The notes under the pieces are model-generated. The model saw only the letters and a list, made by a program, of their open reading frames with translations, had not been told where the DNA came from and ran no database searches. A stretch of 64,000 bases of DNA from Escherichia phage FEC14. The translations under genes were made by a program, and so were the position numbers. Numbering within the stretch: position 1 is the first letter of the stretch; every line of letters begins with the position of its first letter. Location: the sequence record MG383452; one strand, written 5' to 3'. Shown one piece after another: positions 1 to 64,000 of this stretch.

Positions 1-20
1 GTGGGTTATTGAAGAAGTAA

Positions 21-36
21 AGGGGCTTTTGCCCCT
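21..36 (-). terminator. GC-rich hairpin (AGGGGC-TTTT-GCCCCT) with flanking T-run, just 3' of the 50..688 gene
   Basis: Inverted repeat read in sequence; lies immediately downstream of the minus-strand stop at 50; shares the TTATTGAAGAAGTAAA flank with the hairpin near 35245. Confidence 0.4.
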
Positions 37-49
37 TTTATTGAATATT

Positions 50-688
50 TTAAGGTGTTGGATTGACAACGGGAATATGGAACCTGATTCCAGAGACAAT
101 GTCCTTCAGCTGAGGCTTCCAGCCGTCCACCAGGCGGGACAACGCGTTAGAACCAGGATAGACAATAATGATGTCGCTTCCGGTTACATTATGTTGAGGG
201 AATTGTGACATGTATTGCTCCATCGTCACCCCTGGGTCTATCAACACAGGACCGACATCCGAAGATGCATATGTTGCCCCCAAACCGTCGACGCCCCATG
301 CTAGTATTCCATAATCAGGAATATTGGCTTCAGAAGTTATGGTGAATCCGAAGATACGATTCAGCGCAGAAAAATCATACACGCCGTGAGCACTGTCATA
401 TGTCAGATAACCCTTTGACAGCATATCAGCGAATATCGCGTCTGTGTCACCAGTTGCCGGAGTCGGTATGGTAAACAATAACTCACCAGCAGGAGGGGAT
501 GGATACGTGCCGAGCGCATAAAGGCACCAAGCGTCAATGCATTTCTTGATGAATGCTTCAGGCGCGACATAATCCGCAAGGCGCATTGTACCGGAATATT
601 CTGAAGTAATGATCCCTTCCTTCGCGCCCTGAATGGCCAGAAATACCATTATGTGTTCATATCCGGTCTGAGATGGAGTGATATTCAT
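50..688 (-). CDS. hypothetical protein (212 aa), translationally coupled to the upstream transglycosylase gene
   Basis: Long minus-strand ORF co-oriented with neighbours; start overlaps stop of the 688..1305 ORF; no motif recognised. Confidence 0.5.
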   Translation of the reverse strand: MNITPSQTGYEHIMVFLAIQGAKEGIITSEYSGTMRLADYVAPEAFIKKCIDAWCLYALGTYPSPPAGELLFTIPTPATGDTDAIFADMLSKGYLTYDSAHGVYDFSALNRIFGFTITSEANIPDYGILAWGVDGLGATYASSDVGPVLIDPGVTMEQYMSQFPQHNVTGSDIIIVYPGSNALSRLVDGWKPQLKDIVSGIRFHIPVVNPTP

Positions 689-1305
689 TATCTGGTCCTC
701 TTGAGTTTCTCAATCGTGCGCTTATTCATGGCGATCACTCCTGGGTCGACCTTTGGGTTTATTGCCATGCCTTTGAAAGACACACATCGTTGAAGATATT
801 TAGCCTTCTTCACGACGTCGGCTGCATAAGAATTGGATTTCTGGTTACGATTGAACCCAGCATTGTAAGAGGAAAGGGATTTGCGGATGTTTTGGTTATG
901 ATATTCTAGCCAGAAATTCATTTCATCAAGGGCAGCATTGGCAGCATATTCTTGATTGACCAGTAATTTGATCGCCACGTTGGCGTAACACTTCTGTGTT
1001 TTGCATCCCTCCCGTTTCCCGACGGTTTGGACGCGATTTTGAAATGCCCCCATATTAGCCGATTTGAGGTTATTCCGCATGGATACAACATCTTCTCCAG
1101 CGCGGCTTTCCCTCCATGATATTGCGGCGAGAGTGAAACCAAGGTCTTGTTGTTTTCCCACGTGATAGGCTGTGGCCATGGTTGAAAGTTGTTGATCAGA
1201 AAACTCATAATCACATTGGGTGGTACTTTGGGAAGCGTGCACACTCCCGCTGGCAATGGTAAAGGTCACGGACAAGGCCATGGCCTTCAACGTTGTCATC
1301 GTCAT
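688..1305 (-). CDS. secreted lytic transglycosylase (SLT-domain, lysozyme-like)
   Basis: N-terminal signal peptide (MTMTTLKAMALSVTFTIASGSVHA); SLT catalytic motifs ES (ISWRESRAG), GAFQ and SYNAG read in the translation; AAGGAA RBS upstream. Confidence 0.6.
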   Translation of the reverse strand: MTMTTLKAMALSVTFTIASGSVHASQSTTQCDYEFSDQQLSTMATAYHVGKQQDLGFTLAAISWRESRAGEDVVSMRNNLKSANMGAFQNRVQTVGKREGCKTQKCYANVAIKLLVNQEYAANAALDEMNFWLEYHNQNIRKSLSSYNAGFNRNQKSNSYAADVVKKAKYLQRCVSFKGMAINPKVDPGVIAMNKRTIEKLKRTR

Positions 1306-1371
1306 GATGGCGTTCCTTATGTGTTTGTCGACTTGCAGCTCGCTGGAGCCTCCTGACAGGGTTAAAAGATA

Positions 1372-1397
1372 AAGGGCACTTGATATTTAGTGCCCTT
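1372..1397 (-). terminator. hairpin AAGGGCACT-loop-AGTGCCCTT followed by T-rich tract; loop contains a CTAAATA motif
   Basis: Inverted repeat 3' of the 1402..1686 ORF and about 80 nt 5' of the transglycosylase gene. Confidence 0.4.
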
Positions 1398-1401
1398 CAC
1401 C

Positions 1402-1686
1402 TTATTCGTAGATCAGATGGTATGATTCCTCGATGCATTCCAACCAACCGTAGACAAATTCCATAGGATCATCCCAAGCTGTATTGGAAGCAATAGTGAA
1501 ATCCCCGTCCAAGATTTGCATGTCAGTATATTTGTTGAAACCTAACACGGCATCAACGACTATTAAGCCACCTTGCTCTAGATAACGCTTTGGGGTCAAC
1601 GTCACCTGATAATGTTTGTTTCGCTGATTCCATAACTCGACAGCGATATCACAAGCAATCTGAATTTCATCTTTCTCTTCTGACAT
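1402..1686 (-). CDS. hypothetical protein (94 aa)
   Basis: Minus-strand ORF in co-oriented gene array; no motif recognised. Confidence 0.4.
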   Translation of the reverse strand: MSEEKDEIQIACDIAVELWNQRNKHYQVTLTPKRYLEQGGLIVVDAVLGFNKYTDMQILDGDFTIASNTAWDDPMEFVYGWLECIEESYHLIYE

Positions 1687-1996
1687 ATGTTTGTCTCAAA
1701 TATTCAGTAAAAGATTTACCCAACTTACGGAATAGTTTAATACGACCGATCACTTTGACATAAACATCTCCATGACATGGGCGCGGCTTACACCAGCATC
1801 CCAAGGTCTTTCCATCTAATTCAAGGAGTTCATCTTCGGTGATATCCCCTTCAATCAGGCGCACATACAAGTCGTCTTCAAACAACTCAATACAGTTTCC
1901 CCGCCCGTGGTCTTTGACCTCGAACGGGTTTCCCCATTTGCCAGGACGGCCAATGTAGACGTCGTGTGGTTCCTTCTTGAAGTGGACGACTTTCAT
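1667..1996 (-). CDS. conserved small phage protein with GNPF and C-x-C...C-H Cys/His motif (DUF4326-like, recalled from memory)
   Basis: Motifs GRPGKWGNPF and CWCKPRPCHGD read in translation. Confidence 0.4.
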   Translation of the reverse strand: MKVVHFKKEPHDVYIGRPGKWGNPFEVKDHGRGNCIELFEDDLYVRLIEGDITEDELLELDGKTLGCWCKPRPCHGDVYVKVIGRIKLFRKLGKSFTEYLRQTYVRRER

Positions 1997-2147
1997 ATGA
2001 TTGTATCAGCTAACCAGTATGCTGCCCAAACGCTTACACCACCGTACATAAAACCATAGATAATTTCTCCAGAGTTTATGTGGCGTAAACACATATTCAC
2101 AGAACAAATTGTGATTAAAATCAAAAATACCAAACAAATAGTAGCCA

Positions 2148-2462
2148 TCATGACATATCCTCATAATTAGATAGATTGATCAAGAAGGGCAGGTTCCGGT
2201 CATATATGAGGTCAATGGCCTTGCGGCTACCCACAGCCTCACATGTCCAATAACTGTAATTCCCTGCGATCTTCAATGCTAGTCGGACGACATGACGCCT
2301 CATATTGTACTGAGCCAACTGATATCGGGCGCGTGTCTTCTTGCGCCAGCATTGATTCTCCGCTTTGTACTTGTAGAGGATCATCAGGCGAACGGCTTTG
2401 TACAGGCGCTTTTCAGCGCCCTTGGATTTCTTTGATACACGAATCAGGCTACCCATGATCAA
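2148..2462 (-). CDS. hypothetical basic protein (104 aa)
   Basis: Minus-strand ORF abutting gp46 stop; Lys/Arg-rich; no motif recognised. Confidence 0.35.
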   Translation of the reverse strand: MIMGSLIRVSKKSKGAEKRLYKAVRLMILYKYKAENQCWRKKTRARYQLAQYNMRRHVVRLALKIAGNYSYWTCEAVGSRKAIDLIYDRNLPFLINLSNYEDMS

Positions 2463-4792
2463 TCCTTCTTAATCACTTCGGTCATGCCATTACGCAGACC
2501 ATAACGAATGTTATGTTGGAAATATTCTTGGAACTCCTGTTCACGCTGACTGATGACAAACAGATTGTTCCCACCAAATTTATGTTTCAGCATCTCAACC
2601 GATTCTTGTACGCCACGCTCGCTCATGTTCTCAAGGATTTCATCTAACACAAACAGGTTACATTGCACCGACGCCTTGAGGTTGGCCACGTCCCGTAGGG
2701 CTAATGTCACAGCCAGATTGAGTCGGCTGCGTTGTCCTGTAGACAGGGAGAATATGCTTTGCCCTTTACGACCTGCAGCGCTCATGGTGATTTCAAATGT
2801 ATCATCAACAGCAATATCCAAGAACATATTGAGTGCTTCAAGATACTCGTTTATTTTACTATTGAGGAAAGGCAAATACAGGCTGATAATTCGAGCCTTG
2901 GTCTGATCATCTTTTAGGAAGAACAGAAGATGGTTCAGGTCTTGCAATTTCTCATCCAACTCTACGCGCCGCGCATTCAGATCTTCCATTAATGCCGTGA
3001 TGCGAGCGATCTCTCCTTCCAGGGCTTCAGTTGGTGTCGGCTTAACCGCCAATTTACGCTCTAAATCGGCAATGGATGCCTCTAGAGGGGCACGGCGTGA
3101 TTTCAGGCTGGTGAGTTTATCAGCCGTGTCGTTGATACTCTTAGAGAGCTGCTCACGCGCTTGACGGATTGACGTCGTGATATCTTCGTAACGGGTGTCT
3201 ACGGCCTTGAGGACGTCGTTAATTTTGGACTGTTGTTCCCGCTGTAAAGATGTTTTCTCAACAGCAGCGACATCATAGAATCCTTGGATGTCGCGTTTTA
3301 ATGTAGCGATCGCCGATTCCGCTTCTCGGATTTCATTGCGCAAAGCATCCAGTTCTTTGTCAATAACCGAAATCTGAGAAGATAATTCTGAATCTCTGAC
3401 ATTGTAATTCTCAATCAGGGAATTCACTTCTTCTAGGGCTGTATCAACCTGAAGAATCTTGTCAGTCAGTTCACTGATTTGTGGATAATATTGACTTTCA
3501 ATGCGTGATTTGGTATCGTCCGACACTAATTGCGTACACGTAGGGCAAGTGCCCATATCGTGGAAACGTTTGATGGCAGATTCATGTCCTTCCATTTCTG
3601 TTACGAATTTGATACGGAAGTTCTCACCCTGCTGACGCCGCGCTAATGCTTTGTTCAGTTCATCCAGGTTAGCATTCCGTTGGCTGACCAGATCATTTTT
3701 ACGTTCCGCGACTACCGCCATTCTCTCCCGAATTTCTTGTAATGAACGTTCGCCATCAGACACCTCGATACGTTCATAGTCTTCAGCCTTGGTATCAGCA
3801 TCATCCTGAACTGCTTGGATTTTGGCCGCATACTCTTCATTGATGGAATCGATATCCACCTTCATTTCAGCGTTCAGGCGATTACGGACTTCTGATAATT
3901 CAGTTTCTAATTTAGAATCTTGGGCACGGAATTCCGTCAGTTCGTCTTGAGAAGCACCAATATCTGAATTCAAACTATTCAGACGTTCCTTCTCTTGGAC
4001 AAGGATATCAGCAGATTGTTGCTGGATCATCGCATTGGAATTATTGATCTGTTCCAACTGCGCTTGCTGGCCTTTTAAATTTACATCATGAAAGGCGTAA
4101 TCATTGGTGACCGTCGTGAGTTCATTCGTTACTGTCTTGATAGATGCTTTTACATCTTCATTCATCAGACTGAAGAACCCCAAATCCCAGATTGTCTCTA
4201 CCATAGCGCGACGGTCGGCAGTGTACATTTCCGTGAATGGGATGAACTTCTCTTTGCCCAGAACCAGGGAGTTCTCAAACATCTTCTGGTCCACGCCAAT
4301 CAGGTTCACAATATATTTGTTCATGTCGGCTTTGGCCGCATCATTCACGACCTTCTTCCACTCACCGTCTACCATCTGATAGACTTCTACGAAATCAGGT
4401 TTGATACCACGACGGACTTTCCATTCACTTCCTCGAGTGGAGAACTCAACTTCACCCACGCATTCCTTTTTGTTTTGGGAATTGACTAATCCGGCTTTCT
4501 TTTCTTTCTTGCTGTATGTGTCATTATACAGAACGAAGAACAGCAGCCAGACAAGCATGGTGGATTTACCAGCGCCATTGTCATCGGATGTAACCAAGGT
4601 TGCCGAATTGCGTTGGTAATCAATTTCCATGAATTCATTACCGATAGAACGGAAGTTTTTAGCGCGACCGCGATGGAAAGTCAGTTTGTGGGTAATTTCC
4701 CCACGAATTTCAAATGGTACTTCAACAGAAACAGGAGTGTCCGCTTCTTTCAACAGCGAACCAAATTTTGATAATAGGTCTACATTGTTCAT
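2459..4792 (-). CDS. 46: recombination endonuclease ATPase subunit gp46 (Rad50/SbcC-like)
   Basis: Walker A GAGKST near N-terminus, long central coiled-coil, C-terminal LFVLDEILE...NLFVISQREQEF matching T4 gp46 C-terminus (LILDEVFD...VFIISHKD); immediately downstream of the gp47 gene as in T4. Confidence 0.9.
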   Translation of the reverse strand: MNNVDLLSKFGSLLKEADTPVSVEVPFEIRGEITHKLTFHRGRAKNFRSIGNEFMEIDYQRNSATLVTSDDNGAGKSTMLVWLLFFVLYNDTYSKKEKKAGLVNSQNKKECVGEVEFSTRGSEWKVRRGIKPDFVEVYQMVDGEWKKVVNDAAKADMNKYIVNLIGVDQKMFENSLVLGKEKFIPFTEMYTADRRAMVETIWDLGFFSLMNEDVKASIKTVTNELTTVTNDYAFHDVNLKGQQAQLEQINNSNAMIQQQSADILVQEKERLNSLNSDIGASQDELTEFRAQDSKLETELSEVRNRLNAEMKVDIDSINEEYAAKIQAVQDDADTKAEDYERIEVSDGERSLQEIRERMAVVAERKNDLVSQRNANLDELNKALARRQQGENFRIKFVTEMEGHESAIKRFHDMGTCPTCTQLVSDDTKSRIESQYYPQISELTDKILQVDTALEEVNSLIENYNVRDSELSSQISVIDKELDALRNEIREAESAIATLKRDIQGFYDVAAVEKTSLQREQQSKINDVLKAVDTRYEDITTSIRQAREQLSKSINDTADKLTSLKSRRAPLEASIADLERKLAVKPTPTEALEGEIARITALMEDLNARRVELDEKLQDLNHLLFFLKDDQTKARIISLYLPFLNSKINEYLEALNMFLDIAVDDTFEITMSAAGRKGQSIFSLSTGQRSRLNLAVTLALRDVANLKASVQCNLFVLDEILENMSERGVQESVEMLKHKFGGNNLFVISQREQEFQEYFQHNIRYGLRNGMTEVIKKD

Positions 4793-4794
4793 TA

Positions 4795-5910
4795 TTATGC
4801 ATCCAATGTGTTCAAACGTTGTTGGGCAGCATTATAAAATTGTTCTGCAAGTTTGCAAACATTTTCAGGGCGCTGGATATTGTTGGCTGCGCGGATATCA
4901 TTTTTCAAGACTTCTACAGCATCAGTAGCCACCATCTCTTCAGTGACTTCTACCTTCTCGGAAGCAACAGTAATCGTCCGATCGATGAAGTTGTAATCGA
5001 TGCATTTACAGCGCTTCAATGCGTCACAGAACTTTTCATAATGCTTGGCATTGTCACGGTTCTGTACAATCACCTTAACGATTTGCCCTTCAATACCCAA
5101 AACATTGTTTAACCAATCGGGGTCGATCCAATTACCTTCAGTATCAGAAGACATTTGTGTGTAGTCGTATTCCACGAACCGGAACAACGTTTGTTGTTCG
5201 TTGTTGGGGATAAACAATTCCCCGCCATTCATGTCGTCTACATAGAATCCTCGGTTCGTCCCGTCTTTGTGGTCTTCCCAGGTAAGATGATAAGGAGTCC
5301 CAATATACTGAATGTTACCTTCCATCGAACGGGTATGGAAATGTCCGGTATCCACGCGCTCGAATTTCGAAAGGAGCGCCAAGTCGATCTGACCTTTATC
5401 ACATACAGAGGACTGGTACATTTTGAACCCTGCCAACTCCAGATGCGCAAAACAGTACTTGGCGTCTGTATCTTGTATCGCTTTAATGGACGCATCATAG
5501 TTCTCTTTGTTAATCCACGGCAGTAGGAGGGTCTTGACACCTTCAATCATTACTTCAGTTGGTTCGCTGTAATAATGATAAACATCCGGTGCCAATTCAT
5601 TAAGATAAGAAGGCCAGTTAATGCGATTGGACTCTTCTAACGTGATATCATGGTTTCCAACGATGCCATTCCATTTGATACCCGCCTTTCTCAGGGCTGG
5701 CGTTAATTCATCTTTCAACCAATCTTTATCGCGACCATACATGAATTTGCGAACATCAAACGTATCACCAAATTGCCACACTTCTTTAATATCGGCGTCA
5801 ACCAATTCTGGAATAAAATAATTGATGAGATAATTCTTTATGAATTCTCGAACGTAACGGGAACCATTACGGCTCCCGATATGTAAATCGCCAATTTTAG
5901 CAATCGCCAT
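4795..5910 (-). CDS. 47: recombination nuclease subunit gp47 (Mre11/SbcD-like phosphoesterase)
   Basis: Phosphoesterase motifs GDLHIG, GDTFDVRK, VGNHD, GHFH align with T4 gp47 (GDWHLG, GDIFDVRK, VGNHD, GHFH). Confidence 0.9.
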   Translation of the reverse strand: MAIAKIGDLHIGSRNGSRYVREFIKNYLINYFIPELVDADIKEVWQFGDTFDVRKFMYGRDKDWLKDELTPALRKAGIKWNGIVGNHDITLEESNRINWPSYLNELAPDVYHYYSEPTEVMIEGVKTLLLPWINKENYDASIKAIQDTDAKYCFAHLELAGFKMYQSSVCDKGQIDLALLSKFERVDTGHFHTRSMEGNIQYIGTPYHLTWEDHKDGTNRGFYVDDMNGGELFIPNNEQQTLFRFVEYDYTQMSSDTEGNWIDPDWLNNVLGIEGQIVKVIVQNRDNAKHYEKFCDALKRCKCIDYNFIDRTITVASEKVEVTEEMVATDAVEVLKNDIRAANNIQRPENVCKLAEQFYNAAQQRLNTLDA

Positions 5911-6703
5911 TATTTTGTTGCTCCCGTTCTAATGCTCGTTTCTTTGCTTCTTCCCAATCTGGTTCCATAGAACATATTTCGTCTTCCAGATTGAATTGAG
6001 TAGAGCCGAAGTCATAGTCTGAATTATCTTCGGCGTCGGCGGTAATGGTATTTTCACTCTTTGTGAGACATTGAAGTATACCGCGAGGAATTTTCTTATT
6101 CTTTTCCTCTTCTTTGATGGCGATTTGCTTTTGGCGTTCCTTTTCGCGCTGTGCTTCTTTCTTAGTTTCAAAATTTCCGATACGCTCACGGAAGTCCATT
6201 GTTATACCAGTGCTGTCTACGAATGTCTGTTGCTGGAAGTCTGGGTCATCTGATAATGCAGCGAAACCACCTGCTTCTTCAAATGAACGCAACTTGATAT
6301 AATTGTGTTCTTCTTCACTGGTGAGTTTCTTGGCGAATGAACGATCGGCGCACATCGTTACCCAAGAGAAGAAATTGATTTTTCCTTTCTTGCCGATATG
6401 ACTGACGTCAAATGTATGGAGGTAACGAAGAATGTTAACAACGGCCTCACTGACCATGTCTTCGCGGTATGGATAATCACGATAGTTGTAGCGCATACTC
6501 ATGTTCTTAATAATCATCTGAACATTCATGGCCACATAATTGGGGATTCTTGGTAGGGGTGTTCCTTCGGCCAAAGCCTTTTTGCGAGCCGGAATCCAAT
6601 CTCTCAATATTCCAACAACACGGTCATTATCTTCGTCTGTGAAATATTTGGTGACGTTATCACCCCTGTCTACAAAATTCATACCCATCGTGATAATCCT
6701 CAA
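5897..6703 (-). CDS. 55: late-transcription sigma factor gp55-like, with extended charged C-terminal tail
   Basis: Central region (YNYRDY...LHTFD...FAKKLTSEEE) parallels T4 gp55 (FNFSGY...LHNFD...QRIKKERKE); sits directly upstream of gp47 as in T4 (55, alpha-gt, 47, 46). Confidence 0.55.
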   Translation of the reverse strand: MRIITMGMNFVDRGDNVTKYFTDEDNDRVVGILRDWIPARKKALAEGTPLPRIPNYVAMNVQMIIKNMSMRYNYRDYPYREDMVSEAVVNILRYLHTFDVSHIGKKGKINFFSWVTMCADRSFAKKLTSEEEHNYIKLRSFEEAGGFAALSDDPDFQQQTFVDSTGITMDFRERIGNFETKKEAQREKERQKQIAIKEEEKNKKIPRGILQCLTKSENTITADAEDNSDYDFGSTQFNLEDEICSMEPDWEEAKKRALEREQQNNGDC

Positions 6704-7242
6704 ATACCAATGAATTCATTGAAAGAACCAACGACTTTCTTGACCGAGAAACGGTTATTTTCAAGAACCATTGAACTATCTTCTTTGGCTCTAACGCTCC
6801 ACTGATCCGCAATTTCGTTGCCCATCGTTCCTGCATGACCTTTCACCCATTTTAATTCAAGTTCACAAATTGAACAAACTTTGTCATAATAATCGAACAA
6901 CTCGAGCAGAAGTTCTGTGTTCTTAGGCGGCATTCCTTCATATTCCCATTTACGACGCCACTCCAAAACGCTATTGATAACATATTGGCTGTCGGATATG
7001 ATGCGGGCTGGGGGAATGCAGCGTTCACCGCAATTAGAGAATTTCCATAGGATCTTCATTGCGTTTATAACCCCGAGTAACTCAGCTATATTGTTCGTTG
7101 ACGGCGGGGGTAAATACCCATAAAACACTTTCCATTGCTCTCCAGTGATTGGACTGATGGCAAATGCCCAACCAGCGGCTCGTGTCTTCTGAGGGGATGA
7201 TGCCCCGTCAGTGTATATTTCAATCATGTATAAGTATCCCAA
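6700..7242 (-). CDS. ribonuclease HI (bacterial RnhA-type)
   Basis: RNase H motifs IYTDGAS, NNIAEL, SDSQYVIN, VKGHAG..GNE.AD align with E. coli RnhA (IFTDGSC, NNRMEL, TDSQYV, VKGHAGHPENERCD). Confidence 0.8.
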   Translation of the reverse strand: MGYLYMIEIYTDGASSPQKTRAAGWAFAISPITGEQWKVFYGYLPPPSTNNIAELLGVINAMKILWKFSNCGERCIPPARIISDSQYVINSVLEWRRKWEYEGMPPKNTELLLELFDYYDKVCSICELELKWVKGHAGTMGNEIADQWSVRAKEDSSMVLENNRFSVKKVVGSFNEFIGI

Positions 7243-7269
7243 ACTGGTTTTATCGATGAGGAACGAATC

Positions 7270-8037
7270 ATGTCAGAACGCGCATATCGTTTCAGTCTGA
7301 CCGCCCCAGAAATTGAGCGTTTGCTCTTGTCTATAAATGATTCCATACAAAAGCTGGACATCATTTATGACTACACGGCGGGTGGGACTGAAGGTCAAGT
7401 CGCAGCTGCGTCAGCTGTCAAAAACATGTGGCTAAAACTTAATGAGATGGTCACAGGTGAAGGTCTTAAAGACGCAATCAATGCAGCTAACGACAGCAAC
7501 GTATTCACCGATTATTATAAGTCTATTTTAGATCGCGAAACTTGGAAATTTATTGGTTCTCCGGCAGATTTATTAGCAAGGGACGATATAGACACTTCCA
7601 ATTTTGAAGGCGGTGAAGTAATCCTCCTACAAAAGAACGCTTCGGGCAACCCAGAATTCCAATACTGGAAAAGAACTCCTGTGGCAGGAGGTGATCCAAT
7701 ATTTGGTTGGGAATCTGTTTATGAAGGAAACTCCAACGACTCTTCTATTGATATTCCGGTTGTTGGGACCAGCATACTGAAGACAATCCCAAAAGCATTG
7801 TTTCATATGGTCGAATTCAGAGTACACGCTCGAGAGTCTACCCTCGGTCATTGGCAGGACACTGATGGCAAAATCGGTTATCGTGGTGAAGATCTGATTT
7901 ATAGCCTGTATAATCATGTTCAAACCAAACCGATCGCAAATATATCTTTCAGCCAAGATGTGGACAATATGATTATCACGATAACGACACTTGAACCAAA
8001 TATCAAGTGCCATTTATCGTTTATTGCGGGTTATTAA
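7270..8037 (+). CDS. hypothetical protein (255 aa), one of the few plus-strand genes
   Basis: Long plus-strand ORF in the gap between two minus-strand genes, GAGGAA RBS before ATG; stop overlaps the DinG stop convergently. Confidence 0.5.
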   Translation: MSERAYRFSLTAPEIERLLLSINDSIQKLDIIYDYTAGGTEGQVAAASAVKNMWLKLNEMVTGEGLKDAINAANDSNVFTDYYKSILDRETWKFIGSPADLLARDDIDTSNFEGGEVILLQKNASGNPEFQYWKRTPVAGGDPIFGWESVYEGNSNDSSIDIPVVGTSILKTIPKALFHMVEFRVHARESTLGHWQDTDGKIGYRGEDLIYSLYNHVQTKPIANISFSQDVDNMIITITTLEPNIKCHLSFIAGY

Positions 8038-9755
8038 ACCTCAAACACTGCATCGGTGAACCAGGTTGGGAAGAATTCTGGGTTGCGCATCATAAGAGAT
8101 TCAAAGGATGAATCAATGATGTATGTCGCAGCCCAGTCATCAACACCCCTGACCGAACGCCCACACATTTGAACAATGCGCAGTACTGCATTGCGGAAAT
8201 ATGCCGACGGATCCACTGAATTGATATGTGCTATCAGTGGATCGCCCAGATAATCATAAGGGACTTTGATCAGTATTTGGAAACGGCTGTAATCCCCTTT
8301 GAAATCATAACCTTCTTCCATAGCCGGACTGGCAATGACGCATGGGGACTTTGTTCTAAAAGCATTTTCCATAATATCCATCAACGCCTTTCGGGTGCGC
8401 GGAACATGGATAAAATTCTGATATTTACTGAATTTTTGTATTGCCAAGGCGCGATCATAACTCACTGTATGGATAATGCCGGACTGACCTGGGTGGAACG
8501 CGATTATTTCATCAATATATTCCGTCAACCTTTTCATTTCATAGTCGCCCATATTGTTAGTCATCTTCACTATGGGCATATAGTTGACTTTTCTGTTTTC
8601 AATTGGGATAGGGTTGCCGATCTGAATGGAATGATAATCCCCCTGTCGAATACCCAATGAACGAGCATAAGAATCTATGCCGCAGATCGTTGCTGACATA
8701 TGAACGTGATAATCGGCTTTTCGGAATAACCCGAATTCGCTTACATCAGAAGGCATAACAGGTTTAAACCGGATAAAATCTTCCCCCTTTTCTTGCACAA
8801 TAAATGTACTTGCTTGGGTTTGTGACATAATACCGCAATAATCACTCAAGTTATGCAAGACATCTATAATGTCTGCGAGTTTCATCACTTGGCTTTCACT
8901 CAAGCGATCATCTTCGACCAATTCTTCAAGAACTTCCAACAAATTTTCTACTTTGAGATGGAGGTCTTCAAACATTGAATGTAGTTCACCAGACAAAGAA
9001 TATAACTTGCCCAGGACATAGTCCTTGGTGCGTTCTACGATATCACCAATGGTAGAGACGATCTCCTTGCCCTCAGGGATAGAACGCAGCCCCTCCACGG
9101 CCTTTGTATTGTATTCCATGATCGTGTGCTCTAGGAGCGTAGAGGGCATTTTATGGCACTCGTCAAGGATCAGCATATCGGAACGGTTTTCGGGCTTCAT
9201 GCAGATGGTTGTACACATTTCGATCATCATGGCAGCATTAGTACAACGCAATGATGAAATATCCGTCCACAAATTACGCGCCTGTACATAAGGACAGCGG
9301 CGTTTGCTACAATGCCCGTCACGGCATGCTATACGGCATTGGACAGCATTGTAATACACATCTGGATGTACGTGGCAACGATAGTTCTTCTTGCCTTTTA
9401 GGATGTCTATCGCCACCGCCTTTTCAGCAGCATACTGATCTTGCAGACCTTTGGTCGGGGTGCTGATAGAAGTGCGAAATTGCCCATAAGGATCAGCCTG
9501 TAAAACTAGATGGCGAATCACTTTATGAATGGTAGTGCCAATCAAAGATTTACCGACACCTGTCGGAGCTTCAATGATGACATGTTTAACCTTTTTGTTG
9601 ATAAGCGCATCTATGGCTTCGACGATGCATTCCATCTGGCCTGGGTTCGCTTTGTCATATGGGAATTCATCTTTGGTAAGGCGTTGTATTTCTTCCACAG
9701 GAACCTTACGGCCTATGGCGTCAATCGCCTTTCGGTGTTGATTAAATGCTGTCAC
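8034..9755 (-). CDS. DinG/XPD-family (Rad3-like) DNA helicase with Fe-S cluster cysteines
   Basis: Walker A APTGVGKS, DEAH box LILDECH, four-Cys cluster (CHVH...CRIACRDGHCSKRRCPY) typical of Fe-S helicases; AGGAGGAA RBS. Confidence 0.8.
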   Translation of the reverse strand: MTAFNQHRKAIDAIGRKVPVEEIQRLTKDEFPYDKANPGQMECIVEAIDALINKKVKHVIIEAPTGVGKSLIGTTIHKVIRHLVLQADPYGQFRTSISTPTKGLQDQYAAEKAVAIDILKGKKNYRCHVHPDVYYNAVQCRIACRDGHCSKRRCPYVQARNLWTDISSLRCTNAAMMIEMCTTICMKPENRSDMLILDECHKMPSTLLEHTIMEYNTKAVEGLRSIPEGKEIVSTIGDIVERTKDYVLGKLYSLSGELHSMFEDLHLKVENLLEVLEELVEDDRLSESQVMKLADIIDVLHNLSDYCGIMSQTQASTFIVQEKGEDFIRFKPVMPSDVSEFGLFRKADYHVHMSATICGIDSYARSLGIRQGDYHSIQIGNPIPIENRKVNYMPIVKMTNNMGDYEMKRLTEYIDEIIAFHPGQSGIIHTVSYDRALAIQKFSKYQNFIHVPRTRKALMDIMENAFRTKSPCVIASPAMEEGYDFKGDYSRFQILIKVPYDYLGDPLIAHINSVDPSAYFRNAVLRIVQMCGRSVRGVDDWAATYIIDSSFESLMMRNPEFFPTWFTDAVFEV

Positions 9756-9890
9756 GTTGTTCCTCCTTTGGATTCTGTTATAGTTTACCCGAATCCCAAC
9801 AACGAAAAAGCCGAGGCATTAACCTCGGCTTCTCCTTTTAGCCTTGCGCCGCTGCACTGCAGACATGCGCTGGGCCGACGCCTGGTGTGA

Positions 9891-10169
9891 TTACTGGCCG
9901 TTGGCAGCAGCTTTCAGACCTTCACCGACTTTGAATTTAACTACATTTTTCGCTTCGATCTGGATCTGTTGTCCGTTCAGCGGGTTGCGGCCAGTGCGCG
10001 CTTCCTGATGTTTAACTTCGAACGCGCCGAAGCCTACGAATTGGACAGATTGGCCAGCCGCGACTGCAGTTTTCACGCCATTGATAAAAGATGCAACGAT
10101 TTTCTCAGCTTCGCCTTTGGTCATACCCTGGGTTTGAGCGATGTGAGCGATAAAATCAGTACGGTTCAT
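9891..10169 (-). CDS. HU/IHF-family DNA-binding protein
   Basis: From internal Met (MNRTDFIAHIAQ...) aligns end to end with E. coli HU incl. FVGFGAFEV and RTGRNPLNG arm motif; track ORF has a 12-aa N-terminal extension judged spurious. Confidence 0.8.
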   Translation of the reverse strand: MNRTDFIAHIAQTQGMTKGEAEKIVASFINGVKTAVAAGQSVQFVGFGAFEVKHQEARTGRNPLNGQQIQIEAKNVVKFKVGEGLKAAANGQ

Positions 10170-10252
10170 TCGGATTACTCCAGTTAGTTGTTTACGATGT
10201 TTCACTACAAGAGGACTACAGCTTACCTAACAAATACTATTGAATAAAGCGT

Positions 10253-11047
10253 TTATTTGCCGACGTTTAGCATTTTACTTGAGCCTGAACCATCAACAAT
10301 CAGAGTACATTTCCCGCTGTTGGCGCAAGATTGCAACACCATGTTATATTCGTGTTGTAAATATTCAGGTGTCAGAGATGTCGTCAGTTTCTGATTCGCC
10401 CTGGCTTCTTGGTCTCGAATTTCAACGTTCTTTCTTGCTGTATCCAAACGTTTGTCGGCCATGACATTATCACGGATAGATTGCTCAATCGAAGGATCTG
10501 TCAGCGCCTTTTTGACCAACACGCGTGTGATTGTGAACATGCCAGGTGCAGCTGTTTCTAATTGCTGCTGGGTGCGTTCCTTGATCATCTTTTCTAACTC
10601 AGCCCGTTGGGTGTGAATTGTCATAGAATCCAAAGAGGAAACGGCGTCCATCGTTGAGGATGCTGCGGCGGTTTTAACCAGGTTGAATCCCACCGCTATC
10701 GTGCCGTCACCGAGTTCAGCGCTCTGACCTGCAAATTTGGTATGGAACCAAGGAACCTTCGCGACGTTCGGTGTGTAATAAACGTCCACATCCAGATCTT
10801 CCAAGGTCAGGTTGTCTTTGGCCTTTGGCGTCATTTTCGTCAGACTCACAACGGCTTCTTTGGTCGTGTAAACATCCACGCTTGAAACAAAGCTGGTGTA
10901 GATCCCCGCTGTTACAGGGTTCATGTCTACTTCACCCCATTGGGTGCGAACGCCGACATTACCTTCATCGATAACGCCACCACAACCAGAAAGTAGACTT
11001 GCAGCCAGAACCATAATTGCACCAAACACCAATTTCTTGAACATCAA
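10253..11047 (-). CDS. lipoprotein (264 aa), possible SPFH/band-7-like
   Basis: Signal peptide with lipobox LLSGC read in translation; downstream fold assignment is a guess. Confidence 0.55.
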   Translation of the reverse strand: MMFKKLVFGAIMVLAASLLSGCGGVIDEGNVGVRTQWGEVDMNPVTAGIYTSFVSSVDVYTTKEAVVSLTKMTPKAKDNLTLEDLDVDVYYTPNVAKVPWFHTKFAGQSAELGDGTIAVGFNLVKTAAASSTMDAVSSLDSMTIHTQRAELEKMIKERTQQQLETAAPGMFTITRVLVKKALTDPSIEQSIRDNVMADKRLDTARKNVEIRDQEARANQKLTTSLTPEYLQHEYNMVLQSCANSGKCTLIVDGSGSSKMLNVGK

Positions 11048-11262
11048 TGTACCCCTTCAAAAATGTAGATATATGCACCCAATGTGAGTGCAGTTATTGT
11101 AACCGAAGAAATCAGCAGTAGGAAAGTTACTCTCACCCGTTTGCGCCAACGTTTACTTCGGTAGATTTTAGTCTCTTTCAAGTATTTGAAAAAGAAAAAT
11201 AAAATGAATGTTGAAATTACGAATATGAACAGATAACGGATTAACCCGATCATATTTCCCAC
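11044..11262 (-). CDS. small membrane protein (72 aa, two predicted TM segments)
   Basis: Two hydrophobic stretches separated by a basic loop (KRWRKRVR); overlaps lipoprotein start. Confidence 0.4.
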   Translation of the reverse strand: MGNMIGLIRYLFIFVISTFILFFFFKYLKETKIYRSKRWRKRVRVTFLLLISSVTITALTLGAYIYIFEGVH

Positions 11263-11570
11263 CCTGTGCTACGCAGATGATCAAAATAATCGTTGAGTTC
11301 GTCAATATCTTCGATATCAACCCAACGATCATCCAGACCCATATCATTTAGATCTTCTTCAGTCAGATCATGTTGGTATATTTGAACGCCGGAAGCATTA
11401 CAATAATCCGGCTTGATGTTATTGTTATACTGAAACAGGTCGTAATCAGCCAGAGTATTCTTCAGGCGCTGCGCTTCTTCAAATGTTGGAACCTCAACAT
11501 GAAAAGCGATCCCAGGAACCTGGGGAATATGCCAAACGCGAAATTTAAGTTCAAACGGTTTATTCGACAT
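11250..11570 (-). CDS. hypothetical acidic protein (106 aa)
   Basis: Minus-strand ORF in co-oriented array. Confidence 0.4.
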   Translation of the reverse strand: MSNKPFELKFRVWHIPQVPGIAFHVEVPTFEEAQRLKNTLADYDLFQYNNNIKPDYCNASGVQIYQHDLTEEDLNDMGLDDRWVDIEDIDELNDYFDHLRSTGWEI

Positions 11571-11889
11571 GGGGTTCTCCCTGAGACAGTATGGTTTTCA
11601 TCTGTTCACGCGTGATAATTGTTTCAACAAGATTCTCGTCAATCATCATTTCGTTTAACAGTTCACAACCCAGCACGTGTGGTCGCGCCATATACGGCAT
11701 CGTGTTGAGTTTTTCTTCTATGTCAAGAACGCGCTTGACAGTCAGACCCATAGAAGAAAAGGGAACAGGATAAAAGAATGAAATGATCTGATTATCCATC
11801 CCGTTTGAAAATCTTACCAACAATACATCACACCATACGCCGGACATATTACACCTCCAGACGGTTACAATGAGAAAGCGCGTTATCAA
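11560..11889 (-). CDS. hypothetical protein (109 aa)
   Basis: Minus-strand ORF in co-oriented array. Confidence 0.35.
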   Translation of the reverse strand: MITRFLIVTVWRCNMSGVWCDVLLVRFSNGMDNQIISFFYPVPFSSMGLTVKRVLDIEEKLNTMPYMARPHVLGCELLNEMMIDENLVETIITREQMKTILSQGEPHVE

Positions 11890-12538
11890 TCTGTTCCCGA
11901 GACAGATATTCCAACGGGTTGCGAGAATACGCGTCTAACAGCAGCAGTTGGAGCACAGCGCGATTACGAGTTTCACTCTCCATCATGATACCGTTCATAT
12001 GTGGTGAACGGGCTGTCCATACAACATACTGACCTAAATCGTCGTTGGCAGTCAGGCTAATGCGAAACTGATTACACAATTTGTCGATTAACGCATAATC
12101 ATATGTGAACGTCCCTTCAGTTTTCCAGCTTGATTTCTTCACCTGAAGAGCTTCACCACGAGTTCTGAATTCTAACGTCACTCCATGAGTTTCATTGTCG
12201 AAATGAACAACTCTCTGAGTTTCATTTTTCAGAGTCCGGTTCATATTATGTACGAAGAAACGGGCGTCGATCTCCCTATTGCTCATGGAATTAAAATCGA
12301 TCGGCCAAAAACGAGCGCGCATAATCGCGCCTTCTGGCAATACAATTAGTCCATTTTCACGGGAGACATAGCAAAGACGTTTAACTGCAGGGTCAGGATG
12401 TTCCACACAATAAACGGAAATTCCAGTGGGAAGGATAGCGTGGGCGACAACACCAGATCTTTCAAAATATAAATTACCCTGGTCAGCCCCGATGATAATA
12501 CGGCTCTTGTTGTTCATAATACGGCTCTTGTTGTTCAT
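11849..12538 (-). CDS. hypothetical protein (229 aa) with duplicated N-terminus MNNKSRI-MNNKSRI
   Basis: ORF begins inside a perfect 21-bp tandem duplication that includes the ATG. Confidence 0.5.
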   Translation of the reverse strand: MNNKSRIMNNKSRIIIGADQGNLYFERSGVVAHAILPTGISVYCVEHPDPAVKRLCYVSRENGLIVLPEGAIMRARFWPIDFNSMSNREIDARFFVHNMNRTLKNETQRVVHFDNETHGVTLEFRTRGEALQVKKSSWKTEGTFTYDYALIDKLCNQFRISLTANDDLGQYVVWTARSPHMNGIMMESETRNRAVLQLLLLDAYSRNPLEYLSREQIDNALSHCNRLEV

Positions 12539-12541
12539 AAT
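12495..12541. repeat. perfect 21-bp tandem duplication (2 copies plus partial) spanning the start codon of the 11849..12538 gene
   Basis: ATAATACGGCTCTTGTTGTTC repeated head-to-tail, read directly. Confidence 0.7.
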
Positions 12542-12560
12542 ATAGATCTCTCAAATAAAA

Positions 12561-12581
12561 GGCGGTTTAATAATAACCGCC
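12561..12581 (-). terminator. hairpin GGCGGTT-loop-AACCGCC followed by U-run on minus strand
   Basis: 3' of the 12596..13390 ORF. Confidence 0.45.
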
Positions 12582-12595
12582 CTAATGTTATTGAA

Positions 12596-13390
12596 TTATT
12601 TTATATCACCGACATACATGTTCAAACTTTCATCCCATTCTAAACGAACACGAATAGTGCCAGAATCGTTTGGGAAAGACAATTTGTCGCACATATGACG
12701 ATTTGCATATGTTCCGCTCTTATTAACAGGATAATCTTTACCTTCACCGATTGCGAATCGTTTGAAGTTCCGACTCACCATCATATTGATGTTAGGCCAC
12801 TGCAATTGTTCCCGTAGGGTTTTGCACAATATAATCTTCCCATTAGACCGGAAAGACACGAATAAATCATTTGGTGAAGAAAATCGCCTTTCTTGCGGGC
12901 ATAATTGCCTGATTGAAATAAATTCAGATTCTTCTTTATTCTCAACTGGAGACTTCACGGGTTCTTCTTTTCGTTTTTCTGCATATTGCTCAACAGCCTT
13001 TTGGCTGACAGGCGGCAGATCAATAGAAGGGGAGATGACTGCGGGCTTAACGACTGGTGAAGTACGAGCAGCAACAAGTTTTTCCTGAGCTTCCAGAATT
13101 CTCTCTTGGCGAGATTTTGGTCGAGTATCAACCTTGGAGCTGAAATCACAAACCGTAACCCAATCACCCTGATCATTGCGCTTGGCAACCAGAGTCAGTT
13201 TATAGATGATGCCCTGCAGCTTGCTTTCGCGCATAGTGTCTGCGAACCAGAAAGCACAACCCTGCTCGAACTTTTCAGCGAAGATGACGCGTCCGTCTTC
13301 GTGAATCAGAATGACCTTTGCTTTGTTGGGCGCGAACATCTTATTCTTTTCAATGATCGATTCGGCGATCTTTTTGGTAATAATCATCAC
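12596..13390 (-). CDS. hypothetical protein (264 aa)
   Basis: Long minus-strand ORF; no motif recognised. Confidence 0.5.
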   Translation of the reverse strand: MMIITKKIAESIIEKNKMFAPNKAKVILIHEDGRVIFAEKFEQGCAFWFADTMRESKLQGIIYKLTLVAKRNDQGDWVTVCDFSSKVDTRPKSRQERILEAQEKLVAARTSPVVKPAVISPSIDLPPVSQKAVEQYAEKRKEEPVKSPVENKEESEFISIRQLCPQERRFSSPNDLFVSFRSNGKIILCKTLREQLQWPNINMMVSRNFKRFAIGEGKDYPVNKSGTYANRHMCDKLSFPNDSGTIRVRLEWDESLNMYVGDIK

Positions 13391-13437
13391 GAAGTATTTC
13401 CTTTCAGTTCAATGGAAGTTAAATTTTAACCTGAAAA

Positions 13438-13758
13438 TTATCTTTGATTTCCAACGAAATTAGTCGCTATTTCCCGACACATAGTCAGATCTTTGATCGT
13501 CTGTTTGCTATTGTCGGCAGCGGACTCCATCATTGGCAAATCCAAAGCATTCTCTATTTGATCCACGCTGTAGAGATCAAGGCGTTTCAACTCACCTTCA
13601 TAATCTGATAAAAGGATGGATGTATCTTTATCATCAGGGTGAAATTGTTGATAAGTAGACAACCAGGCCGCACACATATTCAATTTGCTAGCCGGAGTTG
13701 CCACAACTTGGAATGATGCCAACATAGAAAAGAATAACAAGAATATTATGTTTCTCAT
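13438..13758 (-). CDS. small secreted protein (106 aa, signal peptide)
   Basis: N-terminal MRNIIFLLFFSMLASFQVVA signal-like sequence. Confidence 0.5.
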   Translation of the reverse strand: MRNIIFLLFFSMLASFQVVATPASKLNMCAAWLSTYQQFHPDDKDTSILLSDYEGELKRLDLYSVDQIENALDLPMMESAADNSKQTIKDLTMCREIATNFVGNQR

Positions 13759-14444
13759 CTTTCGTTCTCCTTCATCATATTATCACAGTCAATTCTTGTT
13801 TGCTTGAGTTCACGGGCAAGCCTGGGATCATCAAGATTGACAGACAAATTAGTGGAAAGATCTTTCAAACCATTCTGAACACGGTCTTCATAATAATGAT
13901 CATTTTCCACCAGCCATGCTCTCAGGCCAAGGGCGCGAGTCCGCCATTCCTTTTTCAAACGTCGATCTGATTCTTGATCAGCACTGTATTCAAATACTCG
14001 GATACATTGGTTGCCATCATTGATGAGATCCAGCTGACGTCGGCCAACCTGCACACCTTTTTGTAATGCTGGAGAAGGAAGAGAACGGCACTGTCTTACG
14101 GTCATTCGTCCTTGTGTGCCCATACGACCAGTCATGATGAGATCGCCAGCCTCCATGCCTCCTCGATTAAATTCTTTGTCGTTCATATATCCTTTCAGGT
14201 TGAACGCGCCTTGCTTATATCGATTAAACTCAATACCAGCATTTACAACGGCATCTGTGACATTACCTGTGGCCCAGAGTTCAGCAAAGTTCTCTATGGA
14301 ACCAGTTTTGTCTATAGCGACGGCTTGGGAGAACCCAGCACAGTAGGAAAGATCAGACCACAGTTTTTCACCTGTGGAGTTCAGCTTGGCGGTGGCAGGA
14401 AGTGCCAGACCAGCCAGCACAACCCCGATGATTAAACGTTTCAT
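13755..14444 (-). CDS. secreted protein (about 229 aa from internal Met MKRLIIGVVLAGLALPATA)
   Basis: Signal peptide begins at internal Met preceded by GGAGA RBS; track ORF 13755..14609 has a 55-aa extension that overlaps the upstream gene. Confidence 0.5.
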   Translation of the reverse strand: MKRLIIGVVLAGLALPATAKLNSTGEKLWSDLSYCAGFSQAVAIDKTGSIENFAELWATGNVTDAVVNAGIEFNRYKQGAFNLKGYMNDKEFNRGGMEAGDLIMTGRMGTQGRMTVRQCRSLPSPALQKGVQVGRRQLDLINDGNQCIRVFEYSADQESDRRLKKEWRTRALGLRAWLVENDHYYEDRVQNGLKDLSTNLSVNLDDPRLARELKQTRIDCDNMMKENER

Positions 14445-14523
14445 GGTGATTCTCCTTATTTCATTGGATAAAATGATAGGGCTGTCACCATGTTGAGTAA
14501 AGGGTTTCAATAAACTATCGTAT

Positions 14524-14973
14524 TCAGAAACGGGTATCGCTGACCGTTCTGTATCGCACACCCTGAAACTGTTTAGCGAGTTTAACAAATTCCATCGCTG
14601 GCAAATCAACTTTGTAGACCTTCATGCGCTGTTTGCCGTCCATGTTCAACGCAGCGACAAATCGGTGAGACCCGTCAACAACGTAATTGTCAGAAGACAC
14701 CCAAACTCGACCCATGGGCTTCTTATTTCTGATCTGCTTCATAATCTTCCAGACCTTCATTTTATTGATTTCGTTCTGGGTAAGACGAAGCATTTTGATG
14801 GGCACTTGCGCAGCATCTATGGACACGCCGTTGTCTTCAAGATATTTGTGAAAATCTTCTTGTTTGTCGGCATCGATTTGCGGCATAGAAGAACGAGAAA
14901 GCCCGAGGTTCCCAACAGGAATCCTCAGGCCATTTATGATATTCATCCAGTCAATAAAGGATGTAAGGAACAT
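14524..14973 (-). CDS. hypothetical protein (149 aa)
   Basis: Minus-strand ORF. Confidence 0.45.
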   Translation of the reverse strand: MFLTSFIDWMNIINGLRIPVGNLGLSRSSMPQIDADKQEDFHKYLEDNGVSIDAAQVPIKMLRLTQNEINKMKVWKIMKQIRNKKPMGRVWVSSDNYVVDGSHRFVAALNMDGKQRMKVYKVDLPAMEFVKLAKQFQGVRYRTVSDTRF

Positions 14974-15010
14974 GACACACCTCGGGATATAGGGTTATCC
15001 CTTAGTTAGT

Positions 15011-15289
15011 TCATTCGGACTTAAACAGCAATTCGCGAACAGAAGTCCCAACGATATTTTGGGCGTTCAACAAACGAGTTAAATCATCCATGTCGTATGC
15101 TGAATTGGTGACATGGCCCAAGATAATCGCCAACATTCCCTCCAGCGCTCTCCGATTGTTATTCTCTTCAATGTCAAACTTAATTTCAACAAATCGAGAT
15201 AGCATTCTGGATTGAGCATGAGTTTCGTTGGTTTTGCTCTGTATAATATCTTTGATTTCCGAACGAGCAATACTTCTTTGATCTGTCAT
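15011..15289 (-). CDS. hypothetical protein (92 aa), MTDQ N-terminus
   Basis: ORF preceded by conserved GAAGGAA RBS cassette shared with the next gene. Confidence 0.45.
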   Translation of the reverse strand: MTDQRSIARSEIKDIIQSKTNETHAQSRMLSRFVEIKFDIEENNNRRALEGMLAIILGHVTNSAYDMDDLTRLLNAQNIVGTSVRELLFKSE

Positions 15290-15312
15290 GATATAGTTCC
15301 TTCATTTCAAAT

Positions 15313-15334
15313 GGGCGGGGCAAAGATACCCCGC
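15313..15334 (-). terminator. hairpin GGCGGGG-loop-CCCCGCC within a repeated 5'UTR cassette
   Basis: Inverted repeat between the 15342..15848 and 15011..15289 genes; near-identical copy near 15862. Confidence 0.4.
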
Positions 15335-15341
15335 CGTGGGT

Positions 15342-15848
15342 TTATAGGGTAACAAGTGATACGGTAAAAACCATCGTCCCATCTGTTGCCATTTTTCTTG
15401 AAACTGGGAAGACGCGAGGCTGACAGAATATCCATTCTTTCTCCATGGACGCCAAGTCCAGCATATCCATTTCTGATTCATCGCCTTTGTTCACAAATTT
15501 TTCTAGAGAACCAAAGACATTAAGCCCCTCTGGGAGTCCGTTTCGATGTTTATAACAAATGCGGGCAACAGCTTTGGTTCCATACGATTTAGAAAATTGT
15601 TTGGCCACATGCTTCAGTTCGCTGAAACTAAGACAAGAATCCCATGTCTGAAACATGTCTCCTCGTTCAAACATCATCTCCAAACGCGCAACGTCCTCTT
15701 TAGGCAACCCGCGATAAAGTGTGGTCATCTGCGGTTCGCGTAATTCTTGCACCAGACCACGGATGGCAGGGGAAACAGTGCCAGGGCGCATGATGTGGGA
15801 CTTATCATGGACGAGGTAAAATAAATCTTGAATTTGTTGATCGGTCAT
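15342..15848 (-). CDS. hypothetical protein (168 aa), MTDQ N-terminus
   Basis: Minus-strand ORF with the same upstream cassette as 15011..15289. Confidence 0.5.
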   Translation of the reverse strand: MTDQQIQDLFYLVHDKSHIMRPGTVSPAIRGLVQELREPQMTTLYRGLPKEDVARLEMMFERGDMFQTWDSCLSFSELKHVAKQFSKSYGTKAVARICYKHRNGLPEGLNVFGSLEKFVNKGDESEMDMLDLASMEKEWIFCQPRVFPVSRKMATDGTMVFTVSLVTL

Positions 15849-15861
15849 GATGTATTTCCTT

Positions 15862-15884
15862 CATTTCAAATAGGCGGGGTAATC
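15862..15884 (-). terminator. hairpin GGCGGGG-loop-CCCCACC, second copy of the repeated cassette
   Basis: Inverted repeat 3' of the 15908..16147 ORF. Confidence 0.4.
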
Positions 15885-15907
15885 ATACCCCACCCTAAGT
15901 TATAGAA

Positions 15908-16147
15908 TTAACTGATGTGCTTCAGAAGAGCGAAGAGGATCGCGGCCTTGGCTTTCACCTTTCCGACGACGCCTGTTTCGACGTCGACTTCTTCGGCAAC
16001 CCAATCTTTTCCCTTCTTGCTGATGATAACATCGCGGCGCTGGGCATATACTTCTTTGGTCGCATACACACGACGGAACCCTTTAGCGCGGAGCAAGCCC
16101 CAATTACGATCAATCTCCACTGAAGTTTCTACCATTTTGTTCTTCAT
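15908..16147 (-). CDS. hypothetical protein (79 aa)
   Basis: Minus-strand ORF. Confidence 0.4.
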   Translation of the reverse strand: MKNKMVETSVEIDRNWGLLRAKGFRRVYATKEVYAQRRDVIISKKGKDWVAEEVDVETGVVGKVKAKAAILFALLKHIS

Positions 16148-16237
16148 GATATAATCTTACCTTTCAACCTGGTGAACCCATCGTTCGCCAGTTATTGAAT
16201 AATACGCATTTGCCTTATAGAAGTAAACCCCTAAAAG

Positions 16238-16263
16238 TAAAAATCCCCAACGTTTGTTGGGGA
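16238..16263 (-). terminator. hairpin ATCCCCAAC-loop-GTTGGGGAT followed by TTTTTACTTTT on the minus strand
   Basis: Strong inverted repeat plus U-run directly 3' of the ACP-like gene. Confidence 0.55.
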
Positions 16264-16270
16264 TCTTCAG

Positions 16271-16603
16271 TTACTTGCGCAGGGCAACCACGTATTCGGC
16301 AAGTTCACCCATGGTCGGGTCGTCGCCTTTACCGCCCAGCCAGCCATCAGAGATCTCGACATTGAACTCTTCTTCTAGTTCCATGACGATTTCGATGGCA
16401 TCAAGATCGTCGCCGCCGAGGTCTTTCTTGGTGCGGAGGCCAGCCAGTTTATCCAGGGCGTCATTCATAATCACTTCCGCGTCGACGATGCCTTTGATGC
16501 TGCTCTTGTCTTCGTCACTGACTTCCAGGTTCAGATTGTCAGTGGCGTACTGAGCCAGGTGACGCATTACTTCAACATAAGTTGGTTTGTTTGACATAAG
16601 CAT
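16271..16603 (-). CDS. acyl-carrier-protein-like protein with Asp in place of the phosphopantetheine-attachment Ser
   Basis: DLGGDDLDAIEIVMELEEEFNVEISD aligns with E. coli ACP [26 protein letters not shown]; the conserved Ser is Asp here. Confidence 0.6.
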   Translation of the reverse strand: MLMSNKPTYVEVMRHLAQYATDNLNLEVSDEDKSSIKGIVDAEVIMNDALDKLAGLRTKKDLGGDDLDAIEIVMELEEEFNVEISDGWLGGKGDDPTMGELAEYVVALRK

Positions 16604-16606
16604 ATC

Positions 16607-16626
16607 TCAAAATGAAGGCGGGTTTC
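16607..16626 (-). terminator. hairpin GGCGGG-loop-CCCGCC 3' of the vWA gene
   Basis: Inverted repeat between the vWA stop and the ACP-like start. Confidence 0.4.
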
Positions 16627-16640
16627 CCCGCCAGTTGAAT

Positions 16641-18893
16641 TTAGATTTTGACTTCTTTTTCAGCCAGTTCGGCAGTGACAGTGTATTTCACCCCATCAAC
16701 TTCCACATCCATAGTGGATTCTTCCAAATCCAGGTCGGTAAACCAACCATGGCCTGCAACAATCCCATAAACTACCTTGGACAGCGTTTTGTTCAGAGAT
16801 CGAACTTCGTTGATAGCTGCTTTTGCTGCATCACCAATCCAACTTTCGATCAGCTTTTTCTGAGTCTCTTCCGGTACGCTGGTGATCATCGGCGATTTAA
16901 CAAACGCATTGTATTCGGCCAGGGCATTAGCGATCAGCTGATCAGCGACATTCAGTTTTTTACCGTCCGTCTGTTTTTTGATAACAGACGCGATGCTCGG
17001 CAGTGAAGATGCGCCTTTGATTTTCACATTCAATTCACGACTCATATAGACATCGGTTGATTCTACAGAAGAAGTCTTCGGTGAAAATCCATAGTCGCGA
17101 ATGCCGTTTGCTGACAGGAAATCAGCCGCTTCTTTGCCATATTTTGAAGCCAGACCAGTAGCGTTGCCTTTGCCAACCAGTTCATCACGGTAGAATTTCA
17201 GAACTTTTTGCTTTGCCTTCAATGCTTCACGGCGCACATTGTCTGCAAAGAATTCAGCAGCACTGATATTCTTTGTCATGGCGCGGTTAACCATTGGGAC
17301 ACTTTCCAGATTTACAATGAAGACTTCCGGCCCACCAAACACATGAACACCCATGGCAGTCAAATCCTGTGCCACCTTAGCCCGAATAATCGGAGAATCT
17401 GCAGTGATAGGCATTGTTTTCAGGTTGATGATACCATCCTTGACAATGGTGTAATTGCGATAACGCCAGGTTCCCAGCTCTTCAGGAAGTTCATATTTCT
17501 TCTGTACAAACTCAGGCACAACAACCGTTCCGTGTTGAACTGTCTGCACACTGATGTTAGGACGTTCTGAATTGTAGACCAAATTGCTGATCGGGACAAT
17601 CCCTTTATCATCTGCTGGATTGAATTCGGGGGTCCAATCTTCGTGCTCGGCCAGTTTGAGCGCCAGGGCTTTACGCTCTTCTTTAGAAGTCGCATTCGCA
17701 ATCTCTTCGGCCAACTTGTCTTCGGTGTCATCAACTTTCTGTACAGTACCGCGCCCAATGCTCTTGTAAGAGAATAGCGGATGCTTAGTGACAATAGAGA
17801 CATCTGCTTCAGCCAGATACGTCAGAACATCAACAATGGTGGTGGCGTCTTCAGCCGGAACCATATTATAATCGATGCCATCAACTCCTCGCAGAGATTC
17901 GTCTACGATAGCCTGGGTCAGATCGACTTTGATGTTGGAATAGTCCTGCTTGGTGAAACAGTTGCTGTATTGTTTGATGAAGCGGACGTCACCCGTTTTC
18001 TTCAGCGCAGCCCAAACCAAATCTGCGTCCATGGTATACACGCCGTAAAATGCCAGCACGTATGCCGCTTGGATGTCTGCCAGATTATCCAGCTGGTCGA
18101 TCATGTTGGGGTTTACAACCCACAGCTGAGAAACGCTTTCAGGGATGCTGACGTGGCCAATAGGGTGCTCTTCATCAGGATGCACAGCTAAAACAGTCGC
18201 CACGCCATTTTCAACATAAATGGCATGGGTGTAAACCAGGGGAACATCGACCACCACTTTCGGTGAAGAAGTTTTTAGCACGTTTTCCAATTCGGTCTGA
18301 TATTCATTCTGGCCTTCGGCGAATACGTGGGTCGCACCAGAACGTTCTGCCATTAGCGCCAGCAGTTCGCGATTACAATACCAACCGTATTCGATGAAGG
18401 TAATGTTATCAAACGCTTTGGGCAGTACTTCAGCGGCATCCAGGATTTCATTAGAACGCCAGCAGTTGTCATATCCGTCAGTCATGAATGCCAGGTTATT
18501 AACATAACCAGGTTTATTCAGGCTAATGGCAGTTTCCGCAGCCAATTTCAGCGGCTCAACAAAACCAGTACAACCAGAAGGCTTCAGGAAACGGTCAATT
18601 AGATTATTGATCTCAGTGAGATCAGTTGCACTGTTAATCTGACGTCCGGCAAATACCGTTCCGAAATCACCGCGAGATGAAAAGTAAAGGATGCTCACAG
18701 TATCTTCCGGTTTCACCAGGGAAGGCAGGTTCTCCTTCAGATGCTTACGGACTTCTGGAAGTGAACGATACATGGAACCGGAGATATCCACAACGATTAC
18801 ATGGTTAGACGGCGCGACGGTCGCAACCGCATTCTTAAATGTTAATGATTCAATCATCGTTATTACCTTCTTTAGTGGTATGGACGGCTTCAC
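16641..18893 (-). CDS. von Willebrand factor A (vWA) domain protein (about 740 aa)
   Basis: N-terminal MIDAS-type motif VIVVDISGSM plus downstream Thr/Asp positions typical of vWA; likely true start at MIESL (about 18857), coupled to an upstream small ORF. Confidence 0.65.
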   Translation of the reverse strand: MKPSIPLKKVITMIESLTFKNAVATVAPSNHVIVVDISGSMYRSLPEVRKHLKENLPSLVKPEDTVSILYFSSRGDFGTVFAGRQINSATDLTEINNLIDRFLKPSGCTGFVEPLKLAAETAISLNKPGYVNNLAFMTDGYDNCWRSNEILDAAEVLPKAFDNITFIEYGWYCNRELLALMAERSGATHVFAEGQNEYQTELENVLKTSSPKVVVDVPLVYTHAIYVENGVATVLAVHPDEEHPIGHVSIPESVSQLWVVNPNMIDQLDNLADIQAAYVLAFYGVYTMDADLVWAALKKTGDVRFIKQYSNCFTKQDYSNIKVDLTQAIVDESLRGVDGIDYNMVPAEDATTIVDVLTYLAEADVSIVTKHPLFSYKSIGRGTVQKVDDTEDKLAEEIANATSKEERKALALKLAEHEDWTPEFNPADDKGIVPISNLVYNSERPNISVQTVQHGTVVVPEFVQKKYELPEELGTWRYRNYTIVKDGIINLKTMPITADSPIIRAKVAQDLTAMGVHVFGGPEVFIVNLESVPMVNRAMTKNISAAEFFADNVRREALKAKQKVLKFYRDELVGKGNATGLASKYGKEAADFLSANGIRDYGFSPKTSSVESTDVYMSRELNVKIKGASSLPSIASVIKKQTDGKKLNVADQLIANALAEYNAFVKSPMITSVPEETQKKLIESWIGDAAKAAINEVRSLNKTLSKVVYGIVAGHGWFTDLDLEESTMDVEVDGVKYTVTAELAEKEVKI

Positions 18894-19020
18894 CTTCCGG
18901 CTTCGCCAGCATGTGTTCTATGAATTCGCGATTAGTTTCAATCTGTTGGATTAAAACTTCGCTGGGTTTAAACTGTGAGTCAAGAGAGTCAACTCCTGAA
19001 CGCAAAAATGGTTTGGTCAT
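18856..19020 (-). CDS. small ORF (about 55 aa) whose stop overlaps the vWA start (ATGA); not in the supplied track
   Basis: Hand translation MTKPFLRSGVDSLDSQFKPSEV...; boundaries approximate. Confidence 0.3.
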
Positions 19021-19021
19021 A

Positions 19022-19381
19022 TCAATTCCCTTTCACTTCCATGACACCAGAAATATTCTTCAGGGCTTCACGGACTTCCGACGCCTTATCTTTCTTTACA
19101 ATCACAACAATGAAAGAAAAGTTCTTTTTCTTACGCCAATTCTTGAAATGAGTGACCAACTGGATATCTTTCTCTTCAGCACCACTTTCTCCAGCTACAG
19201 GGATATAAACTGTGCCTGACTCAATTACGACATCAGCATCGTCTGGAATATTTTCATCGAGTTCTTCACGGTATTCTCCATTAACTTTGACGCAATGATC
19301 ATCGTGCCAAGCACCCTTTTCCCAATATTCGTCATCGTTATAGTAGGCGTTGAATTCAACACCTTTCATTTTTACGGACAT
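19022..19381 (-). CDS. hypothetical acidic protein (119 aa)
   Basis: Minus-strand ORF. Confidence 0.45.
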   Translation of the reverse strand: MSVKMKGVEFNAYYNDDEYWEKGAWHDDHCVKVNGEYREELDENIPDDADVVIESGTVYIPVAGESGAEEKDIQLVTHFKNWRKKKNFSFIVVIVKKDKASEVREALKNISGVMEVKGN

Positions 19382-19481
19382 GATTTCCTCGCTTTACAAT
19401 TGGACCATTATACCTTGGCTTGTTAATTGAAACGCCCAGCAATTTGCCGGACGTTATTGATTTTGAAAGACTTTTGAAGAA

Positions 19482-20207
19482 TTACAAGTAGGACACCACG
19501 ATGGCTCTATACAGCGCCCCCACGGAATCATCAGGTTCGGCTTTCGGATCTAACAAGAATTTCTTAACACGATCACAAGCTGCTTGGCGTTTGTCTTCTG
19601 ATAGGTCACACCACGGATAATCCCCTGAAGCAGCATTACACGTTTTCGCCAAACGCAAGACAAGTTCAGAATTTAGTTCTTCAGAAGTCATGAACGAGCG
19701 AAGATACGCTTCCACCAAAGATCTTGCTTCACCATTACGTCGTTCGTTATAACGTTCATTATCGGTGCGAACAAATTCAACTCGAAATCCCCGACTTGGA
19801 TCCTTGGGATGACGAAACACGACGGATTGTCCTTTACCCTTAAGGAATTCAGAACCACCCATCTCATGTATCGCTTCCCTTTCTGACACATATTCATCAA
19901 TGTTGATCTTAGCATCTTTGACGGACACATCGATGATCTGCTTTTCTACCATCGCGCGATATGCTTCTAGTTCCCACAGCTGGGAGAAGGTCTTTTCATA
20001 GGCCAGTTTCTTACCCAACTCTTCATCAAAGTTGGCTGGGTCGATAGAAGTTGAACTATTCTTACCCCACACAACGAACCCATTGTCCATCTTGAAATGG
20101 CATGTAATGACGCGGTGACCACCAACTTCACGGTCTTCATAAATCACTTCAGCAATATGTGACTTCAGAAGTTCTGGTGTGAGTTTAATCCCTTCACGAT
20201 TACCCAT
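19482..20207 (-). CDS. hypothetical protein (241 aa)
   Basis: Minus-strand ORF. Confidence 0.5.
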   Translation of the reverse strand: MGNREGIKLTPELLKSHIAEVIYEDREVGGHRVITCHFKMDNGFVVWGKNSSTSIDPANFDEELGKKLAYEKTFSQLWELEAYRAMVEKQIIDVSVKDAKINIDEYVSEREAIHEMGGSEFLKGKGQSVVFRHPKDPSRGFRVEFVRTDNERYNERRNGEARSLVEAYLRSFMTSEELNSELVLRLAKTCNAASGDYPWCDLSEDKRQAACDRVKKFLLDPKAEPDDSVGALYRAIVVSYL

Positions 20208-20451
20208 TATTCACCCCCACTTTCACCAAACGATCCAGTAATTGGTAAATCTTGCGGGGACAACGCCTTAAATCTTCATCCGACAGATATAGCACTTCGG
20301 TCTGAATATCTTTAAAAGTTGAAAGGTTATTCAACTCAGATTCGACGACGGTTTTCAATTGCGTATACGCTTCATCGCAATAATTTCGGCGGTTGCAATC
20401 GGTCATTACCTGAGATAACTTTTCAAAAGATTCTTGTATTTCCTTTGACAT
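20200..20451 (-). CDS. hypothetical protein (83 aa)
   Basis: Minus-strand ORF. Confidence 0.4.
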   Translation of the reverse strand: MSKEIQESFEKLSQVMTDCNRRNYCDEAYTQLKTVVESELNNLSTFKDIQTEVLYLSDEDLRRCPRKIYQLLDRLVKVGVNNG

Positions 20452-20860
20452 CGTTTGACACCTCTAGTTGGTCACACACAGATATTACTTTACGGCACGT
20501 GTCGATATCGAATAAACCGATATGGCAGTCGCGTTTCTTGATCCCCAGATTATGAGCCAGCCAGCTGTAAGCATCACTCCTGCTCCTCTGCCCACTTTTC
20601 CAGATAGGGTCAAACGACCTATGAGCTTCCTGCTTAGCAGCACGGAGAGCGGCATTCGCCATCCTTCCCAGAGGTTGTCTACCATCCCCATGGGTATGGC
20701 AACCCACACGAGCGTCGCATGGCGAGCATACCCAAAACTTCAGTTTGTGTAGATCTGGGCGATGAGGGTAGAGTACATCACCCCCGACGTATTTGGCAGG
20801 AAGGCCGCAGTAATCACAGATGACAGGTTTCATATTCTTTGTCCAAAAGAAACCCCGCAC
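20423..20860 (-). CDS. Cys-rich zinc-ribbon protein
   Basis: Paired Cys motifs CDYCG...CSPCDARVGCH...C...C. Confidence 0.4.
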   Translation of the reverse strand: MRGFFWTKNMKPVICDYCGLPAKYVGGDVLYPHRPDLHKLKFWVCSPCDARVGCHTHGDGRQPLGRMANAALRAAKQEAHRSFDPIWKSGQRSRSDAYSWLAHNLGIKKRDCHIGLFDIDTCRKVISVCDQLEVSNDVKGNTRIF

Positions 20861-20892
20861 ACGGCGGGGTTGCTCAGGCCGGAGCCGACAGA

Positions 20893-21264
20893 TTATTTCA
20901 ACAGAGCTTCCAGTTCTTCAAGAGATTTACCTTCAAGCTCCTGCTGTTTCTTACGCTGGATCAGTTCCAGAATAACCTGGTTGTTCGCTTTACGTTCGGC
21001 GGCGGTTGCGCTTTCGTCACGTTCTTTCAGTTTAACACCGATGATCGCTTTCACGATATCGAAACGCAGTTGTAACTGAGAGTCGACTGCGCTTTTCACG
21101 CCGATGAAATCTTCTTCATCGCTGGCGGCTTCCTTCACCTGACGGCTGAGGTCTTTCGCCAGTTCGTTTAGGGCATTCAGGTTCAGATCCCAAACCTGCT
21201 CAACAGATAGCAGACCTTTGTTAGAGTTGAAACGCAGTTTTAAACGGGTTGCTTGATCAAACAT
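20893..21264 (-). CDS. hypothetical coiled-coil protein (123 aa)
   Basis: Minus-strand ORF; heptad-like charged sequence. Confidence 0.45.
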   Translation of the reverse strand: MFDQATRLKLRFNSNKGLLSVEQVWDLNLNALNELAKDLSRQVKEAASDEEDFIGVKSAVDSQLQLRFDIVKAIIGVKLKERDESATAAERKANNQVILELIQRKKQQELEGKSLEELEALLK

Positions 21265-21301
21265 TTCATTGTTCCTTATTACGAATTTGTGGTCAAATCA
21301 A

Positions 21302-23320
21302 TTAGAAGATGACTTTTACAGTACGGTTAAACGCGCCGGACACTTTGACGAACACGTGGTTGCGTTGCGTCGTTGAGAATCCCAGACCGGACAGTTGGTT
21401 TTCATTCGGCTGGACTTTCATTTTACTACCCAACATTTCAAAAACCTTACGATGTTTATCCAGTTCCGGCTTCAGATATTCGTTGTAGAAACCACGAGTA
21501 CCTTCAGGATTAGCACAGCCTTCAAGAATGAAGAACACATGCTTGTTACCAGTTTGCTCCCCATCCCAATGGTTTGGTGAATTCAGAACCAGCTGTACTT
21601 TCTGGAAGGTCGCAGTCTTGATACCCCAAACTTCTTTAGACTTATCAACATTAGCCAGTTCGGACTTAATGCTAACGACTTGTTTGTCTTTAACAGTCAG
21701 GATGACTGCAGTGATACGCCCCTGATCTTTCAGGCCAGGATGGCTGAAACGATGCGTTGCGCCTTTGTATTCTACTTCGACTTCAAACCCTTCGTCGATC
21801 TTTTCACGTTGATTGTAGTTGTGGATTTCGAAACGGTATTCACCATCGCGCAGCTTGCTTTCATCTGTAAAGATGATATTTTCCACCGGAGCGCGGTTTG
21901 GATCAATACCATCCATACCGTTCATATCGATATCCAGATGGGCACCTGTCATAGAGCGACGATCACGGAAGTACACGTGCTCCATATTGTTAAAGAACAT
22001 ATGAAGATCGAGGTCGTCGTTATTGTGCCACGCCAAGGAAACGCGCAGATACCCGTCAACTTTACCACCAGCAGCCTTTACACGTTCTTTAATGGAATCG
22101 GTCACTTCACCGTTGTAAGACCAGGAGAACCCGTTGTTCCACTTGAACAGGTTAGGCGCATCTGGGTTCGCCGGAGCAACCAGGGACATCAGGTTGCTAG
22201 TATGAGAATTCTCTACAAGCACTTCCATTGAATGCGCTTTTGGCAGAACATTGCTCAGGAAATCATCAACGCTGATCTCTTCAACTTTTTCCAGGGACTT
22301 GGTCGGAGTTTTCACTTCGGCGGCCAGCTGTGCAAACGGATCCATCGCTTTCTGAGCAGCCAGATCTGCGAACAGAACGTTGTTGATTGTCAGATCATCG
22401 TAAACCGCATAACGACGCGCCAGTGAGTCTTCCAAACCCAGAGCAATAACTTCTTTCTGAGCGTTTTCGATCATGGATTTTGAAACCAGCGCTGTCGGAC
22501 GTTTGTAGTTCGCCGGAGCAACTTTGGATTCAAACGATTTAACAGCCTTTTCCAGTTCCACGCCTTCGCTGATATCTGTCAGCAGAGTGCCGATAACTGT
22601 GTTACGGATGCCGTGTGGAACATGATTGTTTGAACGGTATCCAGTATGCCATGCCCACAGAGAACGGGCTGATTCGGGGATTTGTTCATACGCTTTTTTG
22701 GTTTCAACAAATCCCTTCACTGCTGCTTTGTGTTCTGCGCCGCGATACAGAGAATTCTGGTCAATCAGTTCCAGAACGATTTCAGCTGATTCCAGAGTAA
22801 TTTCACGCAGACCGCGTTCAAACAATTCAATAGCCTGGCGGATTTCACCTTTTTTCGAAGCGATTGCGTCCGGACGCAGAACATAGCTACCCAGCAGGTC
22901 GGTGTGGAAGTGGTTGTAGGTGCGGACATTGCCGTCTTTCATTTCGTGATTCGACTCAACACCGACTTTCTTGGTATCGTTGAAGTACACGTCGACGATT
23001 ACGTGTTGCTTGACATACGCAGACAGCGCCGCAGCCACCACGTCATATTCATTACCCAGATCAATGTTGTCCCAGATAGAAATTACGTTCAGGTCGGAGT
23101 CGATGGTGATCACACCGCCGATGTTACGGATGAATTGTTTACAGCAGGTGCAGTCGTGCTCAGTACGCTCACGGTAGAGCGGGTTGGTACCAGCAGGGAA
23201 AGATGCCAGATACAGATCCCAAAGAGCATCTTTATCGATATTGGTCATGAACAGACCAGTTGCGGACATCGCCAGCACGTTGTTATTAACTGCCGTTGCG
23301 AAGGGTTTGAATTCTGCCAT
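21302..23320 (-). CDS. large uncharacterised protein (672 aa)
   Basis: Long uninterrupted minus-strand ORF; no family recognised by eye (no polymerase B, ligase or Walker motifs). Confidence 0.6.
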   Translation of the reverse strand: MAEFKPFATAVNNNVLAMSATGLFMTNIDKDALWDLYLASFPAGTNPLYRERTEHDCTCCKQFIRNIGGVITIDSDLNVISIWDNIDLGNEYDVVAAALSAYVKQHVIVDVYFNDTKKVGVESNHEMKDGNVRTYNHFHTDLLGSYVLRPDAIASKKGEIRQAIELFERGLREITLESAEIVLELIDQNSLYRGAEHKAAVKGFVETKKAYEQIPESARSLWAWHTGYRSNNHVPHGIRNTVIGTLLTDISEGVELEKAVKSFESKVAPANYKRPTALVSKSMIENAQKEVIALGLEDSLARRYAVYDDLTINNVLFADLAAQKAMDPFAQLAAEVKTPTKSLEKVEEISVDDFLSNVLPKAHSMEVLVENSHTSNLMSLVAPANPDAPNLFKWNNGFSWSYNGEVTDSIKERVKAAGGKVDGYLRVSLAWHNNDDLDLHMFFNNMEHVYFRDRRSMTGAHLDIDMNGMDGIDPNRAPVENIIFTDESKLRDGEYRFEIHNYNQREKIDEGFEVEVEYKGATHRFSHPGLKDQGRITAVILTVKDKQVVSIKSELANVDKSKEVWGIKTATFQKVQLVLNSPNHWDGEQTGNKHVFFILEGCANPEGTRGFYNEYLKPELDKHRKVFEMLGSKMKVQPNENQLSGLGFSTTQRNHVFVKVSGAFNRTVKVIF

Positions 23321-23433
23321 GGTATAGTCTTCCTGTTTCAGTTCAAAGTGAGCGCCCTTATCGGGGCGCGTCGTTAAAGTGAGGTCAATATATACGTTGA
23401 AAAAGTTATTGAAGAACGAAGTAACGCGATTCT

Positions 23434-24690
23434 TTATTCAGGTTTCTTCAAACGATCTAATAAATTGACCGATCCGCGATTGAGGACAATTTCATCGCAT
23501 CGATTTTTGTATCTCCCGCCTCCATCATAACCGACCTTGCCGCGTGGCTTTTCCCCTCTCTCGATAGCCTCAACACAGCGGGTGTACTTGCTCAATTCAC
23601 AGAACATGTTCTCCAGCTGCATGACGTTCATGCACTGATCTTCCGGCGCTTCGGCTGACCAGAACTGCTCTTGGACATAACCATACTGAGCAAACAATTG
23701 ATACTGATGATCACGAACCCAGAATATGCATTCTTCATGAGTCATGCCGTCCTTATCCAGGAACATCAGGTCAATACCCGCACGGCAACCTGGACCAGCA
23801 ATAGTGAAATGATTCTCACTGAATGGATATTCATCGATGTATGTAAAATCAACCCAAATCTGGTATGCCAAGAATGGTCCAAGCCCCTCAATGTCGTCAT
23901 ACATCGCCTGGTAAACAGAGTCGGGACGGCTAAATTCCCTGAGGCGATCAAAGTAATGAGGGTGTTTGTTGACGAATGCCTTCAAAGAGCGAATGACTCG
24001 CATCGGCATGTATGGTTCCCAGCCTTCTATTTTGTATTCACCAGGATTATCTTCGGCCAGCTTCTTGGCAACCTTGTAATCCATTTCATCTATAACACCA
24101 CCCACCCGATGGACTTTTACCTTCATGCCGCCAAAGCGTTGCTCCTTATGGTTGACAACCAGTTCAGGGAAAGCTAGGCATTGTTTCAGACCGCCTGTAT
24201 TAAACGCATTGGTGAAAACTTTGCCACCTTTAGATTCGAATTCCTGAAGAACATCTCGACACCATTCAAGATTTATGTTTCCGAATTCTTCGATCGTCCA
24301 TGGACCACCCAAAGCCTGTATAGGTTCCCACATGTTGTACATGCGGAACAATACACAGTTAAACATTTTGTCAGATAGCGTGAGATCCTGATCGAGGATG
24401 ATATTATTGATCAAATTTCGAGACTGCCTATCGTGCTCTCTCCGGACGTTACAGAACTTGACCTGCCGTAGTATGGGATTATCCGTCCAAGGAGCAGGAA
24501 GACGCTGGACGTCCTTTCTCACGTGGATCTTATAACGCTCGCTCATCCATTCGTATGCGAGTTGTTTATGGAATGGGCTTAACATGGGATGTGCAGATTT
24601 AATTTTAACTTCCCGAACACCGCAATAAGGAATGTCACACGGTTTATCTTTCATGGTATCCTCTCTAGAATACAAAAAAACAGAGGCCAT
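23434..24690 (-). CDS. uncharacterised protein (418 aa)
   Basis: Long minus-strand ORF; no family recognised. Confidence 0.6.
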   Translation of the reverse strand: MASVFLYSREDTMKDKPCDIPYCGVREVKIKSAHPMLSPFHKQLAYEWMSERYKIHVRKDVQRLPAPWTDNPILRQVKFCNVRREHDRQSRNLINNIILDQDLTLSDKMFNCVLFRMYNMWEPIQALGGPWTIEEFGNINLEWCRDVLQEFESKGGKVFTNAFNTGGLKQCLAFPELVVNHKEQRFGGMKVKVHRVGGVIDEMDYKVAKKLAEDNPGEYKIEGWEPYMPMRVIRSLKAFVNKHPHYFDRLREFSRPDSVYQAMYDDIEGLGPFLAYQIWVDFTYIDEYPFSENHFTIAGPGCRAGIDLMFLDKDGMTHEECIFWVRDHQYQLFAQYGYVQEQFWSAEAPEDQCMNVMQLENMFCELSKYTRCVEAIERGEKPRGKVGYDGGGRYKNRCDEIVLNRGSVNLLDRLKKPE

Positions 24691-24725
24691 TATAGCCTCT
24701 GTTGTTTAGTGAATAACGGATTATA

Positions 24726-25682
24726 TTAATCGAAGCGAGAGAGGTGTGTCACAGTGTTTTGAACAGGTGCGCACGCGTATACACGAACATTAGCACCCCA
24801 CACCCCACACAGCTTAGGCATATTGGTATCGTTAATGATATACGCTGGCACATAACTTTCAATTTGGCCGTTAACATCTACGGGTCGAGAAGATTTTTCA
24901 ACTGCCATAGAAAGAATTATTTCCAACGTTTTTGGAGATACCAACGCCACGCCGTTCAAATCATCAACAAATACCTGACCTTCTTCAATTGCCATGCTGG
25001 CAACGATGTCATTGATCTGACGGGAAGGGGTATTCGTCAGCATATCAGAGAAATCAGGCTCTTTGAACACAGCCATGTTTTTCAGGAATTTTCCTTTCGG
25101 ATATTCTTTGCCATTCCACATCACAGTCTCATTCACTTTGATGCATGCCTGAGGGAATTCACCTTCAACACGTAACTGGCCATCTGGGAAACCGCGTGAA
25201 TAATAATATTCCAGTGCCGGACCGACTTCATCTTCTGAGCGAATAAATTTGCTCATGTTGGAGGCATAAACACGCTGCAAGCACTCATCGCCGTTGAAAC
25301 CAGCAATGTGTGCCACGCCGTCATTGACTGTTGTGATGTCGCCCTGAGCGTCCAAAATCTGGCGCATAATGTCTTTGATGTCGACAACAGCAGGTTCTTT
25401 CAGGACTCGCGGAGATGCAGTGAACTCAATTTTCACCTCGTGGTCGAAATAAGCCGCTTCCAGTAATTCGCGGGTCTCTTCCAGAACCAGTTTGGCCTGA
25501 TTGCGAATTTTACCGAAGTCAGGGGCTGTAATATCTCCAGCCGCATTACCAAAAGCCAAATTCAATCTCACGTTTTTATTAAATGTAGTTGTCATAATAT
25601 AGCGACTCCAGTTATTCGCTTTTTGCCCGACTTGGGCGAATAGTGTATTTTGGAACCAATTTCCACTCAGAAACTTGGTCAT
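24726..25682 (-). CDS. uncharacterised protein (318 aa), N-terminal region weakly resembling all-alpha NTP pyrophosphohydrolases (MazG/dCTPase-like)
   Basis: KLVLEETRELLEAAYF segment resembles the E-x-x-E-L-L-E helix of MazG-like enzymes; weak. Confidence 0.5.
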   Translation of the reverse strand: MTKFLSGNWFQNTLFAQVGQKANNWSRYIMTTTFNKNVRLNLAFGNAAGDITAPDFGKIRNQAKLVLEETRELLEAAYFDHEVKIEFTASPRVLKEPAVVDIKDIMRQILDAQGDITTVNDGVAHIAGFNGDECLQRVYASNMSKFIRSEDEVGPALEYYYSRGFPDGQLRVEGEFPQACIKVNETVMWNGKEYPKGKFLKNMAVFKEPDFSDMLTNTPSRQINDIVASMAIEEGQVFVDDLNGVALVSPKTLEIILSMAVEKSSRPVDVNGQIESYVPAYIINDTNMPKLCGVWGANVRVYACAPVQNTVTHLSRFD

Positions 25683-26076
25683 GTTTTACAACTTTGATCC
25701 GAGACATGTCAGCCACTTCGGTTATTTGTTCCGGATGCAAGATCTTAACCATATTCCATTGCTCCAGAAGCCGTATAATCCGATTCATACGCAGGACATC
25801 TTCACGCGTAAAGCCGTTGTAGTGCCCATCTAGCATGAACAAATGCTTGAAATGCACGATGTGATATCTGCCAAATTTATGCAGGATATGGCACGTTTGA
25901 TACAAGGTGTTAGGCTCTTGACGAGTGTTAACCCCTATCCGACTCAGCGTTTCCTTGATACCCAGGAAAATCCCTGGTTTGTCTTGGTTCAATTGAACTT
26001 CAACCATACAGTCAACAATGCTGGCCTCATCGTTGACAGCTGAAAGTTTTAAGATGTCCAGCGTATTACGCGCCAT
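25612..26076 (-). CDS. regA: translational repressor RegA
   Basis: IKETLSRIG...LYQTCHILHKFGRYHIVHFKHLFMLDG...SEWKLVPKYTI aligns with T4 RegA (VKETLTRMG...LYQSCHILQKKGLYYIVHFKEMLRMDG...HEWKLVPKYTI); true start may be the internal Met at about 26007. Confidence 0.75.
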   Translation of the reverse strand: MARNTLDILKLSAVNDEASIVDCMVEVQLNQDKPGIFLGIKETLSRIGVNTRQEPNTLYQTCHILHKFGRYHIVHFKHLFMLDGHYNGFTREDVLRMNRIIRLLEQWNMVKILHPEQITEVADMSRIKVVKHDQVSEWKLVPKYTIRPSRAKSE

Positions 26077-26105
26077 GACTCATACCCCTTTAACAATTAT
26101 TTGAA

Positions 26106-26528
26106 TTACTTAGCCTTGCGCGGTTTGGCTTTTTCGTTGCTGTTGGAACGTTCGACCTTCGCCTTGATTTCAGCCAGGACTTCTTTCGGCAGGAATCGAA
26201 CATATTCTGAAGCCTTTTCAGGACTGATGTAATAATACTCAGAAATCAATTTCACATCAGGATCCATAGCTCCCTTCTTAGACCACTTGTCATAGCGACG
26301 TTTTGCCGGAATGCTATGAAACGCCAGGTTCCATTGCATCCAAGGAGTAATGGCATGGAAGCGGTTCATTTGTTCGGCAACCACAAGCGTGTCTTTACTC
26401 TGAGCAAGGCCGCGCCGAGTCATGAAAGGATCAAATGCCTTTCTGATTTCGGGGTCTTCGGTCATCAACAGATTCTCTTTGGTGCTATTCAACGCACCGA
26501 GGTAATCGAACAGTGACGGAGCGGCCAT
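26106..26528 (-). CDS. 62: clamp-loader small subunit gp62
   Basis: PAKRRYDKWSK matches T4 gp62 PRGKRYGKWAK; position between gp44 and regA as in T4. Confidence 0.6.
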   Translation of the reverse strand: MAAPSLFDYLGALNSTKENLLMTEDPEIRKAFDPFMTRRGLAQSKDTLVVAEQMNRFHAITPWMQWNLAFHSIPAKRRYDKWSKKGAMDPDVKLISEYYYISPEKASEYVRFLPKEVLAEIKAKVERSNSNEKAKPRKAK

Positions 26529-26532
26529 AATA

Positions 26533-27522
26533 TTACTTCCATTTGATGTTGAGCATGACGTTAGTCAAGAAGTAAACGCCGTGTAACCAGACGTCGCCGA
26601 CGGAACGATGTTCAATCTGAGACTGACCACAGACGCATACCAGATCAGGGATTGACTCGTTTTGAATCAAAGGAGTCTTTTCCTTGTTCTGGGGAACGCA
26701 GAAATGGAAGAAACGGGAATAAAAATCTTCAGTGATGTAGTTTTGGTTGTCGGTCACCCACTGCTTCATCCCAGCCCAATCATTGGTTTTCAGGAAATCA
26801 ACCAACGCTTGGAATTCCCCTGCTTTAACCTGTGCCAGAGCGCGTTCATCGATTTTACCAAACGTGGTGGCATTATCCTGAAGAGTTCCCATAATTTTGC
26901 GATTATCTGGGAAATATGATTTCACAATGGAAGCAATTACACCAGCTTCATACGGAATGCCTTCCTCTGTCAGGATAGTTGCGCAACGACGCATGAATTG
27001 GAGTTTAACTTCATCTGCTTCCTTTTCAGACCAGATAAAATCAATTTCACGACAGCGGGAACGCAGAGGTTCATTAACGCGCTGTTTCGCATTAGTCGTC
27101 AGGATGAAGGAGCAGTTTTTGGAGACTTTCTCTACGATGCCTTTCAGGGATTCCTGTGCCGCCATGGAAAGTCGCTCAACTTCATCAAGGATAACGACTT
27201 TGCGGCCACCGAAAACACTGACGCCAGTTGCGTATTGAATAACGCGGTCACGAATGACATCAATGCTGTTATCCAGTGACGCATTGATCATCAACGGTTT
27301 GATACAACCGATTTCGTTACACACAGCCAGAGCAGAAGTAGTCTTGCCCGTACCAGGCTGAGGGGAATAGAACAGCATTGAGGGGATGTTTCCATTGCCT
27401 GATGTAACATAGCCATGGATTTTTGCACGGACGTCTGAAGGGAGGACGATCTCATCCAGATTGTCAGGGCGATATTTGTTTTCCCACGCATATTGATCTG
27501 TGACGATAGTGATGTTAGACAT
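26533..27522 (-). CDS. 44: clamp-loader AAA+ ATPase gp44
   Basis: KYRP...LDE...P-loop PQPGTGKTT, DEVERL (Walker B), SRC motif (RSRCREIDF); adjacent to gp45 and gp62. Confidence 0.85.
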   Translation of the reverse strand: MSNITIVTDQYAWENKYRPDNLDEIVLPSDVRAKIHGYVTSGNGNIPSMLFYSPQPGTGKTTSALAVCNEIGCIKPLMINASLDNSIDVIRDRVIQYATGVSVFGGRKVVILDEVERLSMAAQESLKGIVEKVSKNCSFILTTNAKQRVNEPLRSRCREIDFIWSEKEADEVKLQFMRRCATILTEEGIPYEAGVIASIVKSYFPDNRKIMGTLQDNATTFGKIDERALAQVKAGEFQALVDFLKTNDWAGMKQWVTDNQNYITEDFYSRFFHFCVPQNKEKTPLIQNESIPDLVCVCGQSQIEHRSVGDVWLHGVYFLTNVMLNIKWK

Positions 27523-27552
27523 TGCAGCCTCTTTAGATAAAACGTTTCAAAG

Positions 27553-27569
27553 GGCGGGGAAACCCCGCC
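27553..27569 (-). terminator. hairpin GGCGGGG-AAA-CCCCGCC followed by U-rich tract on the minus strand
   Basis: Inverted repeat 3' of gp45, 5' of gp44. Confidence 0.45.
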
Positions 27570-27599
27570 ACCGATAATAAAGCACCGAATCGTTATTGA

Positions 27600-28283
27600 T
27601 TAATCCAGCTGCATGCCGACGTAATAGTTGATGGTGCCGTCTGCGGATTGGAAGTTAACCAGTTGCATTTCGGCACAGGCGCGGATCACATAGTTGCCTT
27701 CGATCATTTTCAGGTTGACCACATCAACAGGCATAGCAAAATCACCCAGAGTTGTTTCACCCAACTCAACAGTGTAATCGTTGGAATTGTCGATAGTAGT
27801 AGTCGTGCCCACCAGACGAGTTTTACCGCCGCTGGCAACCAGACGTACAGTTTTGTGGCCCAGAGTAGAACAGGCGCGGGTCAGCTCTTTCATTTTTTCA
27901 GGAGTGACTGTTGCTTCAAATTCTACAGACGGGAGATCGATGCTGTCTGCCGGAACGACAGTCAGTTCTTTAGCGGAACGCCAGAATTGCAGTTGGGAGT
28001 TTTCACCTTTCAGCAAAATGTGGTCTTCCGACATTTCAATTTTACCGCCTTTAAAACTCGGCAGACGCTGGATTGCCAGCAATTTGGTCAGATCCAGAAT
28101 CGGGAATTCGAACGGGAAGTCTTCGTCAATGTCGGCAATAGCGATAACTGTACTGGAATCGTTAACAGTGCGCAACTTTTTACCAGGTGCCAGAACGATA
28201 GAGGGGCAGATGGTTTCAAAGTTAGCCAGCAGTTGTAAAGTGCGTTCGGAGAGAGTGATCTCTTGCATTAGTTGTATCCTCAA
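27600..28283 (-). CDS. 45: sliding clamp gp45
   Basis: 227 aa (T4 gp45 is 228 aa); N-terminal LQLLANFETI matches T4 TALLKNFATI; gene order 45-44-62. Confidence 0.8.
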   Translation of the reverse strand: MRIQLMQEITLSERTLQLLANFETICPSIVLAPGKKLRTVNDSSTVIAIADIDEDFPFEFPILDLTKLLAIQRLPSFKGGKIEMSEDHILLKGENSQLQFWRSAKELTVVPADSIDLPSVEFEATVTPEKMKELTRACSTLGHKTVRLVASGGKTRLVGTTTTIDNSNDYTVELGETTLGDFAMPVDVVNLKMIEGNYVIRACAEMQLVNFQSADGTINYYVGMQLD

Positions 28284-28607
28284 AATATAGTGGGGTTCAA
28301 GTCATATTTGACGCAAATTAGTATCGCGTGTTTGTAGTTATAGAACAAGTGATAAATTGCCCTACGCGCGATAAATAAATGCCTGACGGCATTTATAATA
28401 TTCTGTTTTAATAAAACCTTTCTTTATCAGTCTACTCGCTTCGCTCGTGATAATACTCGTTGCTCGCAAAGCTCACAACTCGTATATTACGCACGGATTG
28501 TTCAACAAGAAAGCGATTTTTATTCAACAAGTAAAATATTTTATTTGGTCTAAACAGAGCATGACATTATTATGTAGCCAAGTTTGCTAACACGTGAGAA
28601 ATAATAT
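28284..28607. promoter_or_regulatory. AT-rich non-coding region (about 320 bp) upstream of gp45, divergent from a plus-strand ORF
   Basis: Longest ORF-free AT-rich stretch in the window; probable promoter cluster; function not resolved. Confidence 0.4.
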
Positions 28608-28973
28608 ATGAAGCAATTTGTTGGTTTATACGCAGTAGGGGAAGACCAAGAAGCAATTCTTTCCATATCAGAACAACGTTCGTCATTAAAAGGCGTTTAT
28701 TTACAAAGCCTTTTCTGTACATCGGGGTTTATTGTGTCACCGATGTTGGTGATACCATTACTCCCAAATAACAAAGGTCTGTATGTTGGCATTATTCAAC
28801 AAGGCCAGGCGCGGGAAGTGAAAGTTGTTCCACTGCTGGCATCTAATGAAGAATTGTTTTCTCAGATTCTTGAGCCGAAAGTGCTACAACAATGTATTGG
28901 CACGATCGACTGTTTATTTGGTTCCAACAAAGAAGGCGAGGCAACCCCCGCCTATGTGAATCAAGATATTTGA
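28608..28973 (+). CDS. hypothetical protein (121 aa), plus strand
   Basis: Plus-strand ORF filling the gap before uvsW; weak RBS. Confidence 0.35.
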   Translation: MKQFVGLYAVGEDQEAILSISEQRSSLKGVYLQSLFCTSGFIVSPMLVIPLLPNNKGLYVGIIQQGQAREVKVVPLLASNEELFSQILEPKVLQQCIGTIDCLFGSNKEGEATPAYVNQDI

Positions 28974-28978
28974 AATGG

Positions 28979-30481
28979 TTAGAGCGCCACTTTTTTCATT
29001 TTAACAGGGTGGCGCTCCATAAGATAAAATTTATATCTCTCATGAGAATGCCTGAGAGCATGGTTGTAGGAACCGTTGTAACGCAGGTTGTCTACCAGGT
29101 CCCAGATTCGCGCAACATCCTTAGAGGAATGCTGACGCATCAAACGCCCCAATGTCTGTATAACACGGATATAAGATTTGCTGGGATGGGCCAATATCAG
29201 ATGATGGAGTTTTTTGATAGATACGCCCTGTTGCATAGTACCATATGATGCTAACAGTGTTATATCTTCCCCTTCTTCCATAGCAGCCTGAATCTGTTTA
29301 CGAACTTCTGTCTTGACTTCCCCGTTGATGACGAATACGTTTTTCTTGACTGCCGATAGCATTTCATAAACCAACATCATGTGTGCATCGATACGTTCGA
29401 ACATGACTGCGACGTTCCCTTTCAAAGATAGAGCCATTCGGGCTATCAATTCATTGCGGCGTTCGTTAGCAATGAGGAATTCTATTTCCTTTTGATACTC
29501 AGCACCGTGCATTTCAATACAGTCTGCCATAGGATGTATGACTTCAATCATATTAACATTGATGTCTGCCGCATATCCTAGATCGATTAAATCGCGCGCT
29601 GTAATAATTTTATGATATGCGCCAAAGTGAGCAACGACTTGTAACCCTGCGACCTTTGTATTCGCCAGGGTTCCGGTTACTCCCAAACGTTGATCAGCGT
29701 TAATACAGTTGTTCAAGATGTAAGACAATTTATCTGATTTTGATGTATGTACTTCGTCAACGACGATATCTCCAAATTGATGGAACCACTCTTTGGGTTG
29801 GTTCTGGATACCTTGCCAAGTTGAAATAACTATGGGTTTGAAAATCTCTTTCGTTGCCCCTTCGTATATTGTCTGGACGTTCATCAATGGCTTCCATTCT
29901 GTCCCGTGGCTATATTCTTCGAAGTTGTCATACAACTGAGTCACCAAATGAATGGATGGTACAACAATTAACGTCCTCAGATTACTTTCGAGGGCATCTC
30001 TGCGTTGCCTGTAGTAACGCGCCATGATGTACAAAATAAAGGATTTGCCAGCACTCGTGGCAGCTTCGAGGACACATCTGCTTTGGCGTATTGCTGTGGC
30101 AACAGAATCAAATTGATAATCGCGGACAATCGCTTTTTGATATTGTTTGTTTTCGTCTCGGTACACCGCATTCAATGTATCGATGAACGCATGAATTTCT
30201 TCATCCGGAATGTCTTGAATATATTTTAAGGCCGGATCTAATTTGATGGTGTAACCGTTCATCTTACAGAATTTGAACACCTCAAATAACAGGCCGATGT
30301 CGATAAGCCCAGAACTCTTTGTGAACAACCGCACTACGCCGTCCCATTTACTGAACGGATTCGGTTGGAAATTAGGATCTTCAAATTTGAAGTAATCGTT
30401 GAGTTCTTCACGGATATAATCCTCGGCAAGGATCCGCATTCTAACTTCGTTCACTTTGACTATTTGGATCTCAGACATCAC
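28979..30481 (-). CDS. uvsW: UvsW SF2 DNA/RNA helicase
   Basis: ATSAGKS (Walker A), DEVH box, length 500 aa and overall colinearity with T4 UvsW (PTSAGRS, DECH). Confidence 0.85.
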   Translation of the reverse strand: MMSEIQIVKVNEVRMRILAEDYIREELNDYFKFEDPNFQPNPFSKWDGVVRLFTKSSGLIDIGLLFEVFKFCKMNGYTIKLDPALKYIQDIPDEEIHAFIDTLNAVYRDENKQYQKAIVRDYQFDSVATAIRQSRCVLEAATSAGKSFILYIMARYYRQRRDALESNLRTLIVVPSIHLVTQLYDNFEEYSHGTEWKPLMNVQTIYEGATKEIFKPIVISTWQGIQNQPKEWFHQFGDIVVDEVHTSKSDKLSYILNNCINADQRLGVTGTLANTKVAGLQVVAHFGAYHKIITARDLIDLGYAADINVNMIEVIHPMADCIEMHGAEYQKEIEFLIANERRNELIARMALSLKGNVAVMFERIDAHMMLVYEMLSAVKKNVFVINGEVKTEVRKQIQAAMEEGEDITLLASYGTMQQGVSIKKLHHLILAHPSKSYIRVIQTLGRLMRQHSSKDVARIWDLVDNLRYNGSYNHALRHSHERYKFYLMERHPVKMKKVAL

Positions 30482-30507
30482 TAATTTCCCCCAATATTAT
30501 GGAGTAT

Positions 30508-31281
30508 TTAGCGATCCGCCCAGATTCCTTTCTGTTCTTTACCCATTTTGTGATACAGACGGACACGATCAAACATTTTAGAAATAACGTCTTTGCGATC
30601 GAATTCGATTATGGTGGGAACAAGGGCATTTTCGTTGGATATAATATTGATTAAACGCTCTATCTTGACATTAAACATTTGTTGAAACATGACTGAGTAT
30701 AGACACAATTGAATACTATAATCTTCTATCATGCTTCGAGTTTTTAGGGTGTTGGATGTTTTGAAATCGATTATGCTTGGAATTCCTTCGTAAACCCCGA
30801 TGAGGTCAACACGACCAGCAAGACCCAGGACTTCGCTATATAATGGAATCTCTTGTGCATATATCTTGCTCATTTTGTTAAGGTAGGGGAAAACCTGTTT
30901 GAACATAAACACGTATTCCCCTGCAGCTTCCAGAACTTCCTTCATTGGTCTGTTTTTGAGATACAACTCACAAGCCAAATGAAGTTTTTCCCCACGGTCT
31001 GCGCAACGATGTGTTTCTATATCAGCAGCTTCATGTCCCAACTTGTCCCGCCAGGCTTCTAACCATGTGTGGTCACCAGTACGCCCTAACATGGTCGTCA
31101 CTGAAGTTAGTTTGACTCCAGTGGGGGAAACATAGTGACGACCATTTTCGGTAGTTACGCAAGTCAGTTCCTTAAACGGCAAGGAATATTGCTGAAATGT
31201 GTGATGACGATTTTCAAAGTCATTAAGTTTGCGCAAAGCCTGTAGAGAAACCATTACATCCCATCCAAATATTTTCGCCAA
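30508..31281 (-). CDS. putative PD-(D/E)xK nuclease
   Basis: GRVDLIGVYEGIPSIIDFKTS fits D...(D/E)xK catalytic motif; located between uvsW and uvsY. Confidence 0.45.
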   Translation of the reverse strand: MAKIFGWDVMVSLQALRKLNDFENRHHTFQQYSLPFKELTCVTTENGRHYVSPTGVKLTSVTTMLGRTGDHTWLEAWRDKLGHEAADIETHRCADRGEKLHLACELYLKNRPMKEVLEAAGEYVFMFKQVFPYLNKMSKIYAQEIPLYSEVLGLAGRVDLIGVYEGIPSIIDFKTSNTLKTRSMIEDYSIQLCLYSVMFQQMFNVKIERLINIISNENALVPTIIEFDRKDVISKMFDRVRLYHKMGKEQKGIWADR

Positions 31282-31709
31282 TCAATAGCATTCTTCACTT
31301 CATATCCGAGTTTGTTCAAACGATCTAAGCAACTTTCGATGAACTTGACTTTGGCTTTCTGCTCTTGAAGCATGCTAGACAATTCGATATAATCATCATC
31401 TGCTTTTACCCATACGTCTATATCAGATTTCAGGGGGCGAACTTTTAATGGACGTTCAACATAAACGTTGGGTGGCAATTCCCCTGCATAAAATCGGCGT
31501 AAATAGAGATCTATTTGGCGGAATTTGCCAGTTAGATACTCCAGATATCTTCCTTCACGAATATAATGGCGTTGCACAGTCATCCACGAACGACCAATTT
31601 TCAATGACATTTGGTCTAAGTTCATGTCTTCAGGATTTACCGAAATAAGAGGCTCCAATTCTGCCATTATATCTTCGGTTTTCATCGTTTCAAGTTTTGT
31701 TTCGCTCAT
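31254..31709 (-). CDS. uvsY: recombination mediator UvsY
   Basis: Size and C-terminal half (YLRRFYAGE...) resemble T4 UvsY (RLDYYSGRGDG...); neighbourhood with uvsW. Confidence 0.55.
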   Translation of the reverse strand: MSETKLETMKTEDIMAELEPLISVNPEDMNLDQMSLKIGRSWMTVQRHYIREGRYLEYLTGKFRQIDLYLRRFYAGELPPNVYVERPLKVRPLKSDIDVWVKADDDYIELSSMLQEQKAKVKFIESCLDRLNKLGYEVKNAIDWRKYLDGM

Positions 31710-31762
31710 GATTTATTCCCTGCTGTTTCAACTCTCTGTATTATAACTCTCTGTATTATAAC

Positions 31763-32260
31763 TTATTGTTTATCAATTTCGCGGGTGACGCGAGTCGGAG
31801 TCAGTTTCAAATATTTGAACGTGACAGTCGTGACCAGTTGGGGAACCGCAGCATCCACATCCACCAATACGTTGTCCAAAGCTGTGGGACGGGCTTCTTC
31901 CAACAACAATTGTAGACCAACAGGGCGATTCATGTTATTAAGAAGGTCGATGGTGATGTCACGGCTAACAGCTAAATCAGATCCAGCATTGGACGCAATC
32001 CAATTGTAAATCTGTTCCCAGTTGTACCAACTCTCATCGATAACGAACGTAAATACGATGGGGTCATACGTGAGACGTTCTGAAGGTATGGAGTTGAGCA
32101 CATCGCCAGGGGATGGACCCTCGATACCTTCAGAATACACTCCAGGAATACTGAAGTCATGTATTGAACGAGTAAGCAATATCAGGTCTCCGATAGTTAA
32201 GCGCCATTTATCGGAAGCCGCGAAATTAGGATTTTCGTTTTTGAATTGTACACCTGTCAT
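31763..32260 (-). CDS. hypothetical protein (165 aa)
   Basis: Minus-strand ORF. Confidence 0.45.
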   Translation of the reverse strand: MTGVQFKNENPNFAASDKWRLTIGDLILLTRSIHDFSIPGVYSEGIEGPSPGDVLNSIPSERLTYDPIVFTFVIDESWYNWEQIYNWIASNAGSDLAVSRDITIDLLNNMNRPVGLQLLLEEARPTALDNVLVDVDAAVPQLVTTVTFKYLKLTPTRVTREIDKQ

Positions 32261-32290
32261 GTTAGCACCTTTGCTGTGGAGAACGTTTTA

Positions 32291-32944
32291 GTGTTCCTGA
32301 CACGCGGATTCAGAAAATGGATCATGACGATGATAATGGTGCTTGCACTCACAAGTTGCCGTATCTTTGTCACGTCCGTCATTTCTGTAACCGACCTCTG
32401 GGATCCTGAAATCAGAACCATACCTGTTAACATCTCAGCCGACATTGATAAATGCAATAAAAATATTCTGAATCAAGTAGTATCTGATTTTCAGAACTTT
32501 CAGACTCTTCAAGCTGTTGGTTGTTTTGATGATAACAACCAGTCACTGAGACCATACTGGAAAACCACGATTCCCCTATTGAGGAAAGGTGACGAAGGAA
32601 AGATCCCATATCTATCCGCAAGTATTTATTACTCTCAGAATAATAGCATCATAGCGACTTTCAACCCTTCTTTCTTTGACAAACTCAGAAGGAATACTCA
32701 AGCAAGGGACGTAGAAATCACCAGAGACGTTGCAATATCATTTCAGATAGTTAATAACACCAAATCTCCGATCCGAATTGCCACTCAGGGTGTTTTCGTT
32801 AATGGATCTGCTGTAGGTAATGAAATGAACATCTATGAAATAAGACCAGGCGGTAAAGTATGGATTCGAATGAGTGATGTTGGGGTGAACTCCCTGGTGA
32901 TGGAAGGTATCGAACCAGTGGGAGTTCTCCCCGCTAGACATTGA
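32291..32944 (+). CDS. plus-strand lipoprotein (start likely GTG giving MFLTRGFRKWIMTMIMVLALTSC signal with lipobox)
   Basis: Lipobox LTSC after a hydrophobic segment; GGAGA RBS before an in-frame GTG; track ORF 32246..32944. Confidence 0.45.
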   Translation: MFLTRGFRKWIMTMIMVLALTSCRIFVTSVISVTDLWDPEIRTIPVNISADIDKCNKNILNQVVSDFQNFQTLQAVGCFDDNNQSLRPYWKTTIPLLRKGDEGKIPYLSASIYYSQNNSIIATFNPSFFDKLRRNTQARDVEITRDVAISFQIVNNTKSPIRIATQGVFVNGSAVGNEMNIYEIRPGGKVWIRMSDVGVNSLVMEGIEPVGVLPARH

Positions 32945-33673
32945 TTATTTCAGGGACTCTTTTAATTCTGGAGTCCCTATTTTATCAATAACGCCTCCAG
33001 CACAGAGATCTTTGGCCCATTCTTCAAGAACATTCGCAAAAGAGAAGTTTAGACATTCTTTGATCATACTTTCAATATGAGCAAGTTCTGCAGCTATCCC
33101 ATCGGTGATATCGTTTATAACTCCATTGACGGCGGTTATTGCCTCATTGATATGTCCTGTTACTTCAGCAGCCAATTGCTGTAGTTTTGCCATCTCTTCT
33201 GAGGCACCTTCCATAATCATGTCATACAATTCCGATATCTTGTTTGTTACGGTCTGTAGAGCACCTTCCATAGCATTCAGCCATTGGCGTCCTAAATCCT
33301 GAACAACACCAAAAGCCTTGTTGATCAAATCACAATTGTTTGGCTCTCGTGATATACCCTTCAGACCTGATTTGTATGACACGGAAGTACCGATGCGAGA
33401 ATACGCGTCATTGATACTTTGGTCGCCATATGTGTTCAGTGTCGTTATCCCCGTGTTGGCGGTGCTATACATGGTGGTGGCTGCTGTGAGTTTTTCTGGT
33501 GTTAGTCCACCAGCCGCCATAGCCGCCTGCATCTCCGGAGTCGCGTTGGCAGTTATCAATGGTATATTGGTACTACCACTGGTGATTAAATCCTGTGAGG
33601 GTCCGGAGAGGGACGGAAGCGGGTTGCTAAATGCATTACCAGAGGAAAGGACATCGTAGATTTGTGCGTTCAT
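32945..33673 (-). CDS. hypothetical protein (242 aa), Gly/Ser/Thr-rich N-terminus and helical C-terminus
   Basis: Minus-strand ORF. Confidence 0.5.
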   Translation of the reverse strand: MNAQIYDVLSSGNAFSNPLPSLSGPSQDLITSGSTNIPLITANATPEMQAAMAAGGLTPEKLTAATTMYSTANTGITTLNTYGDQSINDAYSRIGTSVSYKSGLKGISREPNNCDLINKAFGVVQDLGRQWLNAMEGALQTVTNKISELYDMIMEGASEEMAKLQQLAAEVTGHINEAITAVNGVINDITDGIAAELAHIESMIKECLNFSFANVLEEWAKDLCAGGVIDKIGTPELKESLK

Positions 33674-33704
33674 AAAATACCCCCAATTTTGGGGGTATTT
33701 ATAA

Positions 33705-33875
33705 TCACGGAAGATGATAGATAAAATTCTCGCAGAACTTTTTGGTGTATTTCTTTAGAAATATAAATTTAGGTTCGCGTGGTGTATCTTTCAGATCATT
33801 TAGTGTGATATAACTGATTCGCGCCAGAAAGTACATGGTAAAAGCGACACAAAGAATCAAAATTAATTGCAGCAT
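33705..33875 (-). CDS. possible small hydrophobic membrane protein (about 56 aa)
   Basis: Internal Met of track ORF 33705..33965 preceded by GGAG; single TM-like segment LQLILILCVAFTMYFLA. Confidence 0.25.
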   Translation of the reverse strand: MLQLILILCVAFTMYFLARISYITLNDLKDTPREPKFIFLKKYTKKFCENFIYHLP

Positions 33876-33909
33876 AGCTAACTCCATATGGGTGTGAAGG
33901 CAAACATAT

Positions 33910-34332
33910 TTATAACAATCGTTTGGTTTTGGGTTTGCCCATGAGAGTGATATTGACATTGACACCTGCTTTTTTCATGCGGGTAATCATGTCTTGCGTC
34001 CCAGTAGACGAACCATCCCATAATGCAATTCCAAAGACCTCAAGACCTTTTTGTTTGGCCAGGGTTGTAGCTTTGTCTAACATATCTTTGTTACGTTGGT
34101 TTCCTGCGCCTTTCCCATATATCGTGTGATAATTCTTAGGGATCTCCATTGGTGTAACATGAACATAATTGATTTCACACCAATCACGAGATATCAAGTC
34201 CACACCAACCGCTTCACCTTCTATAAAAGTTTCGATCTCGTGGGGATCTAACAGTTCATCCAGTTTGGCGAAGATTTTATCCCGCTCGGTTATTGAGCGG
34301 GAACCTGTAATGAGCACGACATATTTCTTCAT
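33910..34332 (-). CDS. SLOG-family Rossmann-like protein (DUF2493-like, recalled from memory)
   Basis: From internal Met MKKYVVLITGSR...; motifs ITGSR, GEAVGVD, YGKGAGNQRNKDMLD. Confidence 0.45.
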   Translation of the reverse strand: MKKYVVLITGSRSITERDKIFAKLDELLDPHEIETFIEGEAVGVDLISRDWCEINYVHVTPMEIPKNYHTIYGKGAGNQRNKDMLDKATTLAKQKGLEVFGIALWDGSSTGTQDMITRMKKAGVNVNITLMGKPKTKRLL

Positions 34333-34337
34333 AGAAC

Positions 34338-34655
34338 TCACAGCGCCCCAAGATTGCTGATGACGTACAGGCTGCACAAGGGAGTCCCTGATGAACGAGG
34401 TTCTATGCTCATTCCCGAGAGGCGGATCAGTTCCAGCAAACCGTCGGTGGTCTGATACGCACGAGTCGAACCGTTTGGACGATATAGCTCCAACTCGGTT
34501 CGCCCTTCCTTTAATGCGTTACGGATGCGAGTGAACACACTGTGGGCTTGATATTTTTGACGTAGAATATCTAAACGGGTGATGAGATTTCGACTGCGGC
34601 TGCGACGTCCCGTTGACGAAACAACTAATTTCATTTCTGGTGTTTTACAAGCCAT
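34338..34655 (-). CDS. hypothetical protein (105 aa)
   Basis: Minus-strand ORF. Confidence 0.35.
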   Translation of the reverse strand: MACKTPEMKLVVSSTGRRSRSRNLITRLDILRQKYQAHSVFTRIRNALKEGRTELELYRPNGSTRAYQTTDGLLELIRLSGMSIEPRSSGTPLCSLYVISNLGAL

Positions 34656-34723
34656 GTTATAGTCCTCTATTTGTAGGGGTCGGGTATGATTTTAACATAC
34701 CCGTTCAAATGGTTTAGAACAAA

Positions 34724-35188
34724 TTACAGATCTTGGCACTGATCGCAATATTCGTCGTATGTGAATGTCTCATCACACAGACCGTCACGCATCATATTGG
34801 CCTTGGCTTCGCCAAATATTTTCAGGGTGATAACGTTGCCGCCTAAATCTTTACGAAGTTCGTTCGGCTTGGTTTCTATGAAGTCGAACACCACAAAGAA
34901 CCCTTCGGTGACATATTTGATGGTTTTGTTGCTCAGCTTACGAATGCCACCGTTCTTTTTGAAGATAGAGGTGCGGAGGTTTTCGAATTCAGCCAGGTTG
35001 TCATCGTGATTCTTGATAGCGTTCAGCATTGCGTCAAGGTCGATTTCAGGACGAAGCATTTTGACCTGATCTTCGCGGTCATAAGAAGTGAAAGATTCTA
35101 TGTTGGTGATGCCCAGAGCGTTCTTAACAAACGCGTCAAATTTGGTGAAATTGTTGAATGCCCAGACGGAGATTTTTACGGTTGTCAT
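34724..35188 (-). CDS. hypothetical protein (154 aa)
   Basis: Minus-strand ORF. Confidence 0.5.
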   Translation of the reverse strand: MTTVKISVWAFNNFTKFDAFVKNALGITNIESFTSYDREDQVKMLRPEIDLDAMLNAIKNHDDNLAEFENLRTSIFKKNGGIRKLSNKTIKYVTEGFFVVFDFIETKPNELRKDLGGNVITLKIFGEAKANMMRDGLCDETFTYDEYCDQCQDL

Positions 35189-35244
35189 GGTGTAGTTCCT
35201 TCATTTCAGAGTCAGTGTTGTGCTGCTTATGGAATGAAGTATAC

Positions 35245-35271
35245 GGGGTTTATTGAAGAAGTAAACCCCGT
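35245..35271 (-). terminator. hairpin CGGGGTTTA-loop-TAAACCCCG with the TTATTGAAGAAGTAAA element
   Basis: Inverted repeat 3' of the 35292..35546 ORF; element also found at window start. Confidence 0.4.
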
Positions 35272-35291
35272 TTATTGAATAAATTTTAAAT

Positions 35292-35546
35292 TTATTTGAA
35301 GCGATCAGGAAGAGTGTCGTGAACCTCAGCGCTCAGCACCAGGAACTTGCCGTCTTTAGTAGGGAAGCAGTAGTCTTTCTTGATGTGGCGCATGTGTTCA
35401 GCCGTAGCCGCTACACAGTCGTTAGTCACGTCGGTCTTCTCACCTACCCACATACTGGTTTTGGTATTCAATGTACCTTGGAAGATAGTGCCCGTCAACG
35501 GGCTTGCTCCAATCTTTTTGATTCTCATAATTTCTCCCAAGTCCAT
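35292..35546 (-). CDS. hypothetical protein (84 aa)
   Basis: Minus-strand ORF. Confidence 0.4.
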   Translation of the reverse strand: MDLGEIMRIKKIGASPLTGTIFQGTLNTKTSMWVGEKTDVTNDCVAATAEHMRHIKKDYCFPTKDGKFLVLSAEVHDTLPDRFK

Positions 35547-35899
35547 GTTTGCGCCTTGGCTTTTCCGACTACTGGAACGTTACGGTGCATGTTTCTGAAG
35601 CTGCCTGTCTGATAAAAACAGATCCTGATGCGTTCATTTTCGGTATGCTGTGCCCAAACATGATGACCGTCTGGGTATGGGTCGTGACCAGCGCTACCTC
35701 CTTGTAGAGCTGTTTTGGTAACGACATAATGCCCTTGCATGTAACCGAAGAATCCCTCAGGGGTGATATAACCAGAGTCCGTTTGCCAATCTCCCTTGCA
35801 ATTAGAATACAAGAAATGCTTAGGCACCTGAGTTTCAATGGTCATTTCTTCTGTGAGAACGAACACATCGCCGACTTGAAGCAGTGGTAAATTGCTCAT
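35525..35899 (-). CDS. hypothetical protein (124 aa)
   Basis: Minus-strand ORF. Confidence 0.45.
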   Translation of the reverse strand: MSNLPLLQVGDVFVLTEEMTIETQVPKHFLYSNCKGDWQTDSGYITPEGFFGYMQGHYVVTKTALQGGSAGHDPYPDGHHVWAQHTENERIRICFYQTGSFRNMHRNVPVVGKAKAQTWTWEKL

Positions 35900-35910
35900 A
35901 TATTAATCTC

Positions 35911-36357
35911 TCACATGTTGCTGATTTTAAATAAAGTCGGAACATAGCACGGGTGTTGTTCACAGGACATGAAGGTATCAAAACGGGAACCTTTAACCAA
36001 GCCAGGCAGTTCGCCTTTCTTCAGGAGATCACGCACTAACTCTTGCGTGTCATACCAACTTTTTGCTGGATTGGATTGGGCTTCTGAAACTCGGATTTTC
36101 AACTCCCCAGTCGAATAATATTTACCGCTTTCCTTCATATAATAAAGGTTGACGGTCAGATATTGAGGAGAATCTATTTCTTCCCAACCGTTATCAACCA
36201 AGTCTTGGCGGTCATTGTCGTGACTTTGATAATCAATGTCACCGCTGGCCAATTTATAGCATTTGAAAATGCGAAAACCTTCGATAGGTGTATCGATGTC
36301 GCTACGAAAAAACTGGGAACGTCCTGGACTAATAAAGATATAATTTTGTTTAGACAT
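35911..36357 (-). CDS. hypothetical protein (148 aa)
   Basis: Minus-strand ORF. Confidence 0.5.
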   Translation of the reverse strand: MSKQNYIFISPGRSQFFRSDIDTPIEGFRIFKCYKLASGDIDYQSHDNDRQDLVDNGWEEIDSPQYLTVNLYYMKESGKYYSTGELKIRVSEAQSNPAKSWYDTQELVRDLLKKGELPGLVKGSRFDTFMSCEQHPCYVPTLFKISNM

Positions 36358-36432
36358 GATGTAGTTCTCTCTTCAAAGTGTTATGTTGTGACAGTTGGGT
36401 AATGATGGTTCATTACCCATTTATTGAAAACA

Positions 36433-36747
36433 TTAACAATTATCTTTAGACTCGTCTTCACAATTTGGGTGATAAAACGTTCCCAGTTTAGTATGGATGA
36501 CGTCCATGTGAGCATTGATTCTATCGATGAAATCGTCCTGCTCTCCTTGTATGTTAAGGATAGCACCAACAAGACCTGGATTGTGTGTTGATTTTTCTTC
36601 AGAATCAGATTCGGGAAATTCACCATCTAATTGTCGACGAATATTGATCACATTAGTGAGGATGTCAAAAAGACGTTCTTTTTGGGTGCGGGAATTAATG
36701 AGGATTTGTGACACGGATTGTTCAGAGGTAATATTTCGGGTTGTCAT
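36433..36747 (-). CDS. hypothetical protein (104 aa)
   Basis: Minus-strand ORF. Confidence 0.45.
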   Translation of the reverse strand: MTTRNITSEQSVSQILINSRTQKERLFDILTNVINIRRQLDGEFPESDSEEKSTHNPGLVGAILNIQGEQDDFIDRINAHMDVIHTKLGTFYHPNCEDESKDNC

Positions 36748-36834
36748 GACTGATACTCCTGTTGTAAGAAAGTTATATCGTACAACAGGAATTGTTATTG
36801 AACTATTCGCGTATTAAATCGTTACGATAAACAA

Positions 36835-37071
36835 TCACGTATTTTGAGAAACATATTTCAGATATGCGTATTTGTAACCTTCCTCGGTGAGTACACACAG
36901 ATGTGTATCTCGACCTTTTGGTACGTTTTTAACATCAACTCGTTTACAAAACCCCAGGGAGGCCAATTCGGCTTCTCCAGATTTAGCAGGTATTTCCCCA
37001 GCTTCACGAGGTCCAAACCAGAAAAGAACGAATAGAGTATCGACTGCACCGCCAGATAATTGATGAGACAT
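36835..37071 (-). CDS. small protein (78 aa from internal Met MSHQLSGG...)
   Basis: Strong AAAGGAGG RBS before the internal ATG; track N-terminal extension runs through the gp23 terminator. Confidence 0.45.
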   Translation of the reverse strand: MSHQLSGGAVDTLFVLFWFGPREAGEIPAKSGEAELASLGFCKRVDVKNVPKGRDTHLCVLTEEGYKYAYLKYVSQNT

Positions 37072-37126
37072 TTTAACCTCCTTTGATAAATGAGGCTTTA
37101 TTATCTTACATATCCCTATAAAGAAA

Positions 37127-37146
37127 AACCCCGCCGAAGCGGGGTT
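37127..37146 (-). terminator. intrinsic terminator AACCCCGCCGAAGCGGGGTT with flanking T/A runs, 3' of gp23
   Basis: Perfect GC hairpin with tetraloop; identical 20-mer recurs near 43483 and 63717. Confidence 0.65.
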
Positions 37147-37165
37147 TGTTATCAAAACCTGTCGC

Positions 37166-38488
37166 TTAGAACAGAGATTTGATCAGACCTTTGCGGAAAT
37201 ACGGGTTGCTGTCTTGAGCAATACCGTCAGCAGTCACGTAAACCTGCGGGTCTTGGTTAGCCGGAATCTGTACGAACGGGTTAGCACAGATGCCGTAACG
37301 GGTTTTGAACGCCATACGCGGAGCGAAGGTGGTTTCACCCTGGGTGCGGTACATTTCCAGCGGCACATACGGTGCGAAGAAGATACCGGCATCCAGCGCA
37401 GTTGCGCCTTTGTATGCCAGGGTGATATATTCTGCTACAGCATACGGGTCAACATAGACGCGCATGCCGTTGGACAGAACACCAGCGAAGGTCTGGCCAG
37501 TCGGGTCAACAGCCAGTTTAGTGTTTTCCTGCAGAACCGGAGCATAGTCCAGCATGCCAGACATCGCCAGAGCGGATGCCACGTTCGGAGAACACAGAAC
37601 ACGGTTGCCTTTACCACGACGGGTGTCAACACCGATACCGTTCGCTTCAACTTCCAGCATGAAAGTCAGGAACTTCCATTTTTCCAGCGCCCAACGACCG
37701 GAGATGTCCTGCGCGATATCAACAACACCGTTGGTGCCGAATTTTTTGAAGCGAACAGCACTGAAGTTCATGGTACGGATGAATTCACGGTTCATTTCCG
37801 CCTGAATTTCAGTTACCATCACGTCAGACAGGATATTATCCACGTCTTCGCCGTGAATTGCCATCATGTCCTGACGCAGTTCATGGCTGTAATCAGCGTA
37901 CAGGCCGCGAGACTTGGCAGTAACAGTCGCTTTCTGAACAGTGATACCAACACGCGCCCAAGGGTTGGTGGTAGTACCCAGCAGTTCAGCATCACTTGAC
38001 GGCATACCTTTACCGATAGTGGTCACGCCAGAGCCGGAACCTTCGATCTCAGCCTGACTAAAGCCAGACGGGTCGCCAGCCTGTACAGTACCATCACCGG
38101 AATAGCCGGAATCGGCTTCCTGCATGAACAGTTCTTTACGAGACTGTGCGGTGTTGGAACTGTCACCAACGCCCTGGCGAGCGCGCAGTGCAAAGATCTG
38201 ACCGTCAGGACCAGACAGCGGCTGAACACCGAAGAAGTCCATCGCGATGTTGATCGGCGCCAGACGTTTTGCCATGTCGATCAGAACTGGCTGCCATTTA
38301 CCGACAGTGCTGTTCACAGAACCAGGTGCGTCAGATTCGCCCAGGTTTTTTGCGTTCCATTCAGCCTGGTTCTGCATCAGACGGATGGTTACGTTTTCGG
38401 CAGACAGAGGTTGAATAGCTTCAGATTCTTTTTGGAGAACTGGCAGCCACTGTTTGCGCATTTCTTCGGTTACAAGTTTCTTAGTCAT
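37166..38488 (-). CDS. 23: major capsid protein gp23
   Basis: Region FFGVQPLSGPDGQIFALR and C-terminus MAFKTRYGICANPF align with T4 gp23 (ICGVQPMNSPTGQVFALR, MGFKTRYGIGINPF); AAGGAA RBS. Confidence 0.95.
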   Translation of the reverse strand: MTKKLVTEEMRKQWLPVLQKESEAIQPLSAENVTIRLMQNQAEWNAKNLGESDAPGSVNSTVGKWQPVLIDMAKRLAPINIAMDFFGVQPLSGPDGQIFALRARQGVGDSSNTAQSRKELFMQEADSGYSGDGTVQAGDPSGFSQAEIEGSGSGVTTIGKGMPSSDAELLGTTTNPWARVGITVQKATVTAKSRGLYADYSHELRQDMMAIHGEDVDNILSDVMVTEIQAEMNREFIRTMNFSAVRFKKFGTNGVVDIAQDISGRWALEKWKFLTFMLEVEANGIGVDTRRGKGNRVLCSPNVASALAMSGMLDYAPVLQENTKLAVDPTGQTFAGVLSNGMRVYVDPYAVAEYITLAYKGATALDAGIFFAPYVPLEMYRTQGETTFAPRMAFKTRYGICANPFVQIPANQDPQVYVTADGIAQDSNPYFRKGLIKSLF

Positions 38489-38546
38489 GATGCTCGTTCC
38501 TTACATTGATATTCAGTTAAGTTGAAATTACTTAGTAGTTCAAAAT

Positions 38547-38568
38547 CAAGCCCCCTTTCGAGGGCTGT
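38547..38568 (-). terminator. hairpin 3' of gp22 followed by TGATTTTG on the minus strand
   Basis: Imperfect inverted repeat AGCCC...GGGCT between gp22 and gp23. Confidence 0.35.
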
Positions 38569-38579
38569 GGCTGCTAAAA

Positions 38580-39419
38580 TTAGCCGTTCAGCAAAGCACT
38601 GATCTGGCGACGGACGGCTTCGTTGACTTCTTTGCCAACTTCGTCTTTGTCGTCATCGTCATCGTCATCATCGTCGGCTTCACCTTCTTTCTTCGGTTTT
38701 TTACCTTCTTTGATGTCTTTTTCAGACTTGTCGCCATCCGGCTTGCCTTTTTCATTGTCTTTGCCGACTTTATCAGAGAAGTCATCTTTGCCTTCTACCA
38801 GGTTACGGAAGGTGCGCACACGGGATTCAAATTCAGACTCGGTCTGGAATTCAATACCTTCCAGCAGGTTGACAACAGTGTCTTTCTTGGTGTCAACCAT
38901 GCCTTCACAAATGCGATCAATTACGTCGGTGCGCTGGCGTTTAGTCTCGCTTTCTTTGAGCTGAGCCAACTCTGTATTAGCCATATTGGCGCGTTGTTCT
39001 GCTTCAGCAAGGCGACTGGTGAGGGCGGCAATCTGACCGTCTGGGTCAGTAGCGAAACTCACACCTGCTTCTTTCAGCACGTTGGAGAAACCAGTGAGGA
39101 AGCGTTCAGCAGCTTCAGTTTTGATCTGAGCGTCAATAGCTGGGGCATTTTTGTTAGCCCATTCTTCAACCACCGCGTTGAGGAATGAGTCAACTTTCCC
39201 AGCCAATTGCAGAATGAAATTTTCTTTCAGGTCGGCGATTTCTTTCTGGTGAGATTCTACCAAATTCAGGCGCTCGACGTTGCCAGCTGCTTCGGTTTCT
39301 TGGATAGCTTTCAGACGAGCCGCTTCAACTTTCGATTCCAGCAAATTGGATACTTTATCCAGGAAATCTGGGCTGATGCCGTTAACGCCTTCAAACAGAT
39401 TTTGCAATTCAGGTTTCAT
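38580..39419 (-). CDS. 22: prohead core scaffold protein gp22
   Basis: Position between gp21 and gp23, helical Ala/Glu-rich sequence, poly-Asp acidic tail (DDDDDDDDKDE), size near T4 gp22. Confidence 0.7.
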   Translation of the reverse strand: MKPELQNLFEGVNGISPDFLDKVSNLLESKVEAARLKAIQETEAAGNVERLNLVESHQKEIADLKENFILQLAGKVDSFLNAVVEEWANKNAPAIDAQIKTEAAERFLTGFSNVLKEAGVSFATDPDGQIAALTSRLAEAEQRANMANTELAQLKESETKRQRTDVIDRICEGMVDTKKDTVVNLLEGIEFQTESEFESRVRTFRNLVEGKDDFSDKVGKDNEKGKPDGDKSEKDIKEGKKPKKEGEADDDDDDDDDKDEVGKEVNEAVRRQISALLNG

Positions 39420-39447
39420 GATAGTTTCCTTCTGAACGATTTTTCAG

Positions 39448-39454
39448 TATTTAG
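39448..39454 (-). promoter_or_regulatory. candidate late promoter CTAAATA (minus-strand sense) about 30 nt upstream of gp22
   Basis: Motif recurs upstream of several late structural genes. Confidence 0.45.
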
Positions 39455-39465
39455 TGAGCTGAAAT

Positions 39466-40134
39466 TCAGCCCAGATGATTCAATGCTGCATCAAGGCGGC
39501 GCAGGAAATCGTCTTCAACCTGGATATTGGTTTTCACCAACTGGTCTACAACTTTCCCTTTAACATCACGAGGCATCCAAATACCCGAAGCCTCATCAAG
39601 CTGCCATTCAACAGATTCACTCACAGCCTTAACATAACAAACTTGTCCAGAAGGACGGTCGACTGCATCAACAGCGGTGAGCATAAAGCCAGGCTGAACG
39701 TCATCATAACCGTTTACTGACTTGGTCTCACCCAGGCCACGTGTAGACACGGCCAGATTGAAGTCTGCTTCGGCCAATGCACGTATGATTTGGCCTTTTG
39801 GTGTATTTAAAATTCGCGCCCGACCGATGGCATTAGTGCCTTCCCAGCGAAGGGATTCGGTTTTGAGCGCTGCTTCCACCAGATTAGGGAAAGGATAGTC
39901 AGGATGTGTGACTTCACCGATTGCGCGACGATCTTGGATATACTCTTTGTCGTATGCTTCGACAGCAGGAATACCCACTTTCTGCAGATCATAGTTACGC
40001 CCGTTACGGTTGACTTGGTTACACATCACAAACGGACCTTCGATGAACATGGCCTTCCCACCAGTTGAGGTTGTGGCCTCACCGATTTGAAGATCCTTCC
40101 CTATCGCTGTGATCTCACGCAACAGTTTCATCAT
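39466..40134 (-). CDS. 21: prohead protease gp21
   Basis: Size (222 aa vs 212 in T4) and position between gp68 and gp22. Confidence 0.75.
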   Translation of the reverse strand: MMKLLREITAIGKDLQIGEATTSTGGKAMFIEGPFVMCNQVNRNGRNYDLQKVGIPAVEAYDKEYIQDRRAIGEVTHPDYPFPNLVEAALKTESLRWEGTNAIGRARILNTPKGQIIRALAEADFNLAVSTRGLGETKSVNGYDDVQPGFMLTAVDAVDRPSGQVCYVKAVSESVEWQLDEASGIWMPRDVKGKVVDQLVKTNIQVEDDFLRRLDAALNHLG

Positions 40135-40141
40135 AAACTCC

Positions 40142-40459
40142 TTACTTGTTCTTACTCAGTCCCATCATTTTGCGGAACTTCATAGCCTTTTTCTTGCGGC
40201 GCTCGATTTTACGTTGATAGCCCATTCCCATACGCTTTTTAGAGCGGAGAGCTTTGCGGTTGCCGATCTTGCGAACACGACGTTCGCTGGCGTCCATAAC
40301 TTCACAACGTGAACCATCAGCCGACAATTTGAACCCAGGGGCACATTTCAAGCGGCGGCGGCGTTTACCACGAGCGTTCACTTTATCGATGACTCGCTGC
40401 TCGTCCATACGAGAGGCCAGGAAATCAGCGAACGTGGCGATCTCTGTGATTTCCATCAT
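40142..40459 (-). CDS. 68: prohead core protein gp68-like (basic C-terminus)
   Basis: Position between portal and protease; highly basic C-terminal half. Confidence 0.45.
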   Translation of the reverse strand: MMEITEIATFADFLASRMDEQRVIDKVNARGKRRRRLKCAPGFKLSADGSRCEVMDASERRVRKIGNRKALRSKKRMGMGYQRKIERRKKKAMKFRKMMGLSKNK

Positions 40460-40466
40460 GCATCTC

Positions 40467-40638
40467 CTTACTGGCCGTTGTTGTTTGAATTCATATCAGC
40501 TGCGATAGAATCCAGAACATATGCTGTGCCTTGGTTTAATAGTTCTTGACTACGTGCATCAAGTTCCATGTTGCATTCTGCAACAGCAGTTTCAGTGTCA
40601 CCGTCAATTACTGCACGAACGATATCAATTGCGCTCAT
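40467..40638 (-). CDS. 67: prohead core protein gp67-like small ORF (about 56 aa), not in the supplied track
   Basis: Hand translation MSAIDIVRAVIDGDTETAVAE... preceded by GGAGA RBS and a CTAAATA motif; boundaries approximate. Confidence 0.4.
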
Positions 40639-40665
40639 GATTTTGATCTCCGAATTAATTTTCTA

Positions 40666-40672
40666 TATTTAG
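40666..40672 (-). promoter_or_regulatory. candidate late promoter CTAAATA upstream of the gp67-like ORF
   Basis: Motif about 28 nt upstream of ATG. Confidence 0.4.
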
Positions 40673-40679
40673 TTGAACT

Positions 40680-42362
40680 TTAAATACTATCGTCTGTTGA
40701 ACCGGAGAATGGGATAGTCTCAGGTTTAAACTTCAACGGACTAACATCTGAACCGCTATAATTGCCAGTTTCATCTGCTTGAACCTTCGGATAGAGACCT
40801 TTCTTCTTCTCTTCCGCGATCTTCGTTTGTTGTTCTTTAACTTCTTCATCAGACATACGCAATACATTTCTCATGACGTAGTCTATGGAGAAAATGGAAC
40901 CAACAAATGGCTCAACAGTGTTCAATGAAGCCAGACGATCATTCAAGATAGCGTTTTCTTGTTGTTCACGAATGTAACTATCGGATGTGAATTCAAACTT
41001 TATAAACGGTTTGATCTTCTCATTCCAATCCTTTTCATCCGTAACGCCTTTCAAAATTAACTGGCGGCGCAAGAATTCCATGAAGAAATGGGAGTAACGG
41101 CGTCGTAACCCAGCACAGAACTTGCTGAAGCGCAGCTCTTCCTGTGTAATCTCCGCAAGGTTAGAACCCCCAATGTTAATAGATCCTTCCTCTTGGAGGC
41201 GGCTCTTAGGGATCATTAGAGCATCATAGAGTTTTTCACGGAAATAGTTCACGTGATCCATTTCGCCCAATTGATTCCCACCCCCAACAGTCGCAATCTC
41301 TGTAGCATTCTGACCTTCGCGGCGCGGCAACCAATAATCCTCTGCAATACCCATAAGATGGGCATTACCTGTTATCTTACCAGTGGTGCGGTCATATGCG
41401 TTGCGGTTTTTGAATTTACCCATCATCATGGTCATGTATTCTTCAGCAGATTTCTTACCGAGAGTACCGACGTCAAGATAGAATGCGCGTTTCTCAGGGG
41501 CGCGAGTGATGGCATAAATTACAGTCGCATCTTCAGTCGTAACCAGGTTGTTCAACGGACGGATAGCAGGATTTAAAAGGCCTGGGACAATACCATTGGC
41601 CAATGGCTCTTCACCACTATCGATGTAAACAATGCTTTCGTCATCGAATACGAGTTCTTGCTGTGAAGGCTGGAAGTTCTGGGAAGTACCAGATTGGCCA
41701 GTGAATTGGTTTCGATTATAATTCGGGTTGTAATAATACTTCAATGTTACAGATTCTATTGCTTCAATACCGCCTTCACGCATCGCCTTCTCAACGATAT
41801 AGACAGGACGAATGCAACGAGAATCAAGCATAACCAATTTCTTGATCCCGCCTTTTTTATTCGTGGGATCAACGATGACATGATATGCTTGTCGACCGTC
41901 AACATACCATTTCCGGATCTTCTGATATGCTGTATTGTCAAAGTCCATCAAGTGCATAACTTCTTTGAAGCATTCGGTGATAGATTCTTTAACAGTATCA
42001 GATATCCCTTCAACTTTGTCAAGGTTTACTGTCACTGGAGTTTCATCTTCCTCACAGGTGACAACGTCATTAACAATGATGTCCACAGCTTTGCGGATTT
42101 CTGGCTGCTGGGCCATGGACTGATATTCTTCCACAACTGTTTTAACGCTGAGAAGTTCACTCTCAACGCCAACATAGTTGTAGGTGTTTGCACCGCCCTG
42201 AAGGATTATAGAACCGTCTTGAGCATCGTCCAGAGCAACAACTGTCGCCTTGGTGAGCAACAATTCATCTTGTTTTTGGGCTAACTTATCGGTGTCGACT
42301 TTGGCATTGACTAAACCGCCGCCGCCAAACAAACCGAAGAACCCTGTGCCGTATCCAGCCAT
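40680..42362 (-). CDS. 20: portal vertex protein gp20
   Basis: 560 aa; position between tail tube gp19 and prohead core genes as in T4. Confidence 0.85.
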   Translation of the reverse strand: MAGYGTGFFGLFGGGGLVNAKVDTDKLAQKQDELLLTKATVVALDDAQDGSIILQGGANTYNYVGVESELLSVKTVVEEYQSMAQQPEIRKAVDIIVNDVVTCEEDETPVTVNLDKVEGISDTVKESITECFKEVMHLMDFDNTAYQKIRKWYVDGRQAYHVIVDPTNKKGGIKKLVMLDSRCIRPVYIVEKAMREGGIEAIESVTLKYYYNPNYNRNQFTGQSGTSQNFQPSQQELVFDDESIVYIDSGEEPLANGIVPGLLNPAIRPLNNLVTTEDATVIYAITRAPEKRAFYLDVGTLGKKSAEEYMTMMMGKFKNRNAYDRTTGKITGNAHLMGIAEDYWLPRREGQNATEIATVGGGNQLGEMDHVNYFREKLYDALMIPKSRLQEEGSINIGGSNLAEITQEELRFSKFCAGLRRRYSHFFMEFLRRQLILKGVTDEKDWNEKIKPFIKFEFTSDSYIREQQENAILNDRLASLNTVEPFVGSIFSIDYVMRNVLRMSDEEVKEQQTKIAEEKKKGLYPKVQADETGNYSGSDVSPLKFKPETIPFSGSTDDSI

Positions 42363-42396
42363 GATCTAAGTCCTCAACATTTTCTTGTAATTAGTG

Positions 42397-42416
42397 AGGG
42401 GGAATAACATTCCCCC
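42397..42416 (-). promoter_or_regulatory. strong hairpin GGGGGAAT-loop-ATTCCCCC between gp19 and gp20
   Basis: Perfect 8-bp GC-rich inverted repeat; no clear U-run, so may be a processing or attenuation element, not a terminator. Confidence 0.35.
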
Positions 42417-42429
42417 AGCACCGAGGACA

Positions 42430-42963
42430 TTACAATGACTTGTCAGAAACGGCTTGGAAATAACGCAAGTCGACAGTGAACTGTGTGTAAGAGTCCATTG
42501 CCGACATATCGAGTTCCAATTGGCCGAGGTTTTGAGGCCAGCCACCCTGCAAAGTCCATGTCTTAGTCACGTTGTCATTCGCGTCCAGAAGTTCCATGAT
42601 GATATCACGGAAATAATCATCTGGATTCGCGCTGGCGCGGTTGTTTTCACTACCGTTGATGAATTGCTGCCACACTTCAAAAGCATTGTATGGAGCGTTG
42701 TTCACCACGTTAATGAACGTCACAGGAAGCGCTTCGAAACGACGATCCCCTGGGAACGGAAGTTCACGACCACCCCAGGGCACCAGAATTTCGCCCAGCT
42801 GACCTGTTGGGGTGTTGGTGGTTACAGCCAGCAAGGACACGTCACGAATTGTGTCGGAACCAGCAACAAAAGAAGGAAAGTTTACAGTCACACGCCAGCG
42901 GTGTTGGCGTTGTACGCCGCCCCCTCGTGACATGGCTGCGCGAAACTCATTGACTGTCGCCAT
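42430..42963 (-). CDS. 19: tail tube protein gp19
   Basis: 177 aa, position between sheath and portal. Confidence 0.75.
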   Translation of the reverse strand: MATVNEFRAAMSRGGGVQRQHRWRVTVNFPSFVAGSDTIRDVSLLAVTTNTPTGQLGEILVPWGGRELPFPGDRRFEALPVTFINVVNNAPYNAFEVWQQFINGSENNRASANPDDYFRDIIMELLDANDNVTKTWTLQGGWPQNLGQLELDMSAMDSYTQFTVDLRYFQAVSDKSL

Positions 42964-42993
42964 TTTTATATCTCCAAATAAGAGTACACAATT

Positions 42994-43452
42994 CTAATTA
43001 GTCGTCAATCTTTTAATCTTCATGGAAGAAAGATCGAAACCATGATGAACATTACTTGAAACAGGTTCGATTTCACACAATTCCCAACGGGGATCTATGA
43101 GAGAAACAAGACCAATGTGTTCACCTGTGGATGTCAATTTTGCTGCAGTTTTACCCAGCATATGACTTCCATCATTACCGCCTTTATTCATGTTGTAACC
43201 CATCTCATAAGAATTATATTGAGCGATGAGTTGCTTCTCTAATTCCCATTTATGGACTTCATCGGTCTGAGCAATTACAACGAAAGTAAATCCAGATGTT
43301 CCATACTTACGCATAGCATCATACAATTCACTTTGGACTCCATGATGAAAAGCATTCGCAAAATGCTGATCATATCTTCGTTGTGGGTCATTGGTCACAC
43401 CGATGTAGACCTTTCCATTAGTTATCGTTTCAATTTTGTATGCGTATATCAT
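42994..43452 (-). CDS. GIY-YIG homing endonuclease (free-standing)
   Basis: N-terminal IYAYKIE...GKVYIGVT...RRYDQH is a canonical GIY-YIG motif; inserted between gp18 and gp19. Confidence 0.8.
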   Translation of the reverse strand: MIYAYKIETITNGKVYIGVTNDPQRRYDQHFANAFHHGVQSELYDAMRKYGTSGFTFVVIAQTDEVHKWELEKQLIAQYNSYEMGYNMNKGGNDGSHMLGKTAAKLTSTGEHIGLVSLIDPRWELCEIEPVSSNVHHGFDLSSMKIKRLTTN

Positions 43453-43482
43453 TCAATAACTCAAATCAATAAGACAAAGGAA

Positions 43483-43502
43483 AACCCCGCCGAAGCGGGG
43501 TT
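43483..43502 (-). terminator. intrinsic terminator AACCCCGCCGAAGCGGGGTT 3' of gp18
   Basis: Same 20-mer hairpin as after gp23; followed by T-rich tract on the minus strand. Confidence 0.6.
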
Positions 43503-43510
43503 GGTCATTT

Positions 43511-45406
43511 TTATGAAGCAGCAACGATGCCGCCACCGGATTCGATTTCGCTGAACTCCATATCTGGTCGAACTGCAGCAAAATCCAAATAAATCCAGTT
43601 AATGCTGTACTCAGGCTTCAACCAAATACCAGCAACCATTTGGTTTGCCGCAATGATATCAGCAGTGTTGTTGTCTTCATCACATTTGACTTTACCATCG
43701 TAAATCGCGCCCATATTTGCCAGCTGGCGAATATATGGACGAACCGCATTGCTGAACAGACCACGTGTAAACGCGTCATTGTTCTCACCAAGATAGTATT
43801 TGGCGATTGCGGCGATGTTCTGCTCAGCCATGATGAACAGGCCACGAACGTTGATACGGTCAAACGCCGACGGGCGGGTCAGGCCAGTTTTGTCACCATA
43901 CAGGACGATGCCTTCATTGGAGAAGGTTACGATGCTGTTGATCTGGTTGCGGTACAACACAGCACGTTCATCAGAAGATGCAGACCACGCCATTCGATTA
44001 TAGTTGTTGTATTTACCACGGTTGTGGAACGCCGGAGATTTGTAGATACCCGCGATTTCAATGCTTCGCGCCCAAACACCTGCGGTGCCACCACAAGCCG
44101 GAATCCAACGCATTTTGTCGTTGTACTTGTCGTACACATATGCCCAGTTATCATCCATGAAGAAATAAGAAGAGTCGCGAACAAGGCTTTCACGCCAAGC
44201 AACGACATCATCCATTTCACGACCACGGTTGCCAACAACCGTATCACGGAGCGGGGATACGAAAGATACCGTATCTTTTCGCTCAGTAGATAAGTCGATC
44301 AATGCTTGTTGCTCAATCAGTTCTTCACAGTACGCAAATACTGGCTTCGCATCATATGCTTCAGCATTGTTCAAGACTTGGATAGCTGCCACGCGGTTGA
44401 TGTTATAATCGTCTACGCCGCCTTCTAATTCAACAACACCTGCGGCCAGAGCGGTAGCGAAGGTGTACACCCAATTTGATGTATCATTGATGACATCTTT
44501 GAAGTACGCATTCGCGCCATCGGACTTTTTGGAACCCTGTGTGTTCTGCATGAGTTCGTATTTTTCGATAATAGAACCAGATGCGCCAACAGTGGTAATC
44601 ACGGCGGTTGCAGTCAGCCCCTTATCATCTGGAACAATAGCAGTAACTGTCTGGGGACCAATAGCTTTATGGGTCACGATGACAGTGTTGGACTTCACGA
44701 CAACAGAAGAATAAACACTTGTCAGGGAAGTTAGTGCTGTACCGATTTTGGTTGCCAAATCGGCTGGAGTATCAGTATCCAGATATGCGATATCTTCACC
44801 TGCCACACTGATGGTGCCAGCAGCAGTAGCCGTACCAGAAACGGAGATACGGTCAACCTGACCGACCGCGCCAGCAGAGTCGGTAATGCGACCAACTTTG
44901 TCTACGACAACTACATGGAATTCACCAGACTGAGGTGCGTATGCAAAGTTATTACGGAATTCCCAAGTTGAGAATCCAGCAGCATCACAAACATTGATAG
45001 CAATATCATTACCCAGGGAACCTGGATAACGACCAGTCCAAGTGATGGACGCCGAAGGACTTGCTGTTTCAAAATCCAGTTTGTTTTTGATCGCAATCGC
45101 TGTCTGACCTTTGGTAACAGAGTTCTTGGCCAGAGGACCAACAACACGGGTCACCCATGCCATAGAGCTGTAAGACAAAAAGTCCGCGATTACGAGAAAA
45201 TCGGTCGCAGTACTGTCGTTGGGTTTGAAGAATTTCTTCACCAAACCTGTCTCACCACCAGTCACCAGCACTGGAAGTTCAACTTCACCCCATTGAAATT
45301 TTCCGACGGTCGCGCCCTGAACAACAACGGACGGGGACGTCTGAAGCGTGGCATCACGCTCAGTCCACTGAACGGACGGCGCAACGCTGAAGCTTTGAGT
45401 TGCCAT
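43511..45406 (-). CDS. 18: tail sheath protein gp18
   Basis: GKFQWG motif near N-terminus matches T4 gp18; true start taken as internal ATG (MATQSF) with GAAGGAA RBS, since the track start at 45439 appears to be a non-ATG codon. Confidence 0.9.
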   Translation of the reverse strand: MATQSFSVAPSVQWTERDATLQTSPSVVVQGATVGKFQWGEVELPVLVTGGETGLVKKFFKPNDSTATDFLVIADFLSYSSMAWVTRVVGPLAKNSVTKGQTAIAIKNKLDFETASPSASITWTGRYPGSLGNDIAINVCDAAGFSTWEFRNNFAYAPQSGEFHVVVVDKVGRITDSAGAVGQVDRISVSGTATAAGTISVAGEDIAYLDTDTPADLATKIGTALTSLTSVYSSVVVKSNTVIVTHKAIGPQTVTAIVPDDKGLTATAVITTVGASGSIIEKYELMQNTQGSKKSDGANAYFKDVINDTSNWVYTFATALAAGVVELEGGVDDYNINRVAAIQVLNNAEAYDAKPVFAYCEELIEQQALIDLSTERKDTVSFVSPLRDTVVGNRGREMDDVVAWRESLVRDSSYFFMDDNWAYVYDKYNDKMRWIPACGGTAGVWARSIEIAGIYKSPAFHNRGKYNNYNRMAWSASSDERAVLYRNQINSIVTFSNEGIVLYGDKTGLTRPSAFDRINVRGLFIMAEQNIAAIAKYYLGENNDAFTRGLFSNAVRPYIRQLANMGAIYDGKVKCDEDNNTADIIAANQMVAGIWLKPEYSINWIYLDFAAVRPDMEFSEIESGGGIVAAS

Positions 45407-45448
45407 AATATCATTCCTTCTCGGTAGAGTTTCGCTCAATTTGAAAGA

Positions 45449-45455
45449 TATTTAG
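45449..45455 (-). promoter_or_regulatory. candidate late promoter CTAAATA upstream of gp18
   Basis: Motif about 40 nt upstream of the proposed gp18 ATG, just after the gp17 stop. Confidence 0.45.
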
Positions 45456-45458
45456 TGA

Positions 45459-47669
45459 TCAATTCTTAAACCACTCATCCATGGTCATCCCTGACATTTC
45501 GTTGAAAACTTGAATACCCCCGAAACCAGGCAAATGCTCAGTTTCGGATGGGGTGTCTCCAACGACTAAACCACCAAATGGGAATACCTGCTGAGATTCA
45601 GTTGAAGACATTCGGTTTCTCATGTCCTGAGAAATACTTGTAGATGTCAAATCACTGAACCATTCTTGTTTAACTGCCCAAGAATATAAGACCAACGGCA
45701 TGACACAGTCATCGTGACAACCGTCATCGGCTTCATACCGAGCGCCTTTGAACACAAATGTACTGAGTTCATCTATCGTGTCCTGGTCTTCTATCACCAA
45801 CATTTCTTTCTCAATGAGCGCTTTCAGGTTAGCACAACCGATAGATCGGACTTTTCTGTTGGTATTGATACCAGGTTCCGGTTTACGTCCACCAATCCGT
45901 TTCCCCGTCCCTTTGTTATCTGTTGATGTGAATATGATTTCTGGATATTCTATCTCTTGATAAAGAATTGTAATAACCTGACCGCCGACGTCGTTGTTTG
46001 TTTCAACAAGGACAGGGCATTCCCCGTATTCGGTGCACATATCAGCTATCGTGTATGCATACATCATAGGAGGTATCGTGTTATTCCTGTACTTGGCTGC
46101 TATAACATGCGGATATTCAGTTATATCCAGAATTGTTAAGACGGAATAATCTCCTTCCACCCCCTTCCCAGTGTCCGCAATCCCAAAGTAGAGACGTTGT
46201 GGGTCGTATTCCTTATAAATCTTGGTGAATTCATTAGGTTCCCGATACAACTTGGACGTCATTTTATCTAAGCATTTGGCCGGAATCAATGAACCCACGG
46301 AACCACGGAACTTAATGCCAAATTCTTGATCGAAACGAGCATCCCCCAGACGGGCACGTTGTTTGGTTTCCCAATCTGGATCTTTGGTATATGCCGGAAC
46401 CTTATACCATGGGACTTCAGTTAGGTGGAAGTCGTTGTATTGTGGATGGCGCGGATCTGCTTTGGTGACAATATCATAGAACAACCCTCGCTGGCCTTTC
46501 GGAGTACTTGTCAAAATACAGCGTGATGTATCGGCAGATGCAATGGCTGGGAAAGTTGATTCCCAAAATTCAAAGTCGTTTTCGATAAACGCGACTTCGT
46601 CAACGTACAAGAGCGATACAGAACGACCACGGATGGAGTCCGAAGACGTGGCATAAGCGTATATCTTAGAACCATTCTCAAACTCTATCAGGGTAGAACC
46701 AAACTTCTCACAACCCTGCTGAAGGAAGAATGGGAGGTCCTGATACGCCTTCCTGATACGGTCAAGAATTTCAATCGCTTGTTTCTCTTTGTTTGCCAGT
46801 ACCGCGATTTCTTTGTCTGAGTGGAACATCGCATACCAAAGAAGAAACGCAGCCACGACCGTGGTATTATGGCTGAGGAACCCATTCGTGTAATAACGTT
46901 GATCGCTGGACTTGACTTGCAAGTCATACATGTGGTGGTACTCACCAGTCTCCCAGATCTCAGAGATGAATTCTATTCCCTCCTGGGTCATTATGGCATC
47001 TCCGGCCTCCATGTCTTTAGCAAATACTTCGCGCCCATATTCATTGAAGAACATGTGCTCATCTGCGACATGAATTGTGCGTCCGGTTTCAGTCCTGACA
47101 ACGTATTCAGCGTATTCTTTCGTTTTATGAGCGGCAATAACCGGAACCCAGCCAGTGTCGGACTCAACAAAATATCGTTTCCCGAAACGGCTGTCTACAA
47201 ACTTATTGTGGTTGCCAATGGTATTCAGTGGCACAGCATGGTTCGGTCCTTCGAAGCGCTTGTGAAGCTCTTCTATGGTGAGATGCAACTCTTGTTGACT
47301 GATTGTATCATAGACATAAACAAGAGTATCACCACGGACGCATTTACCGGACTGACGAGCCTGGACGACCGCATTGAATCGATAGTCCTGAAAGTCGTGG
47401 AACAACTGCTTCTGATAATCATGCATATCGAAAAGGATAAAGCCCTTATCGATCGTGGTTATCTTGTAATAGTTGGCGGCGAAGTAGTGTGCATCCATAG
47501 AACATTCAACGAATTCGTCTTCTTGTTCATCTGTCAGCATTAACTCGACTCGAGGAGCACGCACAGAAGGTTTGCGCATGAACGTTTGGTCCATACGCAA
47601 TTTCACATCGTCTATTTTGAACCCCGTTTTAATTGGGGCATATTCTATATCACGCTTCTGATACGCCAT
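45459..47669 (-). CDS. 17: large terminase subunit gp17, interrupted by an in-frame mini-intein
   Basis: N-extein ends QARQSGK and C-extein begins TTVVAAFLL, together reconstituting Walker A (T4: SRQLGKTTVVAIFL); 736 aa total. Confidence 0.9.
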   Translation of the reverse strand: MAYQKRDIEYAPIKTGFKIDDVKLRMDQTFMRKPSVRAPRVELMLTDEQEDEFVECSMDAHYFAANYYKITTIDKGFILFDMHDYQKQLFHDFQDYRFNAVVQARQSGKCVRGDTLVYVYDTISQQELHLTIEELHKRFEGPNHAVPLNTIGNHNKFVDSRFGKRYFVESDTGWVPVIAAHKTKEYAEYVVRTETGRTIHVADEHMFFNEYGREVFAKDMEAGDAIMTQEGIEFISEIWETGEYHHMYDLQVKSSDQRYYTNGFLSHNTTVVAAFLLWYAMFHSDKEIAVLANKEKQAIEILDRIRKAYQDLPFFLQQGCEKFGSTLIEFENGSKIYAYATSSDSIRGRSVSLLYVDEVAFIENDFEFWESTFPAIASADTSRCILTSTPKGQRGLFYDIVTKADPRHPQYNDFHLTEVPWYKVPAYTKDPDWETKQRARLGDARFDQEFGIKFRGSVGSLIPAKCLDKMTSKLYREPNEFTKIYKEYDPQRLYFGIADTGKGVEGDYSVLTILDITEYPHVIAAKYRNNTIPPMMYAYTIADMCTEYGECPVLVETNNDVGGQVITILYQEIEYPEIIFTSTDNKGTGKRIGGRKPEPGINTNRKVRSIGCANLKALIEKEMLVIEDQDTIDELSTFVFKGARYEADDGCHDDCVMPLVLYSWAVKQEWFSDLTSTSISQDMRNRMSSTESQQVFPFGGLVVGDTPSETEHLPGFGGIQVFNEMSGMTMDEWFKN
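46866..47342 (-). mobile_element. mini-intein (about 159 aa) inserted in the Walker A P-loop of gp17
   Basis: Insert starts with Cys directly after GK, ends with His-Asn, followed by Thr; no homing-endonuclease domain (too short). Confidence 0.7.
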
Positions 47670-48336
47670 CGTCTTCTTCCTTCACATCAACTGTTTCACC
47701 ATCAATGATTTCATCTTCTGGTTGTTGTGCGGCCTTTGCTTGTGCTCTTTCTTCAGCGCGGCGGCGTGCATCTTCGATCGTCTTCAATAAATCGCGAGAA
47801 GATCGCGCCTTTTTCCCAACCGATACTGTTGTTGTTCCGTCTGGTGAAGTTGTAACATCCACTGTCGTGTCATCAACAGGTGGTTCTTTATCACCTGTTA
47901 CTGCCTTGATGGTTTTCTGGTTTTCCATCAAGTCTTTATTCAGACCTCGCATGAGTTCACCCAATTCACGGAAAACAGAAAATGCTCGCGGAGCTTCTGT
48001 GGATGCAGCCAATTTAGCGGCTTGTCCCATCATGAACATTGTGGCTTCTTGCATGGCATATGTTGTGTCGCGTATCCGTTTGTAATCCGTTGTAGCATCA
48101 GTGTCCGCAAACTCAGGTACTTTGGATTCCTTGGAAGCAATATCCTCCAATGAAGGCGGTTCAGGAATCGGCTGATACCCTTCCGGACGTTCACCAAACC
48201 ATTCACCTGTATTTTCATCGAAGTCAATACCTGGACGAGGGGCGACAGCCTCCATTGCCTCCTTCCCAACTTCGTCTCGGGCAGTCACCGCATCAAGTGT
48301 GGCGAGTAACCTTTCTGACATATTGCTCATGATCAA
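47650..48336 (-). CDS. 16: small terminase subunit gp16
   Basis: Located immediately upstream of and overlapping gp17; central region resembles T4 gp16. Confidence 0.65.
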   Translation of the reverse strand: MIMSNMSERLLATLDAVTARDEVGKEAMEAVAPRPGIDFDENTGEWFGERPEGYQPIPEPPSLEDIASKESKVPEFADTDATTDYKRIRDTTYAMQEATMFMMGQAAKLAASTEAPRAFSVFRELGELMRGLNKDLMENQKTIKAVTGDKEPPVDDTTVDVTTSPDGTTTVSVGKKARSSRDLLKTIEDARRRAEERAQAKAAQQPEDEIIDGETVDVKEEDDGVSEA

Positions 48337-49031
48337 TCCTCCGGATGATGTATGCCGTCTTTATCAACTCGGAACCATTCAGGAAGTTCCGACCATGGCA
48401 TGTTCAAATCATTAGACATTTCAATAATTATCTCTTTGATGACGTTTGGATCCCCACCGCCCGAACCATCATCAACCCAATAATCTTCTCCATAGATGTG
48501 ACCATGTAATTGAAAATTGAATGAACAATCTATGTGTGGTGATTCTGTTGCGTCTCCTTCCCAGTTGTCAGAAATCGTGTGATTTACCAACATTATCTTC
48601 ACGTTCTGATCTTGAGATAAAGTGTCGTTGTCCTTTATCTGACAGTCAACAGAAGGAGTGAACACAGAATAAATTTGTTCCAACACCTGTAGCATTTCGA
48701 CCAGTTTCTTCGTTCTGATGTTATATTCAAAATCTATAATGATCGGAATTCGTTGTTTGGACCGCGCAGTTGCAGTCGATATCTGATTATGATACGACTT
48801 GGTCACCTGTTTATTGATTTCGAACTGACCAAAGGACATTGTTGCAAATGGCAGCATATTGGCTGGCACGTTCCTGTTGAGGTCATTACGGCGGCCAATG
48901 GCCATATGCAGCGGGATTTCCATCAAGCCACGTTCGGTTTTGACTTTTAAATCCGACATGATAGCGTTGAAAACATGGATATATTTCAACAACGATTCAT
49001 GGTAGAAATATTTTTCAAATGGTCTGGCCAT
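48333..49031 (-). CDS. 15: tail sheath stabiliser / tail completion protein gp15
   Basis: N-terminal region parallels T4 gp15; position between gp14 and gp16. Confidence 0.6.
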   Translation of the reverse strand: MARPFEKYFYHESLLKYIHVFNAIMSDLKVKTERGLMEIPLHMAIGRRNDLNRNVPANMLPFATMSFGQFEINKQVTKSYHNQISTATARSKQRIPIIIDFEYNIRTKKLVEMLQVLEQIYSVFTPSVDCQIKDNDTLSQDQNVKIMLVNHTISDNWEGDATESPHIDCSFNFQLHGHIYGEDYWVDDGSGGGDPNVIKEIIIEMSNDLNMPWSELPEWFRVDKDGIHHPED

Positions 49032-49033
49032 GA

Positions 49034-49675
49034 TTATTCCCCGAAGTCTATCTTCATTTTATTGGGCGAAAGATCTTTCTCTATTTCGTCCGCAAATTGG
49101 TTATCCGTTTGCAGGCTGGCGTCTTTGTACACACCGTCTCCTTCCAGATCCTGCAATCGTTTATCGATATCGTCTATTTCAGATACACCTGTATCGAAAT
49201 CTTCGTTACCGTATTGGAACAACGTACATGGTAGGGAATATGTGTACCATTTCCCAAATTGCATGAATTCTTCATCGTTGTTCGGGTTATTCACTTTAAA
49301 TATTTTGTTAGCCATAGGCAGATATATCAAATCACCTTCTTGAGGCATTTGTTCAAGGCCTGGACCATTACCAATAACTTCTGAAAAACGACGACGAGCA
49401 ATAGTGAAGGTCACTTCATCTTGTAATTGGATACCGCCGAACTTTTCCCACATCTGTGTGTTGAAGCCTTGATAATCCTGCATATACACTTCGATGTCAA
49501 ACGCTTGGTCGAATTTGTGTTCGGCCTCGTTTAAAATTGGGTATTTTTCAACAATAGAACGTGGGATATACTTGACGTCAATCCCACGCAATTGTATCAT
49601 CTCGACCACCAAGTCATCAATTAATTTTTGAGTACCTTGATGTGCTGTATAGTTGAAATATTTTGAAGTAGCCAT
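49034..49675 (-). CDS. 14: neck protein gp14
   Basis: Position between gp13 and gp15; MAT... N-terminus; preceded by CTAAATA motif and GAGGG RBS. Confidence 0.55.
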   Translation of the reverse strand: MATSKYFNYTAHQGTQKLIDDLVVEMIQLRGIDVKYIPRSIVEKYPILNEAEHKFDQAFDIEVYMQDYQGFNTQMWEKFGGIQLQDEVTFTIARRRFSEVIGNGPGLEQMPQEGDLIYLPMANKIFKVNNPNNDEEFMQFGKWYTYSLPCTLFQYGNEDFDTGVSEIDDIDKRLQDLEGDGVYKDASLQTDNQFADEIEKDLSPNKMKIDFGE

Positions 49676-49698
49676 GACTTTACCCTCAATTTTGAAGG

Positions 49699-49705
49699 TA
49701 TTTAG
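49699..49705 (-). promoter_or_regulatory. candidate late promoter CTAAATA upstream of gp14-gp17 operon
   Basis: Motif about 25 nt upstream of gp14 ATG. Confidence 0.45.
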
Positions 49706-49736
49706 TCAATCATTAATTCTTTTGAGGAATTGATAA

Positions 49737-49949
49737 ATGAAGGTTGAAGATATTAAAGAAACTCGTGACGGAAGGCGTGTGAGAATTATCTGTGTAGATG
49801 CTAAAATCGCCGATGGTTCATATAACATTGTGGGTCTTATCAAAGGCGAAAAGGATAATGATTTTATTGAATGGTGGGACGAAAAGAACGTGGTTGATGG
49901 TTATATTCTAGCAAATTCAGATCCTTCCGGACGCGACATCAAGTTATAA
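49737..49949 (+). CDS. small plus-strand protein (70 aa) embedded in the late operon
   Basis: GAGGAA RBS 9 nt before ATG; followed by a bidirectional hairpin. Confidence 0.45.
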   Translation: MKVEDIKETRDGRRVRIICVDAKIADGSYNIVGLIKGEKDNDFIEWWDEKNVVDGYILANSDPSGRDIKL

Positions 49950-49954
49950 AAAGA

Positions 49955-49972
49955 AAGGCGGGATAACCCGCC
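49955..49972. terminator. bidirectional hairpin AGGCGGG-ATAA-CCCGCCT between the plus-strand small gene and gp13
   Basis: Inverted repeat between convergent genes. Confidence 0.45.
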
Positions 49973-49977
49973 TTCTC

Positions 49978-50787
49978 TTATCCCATCATAAAATCGATAG
50001 GGTATTGCTGACCAGTACGCAATTCTTCCTCCAGCCGCTCTATCTCGGTCTCGGCCTCACTGAACATACTATCACCATCCAGTTCGATACCACCAGGGAG
50101 ACGGATGCCTCTTGCCTTCTTAAGCACCTCTGCCCAACGGCGCTTGACCAATGCAGTCGCATACGCTTTCAACCACATATCATTCCATGCTTCAGCGTTT
50201 TCTTCCGATTCGGGGTCGATATTTTGATAACAACGAAAAGCCAGAGTTTCATCAACAATGGCAGCAAACTGCGGGTAAAGGCGTCGCTGGAACTTCTTGT
50301 ACACAAAATTACGGCGAACATTTAAGACGCTTGTGATATCCGACAGGCGTTGTTGCATGGAAACATAATCAATGAGACGAATAGAAACCAGCGCTGCTTT
50401 GGGGACAAGCATTGCTTGAGCCATTTGCCATTGAGGAGTTGCCCAGTTTCCGATTGACTCAATAGGAGGTCCAGGGATAACTTCAATCACATCGTCAATA
50501 TCATCGGGAAATTCTATATATCCCTTGTCGATATCTTCTTGTTTAACTTGGTACAGGAAGAACGCATCTTGGCTACCATCACGATGATATTCCCAAAATT
50601 TCTGCAGAGCATCATCGACTGCATCTTCGACTTGTGAACTGTCAAGGTTAATTTGGATCACAGGAGCGCCCAATTTACGCAAGACATAATTCATAAAAGA
50701 TTTTTTGTCTCGAATCTTATTGACGGCCATTGTTATTCCCCTTTTGCTGCAAATCAGATACAGTAATCCGCAGTGTGCGAACATCAT
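49978..50787 (-). CDS. 13: neck protein gp13
   Basis: Position upstream of gp14 in the T4 order 13-14-15-16-17; 269 aa. Confidence 0.55.
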   Translation of the reverse strand: MMFAHCGLLYLICSKRGITMAVNKIRDKKSFMNYVLRKLGAPVIQINLDSSQVEDAVDDALQKFWEYHRDGSQDAFFLYQVKQEDIDKGYIEFPDDIDDVIEVIPGPPIESIGNWATPQWQMAQAMLVPKAALVSIRLIDYVSMQQRLSDITSVLNVRRNFVYKKFQRRLYPQFAAIVDETLAFRCYQNIDPESEENAEAWNDMWLKAYATALVKRRWAEVLKKARGIRLPGGIELDGDSMFSEAETEIERLEEELRTGQQYPIDFMMG

Positions 50788-51058
50788 CTGAAAGACTGCT
50801 GCTATTGAGTTTTAACTCAGCCATGTTTTGTTTGACATATGCGAGGTCAGTATTCATGATCGCCATACGTTCACTCATGTCATTCACTTTCTGAAGAACT
50901 TGATCCATCTTGTTGGAATCTCGTTCCAATACATTCACGCGCGTTTCCATCCCGCCCATGAACCAAAGGAACGATGCTGCCGAGACCAATGCAGAAGCCA
51001 CGACGGCAGTTAAGATACCACGGATGTCAAGCCCCGTTCTTTCAGCTTGCGTCGCCAT
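50717..51058 (-). CDS. membrane-anchored coiled-coil protein (113 aa)
   Basis: N-terminal TM segment ILTAVVASALVSAASFLWFMG followed by heptad-like sequence. Confidence 0.4.
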   Translation of the reverse strand: MATQAERTGLDIRGILTAVVASALVSAASFLWFMGGMETRVNVLERDSNKMDQVLQKVNDMSERMAIMNTDLAYVKQNMAELKLNSSSLSDDVRTLRITVSDLQQKGNNNGRQ

Positions 51059-51329
51059 TCTGACCTCCTTCGGGGATTTCGATCCCCAACTTTTCGGCCA
51101 TCATTTTGATTGTCGCCTCCAGATTAGATATCTGGTTTGATTGTTCAACAATGGTGGCTTCACGAGTTTCATTGCGTTGACGGGCTTGCAATGCAGCCAT
51201 GCCAGCGGCGTGATCGGTGCAAATAATCGCGCCAGGGCAAGAACTGCTTCTCAACATGGATGCGTGCCCCTGTACTTTCACTCCACGCATATCTTTATCC
51301 TCTATTGGTTTGGTGGGCTTTACGCCCAC
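51042..51329 (-). CDS. hypothetical protein (95 aa)
   Basis: Minus-strand ORF overlapping the next gene start. Confidence 0.35.
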   Translation of the reverse strand: MGVKPTKPIEDKDMRGVKVQGHASMLRSSSCPGAIICTDHAAGMAALQARQRNETREATIVEQSNQISNLEATIKMMAEKLGIEIPEGGQNGDAS

Positions 51330-51342
51330 CTTTCAACATTAT

Positions 51343-54300
51343 TTATGCCAGAGCAATAAGACGGAAGTCTTTAAATGAAGGAGGAGCAACGCGGTTCCCC
51401 CGTACAAGCGCTCGGACTTTCAGGCCAACAAACGGGTTATTGCTCGCCACAGTCTTGTCATACTCATATTCAAAGAATGTGGAACCGTCGTTAACCAGAG
51501 GCGAAGTTGGGGTGACGTCTTCCCAAGCCACACTATCCATCTCTTGCCCTGCTCGTAGAAGTTTCACCTGCACCTTCATCGAAGACTGAGATGGGAGCAT
51601 TGCACCAAAGAACAACTTCACAGTAGAACACGGATTATCAAATCCGATGTCCTTTGTCACGTATTTGAAGACATCTTCAAATGGATCCACACCGTATGAG
51701 TTGAAGATTACGCTCAGGTCATCGCCATCAATCATTGGAGCAGTGTACACGTTGTTTTCACTACGCGTCATGGTGGCTCGGATTTGGAAATCCCCGACCT
51801 GACGATAGATACCTTCAGTCGGCAATGCCACGTCAGTGTCAGTTTCAAACTCAGCCCAATCAGACATAGAATTTGAAGTGGCATCGCGATAACGGTATTC
51901 CAATTTCAGAATTGAACCTTCCAGAGCCGAATTGGTAACGCTGGCATAGAACATATCAACCAGATAATTGCCCAAGAAAGAAGCATTATCTCCACCGATT
52001 TGTCCATTGCTGTCTGCTGCCGTACCGACGTCAATCTTGAATGAAGTATAGCTCGCATCTGTCACAGTAAACGTTTTGTTAAGTTGTTCAGGAGTAAAGC
52101 CACAACCGCCTGTCAATTCAGAAAGAGTGACATTGTTCCCAGCAACCAAACCATGACCAGGTGCAAACACAGTCACAACAGAAGACCCGCTTACGCAGTT
52201 CAGAGTGTTCAATCCCAACGGACGTTGTTTTGGCCCGAGCTTCGGATCAAATGTTACAACGTTCTGTCCAGCCGCAAAGTTGCAACGATATATGCGGAAT
52301 TTCATATCGGCCATTTGGTTCGGAGACCATGTAGAACCGTTTGAAGAAGTGAAGAACACCCCTGTATACGGTTGTTTGGCGATATATTCGTTGGACAGAA
52401 GGTTTTTCTTGCCCATTTCCGCGATATACGCGTTGTAATCCTGAGTATTCGCCAACAAAACGATAGCAAACTCAGTCGATGCTTGCAGATACACCGGATA
52501 ATCAAAGGTGAACTTCGTACCGCCGGAAGAGTCTGTAGAGATCGTCACTTCAGACGGGTTCAAAGTTTTACGAGTAATGACTGTATGAGAAGGTAAGCCA
52601 TTCTCCATCTCGCGAATTTCCAGAGTGATCGGAACATCACGTGACTTGGTAGAGAAGAATACTTCCACGCCTTCGATATACTCGCCGCCATTCTTAGTCG
52701 CCACCATAAACGATTGGGCAATCGGATCACGCCATTGATCAACAACCACTTCAGAAGTAGAAGTTTCGGTGCGAGTACTAGCAGTGTAACCCAGGACACG
52801 AGTGTTGACAAAGGTCTTTTGAATACCTTGTTTCTTACCGAAAGATTTATGAACAATTTCTGCATTGGTCAGTGTATCATCCGCAGATTTACTGTCAACA
52901 GGGCTATCCGTTAAGCGGAACACGTTGTCACCTGTGTTGAACTTGATTGTATCGTTCTGTGGAACGCGGAATACACCTTTAACAGCACCATTGGCATCAG
53001 TGGTGATTGGGTCACCGAAATTACCACCATTCGGTTTGCAATACAGATTGACGTCACGACCAGAGAAGAACGCATACATACGAGTGAAAGGTCGCAGTCC
53101 AGATGCGTCGAAAGAAATATCGATCTCGCGCATGTATGGGATAACTTGCGTCTCCACAATCTGTTCGCCAGTCATGGTCGTGGTTGTTTTGTCCGTGTAT
53201 GTATATGTGGTGACATCACGGGCAGAAACAGTCGTGCGGTAACGATATCCCCACCACACACCACCAGCACCATGCGGCTCCCAAACACGATCAGAAACAG
53301 AAACAGTCCGCCATGTTCCGTACACTGAACCTTCTTGTACAGTACCACGGGTGTTGATCGTTTCATTGATAATACGCGGTGCAACATAATAGTTTTCGAA
53401 CCAGTAGTCTGTGGTCGGGTTAATCTTCAAGAAACCTTCCCAATTGAATACTGCATACGGGTTAACGTTGATCGTCGTCGTCGCATATTCTTGGTTCACT
53501 GAGATTTCAGGCGTGTAATTGCAAACCACCATCCCATCCATCACTTTGTTCCAGCCAACAGGAGTCATGTCAACAACGTTCTGTTGTACAAACGGGCGTA
53601 GACGTCCGTTTTCGGTATCGATAGAACCCATCCAATCTTCAGACAAGTCATCAATCAACCGGAAGTCTTTGAACGGATCAGCTGCAATACCATTTTTGAA
53701 ACGAGGATTACCCGTGATGGGGTCAAACACTTGCTGTGTCATCGCTGAAGATTCCAGCTGTGACAGAGAGGTATAGTATTCAACATTGGAAATACGGGTT
53801 TCCAGTTTACCGATATCGCGCATTGTATAACGACGATTATCAATAGTTCGAATTTGGATATCATCAATATTCGGTGTATACGGCGGGATCAACAATTCAT
53901 ACAAACGCATGGCGTTCGCTGGGATTGCTGGAGAAGCCAGATTATTAGAACTGATGCCTCGAGCCACACCAAACACGCCGTTGTCTGCCAGATAAATCGC
54001 GTCGATACGCGGCAGATAATATTCTGTGTCCAGAATAACTGCAGTGTTTGGACGTACCATATCTGTGTCAGAAGTTCCGTTGGTGATTTTCGGACGGAAA
54101 TCTAAACTATCTGCCAGGCCGTACACCGCGCCTGATGTAGAAGATGTATAATTCGGGATATCTTTATAATCCATCGAAGTATACGAATCAGCAGAGAAGA
54201 AATCACCGGAACTGTGGGCGAAGTATTGATACACCACTGTATACGTCCCTGAGATTGCTCCAGCGCTGGATAACAAGTTAGACTTGTAATACCCTGCATC

Positions 54301-56181
54301 ACGCTGTCCGCCATCTAGGACGAAGCTGGAGGTCACGTCTGCGCCAGTATCGTTTTTGACCGATACCAATTTCCAACCATCGTGATTCGCCAAAGGACGG
54401 CTGGTCTGCGATGTGAACGTCACTGTTTCAGTTGTTTCAGTGATGGTCTTCGTTTTAATTGTGGCCGTGGTACGAATCATCAGCGCCAGCAAATTGATTG
54501 ACTGGTTAGCATTACCACTACCCAGAGAAATCTGCAGCGCCGAACCGACCGGAGAACCAGTCAAAGACAAAGAGCCAGAGATATCGAACTGCGCTTCCGA
54601 ACCATCTGATTTCGCTGCAGAGTACAACGAAAATTCTGGGGAAAAACTATATCCCAGCGGGGCTGAAATAGAACCAGAACCGCTGCTGTCTAGCGTCACC
54701 TTATAAGTTCTGAGGACTGTGTAGTTGATATCCACGGAACCTGTTGGCGCTAATGTTTTAACACCGAAGACCGGAAGAGAGAAGATCAGGTCTACCATAG
54801 AACTCTGGTTAAACTGGTTGGATTCCAGTTCAGCAGAAAACATGGTGATCCCACTTTCTTCATAAGACACTTTGGTGATAGTGGACGCGTCCCCAGTCAC
54901 AACTAAATCACGCATATACAGGCGGAATTCAGTTGAATTGCGTTCAGCGGATATACACAACGCCGTGGCTTGAGTAGCGCCGGATGCGTTCAATAACTTG
55001 TATCGCACAGTGCGAGATATTACTGGAACACCTTTGGAGTTCTTGGTGACCAGATAATTCCCTGTAGCAACTGCGACAGGCGTGTTATTCAGGACATCGG
55101 TATCCCGTGCCTTGTCAACGATCACCAACTCTTCCCCGACGTTTTCGATACGACGACCGCGAACATAGGAAATACCTGGTTTCATTACAGACACGAATTT
55201 ACTTTCGTCGCCGCCATCAGCAGCATTGAATACACCACCGTTGTTATTGACTTTCAGGTGTTCGCGGATGTCGATCTGATGCGTTGAAACGTTGTAATCG
55301 CCGTTGGTTTCATACGTCCGTTGAGCCAACGTGTCTTCCAGAATATTATAGGTGGACTGAGTCACCATAGACTGGATTTTACCATCACGAACTTTGGCCA
55401 GTTCAACAAAGTCTTCAACCACAGCATCATAATCAAATCGAGATAAGACCAGATCTATTCGAAGACGATGAGCGCCTGGGGCTTTGGAGTTAATCGTTCC
55501 CTGAGCATTTGAATAAAGGGATTCGTCTTCAGATTCAGTCACGATGGTTTCAGTGACTTTAAATCCGACGCGGTGGGAAGACGTGTTCGAAGTTTTATCA
55601 ACGATAAGAGTCGCGTCATCAACGTCTAGGAACATCCCACGAATGAAGTAAACGCCTTTCGTCATACGAGCAACGATAGAACCAGTTACAGCAGCCGCGA
55701 TCCCATAACCAATACGAATGAAATTATCATTCACGTCGTAAGTCTGGAAATACAGATTATCGTTAACATGGAATCCGTCAGCATTACCCGCTTCAGTCAT
55801 CTCAAGGATGGCCAACATCGTATCAGGAGCAGACAGATCACGTTCAAGAGACAACACACGCGCTTTGGCGTTATTGTCTTTCCCCAAAACGTAGAGTTCA
55901 GAAATACCTTCCAGATCGGTGAATTCAGTACCACCCGCCAAAGTGAATTTCAAAGAGACTGCGGCATTGGTGATCGTCAGACCGCCAGGGATAACCATAG
56001 AACCATCTTTGAACAGATGGTTGCCCAGTTTTTCAATTTGATCCTGAAGAATAGTCTGCATCTGGTTCAGTTCGCGAGTCTGAACCTTGATAGGCATCGG
56101 ACGAAAAAGAATCCGTGAAAAACGTTTCCCAGGATTCCAGTCATCCCAATACGGGCGACGGTTTAAATTTGTAGATTGCAT
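51343..56181 (-). CDS. giant virion structural protein (1612 aa), probable tail fibre / baseplate-associated
   Basis: Longest ORF in the window, preceded by CTAAATA motif and GGAG RBS, sits within the tailspike/neck block; N-terminal RPYWDDWNPGKRFSRILFRP motif vaguely recalled from phage structural proteins. Confidence 0.65.
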   Translation of the reverse strand: MQSTNLNRRPYWDDWNPGKRFSRILFRPMPIKVQTRELNQMQTILQDQIEKLGNHLFKDGSMVIPGGLTITNAAVSLKFTLAGGTEFTDLEGISELYVLGKDNNAKARVLSLERDLSAPDTMLAILEMTEAGNADGFHVNDNLYFQTYDVNDNFIRIGYGIAAAVTGSIVARMTKGVYFIRGMFLDVDDATLIVDKTSNTSSHRVGFKVTETIVTESEDESLYSNAQGTINSKAPGAHRLRIDLVLSRFDYDAVVEDFVELAKVRDGKIQSMVTQSTYNILEDTLAQRTYETNGDYNVSTHQIDIREHLKVNNNGGVFNAADGGDESKFVSVMKPGISYVRGRRIENVGEELVIVDKARDTDVLNNTPVAVATGNYLVTKNSKGVPVISRTVRYKLLNASGATQATALCISAERNSTEFRLYMRDLVVTGDASTITKVSYEESGITMFSAELESNQFNQSSMVDLIFSLPVFGVKTLAPTGSVDINYTVLRTYKVTLDSSGSGSISAPLGYSFSPEFSLYSAAKSDGSEAQFDISGSLSLTGSPVGSALQISLGSGNANQSINLLALMIRTTATIKTKTITETTETVTFTSQTSRPLANHDGWKLVSVKNDTGADVTSSFVLDGGQRDAGYYKSNLLSSAGAISGTYTVVYQYFAHSSGDFFSADSYTSMDYKDIPNYTSSTSGAVYGLADSLDFRPKITNGTSDTDMVRPNTAVILDTEYYLPRIDAIYLADNGVFGVARGISSNNLASPAIPANAMRLYELLIPPYTPNIDDIQIRTIDNRRYTMRDIGKLETRISNVEYYTSLSQLESSAMTQQVFDPITGNPRFKNGIAADPFKDFRLIDDLSEDWMGSIDTENGRLRPFVQQNVVDMTPVGWNKVMDGMVVCNYTPEISVNQEYATTTINVNPYAVFNWEGFLKINPTTDYWFENYYVAPRIINETINTRGTVQEGSVYGTWRTVSVSDRVWEPHGAGGVWWGYRYRTTVSARDVTTYTYTDKTTTTMTGEQIVETQVIPYMREIDISFDASGLRPFTRMYAFFSGRDVNLYCKPNGGNFGDPITTDANGAVKGVFRVPQNDTIKFNTGDNVFRLTDSPVDSKSADDTLTNAEIVHKSFGKKQGIQKTFVNTRVLGYTASTRTETSTSEVVVDQWRDPIAQSFMVATKNGGEYIEGVEVFFSTKSRDVPITLEIREMENGLPSHTVITRKTLNPSEVTISTDSSGGTKFTFDYPVYLQASTEFAIVLLANTQDYNAYIAEMGKKNLLSNEYIAKQPYTGVFFTSSNGSTWSPNQMADMKFRIYRCNFAAGQNVVTFDPKLGPKQRPLGLNTLNCVSGSSVVTVFAPGHGLVAGNNVTLSELTGGCGFTPEQLNKTFTVTDASYTSFKIDVGTAADSNGQIGGDNASFLGNYLVDMFYASVTNSALEGSILKLEYRYRDATSNSMSDWAEFETDTDVALPTEGIYRQVGDFQIRATMTRSENNVYTAPMIDGDDLSVIFNSYGVDPFEDVFKYVTKDIGFDNPCSTVKLFFGAMLPSQSSMKVQVKLLRAGQEMDSVAWEDVTPTSPLVNDGSTFFEYEYDKTVASNNPFVGLKVRALVRGNRVAPPSFKDFRLIALA

Positions 56182-56214
56182 TTTGATGCTCCATCTAGTG
56201 CCATTTTATAGAGA

Positions 56215-56221
56215 TATTTAG
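56215..56221 (-). promoter_or_regulatory. candidate late promoter CTAAATA upstream of the 1612-aa gene
   Basis: Motif about 35 nt upstream of ATG. Confidence 0.45.
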
Positions 56222-56320
56222 TATACAGCCAACAAACAGATAGAAATAAAAACCCAGTTCCTCCACCTGATAGTTTTGAACTTCCAGTTCCTGTCAGGTT
56301 AACGAGACATAGCAAAAGAA

Positions 56321-56339
56321 AGCCCCCTTATTGGGGGCT
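56321..56339 (-). terminator. hairpin AGCCCCC-TTATT-GGGGGCT followed by TTCTTTTGC on the minus strand
   Basis: 3' of the 744-aa tailspike gene. Confidence 0.5.
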
Positions 56340-56345
56340 TGTATT

Positions 56346-58580
56346 TTAGATTGTTACGTTAGCAATACTTTCCGTGAACCAACCAGATGGAGTCTTAACT
56401 AAAGTAACCATCATCTTAGTTGCATAGTCTACCCTCAAAGCAGTAAAGGCTCCTGCCACATTAAAGTGGAATCTGTCCGTTACAGTAGGCAATGTTGTAT
56501 CAGCACGTTTAAGCACTACCCCACCACCAGATGAATCAGAGATAACTGTCACACGCTGGCCCATATATCCACCGCTAAACCCACTAAGGGTAAGAGTAAT
56601 ACCGGAACCAGTGACTAATACAATATCAACACCATCTACAGGAATAGATGCTAGGGTCTGAGTTGTAGTGTACTTATCAACAGCATTCTGACTAACCCCC
56701 AATTGCTGAATCTTAACTGGAGTACCGTTGCGGTTGAAGTTAATTAGGTTGGAGTCTTTGTTTACGTAAAAAGAGTAGTTAGGAATAGCGCCGGATGCGA
56801 GCATTGCTGTTTCATCTACTGACTCTAATTCTCGCAACTCTTTGTGATAGCGGTTGTAGTTTCTGTTCTGGATATACTTAGCATTCCATTGAGTAAACCA
56901 AATACCACCAAAACCACCTGATTCAGATGTAGAGATTACATAACCATCATCACCACCAGGCATTGATGCGATGTACCCAACAGAATCACTTGTGTTGATA
57001 TCCCCAGTAGGAGCTAACCCCCAAGTAACTAGGTCACGACTAATCCATACTCGGTAGTTAGTACGACCAATAGAATTATCACCTACACCATTAGCACAAG
57101 TAAACGCCCAAGTAAGAACACCATTAACCCCATCAAAAATAGGAACCAGGTCACCCTTACTATCCGATGTAACTAAATCAGATAAGTGCTGCCAGTTCTT
57201 AAACTGATGATCACTGATATAGAATTTCTGAAGCCCTTTAAGGTCTGTGGTGTGGTAAGCACGAGAGTTCATCACCATACGACCATCCGGCAAAAGGTTC
57301 AGTCCGACTTCCCCACCAGATTCTTCGGAACTAAGTACGTAGTCCATGCTGTACTTAATGTCATACTTCATGATGGTAAGGAAAGAATCAACCCGTGAAC
57401 CAGTGACGGTAGACACAATCATTGCCATCTTACCATCCGGTAAAACAACTGGTTTAGTTGGTGAAGTCCAGATAAAATCTGCCGTTGCTGGCTTAAGGGT
57501 AGCAGTAATGTTAGCTGGTGTACGCCATATAGTAGGAGCTTCCGCATCACAGTAGGTAACATATATCTGGGATGATGTATTAGGGTCATTGCCTGGCTGT
57601 GAGTATCCCCAACCCAACTGGCCTTTGCAGGAAGTAAAGTAACAGTATACCCGACCATCTACTGGGTTATACACAGCAGCAATCTCACCGTTCTGATACG
57701 TAGCCCCAAAGTTAGCTACCACTACCTTAGCCGACCAAGACCACCCATTATCAATGGAGTATTTCATAACGATATTACATTGCTGATCTGGAGTAGCACC
57801 AATATCTGTATTGTTACCATGCAACTCATTACAGAAAATCATCAGAGTACCATCACCAGTTTTAACAATCTGGGGCATACGGTAGAAGACGGTATCCGTA
57901 GGGTTAAGTTTATCAATAGCAACGTCTGGAGCAGACCATGCTAAGTTTTTACCAGAGTGACGCTGAACGCCACGGATATGGTGATAAACATTAGGAATAA
58001 CGGTTCTCACCATATTCTCTTGGTTCTGCCATGCAGCTTCTTCGGCAAATTCTTCTTCAATGGTTTTGCCATTAGCCAGTACTACCATGGATGCACCACT
58101 GGTACTGTTAAGCTGTTCCTTCAGATAAGAAGCACCCAAGCCAATCCAATTATCATCACTGGATGGTAAAGAGTTCTGAGGTACAACTTTAGGTAATGAA
58201 CCATTCCAACGATACTGGATACCATTGTGGGTAAGTACATCATTCTTTGTGGATACTATTGCACCAGTAGTAAAAGAACCAGGTAATACATTATATTCAT
58301 TGCGTTGGGAAGCTAGTTCGCCCAGGTCTACAGAACCCCCAGAGTGTACAAGCAGAGCACTGGCGCTAAGGCTAATAGCCGTGGTTCCTGCTGGAATATC
58401 TACAGGCAAGGAATACGCTCTCTGTGTTTCCTTGTCATAAATAACCTTATATCCAGACAAGGACTGTCCTGATTTCGCATAAACGACTTCCGACTTTTTA
58501 CACCCAAATTTACGAGCAATACTGTCTTTGTTCGATTCTTTTGAAGTAGAACCTTTTGGTTGAGCAAATTGCGGATTCAT
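56346..58580 (-). CDS. tailspike protein with sialidase-like (BNR/Asp-box) beta-propeller domain
   Basis: Asp-box YSIDNGWSWS and FRIP-like YRMP read in translation; N-terminal about 150 aa shared with the 710-aa tailspike. Confidence 0.7.
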   Translation of the reverse strand: MNPQFAQPKGSTSKESNKDSIARKFGCKKSEVVYAKSGQSLSGYKVIYDKETQRAYSLPVDIPAGTTAISLSASALLVHSGGSVDLGELASQRNEYNVLPGSFTTGAIVSTKNDVLTHNGIQYRWNGSLPKVVPQNSLPSSDDNWIGLGASYLKEQLNSTSGASMVVLANGKTIEEEFAEEAAWQNQENMVRTVIPNVYHHIRGVQRHSGKNLAWSAPDVAIDKLNPTDTVFYRMPQIVKTGDGTLMIFCNELHGNNTDIGATPDQQCNIVMKYSIDNGWSWSAKVVVANFGATYQNGEIAAVYNPVDGRVYCYFTSCKGQLGWGYSQPGNDPNTSSQIYVTYCDAEAPTIWRTPANITATLKPATADFIWTSPTKPVVLPDGKMAMIVSTVTGSRVDSFLTIMKYDIKYSMDYVLSSEESGGEVGLNLLPDGRMVMNSRAYHTTDLKGLQKFYISDHQFKNWQHLSDLVTSDSKGDLVPIFDGVNGVLTWAFTCANGVGDNSIGRTNYRVWISRDLVTWGLAPTGDINTSDSVGYIASMPGGDDGYVISTSESGGFGGIWFTQWNAKYIQNRNYNRYHKELRELESVDETAMLASGAIPNYSFYVNKDSNLINFNRNGTPVKIQQLGVSQNAVDKYTTTQTLASIPVDGVDIVLVTGSGITLTLSGFSGGYMGQRVTVISDSSGGGVVLKRADTTLPTVTDRFHFNVAGAFTALRVDYATKMMVTLVKTPSGWFTESIANVTI

Positions 58581-58611
58581 AATAAGAATCTCCTGTTTTT
58601 CTCTAGTAAAT

Positions 58612-58630
58612 ACCCTCCGAAGAGGGGTAT
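58612..58630 (-). terminator. hairpin ACCCTC-CGAAGA-GGGGT between the 926-aa and 744-aa tailspike genes
   Basis: Inverted repeat immediately 3' of the 926-aa gene; AGGAGA RBS of the next gene follows. Confidence 0.4.
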
Positions 58631-58634
58631 ATTT

Positions 58635-61415
58635 TTAAATAGAAGAATCCAATATACGGTAACTAATTAACTTAGTAGGGTCTACAGGATTAATCAGGTT
58701 GTAGTACCGTGAAGCTACATAATCATTCTCAGAAGAGAACATACCAACATACACTTTAGCACCTACACCAGAACAGGCATCCCCACCAGCATTGCTATCC
58801 GAGAAGAATGTTAATGAAGAAGTTAATCCGAATATAGAATTAAATGGTACAGCTAAATAAGCGCCTCGGAATGACCGTCTGATTCTCTTACCCGTCTGAA
58901 TATTAAGAATACTCCACCAGAAATATCCAGGTTTAGCACCAATAGCTATATGATATGGCACACCACTTTGTAGTTTAAGGTCGTTAGGTAAATCCCCAGA
59001 TAAAATTTGGGTTGTACCATCGCCCCCCAATAGCAAAGCAATTGTTTGTTTTCCAGAAGCGTCTATAACTAATTGAAGATGAAGACTGTTGGATGTATCA
59101 CTAAACCCTGAACCAATGGCCATGAAGTTAAATACTTCAGCTCCAGATATGGTGGGTACTACAACAGCAGCCATGGTAATACCTTCTGGACCTGCTGTTC
59201 TTGAATACAGTAATTTATCTTTGTTGGCTTGTGATAGTCTCAGACCATTTACTTGCCCTACAGAAGATGGGACACTTACATAAACAGGTGTAGTGCTAAC
59301 ACCATCAAATGTAGGGGTCTCGTTCATGGTTTGCAAACCAGTCTTGGAATAATTAACCAATCCGTTAATGCTCAGGTCGGAATTGGTGGGGTTGATAATA
59401 TTGTTATCACCAATAAAGTTAATGCCCATATAACCAGTCTCAACCACACCATTAATGGTGACACTACAATCATTAGACAGGAACTGAAAATTGCCTGCAC
59501 TAGAGTTAGCACCTGAACCACTATTCGCGGCATAATTGAGTCCTACGAATCCGTTGATAACTGCATCACTTTTGTTAAATACGATGTTGTAGAAAGTGTT
59601 GTTAGCATTGATGCCGTTACGATTGGTGTTCAATCCGTTCATGGAAATTGAATATGACTCGCTAATCTCAATACCATTCCCGCCACAATCTTGTACCTCA
59701 ATACCATTAATAACCATATTCTGGCTGTTATTAATAGTAATGCCTGGAAACTGTCCTACTGTACCATAAGGTTGCCAGTTAGCCCAAATGAATTTACCGC
59801 CAATAATACGACCATTACCACAACCATCAAGAACTAGACATTGTTTACCGCAGGTATTAACCTGGATATTTGTCCAAGTCCAATCAGTAGTAGCACAACG
59901 GACACCCACCTGATTGATGTGGTTGACTAAAAGAGAATCTGTAGTAACACTAAAGTTACCACTATCAATATTTAACCCATATTCATCAAAACCTGCTATA
60001 TGGACCTTAGAAATACACAAGTCCCGTCTTGGGTCTGCGGTAGTGTGGAACGGATAATCGGCTGAGAGACCTGAAGGAGTTTCTACATAGATACCTGTTG
60101 TGCCCGCAGTAAATGACGTGCCTTGTTGTGCACCTGTGCCATATACCCCAAAGGCGTCTAATACAATAAGGGAGCATGTATCTTTTATGGTAATACAATT
60201 CCCAGTAGCAGAAGGCAACTGATGCAACCTTGAGTAATGTAATCCAGACCCATAAATAGACGACGTATTATATTTTAACTGGATATTGCTAACGTAATGT
60301 ACACCAGTTAATTGTGTGGCCTTACCACTATCCACACAAGATTGTACTGGAATAGTATCATCATTAGAACCACCCAAAGCACCAAACATGAATGGGTTAA
60401 CTCTATCAGCATTAACACGTAACCATGCTGCGCCGCCAACAGTTTTGATCACAGTACCGTTATTATCAGTCTTTCCTGTACCATCAATTAACGCACGGAA
60501 TACCCCTCCACCAAGAAGAGTACCCGCAGTGTGTTGCTTAAGAATAATGCGTTGTCCATCCATAGTGGGTTCAGTATTCCTGAGATCAGCAACAGAATGG
60601 CATTCTCCAATATACTTGGCACCATCATTGCGCCCCAGAGTGTTTATCACATTAATAAATGAATCTTCTAAAGGCAACAAATCAACCTGCACATCACCTG
60701 GGTTGTAATTCAATTTCCCAGCAGATACAGAAGAAATGACAGAACCATCAGGAATGGTTGGTAAACCATAACTGGTTTGCGTCGCTATATCATAAACAAC
60801 TTTCTTCCCATCCAACAAAGATATGGTGTCCGTACTAACGATGACTTCAGAGTCTTTTACATTAGCAGAACGGGCGATTTCTTGAATACTTCGGTCAAAC
60901 GCCGGACTGATATTCGGTTGTTTAACAGACATTTCAGCGACTACCCAAACGCCTGCAGTCAGTGCAGTTTGCAAAGACACTTTCCCTGTCGTGCTGTTAT
61001 AGGAATATTCAATTTCGGGTGTTTTGTACTCGCCACCGATATAAAGAGATTGGACACCATAGGATGTGAAATCAGGAGTGAACTCGGTTTCACCCCCTAC
61101 GGCTTGAAATTTGTATATGCGGATACCTTTGGCTGTATCTTCTGGCGAAAGAATTTTATCGAATAAGCAATACACAACATCGCCTTTGGACAATGCGCGC
61201 CCGAGATTCAACGTATTTCCTTCGATTTCAAAGTTGTCTAACGGAACTTGCATACCACCGTTGATTGTGACTACGCCAGTGACAGGATAGAACGGCAAGG
61301 AAAGGAAAGTTTCTCCACCAACATTTGATTTATACGTGAAAGGAATCTGGTGGGGAGCTGTGATTACGCCGCCGAATAATTCTTCTACATTTCTGGTCAT
61401 TTGAAAATACCCCAT
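58635..61415 (-). CDS. tailspike protein with parallel beta-helix (depolymerase-like) domain (926 aa)
   Basis: Repetitive Asn/Gly/Ile-rich rungs (e.g. NGIEISESYSISMNGLNTNRNGINANN) typical of right-handed beta-helices; distinct N-terminus from neighbours. Confidence 0.7.
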   Translation of the reverse strand: MGYFQMTRNVEELFGGVITAPHQIPFTYKSNVGGETFLSLPFYPVTGVVTINGGMQVPLDNFEIEGNTLNLGRALSKGDVVYCLFDKILSPEDTAKGIRIYKFQAVGGETEFTPDFTSYGVQSLYIGGEYKTPEIEYSYNSTTGKVSLQTALTAGVWVVAEMSVKQPNISPAFDRSIQEIARSANVKDSEVIVSTDTISLLDGKKVVYDIATQTSYGLPTIPDGSVISSVSAGKLNYNPGDVQVDLLPLEDSFINVINTLGRNDGAKYIGECHSVADLRNTEPTMDGQRIILKQHTAGTLLGGGVFRALIDGTGKTDNNGTVIKTVGGAAWLRVNADRVNPFMFGALGGSNDDTIPVQSCVDSGKATQLTGVHYVSNIQLKYNTSSIYGSGLHYSRLHQLPSATGNCITIKDTCSLIVLDAFGVYGTGAQQGTSFTAGTTGIYVETPSGLSADYPFHTTADPRRDLCISKVHIAGFDEYGLNIDSGNFSVTTDSLLVNHINQVGVRCATTDWTWTNIQVNTCGKQCLVLDGCGNGRIIGGKFIWANWQPYGTVGQFPGITINNSQNMVINGIEVQDCGGNGIEISESYSISMNGLNTNRNGINANNTFYNIVFNKSDAVINGFVGLNYAANSGSGANSSAGNFQFLSNDCSVTINGVVETGYMGINFIGDNNIINPTNSDLSINGLVNYSKTGLQTMNETPTFDGVSTTPVYVSVPSSVGQVNGLRLSQANKDKLLYSRTAGPEGITMAAVVVPTISGAEVFNFMAIGSGFSDTSNSLHLQLVIDASGKQTIALLLGGDGTTQILSGDLPNDLKLQSGVPYHIAIGAKPGYFWWSILNIQTGKRIRRSFRGAYLAVPFNSIFGLTSSLTFFSDSNAGGDACSGVGAKVYVGMFSSENDYVASRYYNLINPVDPTKLISYRILDSSI

Positions 61416-61434
61416 AAAGGATTTGCCAATATGG

Positions 61435-61441
61435 GGTATTT
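61435..61441 (-). promoter_or_regulatory. candidate late promoter CTAAATACCCCAT upstream of the 926-aa tailspike
   Basis: Part of an about 50-nt module nearly identical to that upstream of the 710-aa tailspike. Confidence 0.45.
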
Positions 61442-61505
61442 AGGCTGAACTAATAAAATTTATAATAAGATCCCCCCGCTTTTGGCGAGGAGGGATGGTT
61501 GTTAA

Positions 61506-63638
61506 TCATATCAATCCGTAAATGACATTGTGTATTGCGATACCACCAACAATAGAGGAAACATTGAAATTAATTTCAGCTTTGTAAGCTCCTGGCGGAA
61601 CGCAATCCACCAAAGCATAAAAGTTGAACGTGTTTCCTACTGGGATGTTATATCCTATGGAATCCGCGACAGCATTTCCTTGCTGGTCCAGGAATCTAAT
61701 TGATGCCAGGGTGGTGGTTGTATTTTTAGCCCAAAAACCAAGTTGAAAATAACGCCCAGGCTCACAGTCAATGATTGTCTGGGTGAAATTAGCCGCTGCA
61801 CCCACTGATGGTACGGATAAGACAAAAGAAGTTGAAAACATTAAATCATTAGGGACATCATTTCCTACAGTAGCGGTGACAACGCCGGATCCAGTTTGTG
61901 ACAGCGCCCAGTTAGATATATTATTAAACTGTCCTGAACCGTTACTAATACTGTTTATATGAGGGCTTACAATGCATCCTAAATCCCAGTTACTTGTGAT
62001 AAATCCTGCGCGTGGATAGCAACCTCTAGACATTACTTTTTTACTTAATCCGCCTATCAACTGCCTTGTGGCAAATCCAGTAGCAATCGTTGTATTCCCA
62101 TAGAGTGGTAGCGAACAATTATTTAGAATAACAACCCCATCCCCGTTGTTTACAATAGGTACTGTAGAATAATCATTTGGCAACAGTATCGTCGAATCAC
62201 TGATGCTTAATCGTGAACTACCATCCACAGTAAACCCAACGAAACTCTGACCTGGTTGATACTCAATGTTACCGTTTGTGAAAACCATAGTTGCGTTATC
62301 AGATAACGCGACAACAGGGTCAAAATATCCTGATTTTTTACCTGCTGGCAGAGAGCAGCTATCGAATATAAATTGACCATTAACAAACGTGAAAGGTCCA
62401 CCGTTGTCAACCATCCAACAATGATTAAATTTTATAACCTCACCGGAATTCGCTGGTGAATTGAAAATAACAGAATTTGTAAAACTTCTGGACAACGTAC
62501 ATTTATCAAAAAGAATACGATATGCATTATCAAGAAACTCAATTCCGGCAGTTGAGATAAACCCGCAATTAGATATTCTTAACTCTGAGACTTCTCCACT
62601 GGTAGAACCACCGATCGCCAATTTCCTGGTCCCTTTTCCAACAAATGACACTCCAGTCATTAACGCAGTTGCGTTAATTACATCTCTATTGGTGTAATCC
62701 GTGTCTGTATTAACAATGGTTAGATAGTAGCCGCCCGTTGCAGATGCAGATTCTATTAGAGTACATTTATTTTTTCCAATAAGTGCACCTTTTGCTATAT
62801 CAAAAATAATCGGTGTTGTTATCTCACCAGAAACAGGGACTACACAGTCAAATCCGACGGCATTTATTTTATTGATGAATATAGCCAAATCTCCGGTTCC
62901 TGTATAACCAGCTTCGTACACATCCACCACACCGTTGAATAATTTCCTTTTCCAAACGACACCATTGCCTTGGAAAGTAACGATATTATCTACCACAGTA
63001 TCTGAGTTAACAGCCACCATAACACCGCCACCAAGATTAAACCCGTCAACATACGAATCAAGAATTATAGAATCACCAATTAATCCTGCTATTGATGATA
63101 ATTCAGAAACTGATGATACGGTTCCTATATAAGATAAGCCATTCGGTTTATTTAAATTACTTTTCAGAGATGCAACACCAACACTCAACCATGCACCTAA
63201 ACCAACGCCACCAGATGTTTCAGGTGTTGAGCCAGCATCGACAGTTTTAGGAAGTGAACCATCCCATCGATATTTTTTATCATCGTGAACAAGAAGTTCA
63301 TTTTTCACATTAATGATATGGCCGAAATTAAAAGAACCAGGTAAAGTCACATATTCTTCGCGGCTTACTGCTAATTCCCCAAGGTCAACAGAGCCAGCGG
63401 AATGAGTGAGGATGGCTTGTTCGTTCAGGCTTATCGCAGTCGTTCCTGAAACAATACCCGAAGGAAGAGAATAAGCCCGTTGGGTAGACTCATCATAAAT
63501 TACTTTAAATCCACCGAGATCAATACCGACAGTGAAATAAATGACTTCGTCTTCTTTGACACCGAAATTTCGAGCGATAGATTGTTTGTTAACTTCTATG
63601 GAAGTGGAGCCGCGTGGTTGATTGAATTGAGAAATCAT
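61506..63638 (-). CDS. tailspike protein with beta-helix domain (710 aa), sharing N-terminal anchor domain with the 744-aa tailspike
   Basis: N-terminal about 150 aa about 60 percent identical to the 744-aa protein (QPRGSTS...KVIYDESTQRAYSLP...GSVDLGEL...YRWDGSLPK). Confidence 0.7.
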   Translation of the reverse strand: MISQFNQPRGSTSIEVNKQSIARNFGVKEDEVIYFTVGIDLGGFKVIYDESTQRAYSLPSGIVSGTTAISLNEQAILTHSAGSVDLGELAVSREEYVTLPGSFNFGHIINVKNELLVHDDKKYRWDGSLPKTVDAGSTPETSGGVGLGAWLSVGVASLKSNLNKPNGLSYIGTVSSVSELSSIAGLIGDSIILDSYVDGFNLGGGVMVAVNSDTVVDNIVTFQGNGVVWKRKLFNGVVDVYEAGYTGTGDLAIFINKINAVGFDCVVPVSGEITTPIIFDIAKGALIGKNKCTLIESASATGGYYLTIVNTDTDYTNRDVINATALMTGVSFVGKGTRKLAIGGSTSGEVSELRISNCGFISTAGIEFLDNAYRILFDKCTLSRSFTNSVIFNSPANSGEVIKFNHCWMVDNGGPFTFVNGQFIFDSCSLPAGKKSGYFDPVVALSDNATMVFTNGNIEYQPGQSFVGFTVDGSSRLSISDSTILLPNDYSTVPIVNNGDGVVILNNCSLPLYGNTTIATGFATRQLIGGLSKKVMSRGCYPRAGFITSNWDLGCIVSPHINSISNGSGQFNNISNWALSQTGSGVVTATVGNDVPNDLMFSTSFVLSVPSVGAAANFTQTIIDCEPGRYFQLGFWAKNTTTTLASIRFLDQQGNAVADSIGYNIPVGNTFNFYALVDCVPPGAYKAEINFNVSSIVGGIAIHNVIYGLI

Positions 63639-63670
63639 GATAATACCCCATAAAGGATGACCAATATGGG

Positions 63671-63677
63671 GTATTTA
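63671..63677 (-). promoter_or_regulatory. candidate late promoter CTAAATACCCCAT upstream of the 710-aa tailspike
   Basis: Second copy of the shared upstream module. Confidence 0.45.
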
Positions 63678-63708
63678 GTCTGAACTAATCAAATTTATGA
63701 ACAAAGGT

Positions 63709-63744
63709 ATAATAAGAACCCCGCCGAAGCGGGGTTCTTATTAT
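63709..63744 (-). terminator. extended palindrome ATAATAAGAACCCCGC-CGAA-GCGGGGTTCTTATTAT
   Basis: Third copy of the AACCCCGCCGAAGCGGGGTT hairpin, here with longer palindromic arms; 3' of a truncated upstream gene. Confidence 0.55.
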
Positions 63745-64000
63745 GATTCTATAATTTTATAGGATAGAGAAACATTACCATCAACTGGAGCAGCATCGAT
63801 TCCTGTCGGTCTTGTTGCGGTCTTAACCATGACACCAGCGATAGTTTGTCCAGCAGTTGCACCAATATACTTAGAGCAATTTACTGAATAAAATAATTGC
63901 CTGTATTCAATATTACCTTGAACCTCACTTAGAACAACATAGGCCGCACCAGCATTAACTGAACAGTTTGTGTGTATGTTTACCTTCTCCCCTGTGGACA
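63742..64000 (-). CDS. 3' end of a further minus-strand gene, probably another tailspike/tail fibre (5' part lies beyond the window)
   Basis: Hand translation of the open frame ending ...APVDGNVSLSYKIIES; C-terminus loosely resembles that of the 926-aa tailspike. Confidence 0.4.

Follow-up and report, generated by a model that had tools for sequence, protein, structure and literature searches.

The gene for the large terminase subunit (TerL) in the 64,000-nucleotide stretch of phage DNA analyzed here (the window) very probably encodes, between the invariant lysine and threonine of the TerL P-loop, a functional class 1 mini-intein without an endonuclease, the splicing of which would restore TerL. 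The phage belongs to the genus Kuttervirus (Ackermannviridae). The precursor ORF (45459..47669, minus strand, stop codon included) encodes 736 aa of a T4 gp17-type large terminase with the Pfam domains Terminase_6N (E = 3e-16) and Terminase_6C, and its product is 100% identical to that of CDS vBEcoMJN03_0520 from Escherichia phage vB_EcoM_JN03 (OR885871.1), which carries only the label "hypothetical protein" in that record. The coordinates given in the preliminary description (45459-47669) span the whole TerL gene; the intein itself occupies 46866..47342 (minus strand). No tRNA genes were found in the window.

The precursor reads ...NAVVQARQSGK/CVRGDTLV...YYTNGFLSHN/TTVVAAFLLWY (slashes mark the predicted splice junctions), which places an insert of exactly 159 aa, Cys110 to Asn268, between Lys109 and Thr269 and splits the Walker A motif as RQSGK/TT. 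The N-extein (aa 1-109; 47343..47669, minus strand) ends with the first half of the motif, RQSGK (47343..47357, minus strand), and the C-extein (aa 269-736; 45459..46865, minus strand), to which the Terminase_6N and Terminase_6C matches belong, completes it as GK/TT, starting with Thr269 (46863..46865, minus strand), the predicted +1 nucleophile. When the precursor was compared with the PDB (phmmer), T4 gp17 (3ezk and 3cpe) aligned in two blocks (E = 7e-69), the first covering query residues 28-109 and ending with RQLGK166 of T4, the second covering residues 268-675 and resuming at K166/T167. Thus, the break lies exactly between the lysine and the threonine of Walker A.

A chance insert is excluded because the intein-free homologues P0015-P0019 (575-581 aa), the C-exteins of which are 76-85% identical to that of the window TerL, read ARQSGKTTVVAAFLLWYA across the site, which is the predicted splice product. 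In intein-free relatives that keep the gene order gp13-gp20, the sequence at this point is ARQSGK/TTVVAAFLLWYA, and the joined flanks of the window terL have their counterpart in the DNA of these relatives. TerL of Vibrio phage YC (Campanilevirus, Ackermannviridae) also matched in one piece and is, hence, intein-free. Homologues were gathered with full-length TerL and an exhaustive profile search; a word-indexed search with the intein only returned just two short entries. The proposal that an insert of about 159 aa splits Walker A, and that its removal restores the motif, was therefore borne out both by T4 gp17 and by close relatives, all of which are contiguous where the insert sits.

On its own, the 159-aa insert matched the Pfam family Intein_splicing (E = 3.5e-8), although at 33.9 bits it fell short of the curated cut-off for PF14890 (35.8 bits). 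Likewise, TIGR01445 was matched with E = 6e-4 but 20.7 bits (curated cut-off 24.5), and TIGR01443 (intein_Cterm), at aa 248-269, with 13.4 bits (cut-off 15.6). We read scores that are significant by E-value but lie under the curated Pfam and NCBIfam cut-offs as those of a divergent subfamily, the membership of which stands. A profile of the intein family matched gp41-1 (E = 1.7e-10), VidaL (E = 2.5e-10), and the Cat-TerL consensus intein (E = 2e-8). The AF2 model of the insert (pLDDT 95.4, pTM 0.87) is a single HINT domain that carries a short insertion of two helices. When it was compared with the PDB by Foldseek, each of the best 50 matches listed had the Hint fold (47 inteins and three BIL2 domains), at a probability of 1.00 and with target-normalized TM scores of up to 0.85, the best fold match among those listed being the VidaL intein. 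Intein_splicing was the sole Pfam match on the 159 aa; no endonuclease domain (LAGLIDADG, HNH, or GIY-YIG) was found, in agreement with the preliminary description, and the search for a Hint domain that it had suggested came out in its favor at the level of family, profile, and fold. Judged by these matches and by the model, the insert is a mini-intein devoid of a homing endonuclease and, from its residues, one of class 1. Class 3 inteins have a WCT triplet, a cysteine nucleophile in block F, and no nucleophile at position 1; assignment to this class was rejected, as position 1 is cysteine and position 4 of block F is an invariant aspartate.

All residues expected of a class 1 intein could be located. 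Cys110 (47340..47342, minus strand) is intein residue 1 and the block A nucleophile, followed by the two-helix insertion (intein aa 23-45; 47208..47276, minus strand; modeled helices at 23-29 and 36-43). Block B reads A-D-E-H (intein A93-D94-E95-H96; 47055..47066, minus strand) and contains the putative catalytic histidine, His205 of the precursor (H96; 47055..47057, minus strand). The block F aspartate is D140 (46923..46925, minus strand), and block G, a weak match to TIGR01443, ends with the penultimate histidine and the predicted cyclizing asparagine, His267-Asn268 (46866..46871, minus strand), within an invariant L-S-H-N. Across 20 homologues with identities down to 32%, C1, A93-D94-x-H96, D140, and S157-H158-N159 were invariant, and threonine occupied the +1 position in 22 of the 22 junctions extracted, so that the hallmarks named at the outset (Cys1, His-Asn, and Thr+1) hold well beyond this one phage. 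The usual T-x-x-H of block B is replaced by A-D-x-H with an invariant alanine, which is also found in the crystallized VidaL intein (PDB 6vgv), and the motif aligns with block B of the gp41-1, VidaL, and Cat inteins.

Substitutions in the insert are mostly synonymous, and wherever dS was measurable, dN/dS was ∼0.03-0.15; the insert evolves under purifying selection. This, together with the invariance of all catalytic positions among sequences only 32-41% identical overall, speaks against a decayed HINT remnant incapable of splicing, with TerL working despite a 159-aa domain in its P-loop or another ATPase substituting for it. Such a remnant might narrowly miss the curated Pfam and TIGRFAM thresholds, might have lost the block B threonine to alanine, and might, like an old immobile element, lack an endonuclease and yet occur in every isolate examined from six genera, as is the case here. 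However, ATP binding requires adjacent lysine and threonine in Walker A, as in T4 gp17, the intein-free relatives show the functional form of the loop to be the uninterrupted one, and the window contains neither a second TerL nor a second intein copy (intein-family HMM against the six-frame translation), which makes this explanation highly improbable.

Even less probable is a BIL or pretoxin-HINT domain, which would cleave without ligating. The record of Dickeya phage phiD3 does label the gene "pretoxin HINT domain protein", and BIL2 domains occur at ranks 41-47, where the fold matches are weaker, but the best matches in both fold and sequence are true inteins, and the Thr+1 nucleophile, the terminal asparagine, and the penultimate histidine are features of inteins and not of BIL or toxin-HINT domains. 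Moreover, the insert lies within a highly conserved catalytic motif, the host enzyme is essential, and homologues that lack precisely the insert have the functional sequence. Removal of a group I or II intron at the RNA level has a practically negligible probability, despite the introns and free-standing homing endonuclease genes of T4-like phages (relatives of this phage included), a GIY-YIG gene at 42994..43452, 2 kb away in the window, and the terL of Vibrio phage VP-1 being interrupted by a GIY-YIG domain, as the insert stays open in frame throughout, contains the intein blocks, is confidently predicted to adopt the HINT fold, is dominated by synonymous changes, as expected of translated sequence, and gave no match to an Rfam family in 45000..48500 at E up to 1.

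The sequence data and the model show the anatomy of the insert, its fold, its conservation, the purifying selection on it, and the occurrence of exactly the ligated sequence in intein-free relatives. For the favored reading, protein splicing, the chemistry is inferred from the conservation of the catalytic residues and from relatives with activity in experiments. An 84.8-kD TerL precursor (predicted mass) would be translated with its ATP-binding loop physically interrupted. In the folded HINT domain, an N-S acyl shift would take place at Lys109-Cys110, and the thioester would then be moved to the side-chain oxygen of Thr269. Cyclization of Asn268, assisted by His267, would free the 18.6-kD intein, and an O-N shift would form the Lys109-Thr269 peptide bond. 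The predicted product is a TerL of 66.2 kD, close to the "about 65 kD" estimated previously, with a contiguous Walker A motif (RQSGKTT), and the packaging ATPase, hence phage production, would depend on splicing. No splicing experiments on the TerL intein of Ackermannviridae were found in the literature searched. A published proteomics list contains TerL peptides, without junction information.

Within Kuttervirus, the intein is part of a dimorphic haplotype block that also comprises 132 nt of the C-extein (gene nt 324-936; 46734..47346, minus strand). Among 11 Kuttervirus genomes, the variable sites in this interval track the intein type almost perfectly, an association that ends at both edges. 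The cassette (∼610 bp) exists as two alleles that differ at 27% of nucleotides and are saturated at synonymous sites; thus, the alleles predate all divergence of exteins in Kuttervirus. Phage JN03 combines an extein identical to that of CBA120 with an intein of the Marshall type, and one allele has ∼450 nt (gene nt ∼270-720) in common with PC3, which belongs to another subfamily, Aglimvirinae. Exchange of the cassette between phage backbones is well supported. Targeted homing as the proven cause of this intein-centered patch was rejected, as terL of Kuttervirus is mosaic over its whole length; because, in addition, one exchange with PC3 has its breakpoint inside the intein, ordinary homologous recombination suffices. 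That exchange is actively driven or maintained is rather unlikely. If it were, a free-standing homing endonuclease might act in trans, as in "collaborative homing", or balancing selection might act on differing splicing behaviors of the two alleles. Genes for NUMOD3 and GIY-YIG proteins adjoin or neighbor terL in relatives, the NUMOD3 protein being that of SKML-39 and Limestonevirus. As a side observation, the two-allele cassette could suit the study of how inteins without an endonuclease spread.

The value of these results lies mostly in annotation, as many Ackermannviridae records call this gene product "hypothetical protein" or plainly "terminase large subunit". If splicing proceeds as inferred, the mature packaging ATPase is the 577-aa spliced product, and residues 110-268 should be removed before TerL is expressed, modeled, or used for building trees. 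It is well documented that inteins prefer the P-loops of phage terminases, and the element adds a further instance.

The TerL intein itself is already known, having been annotated and published with the same boundaries in near-identical phages. GenBank KF669653 (Salmonella phage Marshall, Marshall_50) annotates an "intein from Cys110 to Asn268", RefSeq lists the Marshall/Maynard TerL element (Kuttervirus) as mature peptide "intein" (YP_008772116.1), and identical boundaries are given for Klebsiella phage Magnus (NC_049462). The element is mentioned in the genome announcements of Marshall, Maynard, Mooltan, and Magnus (PMC3853055, PMC3868846, PMC6486243, and PMC6763660). The Marshall intein is 99.4% identical to that of the window at the amino acid level and that of Magnus 84.3%, and both agree with it in host gene, insertion point, length (159 aa), and boundaries (Cys110-Asn268). 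The extein backbone of the window and JN03, in contrast, is CBA120-like and differs from the Marshall-like one. The same Walker A position is used by the TerL1-a inteins of mycobacteriophages, for which the P-loop, at the invariant Lys/Thr, is the "classic" site (Kelley et al. 2016, PMC5050341), and there, too, splicing is predicted to be necessary for the ATPase site and for the oligomer (PMC5050341). However, the host of TerL1-a is a Terminase_1 protein whereas that of the window intein is a T4-type Terminase_6, no specific relationship between the intein sequences was shown, and among the TerL inteins of mycobacteriophages some have an active endonuclease (PMC5050341), whereas no endonuclease domain was found in the window intein. 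The Terminase_6 inteins described by Kelley et al. (2016) reside at another site, the C-motif (PMC5050341).

Among characterized inteins, AceL-TerL and GOS-TerL, which are atypically split TerL inteins, and their engineered consensus Cat (PDB 6dsl) are the nearest relatives; they share one sequence family and one host protein with the window intein, and VidaL (6vgv) belongs to this family as well. The match of the family profile to CatC (E = 2e-8) spans intein residues 46-158. AceL-TerL, GOS-TerL, and Cat were demonstrated experimentally to splice in trans (PMC11766414). They are encoded in two pieces, the atypically split TerL type having one gene for a short N-terminal piece and another for a C-terminal piece of ∼104 aa, whereas the window intein is contiguous in a single ORF and predicted to splice in cis; its two-helix connector (intein aa 23-45) lies where the split forms are interrupted. 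GOS-TerL also differs in having Ser1/Cys+1 (PMC11766414) instead of Cys1/Thr+1. In a metagenomic relative with the same gene order, TerL is divided at the same point of Walker A over two adjacent genes, the first encoding ...RQSGK followed by a 52-aa N-intein piece and the second a 124-aa C-intein piece followed by TTVVGAF... In other metagenomic relatives (P0056 and P0083), the intein at this site is 443-447 aa long, the extra ∼290 aa being of low complexity and located near the intein N terminus (at the position of aa 23-45), not between blocks B and F; Pfam detected no endonuclease domain in these larger inteins. Outside the TerL inteins, gp41-1 (PDB 6qaz), the best PDB sequence match to the window intein family and a fold match with a target-normalized TM of 0.84, is likewise a compact class 1 HINT domain from a phage, but it interrupts a helicase, its natural split is at the canonical site, and it has serine in block B where the window intein has alanine.

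The large terminase (TerL) gene (45459..47669, − strand) was 100% identical across its 2,211 nt to that of Escherichia phage vB_EcoM_JN03 (OR885871.1; Kuttervirus, Cvivirinae, Ackermannviridae), where the product is labeled "hypothetical protein"; JN03 denotes this sequence below. The ORF of 736 aa is flanked, in a T4-like order, by the genes for the small terminase (terS; 47650..48336; Pfam DNA_Packaging) and the tail sheath (43511..45439). Its product contains the Pfam domains Terminase_6N (E 3e-16) and Terminase_6C, separated by a weaker match to Intein_splicing. T4 gp17 (3ezk, 3cpe) aligned to TerL as two blocks (phmmer versus PDB, E 7e-69), one comprising residues 28–109 and ending at T4 …SRQLGK166, the other comprising residues 268–675 and restarting at T4 K166/T167 (…TTVVAIFL). 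The break at K166/T167 confirmed the claim of the preliminary description that an insert splits the Walker A motif (P-loop) of TerL. The stretch to which gp17 did not align, Cys110–Asn268 (159 aa; 46866..47342), is flanked by RQSGK/C…HN/TT, which means that Walker A is broken between Lys and Thr. The G+C content of the insert (46.1%) did not differ from that of the exteins (44.3% and 44.7%), and no intron or other RNA family was found when 45000..48500 was scanned with Rfam. A 240-aa ORF antisense to this region (46821..47543, + strand), for which no evidence of being a gene was found, is most likely spurious.

For the comparison with intein-free homologues suggested in the preliminary description, a search with full-length TerL returned close relatives of 575–581 aa (P0015–P0019; C-exteins 74–85% identical), which read …ARQSGKTTVVAAFLLWYA across the site. 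They stem from metagenomic contigs with the same order as the window (gp13-gp14-gp15-terS-terL-sheath-tube-portal), and at the empty site their DNA matched what the occupied genes give when their flanks are joined. In a neighbor-joining tree of exteins, the intein-free proteins nested among TerLs carrying the 159-aa intein; thus, close relatives are polymorphic for its presence. Of the classified Ackermannviridae, Vibrio phage YC (Campanilevirus) has a TerL without interruption (583 aa); the intein was present in all examined representatives of Kuttervirus, Agtrevirus, Limestonevirus, Taipeivirus, Miltonvirus, and Vapseptimavirus.

Inserts of 150–181 aa were excised from 22 TerL homologues with a K/C…HN/T junction, and conservation was judged on an alignment of 20 of them (identity down to 32%). 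Invariant were, among others, C1, A93-D94-x-H96 (block B), D140 (block F), and L156-S157-H158-N159 (block G), and the residue after the intein was Thr at all 22 junctions. This is the catalytic set of class 1 inteins, with a single departure: the Thr position of block B is occupied by Ala, as it is in the crystallized VidaL intein. The insert alone matched Intein_splicing with E 3.5e-8 (33.9 bits; the curated Pfam cut-off is 35.8), and the scores for NCBIfam intein_Nterm and intein_Cterm were slightly below their cut-offs. Against PDB, the family profile matched the gp41-1 intein (1.7e-10), VidaL (2.5e-10), and the Cat consensus TerL intein (2e-8). An AlphaFold2 model derived from the intein alignment (mean pLDDT 95.4, pTM 0.87) comprised one HINT domain bearing a short insert of two helices (intein residues 23–43); all 50 Foldseek PDB matches listed were Hint-fold domains (probability 1.00), 47 of them inteins (VidaL, Pho RadA, Mtu RecA, gp41-1, Npu and Ssp DnaB, and others) and three BIL2 domains. 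No endonuclease domain was detectable in the 159-aa insert, in line with what had been proposed from its length. Wherever synonymous divergence was measurable, intein dN/dS was ∼0.03–0.15, which indicates a translated sequence under purifying selection. The preliminary description was therefore right: the Walker A loop of TerL harbors a genuine class 1 mini-intein.

The features of the intein make canonical class 1 cis-splicing the best-supported account. An N-S acyl shift at Lys109-Cys110 would be followed by transfer of the thioester to the hydroxyl of Thr269 and by cyclization of Asn268, aided by His267; an O-N shift would then yield the Lys109-Thr269 bond and an intact Walker A (RQSGKTT). 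The precursor (predicted mass 84.8 kD) would thus be converted into ligated TerL (66.2 kD) and free intein (18.6 kD). This account is supported by the experimentally demonstrated activity of the related AceL-TerL, GOS-TerL, and Cat inteins (PMC11766414) and by the efficient splicing of mycobacteriophage TerL inteins, whose mapped insertion sites suggest that pentamer assembly is unlikely while the intein is present (PMC5050341).

Exchange of intein alleles is a modest side result and the addition to what was known. The TerL exteins of JN03 and phage CBA120 were identical (577/577 aa; dS 0.03–0.08), whereas their inteins shared only 78.6% identity, with synonymous sites saturated; conversely, the inteins of JN03 and Salmonella phage Marshall were almost the same (dS 0.01), but their exteins differed at a dS of 0.7–0.9. 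JN03 DNA equaled that of CBA120 everywhere except gene nt 294–936, and that of Marshall almost only inside gene nt 313–960. Among 11 Kuttervirus genomes, two intein types differing by ∼27% of nucleotides were found, M (JN03, SFP10, STML-13-1, bering, Marshall, and allotria) and C (CBA120, Mutine, PhiSH19, SE14, and phage 38). Variable sites at gene nt 324–936 were near-perfectly associated with type, and the association ended at both edges, which delimits a two-allele cassette of the intein plus ∼130 nt of C-extein (46734..47346, − strand; also loci L002, L004, L009, and L017–L024 of related phages). The synonymous difference between the types (pS 0.77) exceeded that of every 159-codon extein resample (0/500). 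Type C and phage PC3, of another subfamily, have ∼450 nt in common (gene nt ∼270–720; ∼5% difference, compared with 15–25% in the exteins). The record of phage 38 gives terL as two CDS (L021 1274..2656 and 2680..3483), the 3′ part being out of register with relatives (∼50% positional mismatch), which probably reflects a frameshift or an indel from sequencing, not biology.

The cassette has thus been reshuffled among extein backbones, JN03 combining a Marshall-type intein with an extein identical to that of CBA120, and these mismatches imply that recombination carried an intein lacking an endonuclease from one lineage to another. Two observations argue that homologous recombination of the ordinary kind suffices: the remainder of terL is mosaic as well, and a breakpoint falls within the intein itself. 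Drive by an endonuclease acting in trans is conceivable, though unsupported: the closest such gene in the window, a free-standing GIY-YIG homing-endonuclease ORF (152 aa; 42994..43452, − strand; Pfam E 2.5e-11), lies ∼2 kb downstream of terL, flanked by the genes for tail sheath and tail tube, and an ORF abutting terL, with a NUMOD3 motif, occurs only in SKML-39 and Limestonevirus. The latter (292 aa; 409..1287 in both SKML-39, L008, where it is labeled "homing endonuclease," and Dickeya phage Ds23CZ, L005) lies between terS and terL, overlaps the terL start, and is absent at this position from Kuttervirus, MK-13, and PC3. In Vibrio phage VP-1 (Vapseptimavirus), the annotated "TerL" (738 aa; L011 1485..3701) has a 179-aa P-loop intein and, C-terminal to the ATPase domain, a GIY-YIG domain (aa 506–589); as the next ORF (from L011 3790) is labeled "terminase like family protein," terL seems to be interrupted twice, the second time by another mobile element.

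In near-identical phages, precisely this element has already been described, annotated, and published. The Marshall record (KF669653) reads [quoted passage not shown] and enters the mature peptides as features of their own (intein 99.4% identical to that of the window); Klebsiella phage Magnus (NC_049462; 84.3%) is annotated likewise, and the excised intein exists as a RefSeq protein. An intein-interrupted large terminase is stated in the genome announcements of Marshall, Maynard, Mooltan, and Magnus (PMC3853055, PMC3868846, PMC6486243, PMC6763660), and one further paper gives "terminase large subunit precursor." The insertion site is a recognized intein hotspot, Lys/Thr being the "classic" P-loop position (PMC5050341). 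The Kuttervirus-type junction also occurs, with matches as good as those of Salmonella phages, in "Enterococcus phage Efm 3-10" (OR844942.1; 111 kb) and "Pseudomonas phage Pa-sanjiao" (MN871475.1; 158 kb), whose host labels seem doubtful. Related intein segments lie within genes labeled "structural protein" and "UvsX-like recombinase" in Pseudomonas phage PA5oct (L013) and Cassandra.

Sequence relationships place the element in the family of atypically split TerL inteins. Exhaustive profile searching yielded 2,731 cluster representatives (E ≤ 0.001), many of which start just a few residues ahead of position 45 of the intein. On the metagenomic contig SRR23684539_56284 (L025; gene order as in the window), the coding sequence for TerL is naturally divided, again at this position of Walker A: one gene (4424..4915) encodes the N-extein (…RQSGK) plus a 52-aa N-intein piece, and the next, after a gap of ∼85 nt (5001..6788), a 124-aa C-intein piece plus the C-extein (TTVVGAF…); many such C-pieces were found in the profile search. 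A 297-aa "terminase large subunit" CDS of Salicola phage SCTP-2 (440 kb; L010 1992..2885), which starts ∼3 codons before its match to intein residues 47–159, looks like another split TerL. Two more excised inserts, from the metagenomic TerLs P0056 and P0083 (948 and 983 aa), were 443–447 aa long at the same site, with ∼290 extra aa, charged and of low complexity, near the intein N-terminus and no recognizable endonuclease domain. The intein of the window is the contiguous form; where relatives are split or bear a large insert, it has the two-helix connector.

Follow-up and report, generated by a model that had tools for sequence, protein, structure and literature searches.

Why does a short gene face the opposite way in the middle of an operon encoding neck proteins and terminase, and what could its product do? 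This arrangement occurs in Escherichia phage FEC14 (MG383452), of which a stretch of 64,000 nucleotides, referred to below as the window, was analysed. The source phage is a Vi01-like Kuttervirus (Ackermannviridae). Between positions 49000 and 50800, the window is 100% identical to Escherichia phage vB_EcoM_JN03 and shares at least 99.5% identity with many Kuttervirus genomes from Salmonella (BSP101, SenALZ1/selz, GG32, SFP10). Apart from the 70-aa open reading frame (ORF) under study, the neighbouring genes are carried by the minus strand (Table 1), which nearby also encodes two small structural/coiled-coil proteins and a 1612-aa VriC-like protein. Over about 50 kb of genome, early-type and late-type genes alike are found on one strand and three genes on the other. 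Because early-type and late-type genes share a strand, orientation is not a simple early/late marker; what the opposite orientation does is to uncouple the 70-aa gene from the transcription of its neighbours.

Table 1. Features of the locus and other plus-strand genes of the window (1-based positions in the 64,000-nt window)
Feature	Position	Strand	Remarks
Large terminase	45459-47669	-	736 aa, intein-like insert
Small terminase	47650-48336	-	
gp15 sheath stabiliser	48333-49031	-	
gp14-like neck/head-closure protein	49034-49675	-	PF11649, E 1e-26; divergent neighbour of the 70-aa ORF
Candidate sigma-70-type promoter TTTTCA-16-TATACT (second)	49545-49572	+	inside gp14 CDS; 9/12 matches; -164 from ORF ATG
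Candidate sigma-70-type promoter TTGACG-17-TATCAT	49572-49600	+	inside gp14 CDS; 10/12 matches; -136 from ORF ATG
27-nt block TACCCTCAATTTTGAAGGTATTTAGTC	49681-49707		gp14 putative late promoter, 5' leader and Shine-Dalgarno (minus strand)
CTAAATA, putative gp55-type late promoter -10 of the gp14-gp15-terminase unit	49699-49705	-	23 nt upstream of gp14 ATG
Shine-Dalgarno GAGGAA	49724-49729	+	7 nt before ORF ATG
Protein-coding gene, 70 aa	49737-49949	+	stop codon included; ATG start; phrog_4466
GC-rich hairpin between the convergent ORF and gp13	49954-49975	both	abuts gp13 stop; 3' of ORF stop
gp13-like neck protein	49978-50730	-	phrog_211; convergent neighbour of the 70-aa ORF; start taken from annotation of relatives
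Other plus-strand gene	7270-8037	+	phrog_3833; family function uncharacterised
Other plus-strand gene	28608-28973	+	phrog_4255; family function uncharacterised
Other plus-strand gene	32324-32944	+	DUF7424/phrog_3832; family function uncharacterised; with the two above, the only others seen in the window

Two observations on the surroundings are recorded here. The insert of the large terminase shows the signature CVRGDTL ... SHN/T and scores 27.3 bits with Pfam Intein_splicing, under the cut-off of 35.8; the terminase of Erwinia phage Bue1 has only about 580 aa, and the Vi01-like large terminase is named 'terminase large subunit precursor' in a published table. Record OR844942.1 ('Enterococcus phage Efm 3-10', 111 kb) is 98.6-100% identical to the Kuttervirus proteins of this region and is probably mislabelled or contaminated.

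The original prediction of a 70-aa plus-strand ORF with a good ribosome-binding site, lying between gp13 and the promoter of gp14, was borne out. An in-frame TAA directly precedes the ATG, which leaves a single possible start, and the ribosome-binding-site sequence TTGAGGAAT is identical in eight genomes of four genera. The length of the ORF is by itself no evidence, since 212 ORFs of at least 65 aa are present in the window, and the case rests on conservation. Conservation in relatives, the check proposed with the prediction, was found: tblastn with the ORF retrieved 288 phage records, at identities from 100% down to 38%. The arrangement with gp14 leftward, the ORF rightward and gp13 leftward is common to at least five genera of enterobacterial Ackermannviridae, the same position and orientation being observed in Kuttervirus, Taipeivirus, Agtrevirus, Limestonevirus, the unclassified Aglimvirinae phage CRW-SP2 and Erwinia phage Bue1. 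Counted by host, records with the ORF match those with gp14 (Salmonella 164/164, Escherichia 27/27, Dickeya 20/20, Klebsiella 44/45), which makes the ORF a core gene of enterobacterial Ackermannviridae.

The pattern of substitution is that of a protein under purifying selection. Between genera, codons 1-47 have a pN of 0.15 for a pS of 0.77, synonymous sites of the ORF being saturated, and 27 residues are invariant across 31 cluster representatives. Constraint is much weaker over the C-terminal 23 codons (pN 0.48, pS 0.69). Variable columns at codon positions 1, 2 and 3 number 42, 39 and 62 of 63, respectively. Positions 49737-49949 thus encode a genuine, strongly conserved small gene. It is annotated in hundreds of records, in nearly all of them as 'hypothetical protein'. 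In the CBA120 RefSeq record (NC_016570), the numbering passes from orf203 to orf205 without an orf204, and the ORF has no CDS; the sequence at that spot (1201-1413, local numbering of the locus extract) encodes a protein 98.6% identical. The gene had been described as an unusual insertion, which overstates the case for a core hypothetical protein already annotated and classified as phrog_4466.

The history of the site could be approached through the signals flanking the ORF. The window contains 12 copies of the motif CTAAATA, of which 11 are on the minus strand (e.g. 30505, 39448, 45449, 49699, 56215, 61437 and 63672). Nine of these 11 copies lie 21-80 nt upstream of minus-strand gene starts, mostly of structural genes, and the motif also precedes gp14 in LIMEstone1, Bue1 and the Vibrio phages K444 and VAP7. 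From its strand bias and position, we infer that CTAAATA serves as the late -10 element of Ackermannviridae; it is a candidate for the late consensus that, according to the CBA120 paper (PMC3184105), had yet to be identified. The predicted promoter of gp14 is supported on the same grounds. The block TACCCTCAATTTTGAAGGTATTTAGTC, which encompasses it, is invariant in eight genomes of four genera.

In K444 and VAP7, two Vibrio Ackermannviridae, gp13 directly adjoins gp14 with no ORF between them. The 80-nt spacer consists of a terminator hairpin, complete with T-run, and then the CCTAAATA promoter. Since both signals are found there without the ORF, they predate the small gene, and the description of the gene as inserted is supported by this comparison. 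In the enterobacterial lineages, the small gene sits exactly between the older gp13 terminator and the older gp14 putative late promoter. The slot tolerates insertion: in LIMEstone1, a T5orf172/MUG113-type endonuclease gene is located between gp14 and the small ORF. That gene (1725-2500, local numbering) codes for a GIY-YIG-like protein of 235 aa with CapR zinc-finger repeats. In the 68 nt that follow, the gp14 5' end (GAAGTGGCCAT) and the late-promoter block occur a second time, which looks like a duplication made at insertion.

The hairpin on the other side of the ORF is well formed on both strands. On the plus strand it folds at -17.2 kcal/mol (z -4.8; none of 200 shuffles folds as well) and on the minus strand at a z of -3.9. 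Among nine genomes, substitutions affect both sides of five of the nine pairs, and 95% of cells remain paired; 0/500 shuffles reach this level of pairing conservation and no slid register comes close. The minus strand, on which gp13 is transcribed, has the features of an intrinsic terminator, with a 9-bp stem, six GC pairs and the tail CUUUUUAU, and the terminator scan calls the hairpin on this strand only (tail CTTTTTAT). On the plus strand, the tail CTCTTATCCC is T-poor; the stem is present for the ORF but its tail CUCUUAUCCC fails the scan. Rfam returned only a sub-threshold, terminator-like match. Of the bidirectional hairpin that had been proposed, the hairpin itself is real, as its plus-strand folding and its covariation indicate, but in this phage it is canonical only for the gp13 strand. 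In Taipeivirus, T-runs flank the hairpin on both sides, and the record of Magnus lists a terminator for each strand. From the comparison with the Vibrio spacer, the hairpin is the older terminator of gp13, not brought along with the small gene. Beyond it, the 3' end of gp13 (codons 196-240, window ~50010-50145) displays a low between-genera pS of 0.38-0.59, against about 0.75 elsewhere, which could reflect recombination, an overlapping element or plus-strand read-through.

Morons of lambdoid and other phages are autonomous promoter-gene-terminator units inserted between late genes. The locus resembles them in that a small gene with its own translation signals lies between structural genes, has a terminator at its boundary and stands apart from the transcription of the late operon around it. 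It differs in several respects. Morons are sporadic, whereas virtually all enterobacterial Ackermannviridae records with gp14 contain the ORF. Morons have their own promoter, whereas only candidate promoter sites are available for the ORF, and its terminator is the older one of a neighbour. Finally, the phage is virulent and thus the logic of lysogenic conversion does not apply to the ORF.

The product is an acidic, hydrophilic protein of 8.0 kDa (pI 4.8). It matches the phrog_4466 HMM over its full length (residues 1-70 on profile positions 1-70 of 70, E 4.4e-43) and is a member of that family without any difference, together with Vi01_165, BSP101 HYP09_gp200, SenALZ1/selz gp045, Sajous1 gp144 and LIMEstone1 ORF153; identical or near-identical proteins are encoded in many Kuttervirus records. 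No Pfam or NCBIfam model matched the ORF, with a Pfam library that did not contain PF26890, and scans of the ORF and 80 remote homologues against Pfam, NCBIfam and PHROGs returned only families of unknown function. Sequence-profile searches of the PDB with two alignments gave nothing below E 0.1.

More distant relatives were retrieved by a profile search of 1.84 billion representatives, which gave 81 proteins at E < 1e-3. The part shared among remote homologues covers residues ~8-50 and occurs in two or three copies in 19 of the 112 proteins gathered; no second copy was found in the window. A second search with the domain profile gave 976 proteins, many of them of 110-125 aa and with a precomputed assignment to Pfam PF26890, which is named Phage_HP1_YO09 in the gene tables of two metagenomic contigs. 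The precomputed Pfam column reads '-' for the Ackermannviridae clusters and PF26890.1 for these relatives. The alignment by hhalign with 40 PF26890-positive proteins has a probability of 98.6% (E 5.7e-16, 56 columns), and an HMM built from those 40 proteins alone matches the ORF at E 5.8e-12. By reciprocal tblastn, the relation was recovered at E ~4e-4. These comparisons support the 70-aa protein as a probable remote single-domain homologue of the N-terminal domain of PF26890.

PF26890 is an uncharacterised family named after an ORF of Haemophilus phage HP1. Its members have in common with the ORF product the core (K)PVxTRDGRxVRIxCxDxK...(Y)PIVGLI...G.E...W, and many of them are likewise small cytoplasmic phage proteins. 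Typical members, of 110-125 aa, carry in addition a C-terminal module (GWxNxY ... IxIEWEE) that the ORF lacks: with its 70 aa, it aligns to the N-terminal 56 columns only and does not have the two-part architecture. The genomic settings differ as well. Typical PF26890 members belong to early/accessory regions of prophage-like elements, YO09-like relatives on metagenomic contigs being found among small early or accessory genes of such elements, whereas the ORF lies between the neck genes of a virulent myovirus.

The AlphaFold2 model of the 70-aa protein is all-beta (pLDDT 89.6). Foldseek found no solved match for it in the PDB (best E 1.7) and only uncharacterised phage proteins in the BFVD viral library. 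The model of a full-length family member is also confident (pLDDT 86.9), and its Foldseek search against the PDB gave no match (best E 0.8). Overall, the family, structure and PDB searches yielded no known function, fold or motif for the 70-aa protein that would bear on the regulatory or accessory role suggested for it at the outset.

As to expression, no CTAAATA is found on the plus strand upstream of the ORF; the nearby copy is on the minus strand only and serves gp14. A late promoter for the ORF was rejected for lack of the motif on its strand. The sole sigma-70-like match in the 61-nt intergenic space, TTGAAG-16-TAATTC, is implausible as a promoter since the transcript would begin within the Shine-Dalgarno sequence. 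Two better sigma-70-like candidates are located inside the gp14 coding sequence (Table 1). They keep their offsets from the ORF start in eight genomes; the first base of the -10 element of the nearer one varies by genus (TATCAT, GATCAT, AATCAT). Codons 31-45 of gp14, which cover these candidates, show the lowest synonymous divergence in gp14 (pS 0.45), a weak dip that concerns only 15 codons. Since the sites lie within conserved coding sequence, their conservation is confounded with constraint on the gp14 protein. The putative 5' leader is unremarkable in structure (z -0.88). With no late motif on the plus strand and sigma-70-like sites inside gp14, we infer that the ORF is expressed early or independently of the late programme from a promoter within gp14. 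The literature search returned no usable transcriptome of Ackermannviridae or Kuttervirus, and no usable work on Vi01_165, PF26890 or YO09.

In Vibrio phages, homologues of the ORF occupy a different locus, adjoining baseplate gene 25, on the strand opposite to their neighbours. There, an intergenic sigma-70-like promoter is located at -38 (TTGTCT-17-AATAAT or TTGTGT-16-TATAAT) and the cassette is closed by a strong, bidirectional-looking terminator. In Vibrio phage K469 (2501-3222, local numbering), the 88-aa homologue overlaps a 158-aa partner ORF by 22 nt. No family match was obtained for this partner, and the neighbour thus gave no clue to function.

Whether the product belongs to the virion can be judged from relatives. 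By mass spectrometry of Sajous1 virions, gp142, gp143, gp145 and gp146 were present and gp144, which is this ORF, was absent (PMC10892097); small proteins are easily missed by this method. In LIMEstone1, ORF153 is not flagged as structural while ORF151 and ORF154 are, and in the Vi01 annotation the neighbours are flagged and the ORF product is not. The importance of the gene was considered in the light of the CiPGr genome-reduction study, in which structural and known essential genes were left untargeted (PMC9825161), so that hypothetical genes were presumably targeted. In the genome-reduced selz/SenALZ1 isolates (118-144 kb; PMC9825161), the region is at 100% coverage in 8/8 database genomes, and the ORF is 100% identical in two reduced isolates among the tblastn matches listed. 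This retention is consistent with importance of the ORF without proving it.

The explanation that we favour, with somewhat better than even confidence, is that of a gene forming its own unit and coding for a soluble, non-virion, all-beta protein, expressed from sigma-70 early or independently of late transcription and binding a partner in the infected cell. The gene would be a separate transcription unit in the short untranscribed gap between the gp13 terminator and the gp14 late promoter. As it faces the other way, late transcription would not drive it. Host sigma-70 RNA polymerase would instead transcribe it from a promoter within the 5' coding part of gp14, early or at least apart from the late programme, and the transcript would end at the shared hairpin, inefficiently in Kuttervirus. 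The 8-kDa acidic protein, predicted to be soluble and absent from the virion, would be made up of just one copy of the ~45-60-residue N-terminal domain of PF26890. It may bind a host or phage partner via its conserved N-terminal face, TRDGRxVRIxCxDAK...IVGL...FIEWW.

Against this explanation, the strict linkage to neck genes and the universal presence could point to a role in neck assembly. The protein would then be a neck or head-completion assembly factor, such as a chaperone or a transient partner of gp13/gp14, and would adjoin these genes because it works with them. Its constant place between gp13 and gp14 across at least five genera, its near 1:1 co-occurrence with gp14 and the region's retention in all eight reduced selz isolates are in line with such a role. 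However, the gene is on the opposite strand without the late-promoter motif and its product was not found in virions. In addition, Vibrio Ackermannviridae have gp13 and gp14 adjacent with no ORF, the homologue being next to baseplate gene 25, and relatives of the domain are found in early/accessory regions of unrelated prophage-like elements. An assembly factor is for these reasons unlikely, if still worth weighing.

A more speculative extension of the early-expression reading, to which we give little credence, takes the YO09-like domain as a fold without solved relative. The protein might be a near-essential early factor, for example in host takeover or anti-defence, whose gene would be insulated backwards in the terminator-promoter gap. 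Its transcript may act antisense at the gp14 start, coupling early expression to the timing of the neck and terminase genes.

The gene could alternatively be cargo, i.e. the remnant of a mobile cassette of homing-endonuclease or moron type that persists in a tolerant slot with little fitness value. The slot indeed takes insertions, as the LIMEstone1 endonuclease gene with its duplicated gp14 5' end illustrates, a homologue exists at another locus in Vibrio phages, and the GC3 of the ORF (0.34) is below that of its neighbours (0.41-0.43). Such a remnant is nevertheless improbable for a gene that is universal and intact in ~270 enterobacterial Ackermannviridae genomes, is under purifying selection across genera, contains no nuclease or mobility domain and was kept in genome-reduced mutants.

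Still less probable is a role in cis or at the RNA level, in which plus-strand transcription from gp14 into gp13 would tune the late units of neck and terminase genes by antisense or interference, the peptide being secondary. The candidate promoters are antisense inside the gp14 5' end, the plus-strand U-tract is poor in Kuttervirus and synonymous divergence is low both at the gp13 3' end and at gp14 codons 31-45. Against such a role, strong amino-acid constraint with saturated synonymous sites shows that the protein itself is selected. Furthermore, the putative leader is not significantly structured (z as above), Rfam gives nothing beyond a generic terminator, and the good plus-strand T-run of Taipeivirus indicates that read-through is not conserved. 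Finally, the idea of a chance ORF, for which the commonness of such lengths in the window and the missing CBA120 annotation could be invoked, has a negligible probability and is refuted by the tblastn conservation down to 38% identity and by purifying selection (pN far below pS in codons 1-47, codon-position pattern of variation), along with an invariant ribosome-binding site and the filling of an otherwise non-coding gap of 302 nt.

The explanation in terms of a separately expressed, non-virion gene concerns an already known gene, annotated in hundreds of public genomes and represented by a PHROG family, and the finding is in this respect an ordinary one. What is added is the link to PF26890, the anatomy of the terminator-promoter gap and the evidence for a core non-virion gene. 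The analysis confirms as a genuine core gene a short ORF that at least one reference annotation, that of CBA120, passes over. Ackermannviridae phages are widely used in the biocontrol of Salmonella and E. coli O157, and the practical value of the finding is modest; should the protein turn out to matter for infection, it would offer a compact target for functional and structural work.

Follow-up and report, generated by a model that had tools for sequence, protein, structure and literature searches.

Among the closest described systems is the tailspike assembly of phage CBA120, in which the TD1/TD2 anchor docks a spike onto the branched complex, on the XD3 domain of TSP4 (PMC11721090). The assembly order and the serotype assignments used below were taken from PMC11721090, PMC8432352, and PMC12737597, and swaps of TSP modules have already been published (Sorensen 2021, PMC8432352). 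The 2024 review of the family gives every TSP a β-helical catalytic domain (PMC11721090), and a sialidase-type TSP1 does not appear in it. In the literature searched on sialidase in Ackermannviridae or Kuttervirus and on GH33 in tailspikes, the sole mention was at the level of annotation (PMC10892097). Because the review describes all TSPs as β-helical, a propeller spike in an Ackermannviridae complex has no experimental precedent.

We analyzed a 64,000-nucleotide stretch of Escherichia phage FEC14 (sequence record MG383452; hereafter the window). By sequence and gene order, positions 51343–64000, on the minus strand, hold the clustered tail-spike (tsp) genes of a Kuttervirus, within the CBA120/ViI-like Ackermannviridae. 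The genes read in the order TSP4 (3′ fragment), TSP3 (61506–63638), TSP2 (58635–61415), TSP1 (56346–58580), and a gene for a 1612-aa VriC/VrlC-like protein (51343–56181), and the four complete ORFs, all on the minus strand, lie where the first-pass annotation had placed them. That annotation had counted at least four tailspike genes; four were found here, and in the related genomes the number is exactly four, with baseplate genes then following TSP4. Its view that such spikes are more typical of ViI-like (Ackermannviridae) phages than of T4 was borne out: megablast matched 243 phage records, almost all of them Kuttervirus, and the gene order vriC-TSP1-TSP2-TSP3-TSP4-baseplate is common to Guerrero, CBA120, and the window phage, in the last up to the TSP4 fragment. 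The tsp genes are consecutive beside the DUF4815 vriC homolog and colinear with those of Guerrero and CBA120; in these two phages, the baseplate genes stand next to TSP4, and the corresponding flank lies outside the window. T4-type fiber genes are ruled out by the Kuttervirus synteny. A blastn search of 5,426 complete E. coli genomes found no related DNA, no relatives were confirmed among 185,579 species-representative genomes, and a scan of IMG/VR returned a single locus only. Scans of the entire window for tRNA genes and Rfam families gave no matches.

The 1612-aa protein carries DUF4815 (Pfam, E 6.5e-61) and is syntenic with the "VrlC protein" of Guerrero and orf209 of CBA120; such a VriC/VrlC-like protein borders the tsp cluster in all Kutterviruses. 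Mass spectrometry found it in abundance in Sajous1 virions (PMC10892097), and it has been suggested to be a component of the baseplate prong (PMC11721090). As read from the window, the protein had no exact match in the protein collection, perhaps because its start is annotated differently or because some residues are substituted; the tsp genes showed no detectable difference from those of FEC14. The subtypes published for FEC14, TSP2-1, TSP3-3, and TSP4-7, are the set found in the window, FEC14 having been placed under TSP4-7 by Sorensen 2021 (PMC8432352).

The 744-aa TSP1 and the 710-aa TSP3 had been described as sharing their N-termini and then diverging, and pairwise alignment agreed. Residues 1–171 align with 54% identity (BLASTP E 8e-52), and past residue 171 BLASTP gave no significant alignment. 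Both proteins contain PF18668 (Tail_spike_N). The N-terminus of TSP1 (aa 1–165; 58086–58580, minus strand) matched PDB entries 4oj5, 6nw9, 5w6h, 4qnl, and 9d84 with E values of 1e-39 to 1e-54, and the anchor matched the N-terminal domains in the solved structures of CBA120 TSP1, TSP3, and TSP4 with E values of 1e-39 to 1e-92. The Pfam and PDB matches rule out a low-complexity artefact as the source of the shared region. Judged by these matches, both proteins begin with TD1/TD2, the known anchor to the virion or complex, to which exchangeable receptor-binding modules are fused, as the first-pass annotation had proposed.

The other two complete spikes had been taken for β-helix depolymerases, in keeping with their identities to the solved CBA120 TSP2 (99%, TSP2) and TSP4 (about 90–97%, TSP3); both have the β-helical catalytic domain, whereas TSP1 has a propeller. 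The ORF reported for TSP2 (subtype TSP2-1; 58635–61415, minus strand; matches to PDB 6w4q and 5w6p) is present, but its length of 926 aa is that of the mechanical reading. The true start is probably the sixth codon, at 61400, giving 921 aa, the start used in CBA120 orf211, PDB 6w4q, and FEC14 ATW66764.1. At 921 aa, the protein matches ATW66764.1 exactly, and the upstream ATG of the 926-aa ORF falls inside a conserved leader hairpin. TSP2 is identical to CBA120 orf211 at 916 of 921 residues (99%) over its full length, and CBA120 TSP2 (6w4q) holds XD2 and XD3. Judged via this identity, TSP2 combines gp10-like XD2/XD3 branching domains with a β-helix specific for E. coli O157; the N-terminus of TSP4, the other spike considered for such domains, lies past the window end. 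TSP3 (subtype TSP3-3; 61506–63638, minus strand; exact match to FEC14 ATW66763.1) joins a TSP3-type TD1/TD2 anchor (aa 1 to ~150) to the β-helix body of CBA120 TSP4, the E. coli O78 module. It matched 5w6h (CBA120 TSP4) over aa 19–710 with 1392 bits but 6nw9 (TSP3) over aa 1–165 only, and 630 of 703 residues are identical to aa 335–1036 of CBA120 TSP4. A five-way alignment places the crossover near aa 130–160. As had been described for the truncated fourth gene, reverse-strand frame 2 has no stop between the window end and TAA TAA at 63743–63738 and encodes 85 C-terminal residues of TSP4 (last 85 codons and stop, 63741–64000, minus strand; the remainder is past the window end). Because 82 of these 85 residues (96%) recur at the C-terminus of CBA120 orf210 (TSP1), the TSP4 receptor module is assigned to the CBA120-TSP1/Salmonella O:21 type, subtype TSP4-7.

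The TSP4-TSP3 spacer (63639–63740, minus strand) contains a hairpin (63744–63709), CATAAATT, and a leader stem-loop. The TSP3-TSP2 spacer (61401–61505, minus strand) has the same layout, with a GC hairpin (61492–61472), the late-promoter-like box TATAAATT, and a conserved leader stem-loop that stops just short of the TSP2 start and is 95% identical to that ahead of TSP3. The TSP2-TSP1 spacer (58581–58634, minus strand) holds a small hairpin (58626–58613), and its CAGGAG, 9 nt ahead of the TSP1 ATG, is a strong Shine-Dalgarno sequence; no late-promoter-like box was detected in this spacer. A terminator-like hairpin (56320–56340, minus strand) lies immediately 3′ of the TSP1 stop codon. A scan for sigma-70 promoters showed no enrichment (29 found versus 30.2 expected).

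By homology with CBA120, the four trimeric tailspikes would come together at the baseplate as a single branched complex for receptor binding. TSP4 would anchor to the baseplate and bind TSP2 via gp10-like XD2 domains, and TSP1 and TSP3 would dock on XD3 domains via their shared TD1/TD2 N-terminus of ~150–170 residues. We infer this assembly of four proteins into one virion complex from CBA120 biochemistry (PMC11721090) and from the detection by mass spectrometry of an identical TSP1 protein in the Sajous1 virion (PMC10892097). With its own polysaccharide-degrading module, each spike would make a further surface glycan usable by the virion, the predicted targets being E. coli O157 for TSP2, E. 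coli O78 for TSP3, and Salmonella O:21 for TSP4. Taken as a whole, the region is, with high confidence, best explained as a Kuttervirus four-spike tsp cluster encoding such a branched complex, with a polysaccharide-degrading module on each spike and a TSP1 of GH33 type. A four-spike cluster is already known from the literature and from GenBank annotation and is ordinary for the family, except for the sialidase-type propeller on one spike. The propeller is an exception to the family-wide β-helix generalization, not to membership in the cluster.

The first-pass annotation had noted a sialidase-like propeller, an Asp-box, and a FRIP-like motif in the 744-aa protein, and all three were recovered. 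In the predicted structure of TSP1, a monomer model of moderate overall confidence (mean pLDDT 67.9; alignment depth 12), aa ~205–570 (56871–57968, minus strand) fold as a GH33-type six-bladed β-propeller, which is followed by a β-rich C-terminal domain (aa ~583–744; 56349–56834, minus strand). This second domain is strand-rich in the model (pLDDT about 70–85) and has no Pfam match; it is kept in all full-length homologs and is always inherited with the propeller. SIDNGWSW (aa 275–282; nt 57735–57758) is the one canonical Asp-box (S-x-D-x-G-x-T-W) of TSP1 and aligns to an Asp-box of the Porphyromonas gingivalis sialidase, and FYRMP (aa 232–236; nt 57873–57887), with YRMP at 233–236, aligns to the YRIP motif of the same enzyme. 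Degenerate Asp-boxes, SDHQFKNW (456–463) and SRDLVTW (514–520), were seen by eye at blade-equivalent positions.

The putative catalytic residues of TSP1 are R234, D259, E424, R440, R506, Y536, and E553. R234 aligns to the arginine of YRIP and D259 to D219 of the P. gingivalis sialidase SiaPG, the residue mutated in 8t26. E424, R440, R506, Y536, and E553 align to E619, R635, R712, Y740, and E756 of the Vibrio cholerae sialidase, which we take to be the Glu partner, two members of the Arg triad, the Tyr nucleophile, and the Glu stabilizing the first Arg, respectively. In this alignment, TSP1 has the Arg triad, the Asp acid/base, the Tyr/Glu pair, and the Arg-stabilizing Glu of GH33, and all seven residues are invariant or nearly so in the 12 closest homologs. 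TSP1 may be an active retaining glycosidase, in which Tyr536 and Glu424 would form the nucleophile pair, Asp259 would act as acid/base, and Arg234, Arg440, and Arg506 would bind a carboxylate. It would probably cleave enterobacterial O- or K-antigens at a sialic-acid-like residue (a 2-keto-3-deoxy ulosonic or nonulosonic acid) and so provide a fourth host specificity. We put forward tentatively the full reading that TSP1 is an active GH33-type glycosidase, the only known non-β-helix spike in an Ackermannviridae complex, cutting such a residue and opening a further host serogroup.

The propeller could instead be a noncatalytic, lectin-like module that binds a surface glycan but leaves it uncut. 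TSP1 scores below the sialidase thresholds of both Pfam and NCBIfam, with no match to BNR_2 at E ≤ 0.01 (5 of 12 homologs do match) and a score of 38 bits where the neuraminidase model NF052328 requires 900. In addition, the scaffold can do without the canonical site, because more distant family members have lost the first arginine (Y/F-A-P for Y-R-x-P in 9 of 21) and have D or H in place of E553. However, across 33–78% identity TSP1 and its 11 nearest homologs keep all seven catalytic residues, and those of TSP1 align one-to-one with positions proven to be catalytic in two sialidases of solved structure; we consider a purely adhesive role unlikely.

The TSP1 receptor module occurs with 99.5–100% nucleotide identity in 14 records, representing 12 distinct phages, and PHROG 35653 matches TSP1 at 744 of 744 positions. 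The reported hosts of these 12 phages are explained by TSP2 (O157) and TSP3-1 (Salmonella O:4/O:9). The orphan TSP1 of SPTD1, unique according to PMC9965104, was also considered, and its identity with the propeller module was not established. The unit of propeller and C-terminal domain is also found on unrelated anchors, namely, a T7-fiber N-terminus, the tailspikes of podovirus prophages, and a podovirus contig with two spikes, and an Acyl_transf_3 gene follows it in three of three prophage contexts. The Acyl_transf_3 family includes phage O-antigen acetylases, and the pairing fits a bacterial surface polysaccharide as the receptor. It also bears on the suggestion that TSP1 acts on sialoglycans of the animal host (mucins) and not on a bacterial receptor, so that the virion might, for instance, be retained in gut mucus. 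No bacterial host is tied to TSP1, and its nearest structural relatives are gut and oral bacterial exo-sialidases that cleave host sialoglycans. However, TSP1 occupies the TSP1 slot with a standard docking domain, and homologous modules appear to be the sole tailspike of podovirus prophages, where the Acyl_transf_3 genes that follow again point to a bacterial surface polysaccharide, and mucin targeting appears improbable. Slightly less probable still is a K1F/phi92-type endosialidase (GH58) degrading the polysialic acid capsules of E. coli K1/K92: phage endosialidases (K1F; phi92, 4hiz) are likewise tailspikes with a six-bladed sialidase-type propeller, but the GH58 combination of a closest fold to endoNF/phi92, a C-terminal intramolecular chaperone (Peptidase_S74), and a stalk was not found in TSP1.

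The cluster agrees with textbook knowledge of CBA120-like phages, whose host range across several serotypes is explained by the modular four-spike complex, which has already been used in engineered reporter phages. The useful lead is the sialidase-type TSP1, whose module is near-identical in 12 sequenced Kutterviruses and which is present in virions and endowed with an apparently intact GH33 active site. Its substrate, once found, would add a predictable host serogroup for about a dozen biocontrol-candidate phages and would give tailspike engineers a new module to exchange. Candidate targets are the Neu5Ac-containing O-antigens of E. coli O145, O104, O24, and O56 or the Salmonella antigens O:48 and O:61. 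Should O145 prove to be the target, TSP1 would be the tailspike that a 2025 engineering study called missing for that STEC serogroup (PMC12737597).

Compared with known enzymes, TSP1 shares the six-bladed propeller, the Y-R-x-P motif, the Asp-box, the arginine triad, the Asp acid/base, and the Tyr/Glu nucleophile pair with GH33 exo-α-sialidases (P. gingivalis SiaPG, 8feb; Hadza Hz136, 6mnj; M. viridifaciens, 1eus; V. cholerae, 1w0o). It differs from them in being just 15–20% identical, in its fusion to a tailspike anchor and a unique C-terminal β domain, in falling under curated family thresholds, and in having one canonical Asp-box, whereas GH33 sialidases usually have three to five. The TSP1 proteins annotated as "Exo-alpha-sialidase" in ECML-4 (gp189), Guerrero (gp170), FrontPhageNews, Sajous1 (gp139), and eight other Kutterviruses (PHROG 35653) have the same sequence, and in the other PHROG 35653 Kutterviruses TSP1 is paired with different TSP3 and TSP4 modules. 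CBA120 (PDB 4oj5, 6w4q/5w6p, 6nw9/5w6f, and 5w6h) is like the window phage in gene order, in the TD1/TD2 anchors, and in the XD domains of TSP2; its O157 module is likewise on TSP2 (99% identity), and the O78 and O21 modules are common to both phages. By contrast, the O78 module is on TSP4 in CBA120 and on TSP3 here, the O21 module is on TSP1 there and on TSP4 here, and the O77 module of CBA120 TSP3 is missing from the window phage. The TSP1 slot, which holds a β-helix in CBA120, is here occupied by the propeller.

On the minus strand, positions 51343 to 64000 hold a gene cluster transcribed in the order TSP4 fragment, TSP3, TSP2, TSP1 and a 1612-aa ORF. The array of 744-, 926- and 710-aa genes, a partial gene and the 1612-aa protein described in the first-pass annotation was recovered as open frames: the TSP4 3′ end (85 codons, entering from the window edge, with its stop at 63743–63741), TSP3 (710 aa, 61506–63638), TSP2 (926-aa ORF, 58635–61415), TSP1 (744 aa, 56346–58580), and the 1612-aa ORF (51343–56181), which is VriC/VrlC-like (DUF4815; PHROG 358). 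A megablast search with 56346–64000 matched 243 phage records, nearly all Salmonella and Escherichia Kutterviruses, at 95 to 99% identity; no record reached ≥80% coverage in one place, and the ceiling was 74% because the BLAST collection did not include FEC14 itself. By exact-sequence look-up, TSP3 and the 921-aa form of TSP2 are the FEC14 proteins ATW66763.1 and ATW66764.1, so that the window comes from FEC14 or from a phage almost identical to it. By contrast, the neighboring 1612-aa protein had no exact match in a collection of 15 billion proteins; either its start is annotated differently or it carries a few substitutions. The annotations of Guerrero and of CBA120, a Kuttervirus with solved TSP1–4 structures, follow the same order: VrlC/orf209, TSP1, TSP2, TSP3, TSP4 and baseplate genes.

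The alignment of TSP1 with TSP3 is confined to residues 1–171, where they share 54% identity (E = 8e-52). Both N-termini match Pfam Tail_spike_N (PF18668) and the N-terminal structures solved for CBA120 TSP1, TSP3 and TSP4, G7C gp66 (4qnl), and Gp48 (9d84), with E values from 1e-39 to 1e-92. According to a 2024 review, these tandem domains dock TSP1 onto XD3 of TSP4 and TSP3 onto XD3 of TSP2, and the first assembly step is a TSP2:TSP4 pair formed via the XD2 domains of each (PMC11721090). The solved domains and this docking scheme therefore bear out the earlier reading of a common virion anchor fused to an exchangeable module.

A sequence search of the PDB with TSP1 aa 161–744 returned GH33 sialidases exclusively (8gn6 and 8feb at E = 1e-9), and a seven-sequence profile improved the match to E = 1.4e-20 (4fj6). 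The AlphaFold2 model of TSP1 (12 homologues) had a mean pLDDT of 67.9, with approximately 80 over aa 205–570 and <50 in the anchor. When this model was compared with the PDB by Foldseek, the top-ranked hits were all GH33 sialidases (E ~1e-16, TM-score on the target ≤0.80), in agreement with the sialidase-like propeller proposed for the 744-aa protein, and the Asp-box SIDNGWSW (aa 275–282) and FRIP-like FYRMP (aa 232–236) on which that proposal drew are both present. A GH58 endosialidase identity was rejected in view of the fold ranking and the absent chaperone domain.

R234, within YRMP, and D259 align with YRIP and D219 of the Porphyromonas gingivalis sialidase, D219 being the residue substituted in the D219A entry 8t26. 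In a profile of aa 415–575, E424, R440, R506, Y536, and E553 align with E619, R635, R712, Y740, and E756 of the Vibrio cholerae sialidase, residues with catalytic roles in that enzyme. All seven catalytic-type residues are invariant or nearly so across the 12 nearest homologues; in a wider set (n = 21), D259, E424, R440, and Y536 are still invariant, but R234 and E553 are lost in a distant subgroup. From these alignments, TSP1 most likely binds a carboxylate sugar and works as an active retaining glycosidase. A propeller acting as a non-catalytic lectin is possible, but the intact active site disfavors it.

In the distant subgroup (P0040, P0041, P0044, P0046, P0049, and P0051–P0054 in the homologue alignment A3), the Arg of Y-R-x-P is replaced by Tyr or Phe, and by Gln in one member, and E553 by Asp, His, or Asn; D259, E424, R440, R506, and Y536 are kept. 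These proteins may constitute a family of propeller spikes whose substrate is not a carboxylate or whose mechanism has changed.

The propeller and C-terminal domain of TSP1 form a unit found on several unrelated N-termini. The homologue P0005 has a T7-fibre domain as its N-terminus, and the unit also occurs in an Enterobacter hormaechei podovirus prophage tailspike flanked by internal-virion genes on one side and the lysis cassette on the other, in a dual-spike podovirus-like contig, and in a Salmonella diarizonae remnant that an IS element has truncated. An Acyl_transf_3 membrane acyltransferase directly follows the sialidase-like tailspike in all three prophage or remnant contexts found (L003, 8001–11503; L006, 8001–10461; L004, 5167–8705). 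Between the Enterobacter and S. diarizonae copies, identity is 64%. Seroconversion cassettes combining a tailspike with an O-antigen acetylase are established for P22- and Sf6-like phages, and by analogy the pair looks like one of these. The unrelated N-termini, the prophage tailspikes, and the acyltransferase neighbor are evidence that the unit is a bacterial-receptor module. A TSP1 directed at mucin is disfavored, given that homologous modules sit in prophage tailspike contexts. That this putative glycosidase is a functional depolymerase specific for ulosonic or nonulosonic acids, opening an additional host serogroup, is conceivable but somewhat doubtful.

The TSP1 family is rare: a set of 1.84 billion cluster representatives contains 30 members at E ≤ 1e-10. 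The module was found in 14 of 50,697 phage records (12 distinct Kutterviruses) at 99.5 to 100% nucleotide identity, and a few Escherichia coli phages had 25 to 30% relatives. Identity over the receptor module (56346–58080) was 100.0% in 12 of the 14 records, 99.9% in BRM 13312, and 99.5% in KEP4, whereas the flanking DNA in those genomes was approximately 97 to 98% identical. The higher identity of the module suggests that the cassette either spread horizontally very recently or is under strong purifying selection.

The identical protein carries the GenBank product name "exo-alpha-sialidase" in Guerrero, FrontPhageNews, and Sajous1. Thompson et al. (2024) classed the TSP1 protein by reference to ECML-4 gp189, listed it among the five most abundant in the Sajous1 virion, and commented only generically on its function (PMC10892097). 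The 2024 review gives every TSP a β-helical catalytic domain and mentions neither a sialidase nor a propeller (PMC11721090); no receptor for TSP1 is assigned in the literature searched.

A GC-rich hairpin follows each tsp gene (56320–56340, 58613–58626, 61472–61492, and 63709–63744), and 51000–64000 contains 23 terminator-like sites against 9.4 ± 3.0 expected from shuffles. Several of these lack a good T-run and therefore may serve as RNA-stability elements or attenuators instead of full terminators. A 62-nt minus-strand element, 95% identical between copies, lies ahead of TSP2 (61401–61463) and TSP3 (63639–63700). Within it, a (T/C)ATAAATT box similar to the T4 late promoter is followed by a perfect 11–12-bp stem-loop (AAATACCCCAT...ATGGGGTATTT) that adjoins the start codon, its 3′ arm ending 2–5 nt upstream. 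The two leaders fold at −23.1 and −20.8 kcal/mol (z-scores −3.8 and −3.4), and the same hairpin is found upstream of TSP3 in Guerrero and CBA120. The element could provide translational control or be a mere homology patch aiding cassette exchange between tsp slots. The TSP1 start has no such box ahead of it and is preceded by an ordinary, strong Shine-Dalgarno sequence. An in-frame ATG inside the TSP2 leader stem (61400–61415) supplies the first five codons of the 926-aa ORF and thus inflates the mechanical call to the form annotated in several GenBank records. The second ATG is the start in CBA120, FEC14, and the crystal structure 6w4q, and the genuine product probably has 921 aa.

TSP2, TSP3 and TSP4 carry β-helix modules. 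TSP2, with 916 of 921 residues identical and PDB matches to 6w4q and 5w6p, is the near-identical counterpart of CBA120 orf211, the O157-specific spike with XD2 and XD3 domains. TSP3 matches CBA120 TSP3 (6nw9) over aa 1–165 only, and its aa 19–710 match CBA120 TSP4 (5w6h) with 1392 bits and 630/703 identical residues. In a five-way alignment, TSP3-like sequence gives way to TSP4-like sequence near aa 130–160, at a conserved G-A-W-L-S-V-G-x-A-S-L-K neck. The TSP4 fragment shares 82 of its 85 residues with the CBA120 TSP1 C-terminus. The O78 module, carried on TSP4 in CBA120, is on TSP3 here, and the O21 module, carried on TSP1 in CBA120, is on TSP4 here. Sorensen et al. (2021) reported exactly these equivalences (TSP3-3 = TSP4-2 and TSP4-7 = TSP1-1) and placed FEC14 under TSP2-1, TSP3-3, and TSP4-7 (PMC8432352). 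The locus is a tsp cluster already known from a published phage, with module swaps that were previously described.

Follow-up and report, generated by a model that had tools for sequence, protein, structure and literature searches.

The 64-kb window analysed here, the whole 64,000-nt stretch of Escherichia phage FEC14 (record MG383452), is that of a CBA120/PhaxI-like Kuttervirus of the family Ackermannviridae, and the tailspike genes TSP1 to TSP4 and VrlC were identified in it. TSP2, TSP3 and the two copies of the module described below all lie on the minus strand (Table 1). The last ~290 nt of TSP4 match, together with the terminator, the 3' end of CBA120 TSP1 (blastn, 63711-64000, 95.9%). 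Judged by its sequence matches, TSP3 is a chimera, TSP3-type at the N-terminus up to about residue 78 and corresponding in the remainder to the receptor-binding part of CBA120/PhaxI TSP4. Its residues 1-165 are matched by PDB entry 5w6f (TSP3) and residues 19-710 by 5w6h (TSP4), and the blastn match to the TSP4-type cassette spans 61402-63404. The 'type ii' terminator that follows TSP3 is also found behind TSP4 in CBA120, pSK20 and PhaxI and travels together with its receptor-binding cassette.

A sequence-only reading of this DNA had pointed to about 50 nt of almost identical sequence upstream of tailspike genes of 926 and 710 aa. The length of 710 aa holds for TSP3. For TSP2, the ATG of the 926-aa open reading frame (61415) falls within the hairpin described below; the start kept in five genera, which agrees with PDB entry 6w4q, is the ATG at 61400 and gives 921 aa. 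The two proteins do begin differently, as had been stated, with MTRNVEE... in TSP2 and MISQFNQ... in TSP3.

Table 1 Features of the tailspike locus and related leaders in the window
Feature	Position	Strand	Description
TSP4 gene, 3' end (partial)	63741..64000	-	Open frame; stop TAA 63741-63743
TSP4 intrinsic terminator, 'type i'	63709..63744	-	16-bp stem, AACCCCGCTTCGGCGGGGTT, then T-rich tail; terminator scan, repeat family
Module copy 1, upstream of TSP3	63639..63698	-	CATAAATTTGATTAGTTCAGA-CTAAATACCCCATATTGGTCATCCTTTATGGGGTATTATC
CTAAATA late-promoter-like box, copy 1	63672..63678	-	Part of CTAAATACCCC; motif match
Hairpin, copy 1	63642..63675	-	5' arm AATACCCCATA 63665-63675; 3' arm TATGGGGTATT 63642-63652; Shine-Dalgarno GGGGU 63645-63649
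TSP3 gene, 710 aa	61506..63638	-	Chimera, by sequence matches
TSP3 intrinsic terminator, 'type ii'	61472..61492	-	CTCCTCGCCAAAAGCGGGGGG; terminator scan
Module copy 2, upstream of TSP2	61403..61465	-	TTATAAATTTTATTAGTTCAGC-CTAAATACCCCATATTGGCAAATCCTTTATGGGGTATTTTCAA
CTAAATA late-promoter-like box, copy 2	61437..61443	-	Part of CTAAATACCCC; motif match
Hairpin, copy 2	61405..61441	-	5' arm AAATACCCCATA 61430-61441; 3' arm TATGGGGTATTT 61405-61416; Shine-Dalgarno GGGGU 61409-61413
TSP2 gene, 921 aa from ATG 61400	58635..61400	-	O157-type tailspike of CBA120; PDB 6w4q matches 1-921
Non-homologous leader, same design	49676..49705	-	CTAAATACCTTCAAAATTGAGGGTAAAGTC then ATG, before head-closure gene; -14.3 kcal/mol, z -4.6
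Non-homologous leader, same design	33674..33703	-	TATAAATACCCCCAAAATTGGGGGTATTTT then ATG, before 242-aa gene; -21.7 kcal/mol, z -4.8

Two copies of a shared module precede TSP2 and TSP3

The similarity upstream of the two genes is real and longer than first described. Aligned at 61403-61463 and 63639-63698, the copies share ~60 nt at ~90% identity with one 1-nt indel in the loop, and the alignment reaches the start codons. A repeat search returned a 38-nt ungapped block of 95% identity (61426-61463 vs 63661-63698), and exact matches to the 18-mer CCAATATGGGGTATTTAG number two (61426 and 63661), where 0.05 would be expected by chance. The module has these two copies only within the window. In Kuttervirus it comes after the intrinsic terminator of the upstream gene, and the two terminators of Table 1 lie directly upstream of the module promoters. 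Similarity between the copies resumes upstream in the CTTATTATA tail of both terminators, across a 12-nt indel, and amounts to ~100 nt when the terminator is included; in orthologous TSP2 blocks of other Kutterviruses homology stops at 61463-61465. An Rfam scan of 56000-64000 gave only sub-threshold chance matches, on the terminator, and no known RNA family is therefore recognised at the module.

The module contains a late-promoter-like box

Both copies carry CTAAATACCCC, an exact and intergenic match to the Viunalikevirus 11-mer CTAAATAcCcc, on the minus strand at 61433-61443 and 63668-63678. The motif was reportedly first described by Adriaenssens et al. in 2012 in Arch Virol. It resembles a T4 late promoter, and PMC7283392 lists it among two 'unique regulatory motifs' of the group. 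CTAAATA, which agrees with the T4 late promoter box TATAAATA at 6 of 8 positions (positions 3-8), does not vary among copies or genera. With this late-promoter-like motif, a short leader and a Shine-Dalgarno sequence in each copy, 'promoter and leader', as the sequence-only reading had it, is an apt description. Like T4-type late promoters, the box stands upstream of late (virion) genes: aCTAAATA is found before gp6, TSP4, TSP3, TSP2 and VrlC in five genera, and in the window also before the tail sheath, scaffold and head-closure genes.

Between lineages, the flanks 5' of CTAAATA show no relationship even next to the box, and there is thus no -35 element. A sigma-70 promoter scan called none at either module copy, and its total count fell below the shuffled expectation. 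When 18 leader families are compared, pyrimidines prevail at positions 1-4 after TAAATA, and 15 of the families have a purine at position 7; the purine enrichment at positions 6-7 would fit a start site at the expected distance, about one helical turn from the box. The CCCCAT that follows the box in both copies is atypical, since in T4 late promoters an AT-rich segment follows the TATA box (PMC2988020); such a segment is present in some of the leaders without a hairpin. CBA120-like phages encode homologues of gp55, gp33 and gp45 (PMC3184105), as documented for CBA120, ViI and AG3 (PMC3184105, PMC3121705). A literature search for mapped transcription start sites of Ackermannviridae late genes found none.

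The promoter-like box pairs with the ribosome-binding site

In an 11-12 bp hairpin, the 5' arm is made up of the box and the CCCCATA next to it, and the 3' arm TATGGGGTATT carries the Shine-Dalgarno sequence GGGGU 6-8 nt before the ATG. The box is the base of the 5' arm, which ends 7 nt past TAAATA. The loop is TTGGTCATCCTT in copy 1, which is TSP3-specific, and TTGGCAAATCCTT in copy 2, which is TSP2-specific. The RNA folds have energies of -21.7 and -20.7 kcal/mol respectively, each with a z-score of -3.9; the hairpin folds lie at -19 to -22 kcal/mol (z -3.9 to -5.7). The sequence-only reading had missed this inverted repeat between promoter and ribosome site, the main structural feature of the module.

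The helix is supported by covariation across 12 leaders. Its 11 pairs are 96.2% paired, compared with 85.6% in shuffles (0/500), and the covariation score of 0.342 exceeds both the 0.132 of shuffled sequences (0/500) and the values obtained with the 3' partners slid (0.055 or less); the TSP2/TSP3-type stem is itself invariant across genera, and this covariation, with compensatory changes at four pairs, arises from comparison with TSP4-type and unrelated leaders. The head-closure leader has another Shine-Dalgarno sequence, GAGGG, with which its stem covaries. Cognate duplexes of 5' arm and Shine-Dalgarno sequence are stronger than non-cognate ones, the observed mean being reached in 0 of 20,000 permutations (p < 5e-5).

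Opening energies were used in place of the mean unpaired probability of the Shine-Dalgarno sequence, which is uninformative because weak alternative pairings dominate it. Opening the region from the Shine-Dalgarno sequence to the AUG is calculated to cost 14-20 kcal/mol in read-through RNA (17.6 for TSP2, 18.6 for TSP3) and 4-7 kcal/mol in RNA starting 6-8 nt after TAAATA (5.6 for TSP2). If RNA began no later than the first C that follows TAAATA, a stem of 7-12 bp would remain in the mature mRNA, with an opening cost of 11-14 kcal/mol in CCCC-type leaders and 6.9 kcal/mol in the leader at 49704. Many CTAAATA leaders (sheath, scaffold, VrlC and some TSP1) have no such hairpin, which is therefore not needed for late expression.

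The core is conserved across Ackermannviridae

The sequence-only reading had proposed looking for the module at tailspike boundaries in related phages. It is present in five Ackermannviridae genera, always at a tailspike gene boundary in the genera compared, and the similarity extends well beyond the promoter heptamer. Across these genera a 37-nt core is 86-97% identical, while the TSP2 coding DNA is 53-75% and the upstream sequence ~45% identical. The module is contained in 270 phage records, mostly in two copies each, and occupies one to two places per genome. IMG/VR was scanned with the 14-mer CTAAATACCCCATA; among the matches listed, which cover at least 120 loci, 109 occurred by chance and without a partner arm, and 11 were real loci that confirmed the arrangement and brought no new kind of context.

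Recombination joints lie in the module and in TD1

A role of the module in swapping receptor-binding genes, as the sequence-only reading had suggested, is partly supported. Upstream types i and ii occur with TSP2 and TSP3 loop types in all four combinations (window/PhaxI vs CBA120/pSK20), and a crossover within ~30 nt of the core is therefore needed, which puts the joint between window/PhaxI and CBA120 inside the module. Another joint inside it is the Kuttervirus/Agtrevirus junction of SeF6a, located between two marker bases that flank the 3' arm.

Other exchanges took place elsewhere. Sorensen et al. (2021) described a 'GTTAVSL' motif in TD1 and the movement of receptor-binding modules between TSP1, TSP3 and TSP4 (PMC8432352); the words 'intergenic' and 'promoter' have no occurrences in that paper. 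The left joint of the TSP3 chimera (~63280-63404, about codons 78-120) is just 3' of GTTAISL (about residues 65-71), the counterpart of the TD1 motif. The latest exchange in the window lineage ran from TD1 to TD1, ending at ~63280-63400 in TSP3 and ~60650 in TSP2, with the module enclosed in the piece that was transferred; sliding identity ruled out the module as its crossover point. PhaxI, maane, SE14 and SeF6a are all without TSP3. Four module-mediated deletions were considered for them and rejected for maane and SE14, two further genomes with three tailspikes, which are TD1 x TD1 deletions because their TSP4 carries an S117-type TSP3 3' end. Most exchanges need only a long conserved block made up of the module and the N-terminal domain of the next gene.

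Discussion

We describe the module as a ~60-nt control cassette in which a putative T4-style late promoter is folded back onto the ribosome-binding site. Our favoured reading, which we hold to be somewhat more probable than not, is that of a compact expression cassette with the late promoter box inside a hairpin that masks the ribosome site, and with occasional crossovers as a by-product. The core would combine a T4-type late promoter box, (a/c)CTAAATA, with CCCCATA, and as the two are exactly complementary to the ribosome-binding region, RNA entering from upstream would fold into a hairpin of about -20 kcal/mol in which the ribosome site is hidden. This hairpin may also help to stop the polymerase. 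A late (gp55-type) polymerase would start RNA ~6-7 nt after TAAATA, and the resulting transcript, missing the 5' arm, would be translatable; each tailspike would then be made late only, and from its own promoter only. The anatomy of the sequence, its conservation, the helix covariation and the places of the joints are observed, whereas promoter activity, start site and translational masking are inferred, the masking by analogy with T4. Strong constraint on the 37-nt core would in turn make it an island of near-identity between diverged or unrelated flanks, with homologous recombination inside it as a by-product. In Kuttervirus little read-through RNA may be left to silence, because strong terminators precede both copies.

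The precedent comes from T4. In T4 e, soc, 49, I-TevI/II/III and segB, and in mobE of Aeh1, a TATAAATA-type late promoter lies in the DNA that specifies one side, the 5' strand, of a helix burying both Shine-Dalgarno sequence and start codon, and only RNAs begun at the embedded late promoter escape the structure (PMC3014915, PMC2988022). The module shares with these genes the order of box, 6-7 nt and end of the 5' arm, and in the predicted folds its Shine-Dalgarno sequence likewise lies in a stable helix of longer transcripts. It differs in having CTAAATA rather than TATAAATA and a C-run instead of the AT-rich segment. Furthermore, the T4 cases are late genes within early or middle units, whereas the module serves virion tailspikes that follow other late genes, with terminators in between in Kuttervirus. 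The likeness is drawn here from sequence. In the texts consulted, CTAAATAcCcc is reported as an 11-mer without a partner arm; here its 'cCcc' is explained by complementarity to the GGGG of the Shine-Dalgarno sequence, and the hairpin-forming CTAAATAcCcc sites are a subset only of the CTAAATA promoters.

The hairpin might instead act mainly as an intrinsic terminator or insulator of the upstream gene, with the overlap of the ribosome site secondary. In genera other than Kuttervirus, and ahead of TSP4 in every case, only 2-20 nt separate CTAAATA from the preceding stop codon, with no separate terminator, and the G+C stem core is followed by U-rich runs (GGGGUAUUUU), the copy at 33701 resembling a textbook terminator. 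However, the TSP2/TSP3-type loops are 12-13 nt long, the U-tract is interrupted, the terminator scan made no call, a separate strong terminator lies just upstream in Kuttervirus, and the 3' arm follows the Shine-Dalgarno sequence, being GAGGG in one leader and GGGG in the others. We regard this reading, which is compatible with the favoured one, as possible at perhaps one chance in four. Slightly less credible is a hairpin within the mature late mRNA, transcribed from an upstream start (e.g. the TATAAATT / CATAAATT box, 61457-64 / 63692-99) and serving as an attenuator, a 5' stabiliser or a regulatory-protein site that sets tailspike stoichiometry. A second T4-like box, TATAAATT (7/8 matches), does occur 14 nt 5' of CTAAATA in copy 2, the loop TTGGnnATCCTT is conserved across genera beyond the needs of a simple spacer, and the CCCC after the box departs from the AT-rich T4 start regions. 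This upstream box is nevertheless variable, reading CATAAATT or TATAAAAT in other copies, and neither ECML-4 nor the four other genera have it, in contrast to the invariant CTAAATA, and a stem of 17-20 kcal/mol over the sole Shine-Dalgarno sequence would hamper translation of very abundant virion proteins. A DNA-level palindrome acting as operator for a dimeric DNA-binding regulator seems very improbable: a perfect 11-12 bp inverted repeat overlaps the promoter, but the spacer between the arms ranges from 4 to 16 nt, the arm sequences vary among leaders with pairing retained, and every position that departs from Watson-Crick pairing is a G.U pair on the sense RNA, which would be a C.A mismatch on the other strand.

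The near-identity could also be maintained for its own sake, as a portable homology patch for swapping, deleting or importing receptor-binding genes. The precedent is the PeSLs of T4-type phages, repeated promoter and stem-loop cassettes at which insertions, deletions and replacements between related phages begin and end and which serve as exchange points for sequences otherwise without relationship (PMC2839356, PMC4122927). Like PeSLs, the module has, in Kuttervirus, a stem-loop terminator adjoining a promoter, and joints of indels or replacements fall in the cassette (the four-gamete pattern, the PhaxI layout and SeF6a), other joints being in TD1. The three-tailspike layout of PhaxI is that expected from a module x module deletion of TSP3 in a CBA120-like genome; the derived loop CAAATCCTCT is present in both Agtrevirus copies, which suggests concerted evolution; and the extension ATAAATTTnATTAGTTCAG is common to both Kuttervirus slots and absent from other genera. 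On the other hand, the constraint of promoter, hairpin and Shine-Dalgarno sequence fully explains the conservation of the core, and the unrelated genes at 33701 and 49704 have the same design without shuffling. The latest exchange of the window lineage and the maane and SE14 deletions used TD1, and TSP1 has no module, yet its receptor-binding part has been shuffled, with the joint at the terminator. PeSLs, moreover, have a sigma-70-type early promoter, form mini-circles and occur in numerous copies dispersed over hyperplastic regions that hold non-essential genes, whereas the module has a late-type box with no sigma-70 consensus match and just two or three copies per genome, flanking essential receptor-binding genes, most exchanges of which use TD1 coding homology. 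A dedicated shuffling cassette seems unlikely to us. A MITE-like reading was considered and set aside.

The expression cassette that we favour adds to known kinds of element and leaves current understanding in place. If it is correct, the CTAAATAcCcc motif gains a mechanistic reading, its C-run existing to pair with the ribosome site, and the T4 logic of a late promoter inside an inhibitory hairpin reaches a distant family and virion genes. TD1 is a coding-sequence site on the 5' side of the receptor-binding cassette, and the module would be a possible 3' counterpart to this motif already proposed for tailspike swapping. A more far-reaching version, of which we are doubtful, has the core as a self-contained cassette that insulates receptor-binding genes family-wide and is also the preferred 3' crossover point paired with TD1, the late counterpart of PeSLs; receptor-binding cassettes could then move between slots and between genera. 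Ackermannviridae phages are used in biocontrol, with host range determined by the four tailspikes. As the 37-nt core is nearly invariant in five genera, it would offer a practical universal primer site and homology arm with which tailspike cassettes could be typed or engineered.

A leader shared by two tailspike genes

The last 8 kb of the window is 95-99% identical to Kuttervirus phages (Ackermannviridae) including BPS3, ECML-4, BRM 13312, CBA120 and PhaxI, with at most 75% of it covered by any single record. Because the CBA120 TSP2 structure 6w4q matches over its full length, the real start of the tailspike gene TSP2 is the ATG at 61400 (MTRNVEE); the sequence-only reading had opened a 926-aa frame at the in-frame ATG 61415. 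Its remark that two tailspike genes have near-identical upstream regions was borne out by the minus-strand alignment. Up to the ATG, the copies before TSP2 and TSP3 share (C/T)ATAAATTT(G/T)ATTAGTTCAG(A/C)CTAAATACCCCATATTGG(TCA/CAAA)TCCTTTATGGGGTATT. An ungapped 38-nt block is 95% identical, the 64 kb hold exactly two copies of an 18-mer taken from it (0.05 expected), and the similarity stops at the start codons.

Features of the tailspike region
Feature	Coordinates	Strand	Remark
TSP4 3' end	63741-64000	minus	
Terminator before TSP3 copy	63709-63744	minus	intrinsic, of upstream gene
TSP3	61506-63638	minus	
Terminator before TSP2 copy	61472-61492	minus	intrinsic, of upstream gene
TSP2	58635-61400	minus	CBA120 TSP2 structure 6w4q, match over residues 1-921
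TSP1	56346-58580	minus	
VrlC	51343-56181	minus	

A late-promoter-like box and a selected hairpin

Each module copy contains the late-promoter-like box CTAAATACCCC, one of two 'unique regulatory motifs' of ViI-like phages (PMC7283392). These phages encode homologues of gp55, gp33 and gp45, and as late as 2011 their late promoter was described as unidentified (PMC3184105). We found aCTAAATA upstream of gp6, TSP4, TSP3, TSP2 and VrlC in Kuttervirus, Agtrevirus, Limestonevirus, Taipeivirus and Nezavisimistyvirus, and in the window also upstream of the tail sheath, scaffold and head-closure genes, a distribution consistent with a late promoter. A CTAAATA box also occurs at 30478-30511 (minus) ahead of a DNA helicase gene, with a weaker 5-bp stem pairing the Shine-Dalgarno (SD) site (CUCCA/UGGGG). 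This would fit late expression of a replication/recombination helicase, as with T4 uvsW.

The end of the box and the next bases, AAATACCCCATA, are exactly complementary to TATGGGGTATTT, which contains the sole SD-like sequence, GGGGU, 6-8 nt ahead of the ATG, a pairing that the sequence-only reading overlooked; the predicted RNA folds reach -20.7 and -21.7 kcal/mol (z about -3.9). The same design is built from other sequences in the TSP4 leader, with arms CCCCTAGATG...CATTTAGGGG in Kuttervirus and CCCCTAG...CTAGGGG in Taipeivirus and Erwinia phage Bue1, in two more Bue1 genes, and at unrelated window genes at 33701 (CCCCCAA/TTGGGGG) and 49704 (CCTTCAA/TTGAGGG). In an alignment of 12 leaders, 11 pairs were 96.2% paired, against 85.6% after shuffling (0/500), with compensatory changes at four pairs; the covariation score was 0.342, against 0.132 shuffled (0/500) and at most 0.055 with partners slid. 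Across 21 leaders, cognate pairing of 5' arm and SD was far stronger than non-cognate pairing, the observed mean being reached in 0/20,000 permutations (p < 5e-5). These comparisons argue that the helix is selected, not accidental. Its wobble positions are all G.U on the sense RNA, which favours a helix formed in RNA over a DNA operator.

The TSP1 leader is unlike the module. Upstream of it lies the TSP2 terminator ATACCCCTCTTCGGAGGGTAT (58586-58640, minus), with ATACCCC...GGGTAT arms as in the promoter hairpins; no CTAAATA box is present there, and the long TSP1 leader that follows has an AGGAG site of canonical type, so TSP1 may rely on transcription reading through from the promoter of TSP2. 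The equivalent Taipeivirus genes, by contrast, carry aCTAAATA. A distinct leader family, at 15278-15342 and 15837-15901 (minus), consists of a terminator-like GC hairpin and then TTTGAAATGAAGGAACTAnAnCATGAC before two small genes 559 nt apart, with a third, partial copy at 35183-35208 (minus).

A proposed mode of action

In T4, late promoters consist of a TATA-type box that precedes the start site by about one helical turn (PMC2988020). Among 18 leader families, positions 1-4 after TAAATA are rich in pyrimidines and 15 families have a purine at position 7; this suggests initiation about 6-7 nt past the box, at the end of the 5' arm. T4 start regions are AT-rich, whereas here a run of C follows the box, and our literature search found no mapped transcription start site in Ackermannviridae.

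RNA begun at this predicted position would have an accessible ribosome site, whereas in RNA arriving from upstream the site would be masked in the hairpin. The computed cost of opening SD to AUG is 4-7 kcal/mol in the former and 14-20 in the latter, compared with 2-5 either way for hairpin-less late leaders. In mode of action the module would thereby resemble the hairpins of T4 e and soc; in these genes, as in 49 and I-TevI, an inhibitory helix is escaped only by late-promoter transcripts (PMC3014915, PMC2988022). Because Kuttervirus has separate upstream terminators, read-through RNA that needs silencing may be scarce; in the other genera and before TSP4 no separate terminator is present, and the hairpin may serve in termination or insulation as well. 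We infer that the module is primarily a cassette for expression, in which a late promoter with a predicted start site is combined with an SD and with a hairpin that masks the ribosome site.

Conservation among relatives

The module was present in 270 phage records, mostly at two places per record, and carriers include Klebsiella, Dickeya, Erwinia, Serratia and Shigella phages. Across genera the 37-nt core is 86-97% identical, compared with 53-75% for the first 450 nt of TSP2 coding DNA and about 45% for the upstream flank, which is unrelated up to CTAAATA itself; a further 20 nt upstream, ATAAATTTnATTAGTTCAG, is found in Kuttervirus only. In all cases examined but one, the following gene is TSP2-type (M[TSA]R[NP]VE...) or TSP3-type (MISQF/MNPQF), the exception being Bue1 gp151, annotated as a tail fibre protein, with a module variant. 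The module is thus present at tailspike genes of relatives and its similarity extends well beyond the promoter heptamer, the reverse of the pattern that the sequence-only reading had named as refuting it; the module is conserved family-wide.

In ECML-4 (locus L011, 9457-10055), TSP3 and TSP2 are separated by about 320 nt of spacer and an additional 91-aa ORF, and unrelated sequence runs directly up to gcCTAAATA at both module copies. Two Taipeivirus loci (L006, L009) have small ORFs of 49-93 aa after every tailspike gene. OR844942.1 (Enterococcus phage Efm 3-10) and one 'Pseudomonas' phage record carry a Kuttervirus tailspike module at 97% identity and are probably mislabelled or contaminated.

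Crossovers inside and outside the module

Tailspike module swapping and the TD1 recombination motif are already known, from work that does not discuss the intergenic sequence (Sorensen et al. 2021, PMC8432352). The window TSP3 is chimeric, with a TSP3-type N-terminus and a remainder matching CBA120 TSP4 (5w6h, E = 0). Positions 61402-63404 are 92.5-92.7% identical to the TSP4 3' part and TSP4-to-TSP3 spacer of CBA120 and pSK20, and 99-100% identical to PhaxI TSP4 and its TSP4-to-TSP2 spacer up to about 63280, then 78% over the last 200 nt. The hairpin loop that follows the terminator and tail of window TSP3 is thus TSP2-type in the window and PhaxI, but TSP3-type where this terminator and tail occur in CBA120 and pSK20. 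The terminator type of window TSP4 likewise occurs with both loops; all four combinations exist and the module is the sole homology common to both junctions, so at least one crossover fell inside it. PhaxI lacks TSP3, the layout expected of a module-by-module deletion in a CBA120-like genome. In the Kuttervirus SeF6a, the TSP2 N-terminus is 90% Agtrevirus-like from exactly CTAAATA and only 73% Kuttervirus-like, the upstream flank is Kuttervirus-like, and marker bases place the inter-genus joint in the 3' arm. A derived loop common to both Agtrevirus module copies suggests concerted evolution.

Other joints lie outside the module. The window is 100% BPS3-like to about 60650 and then 99-100% PhaxI-like through the module to about 63280; the latest exchange therefore ran from the TD1 end of TSP3 to that of TSP2, and the module lay within the swapped piece. 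Phages maane and SE14 lost a tailspike through TD1-by-TD1 deletion. The proposed role as a recombination site therefore stands in part: the module is an occasional crossover point, but not the main one. It is like the promoter-early stem-loop cassettes (PeSL) of T4-type phages (PMC2839356, PMC4122927) in this evolutionary side-effect, but departs from features that define PeSLs in having no sigma-70 promoter and only few copies.

Also against a special role of the module, a further joint falls at the terminator: the last ~290 nt of window TSP4 with its terminator (63711-64000) matches the 3' end of CBA120 TSP1 at 95.9% identity, so one receptor-binding end occupies slot 4 in the window and slot 1 in CBA120. 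TSP1 and TSP3 are paralogous in the DNA of their N-terminal parts (58179-58585 and 63172-63590, about 65-70%), and window TSP1 starts MNPQ, as Taipeivirus and Agtrevirus tailspikes do, whereas CBA120 TSP1 starts MNEM.
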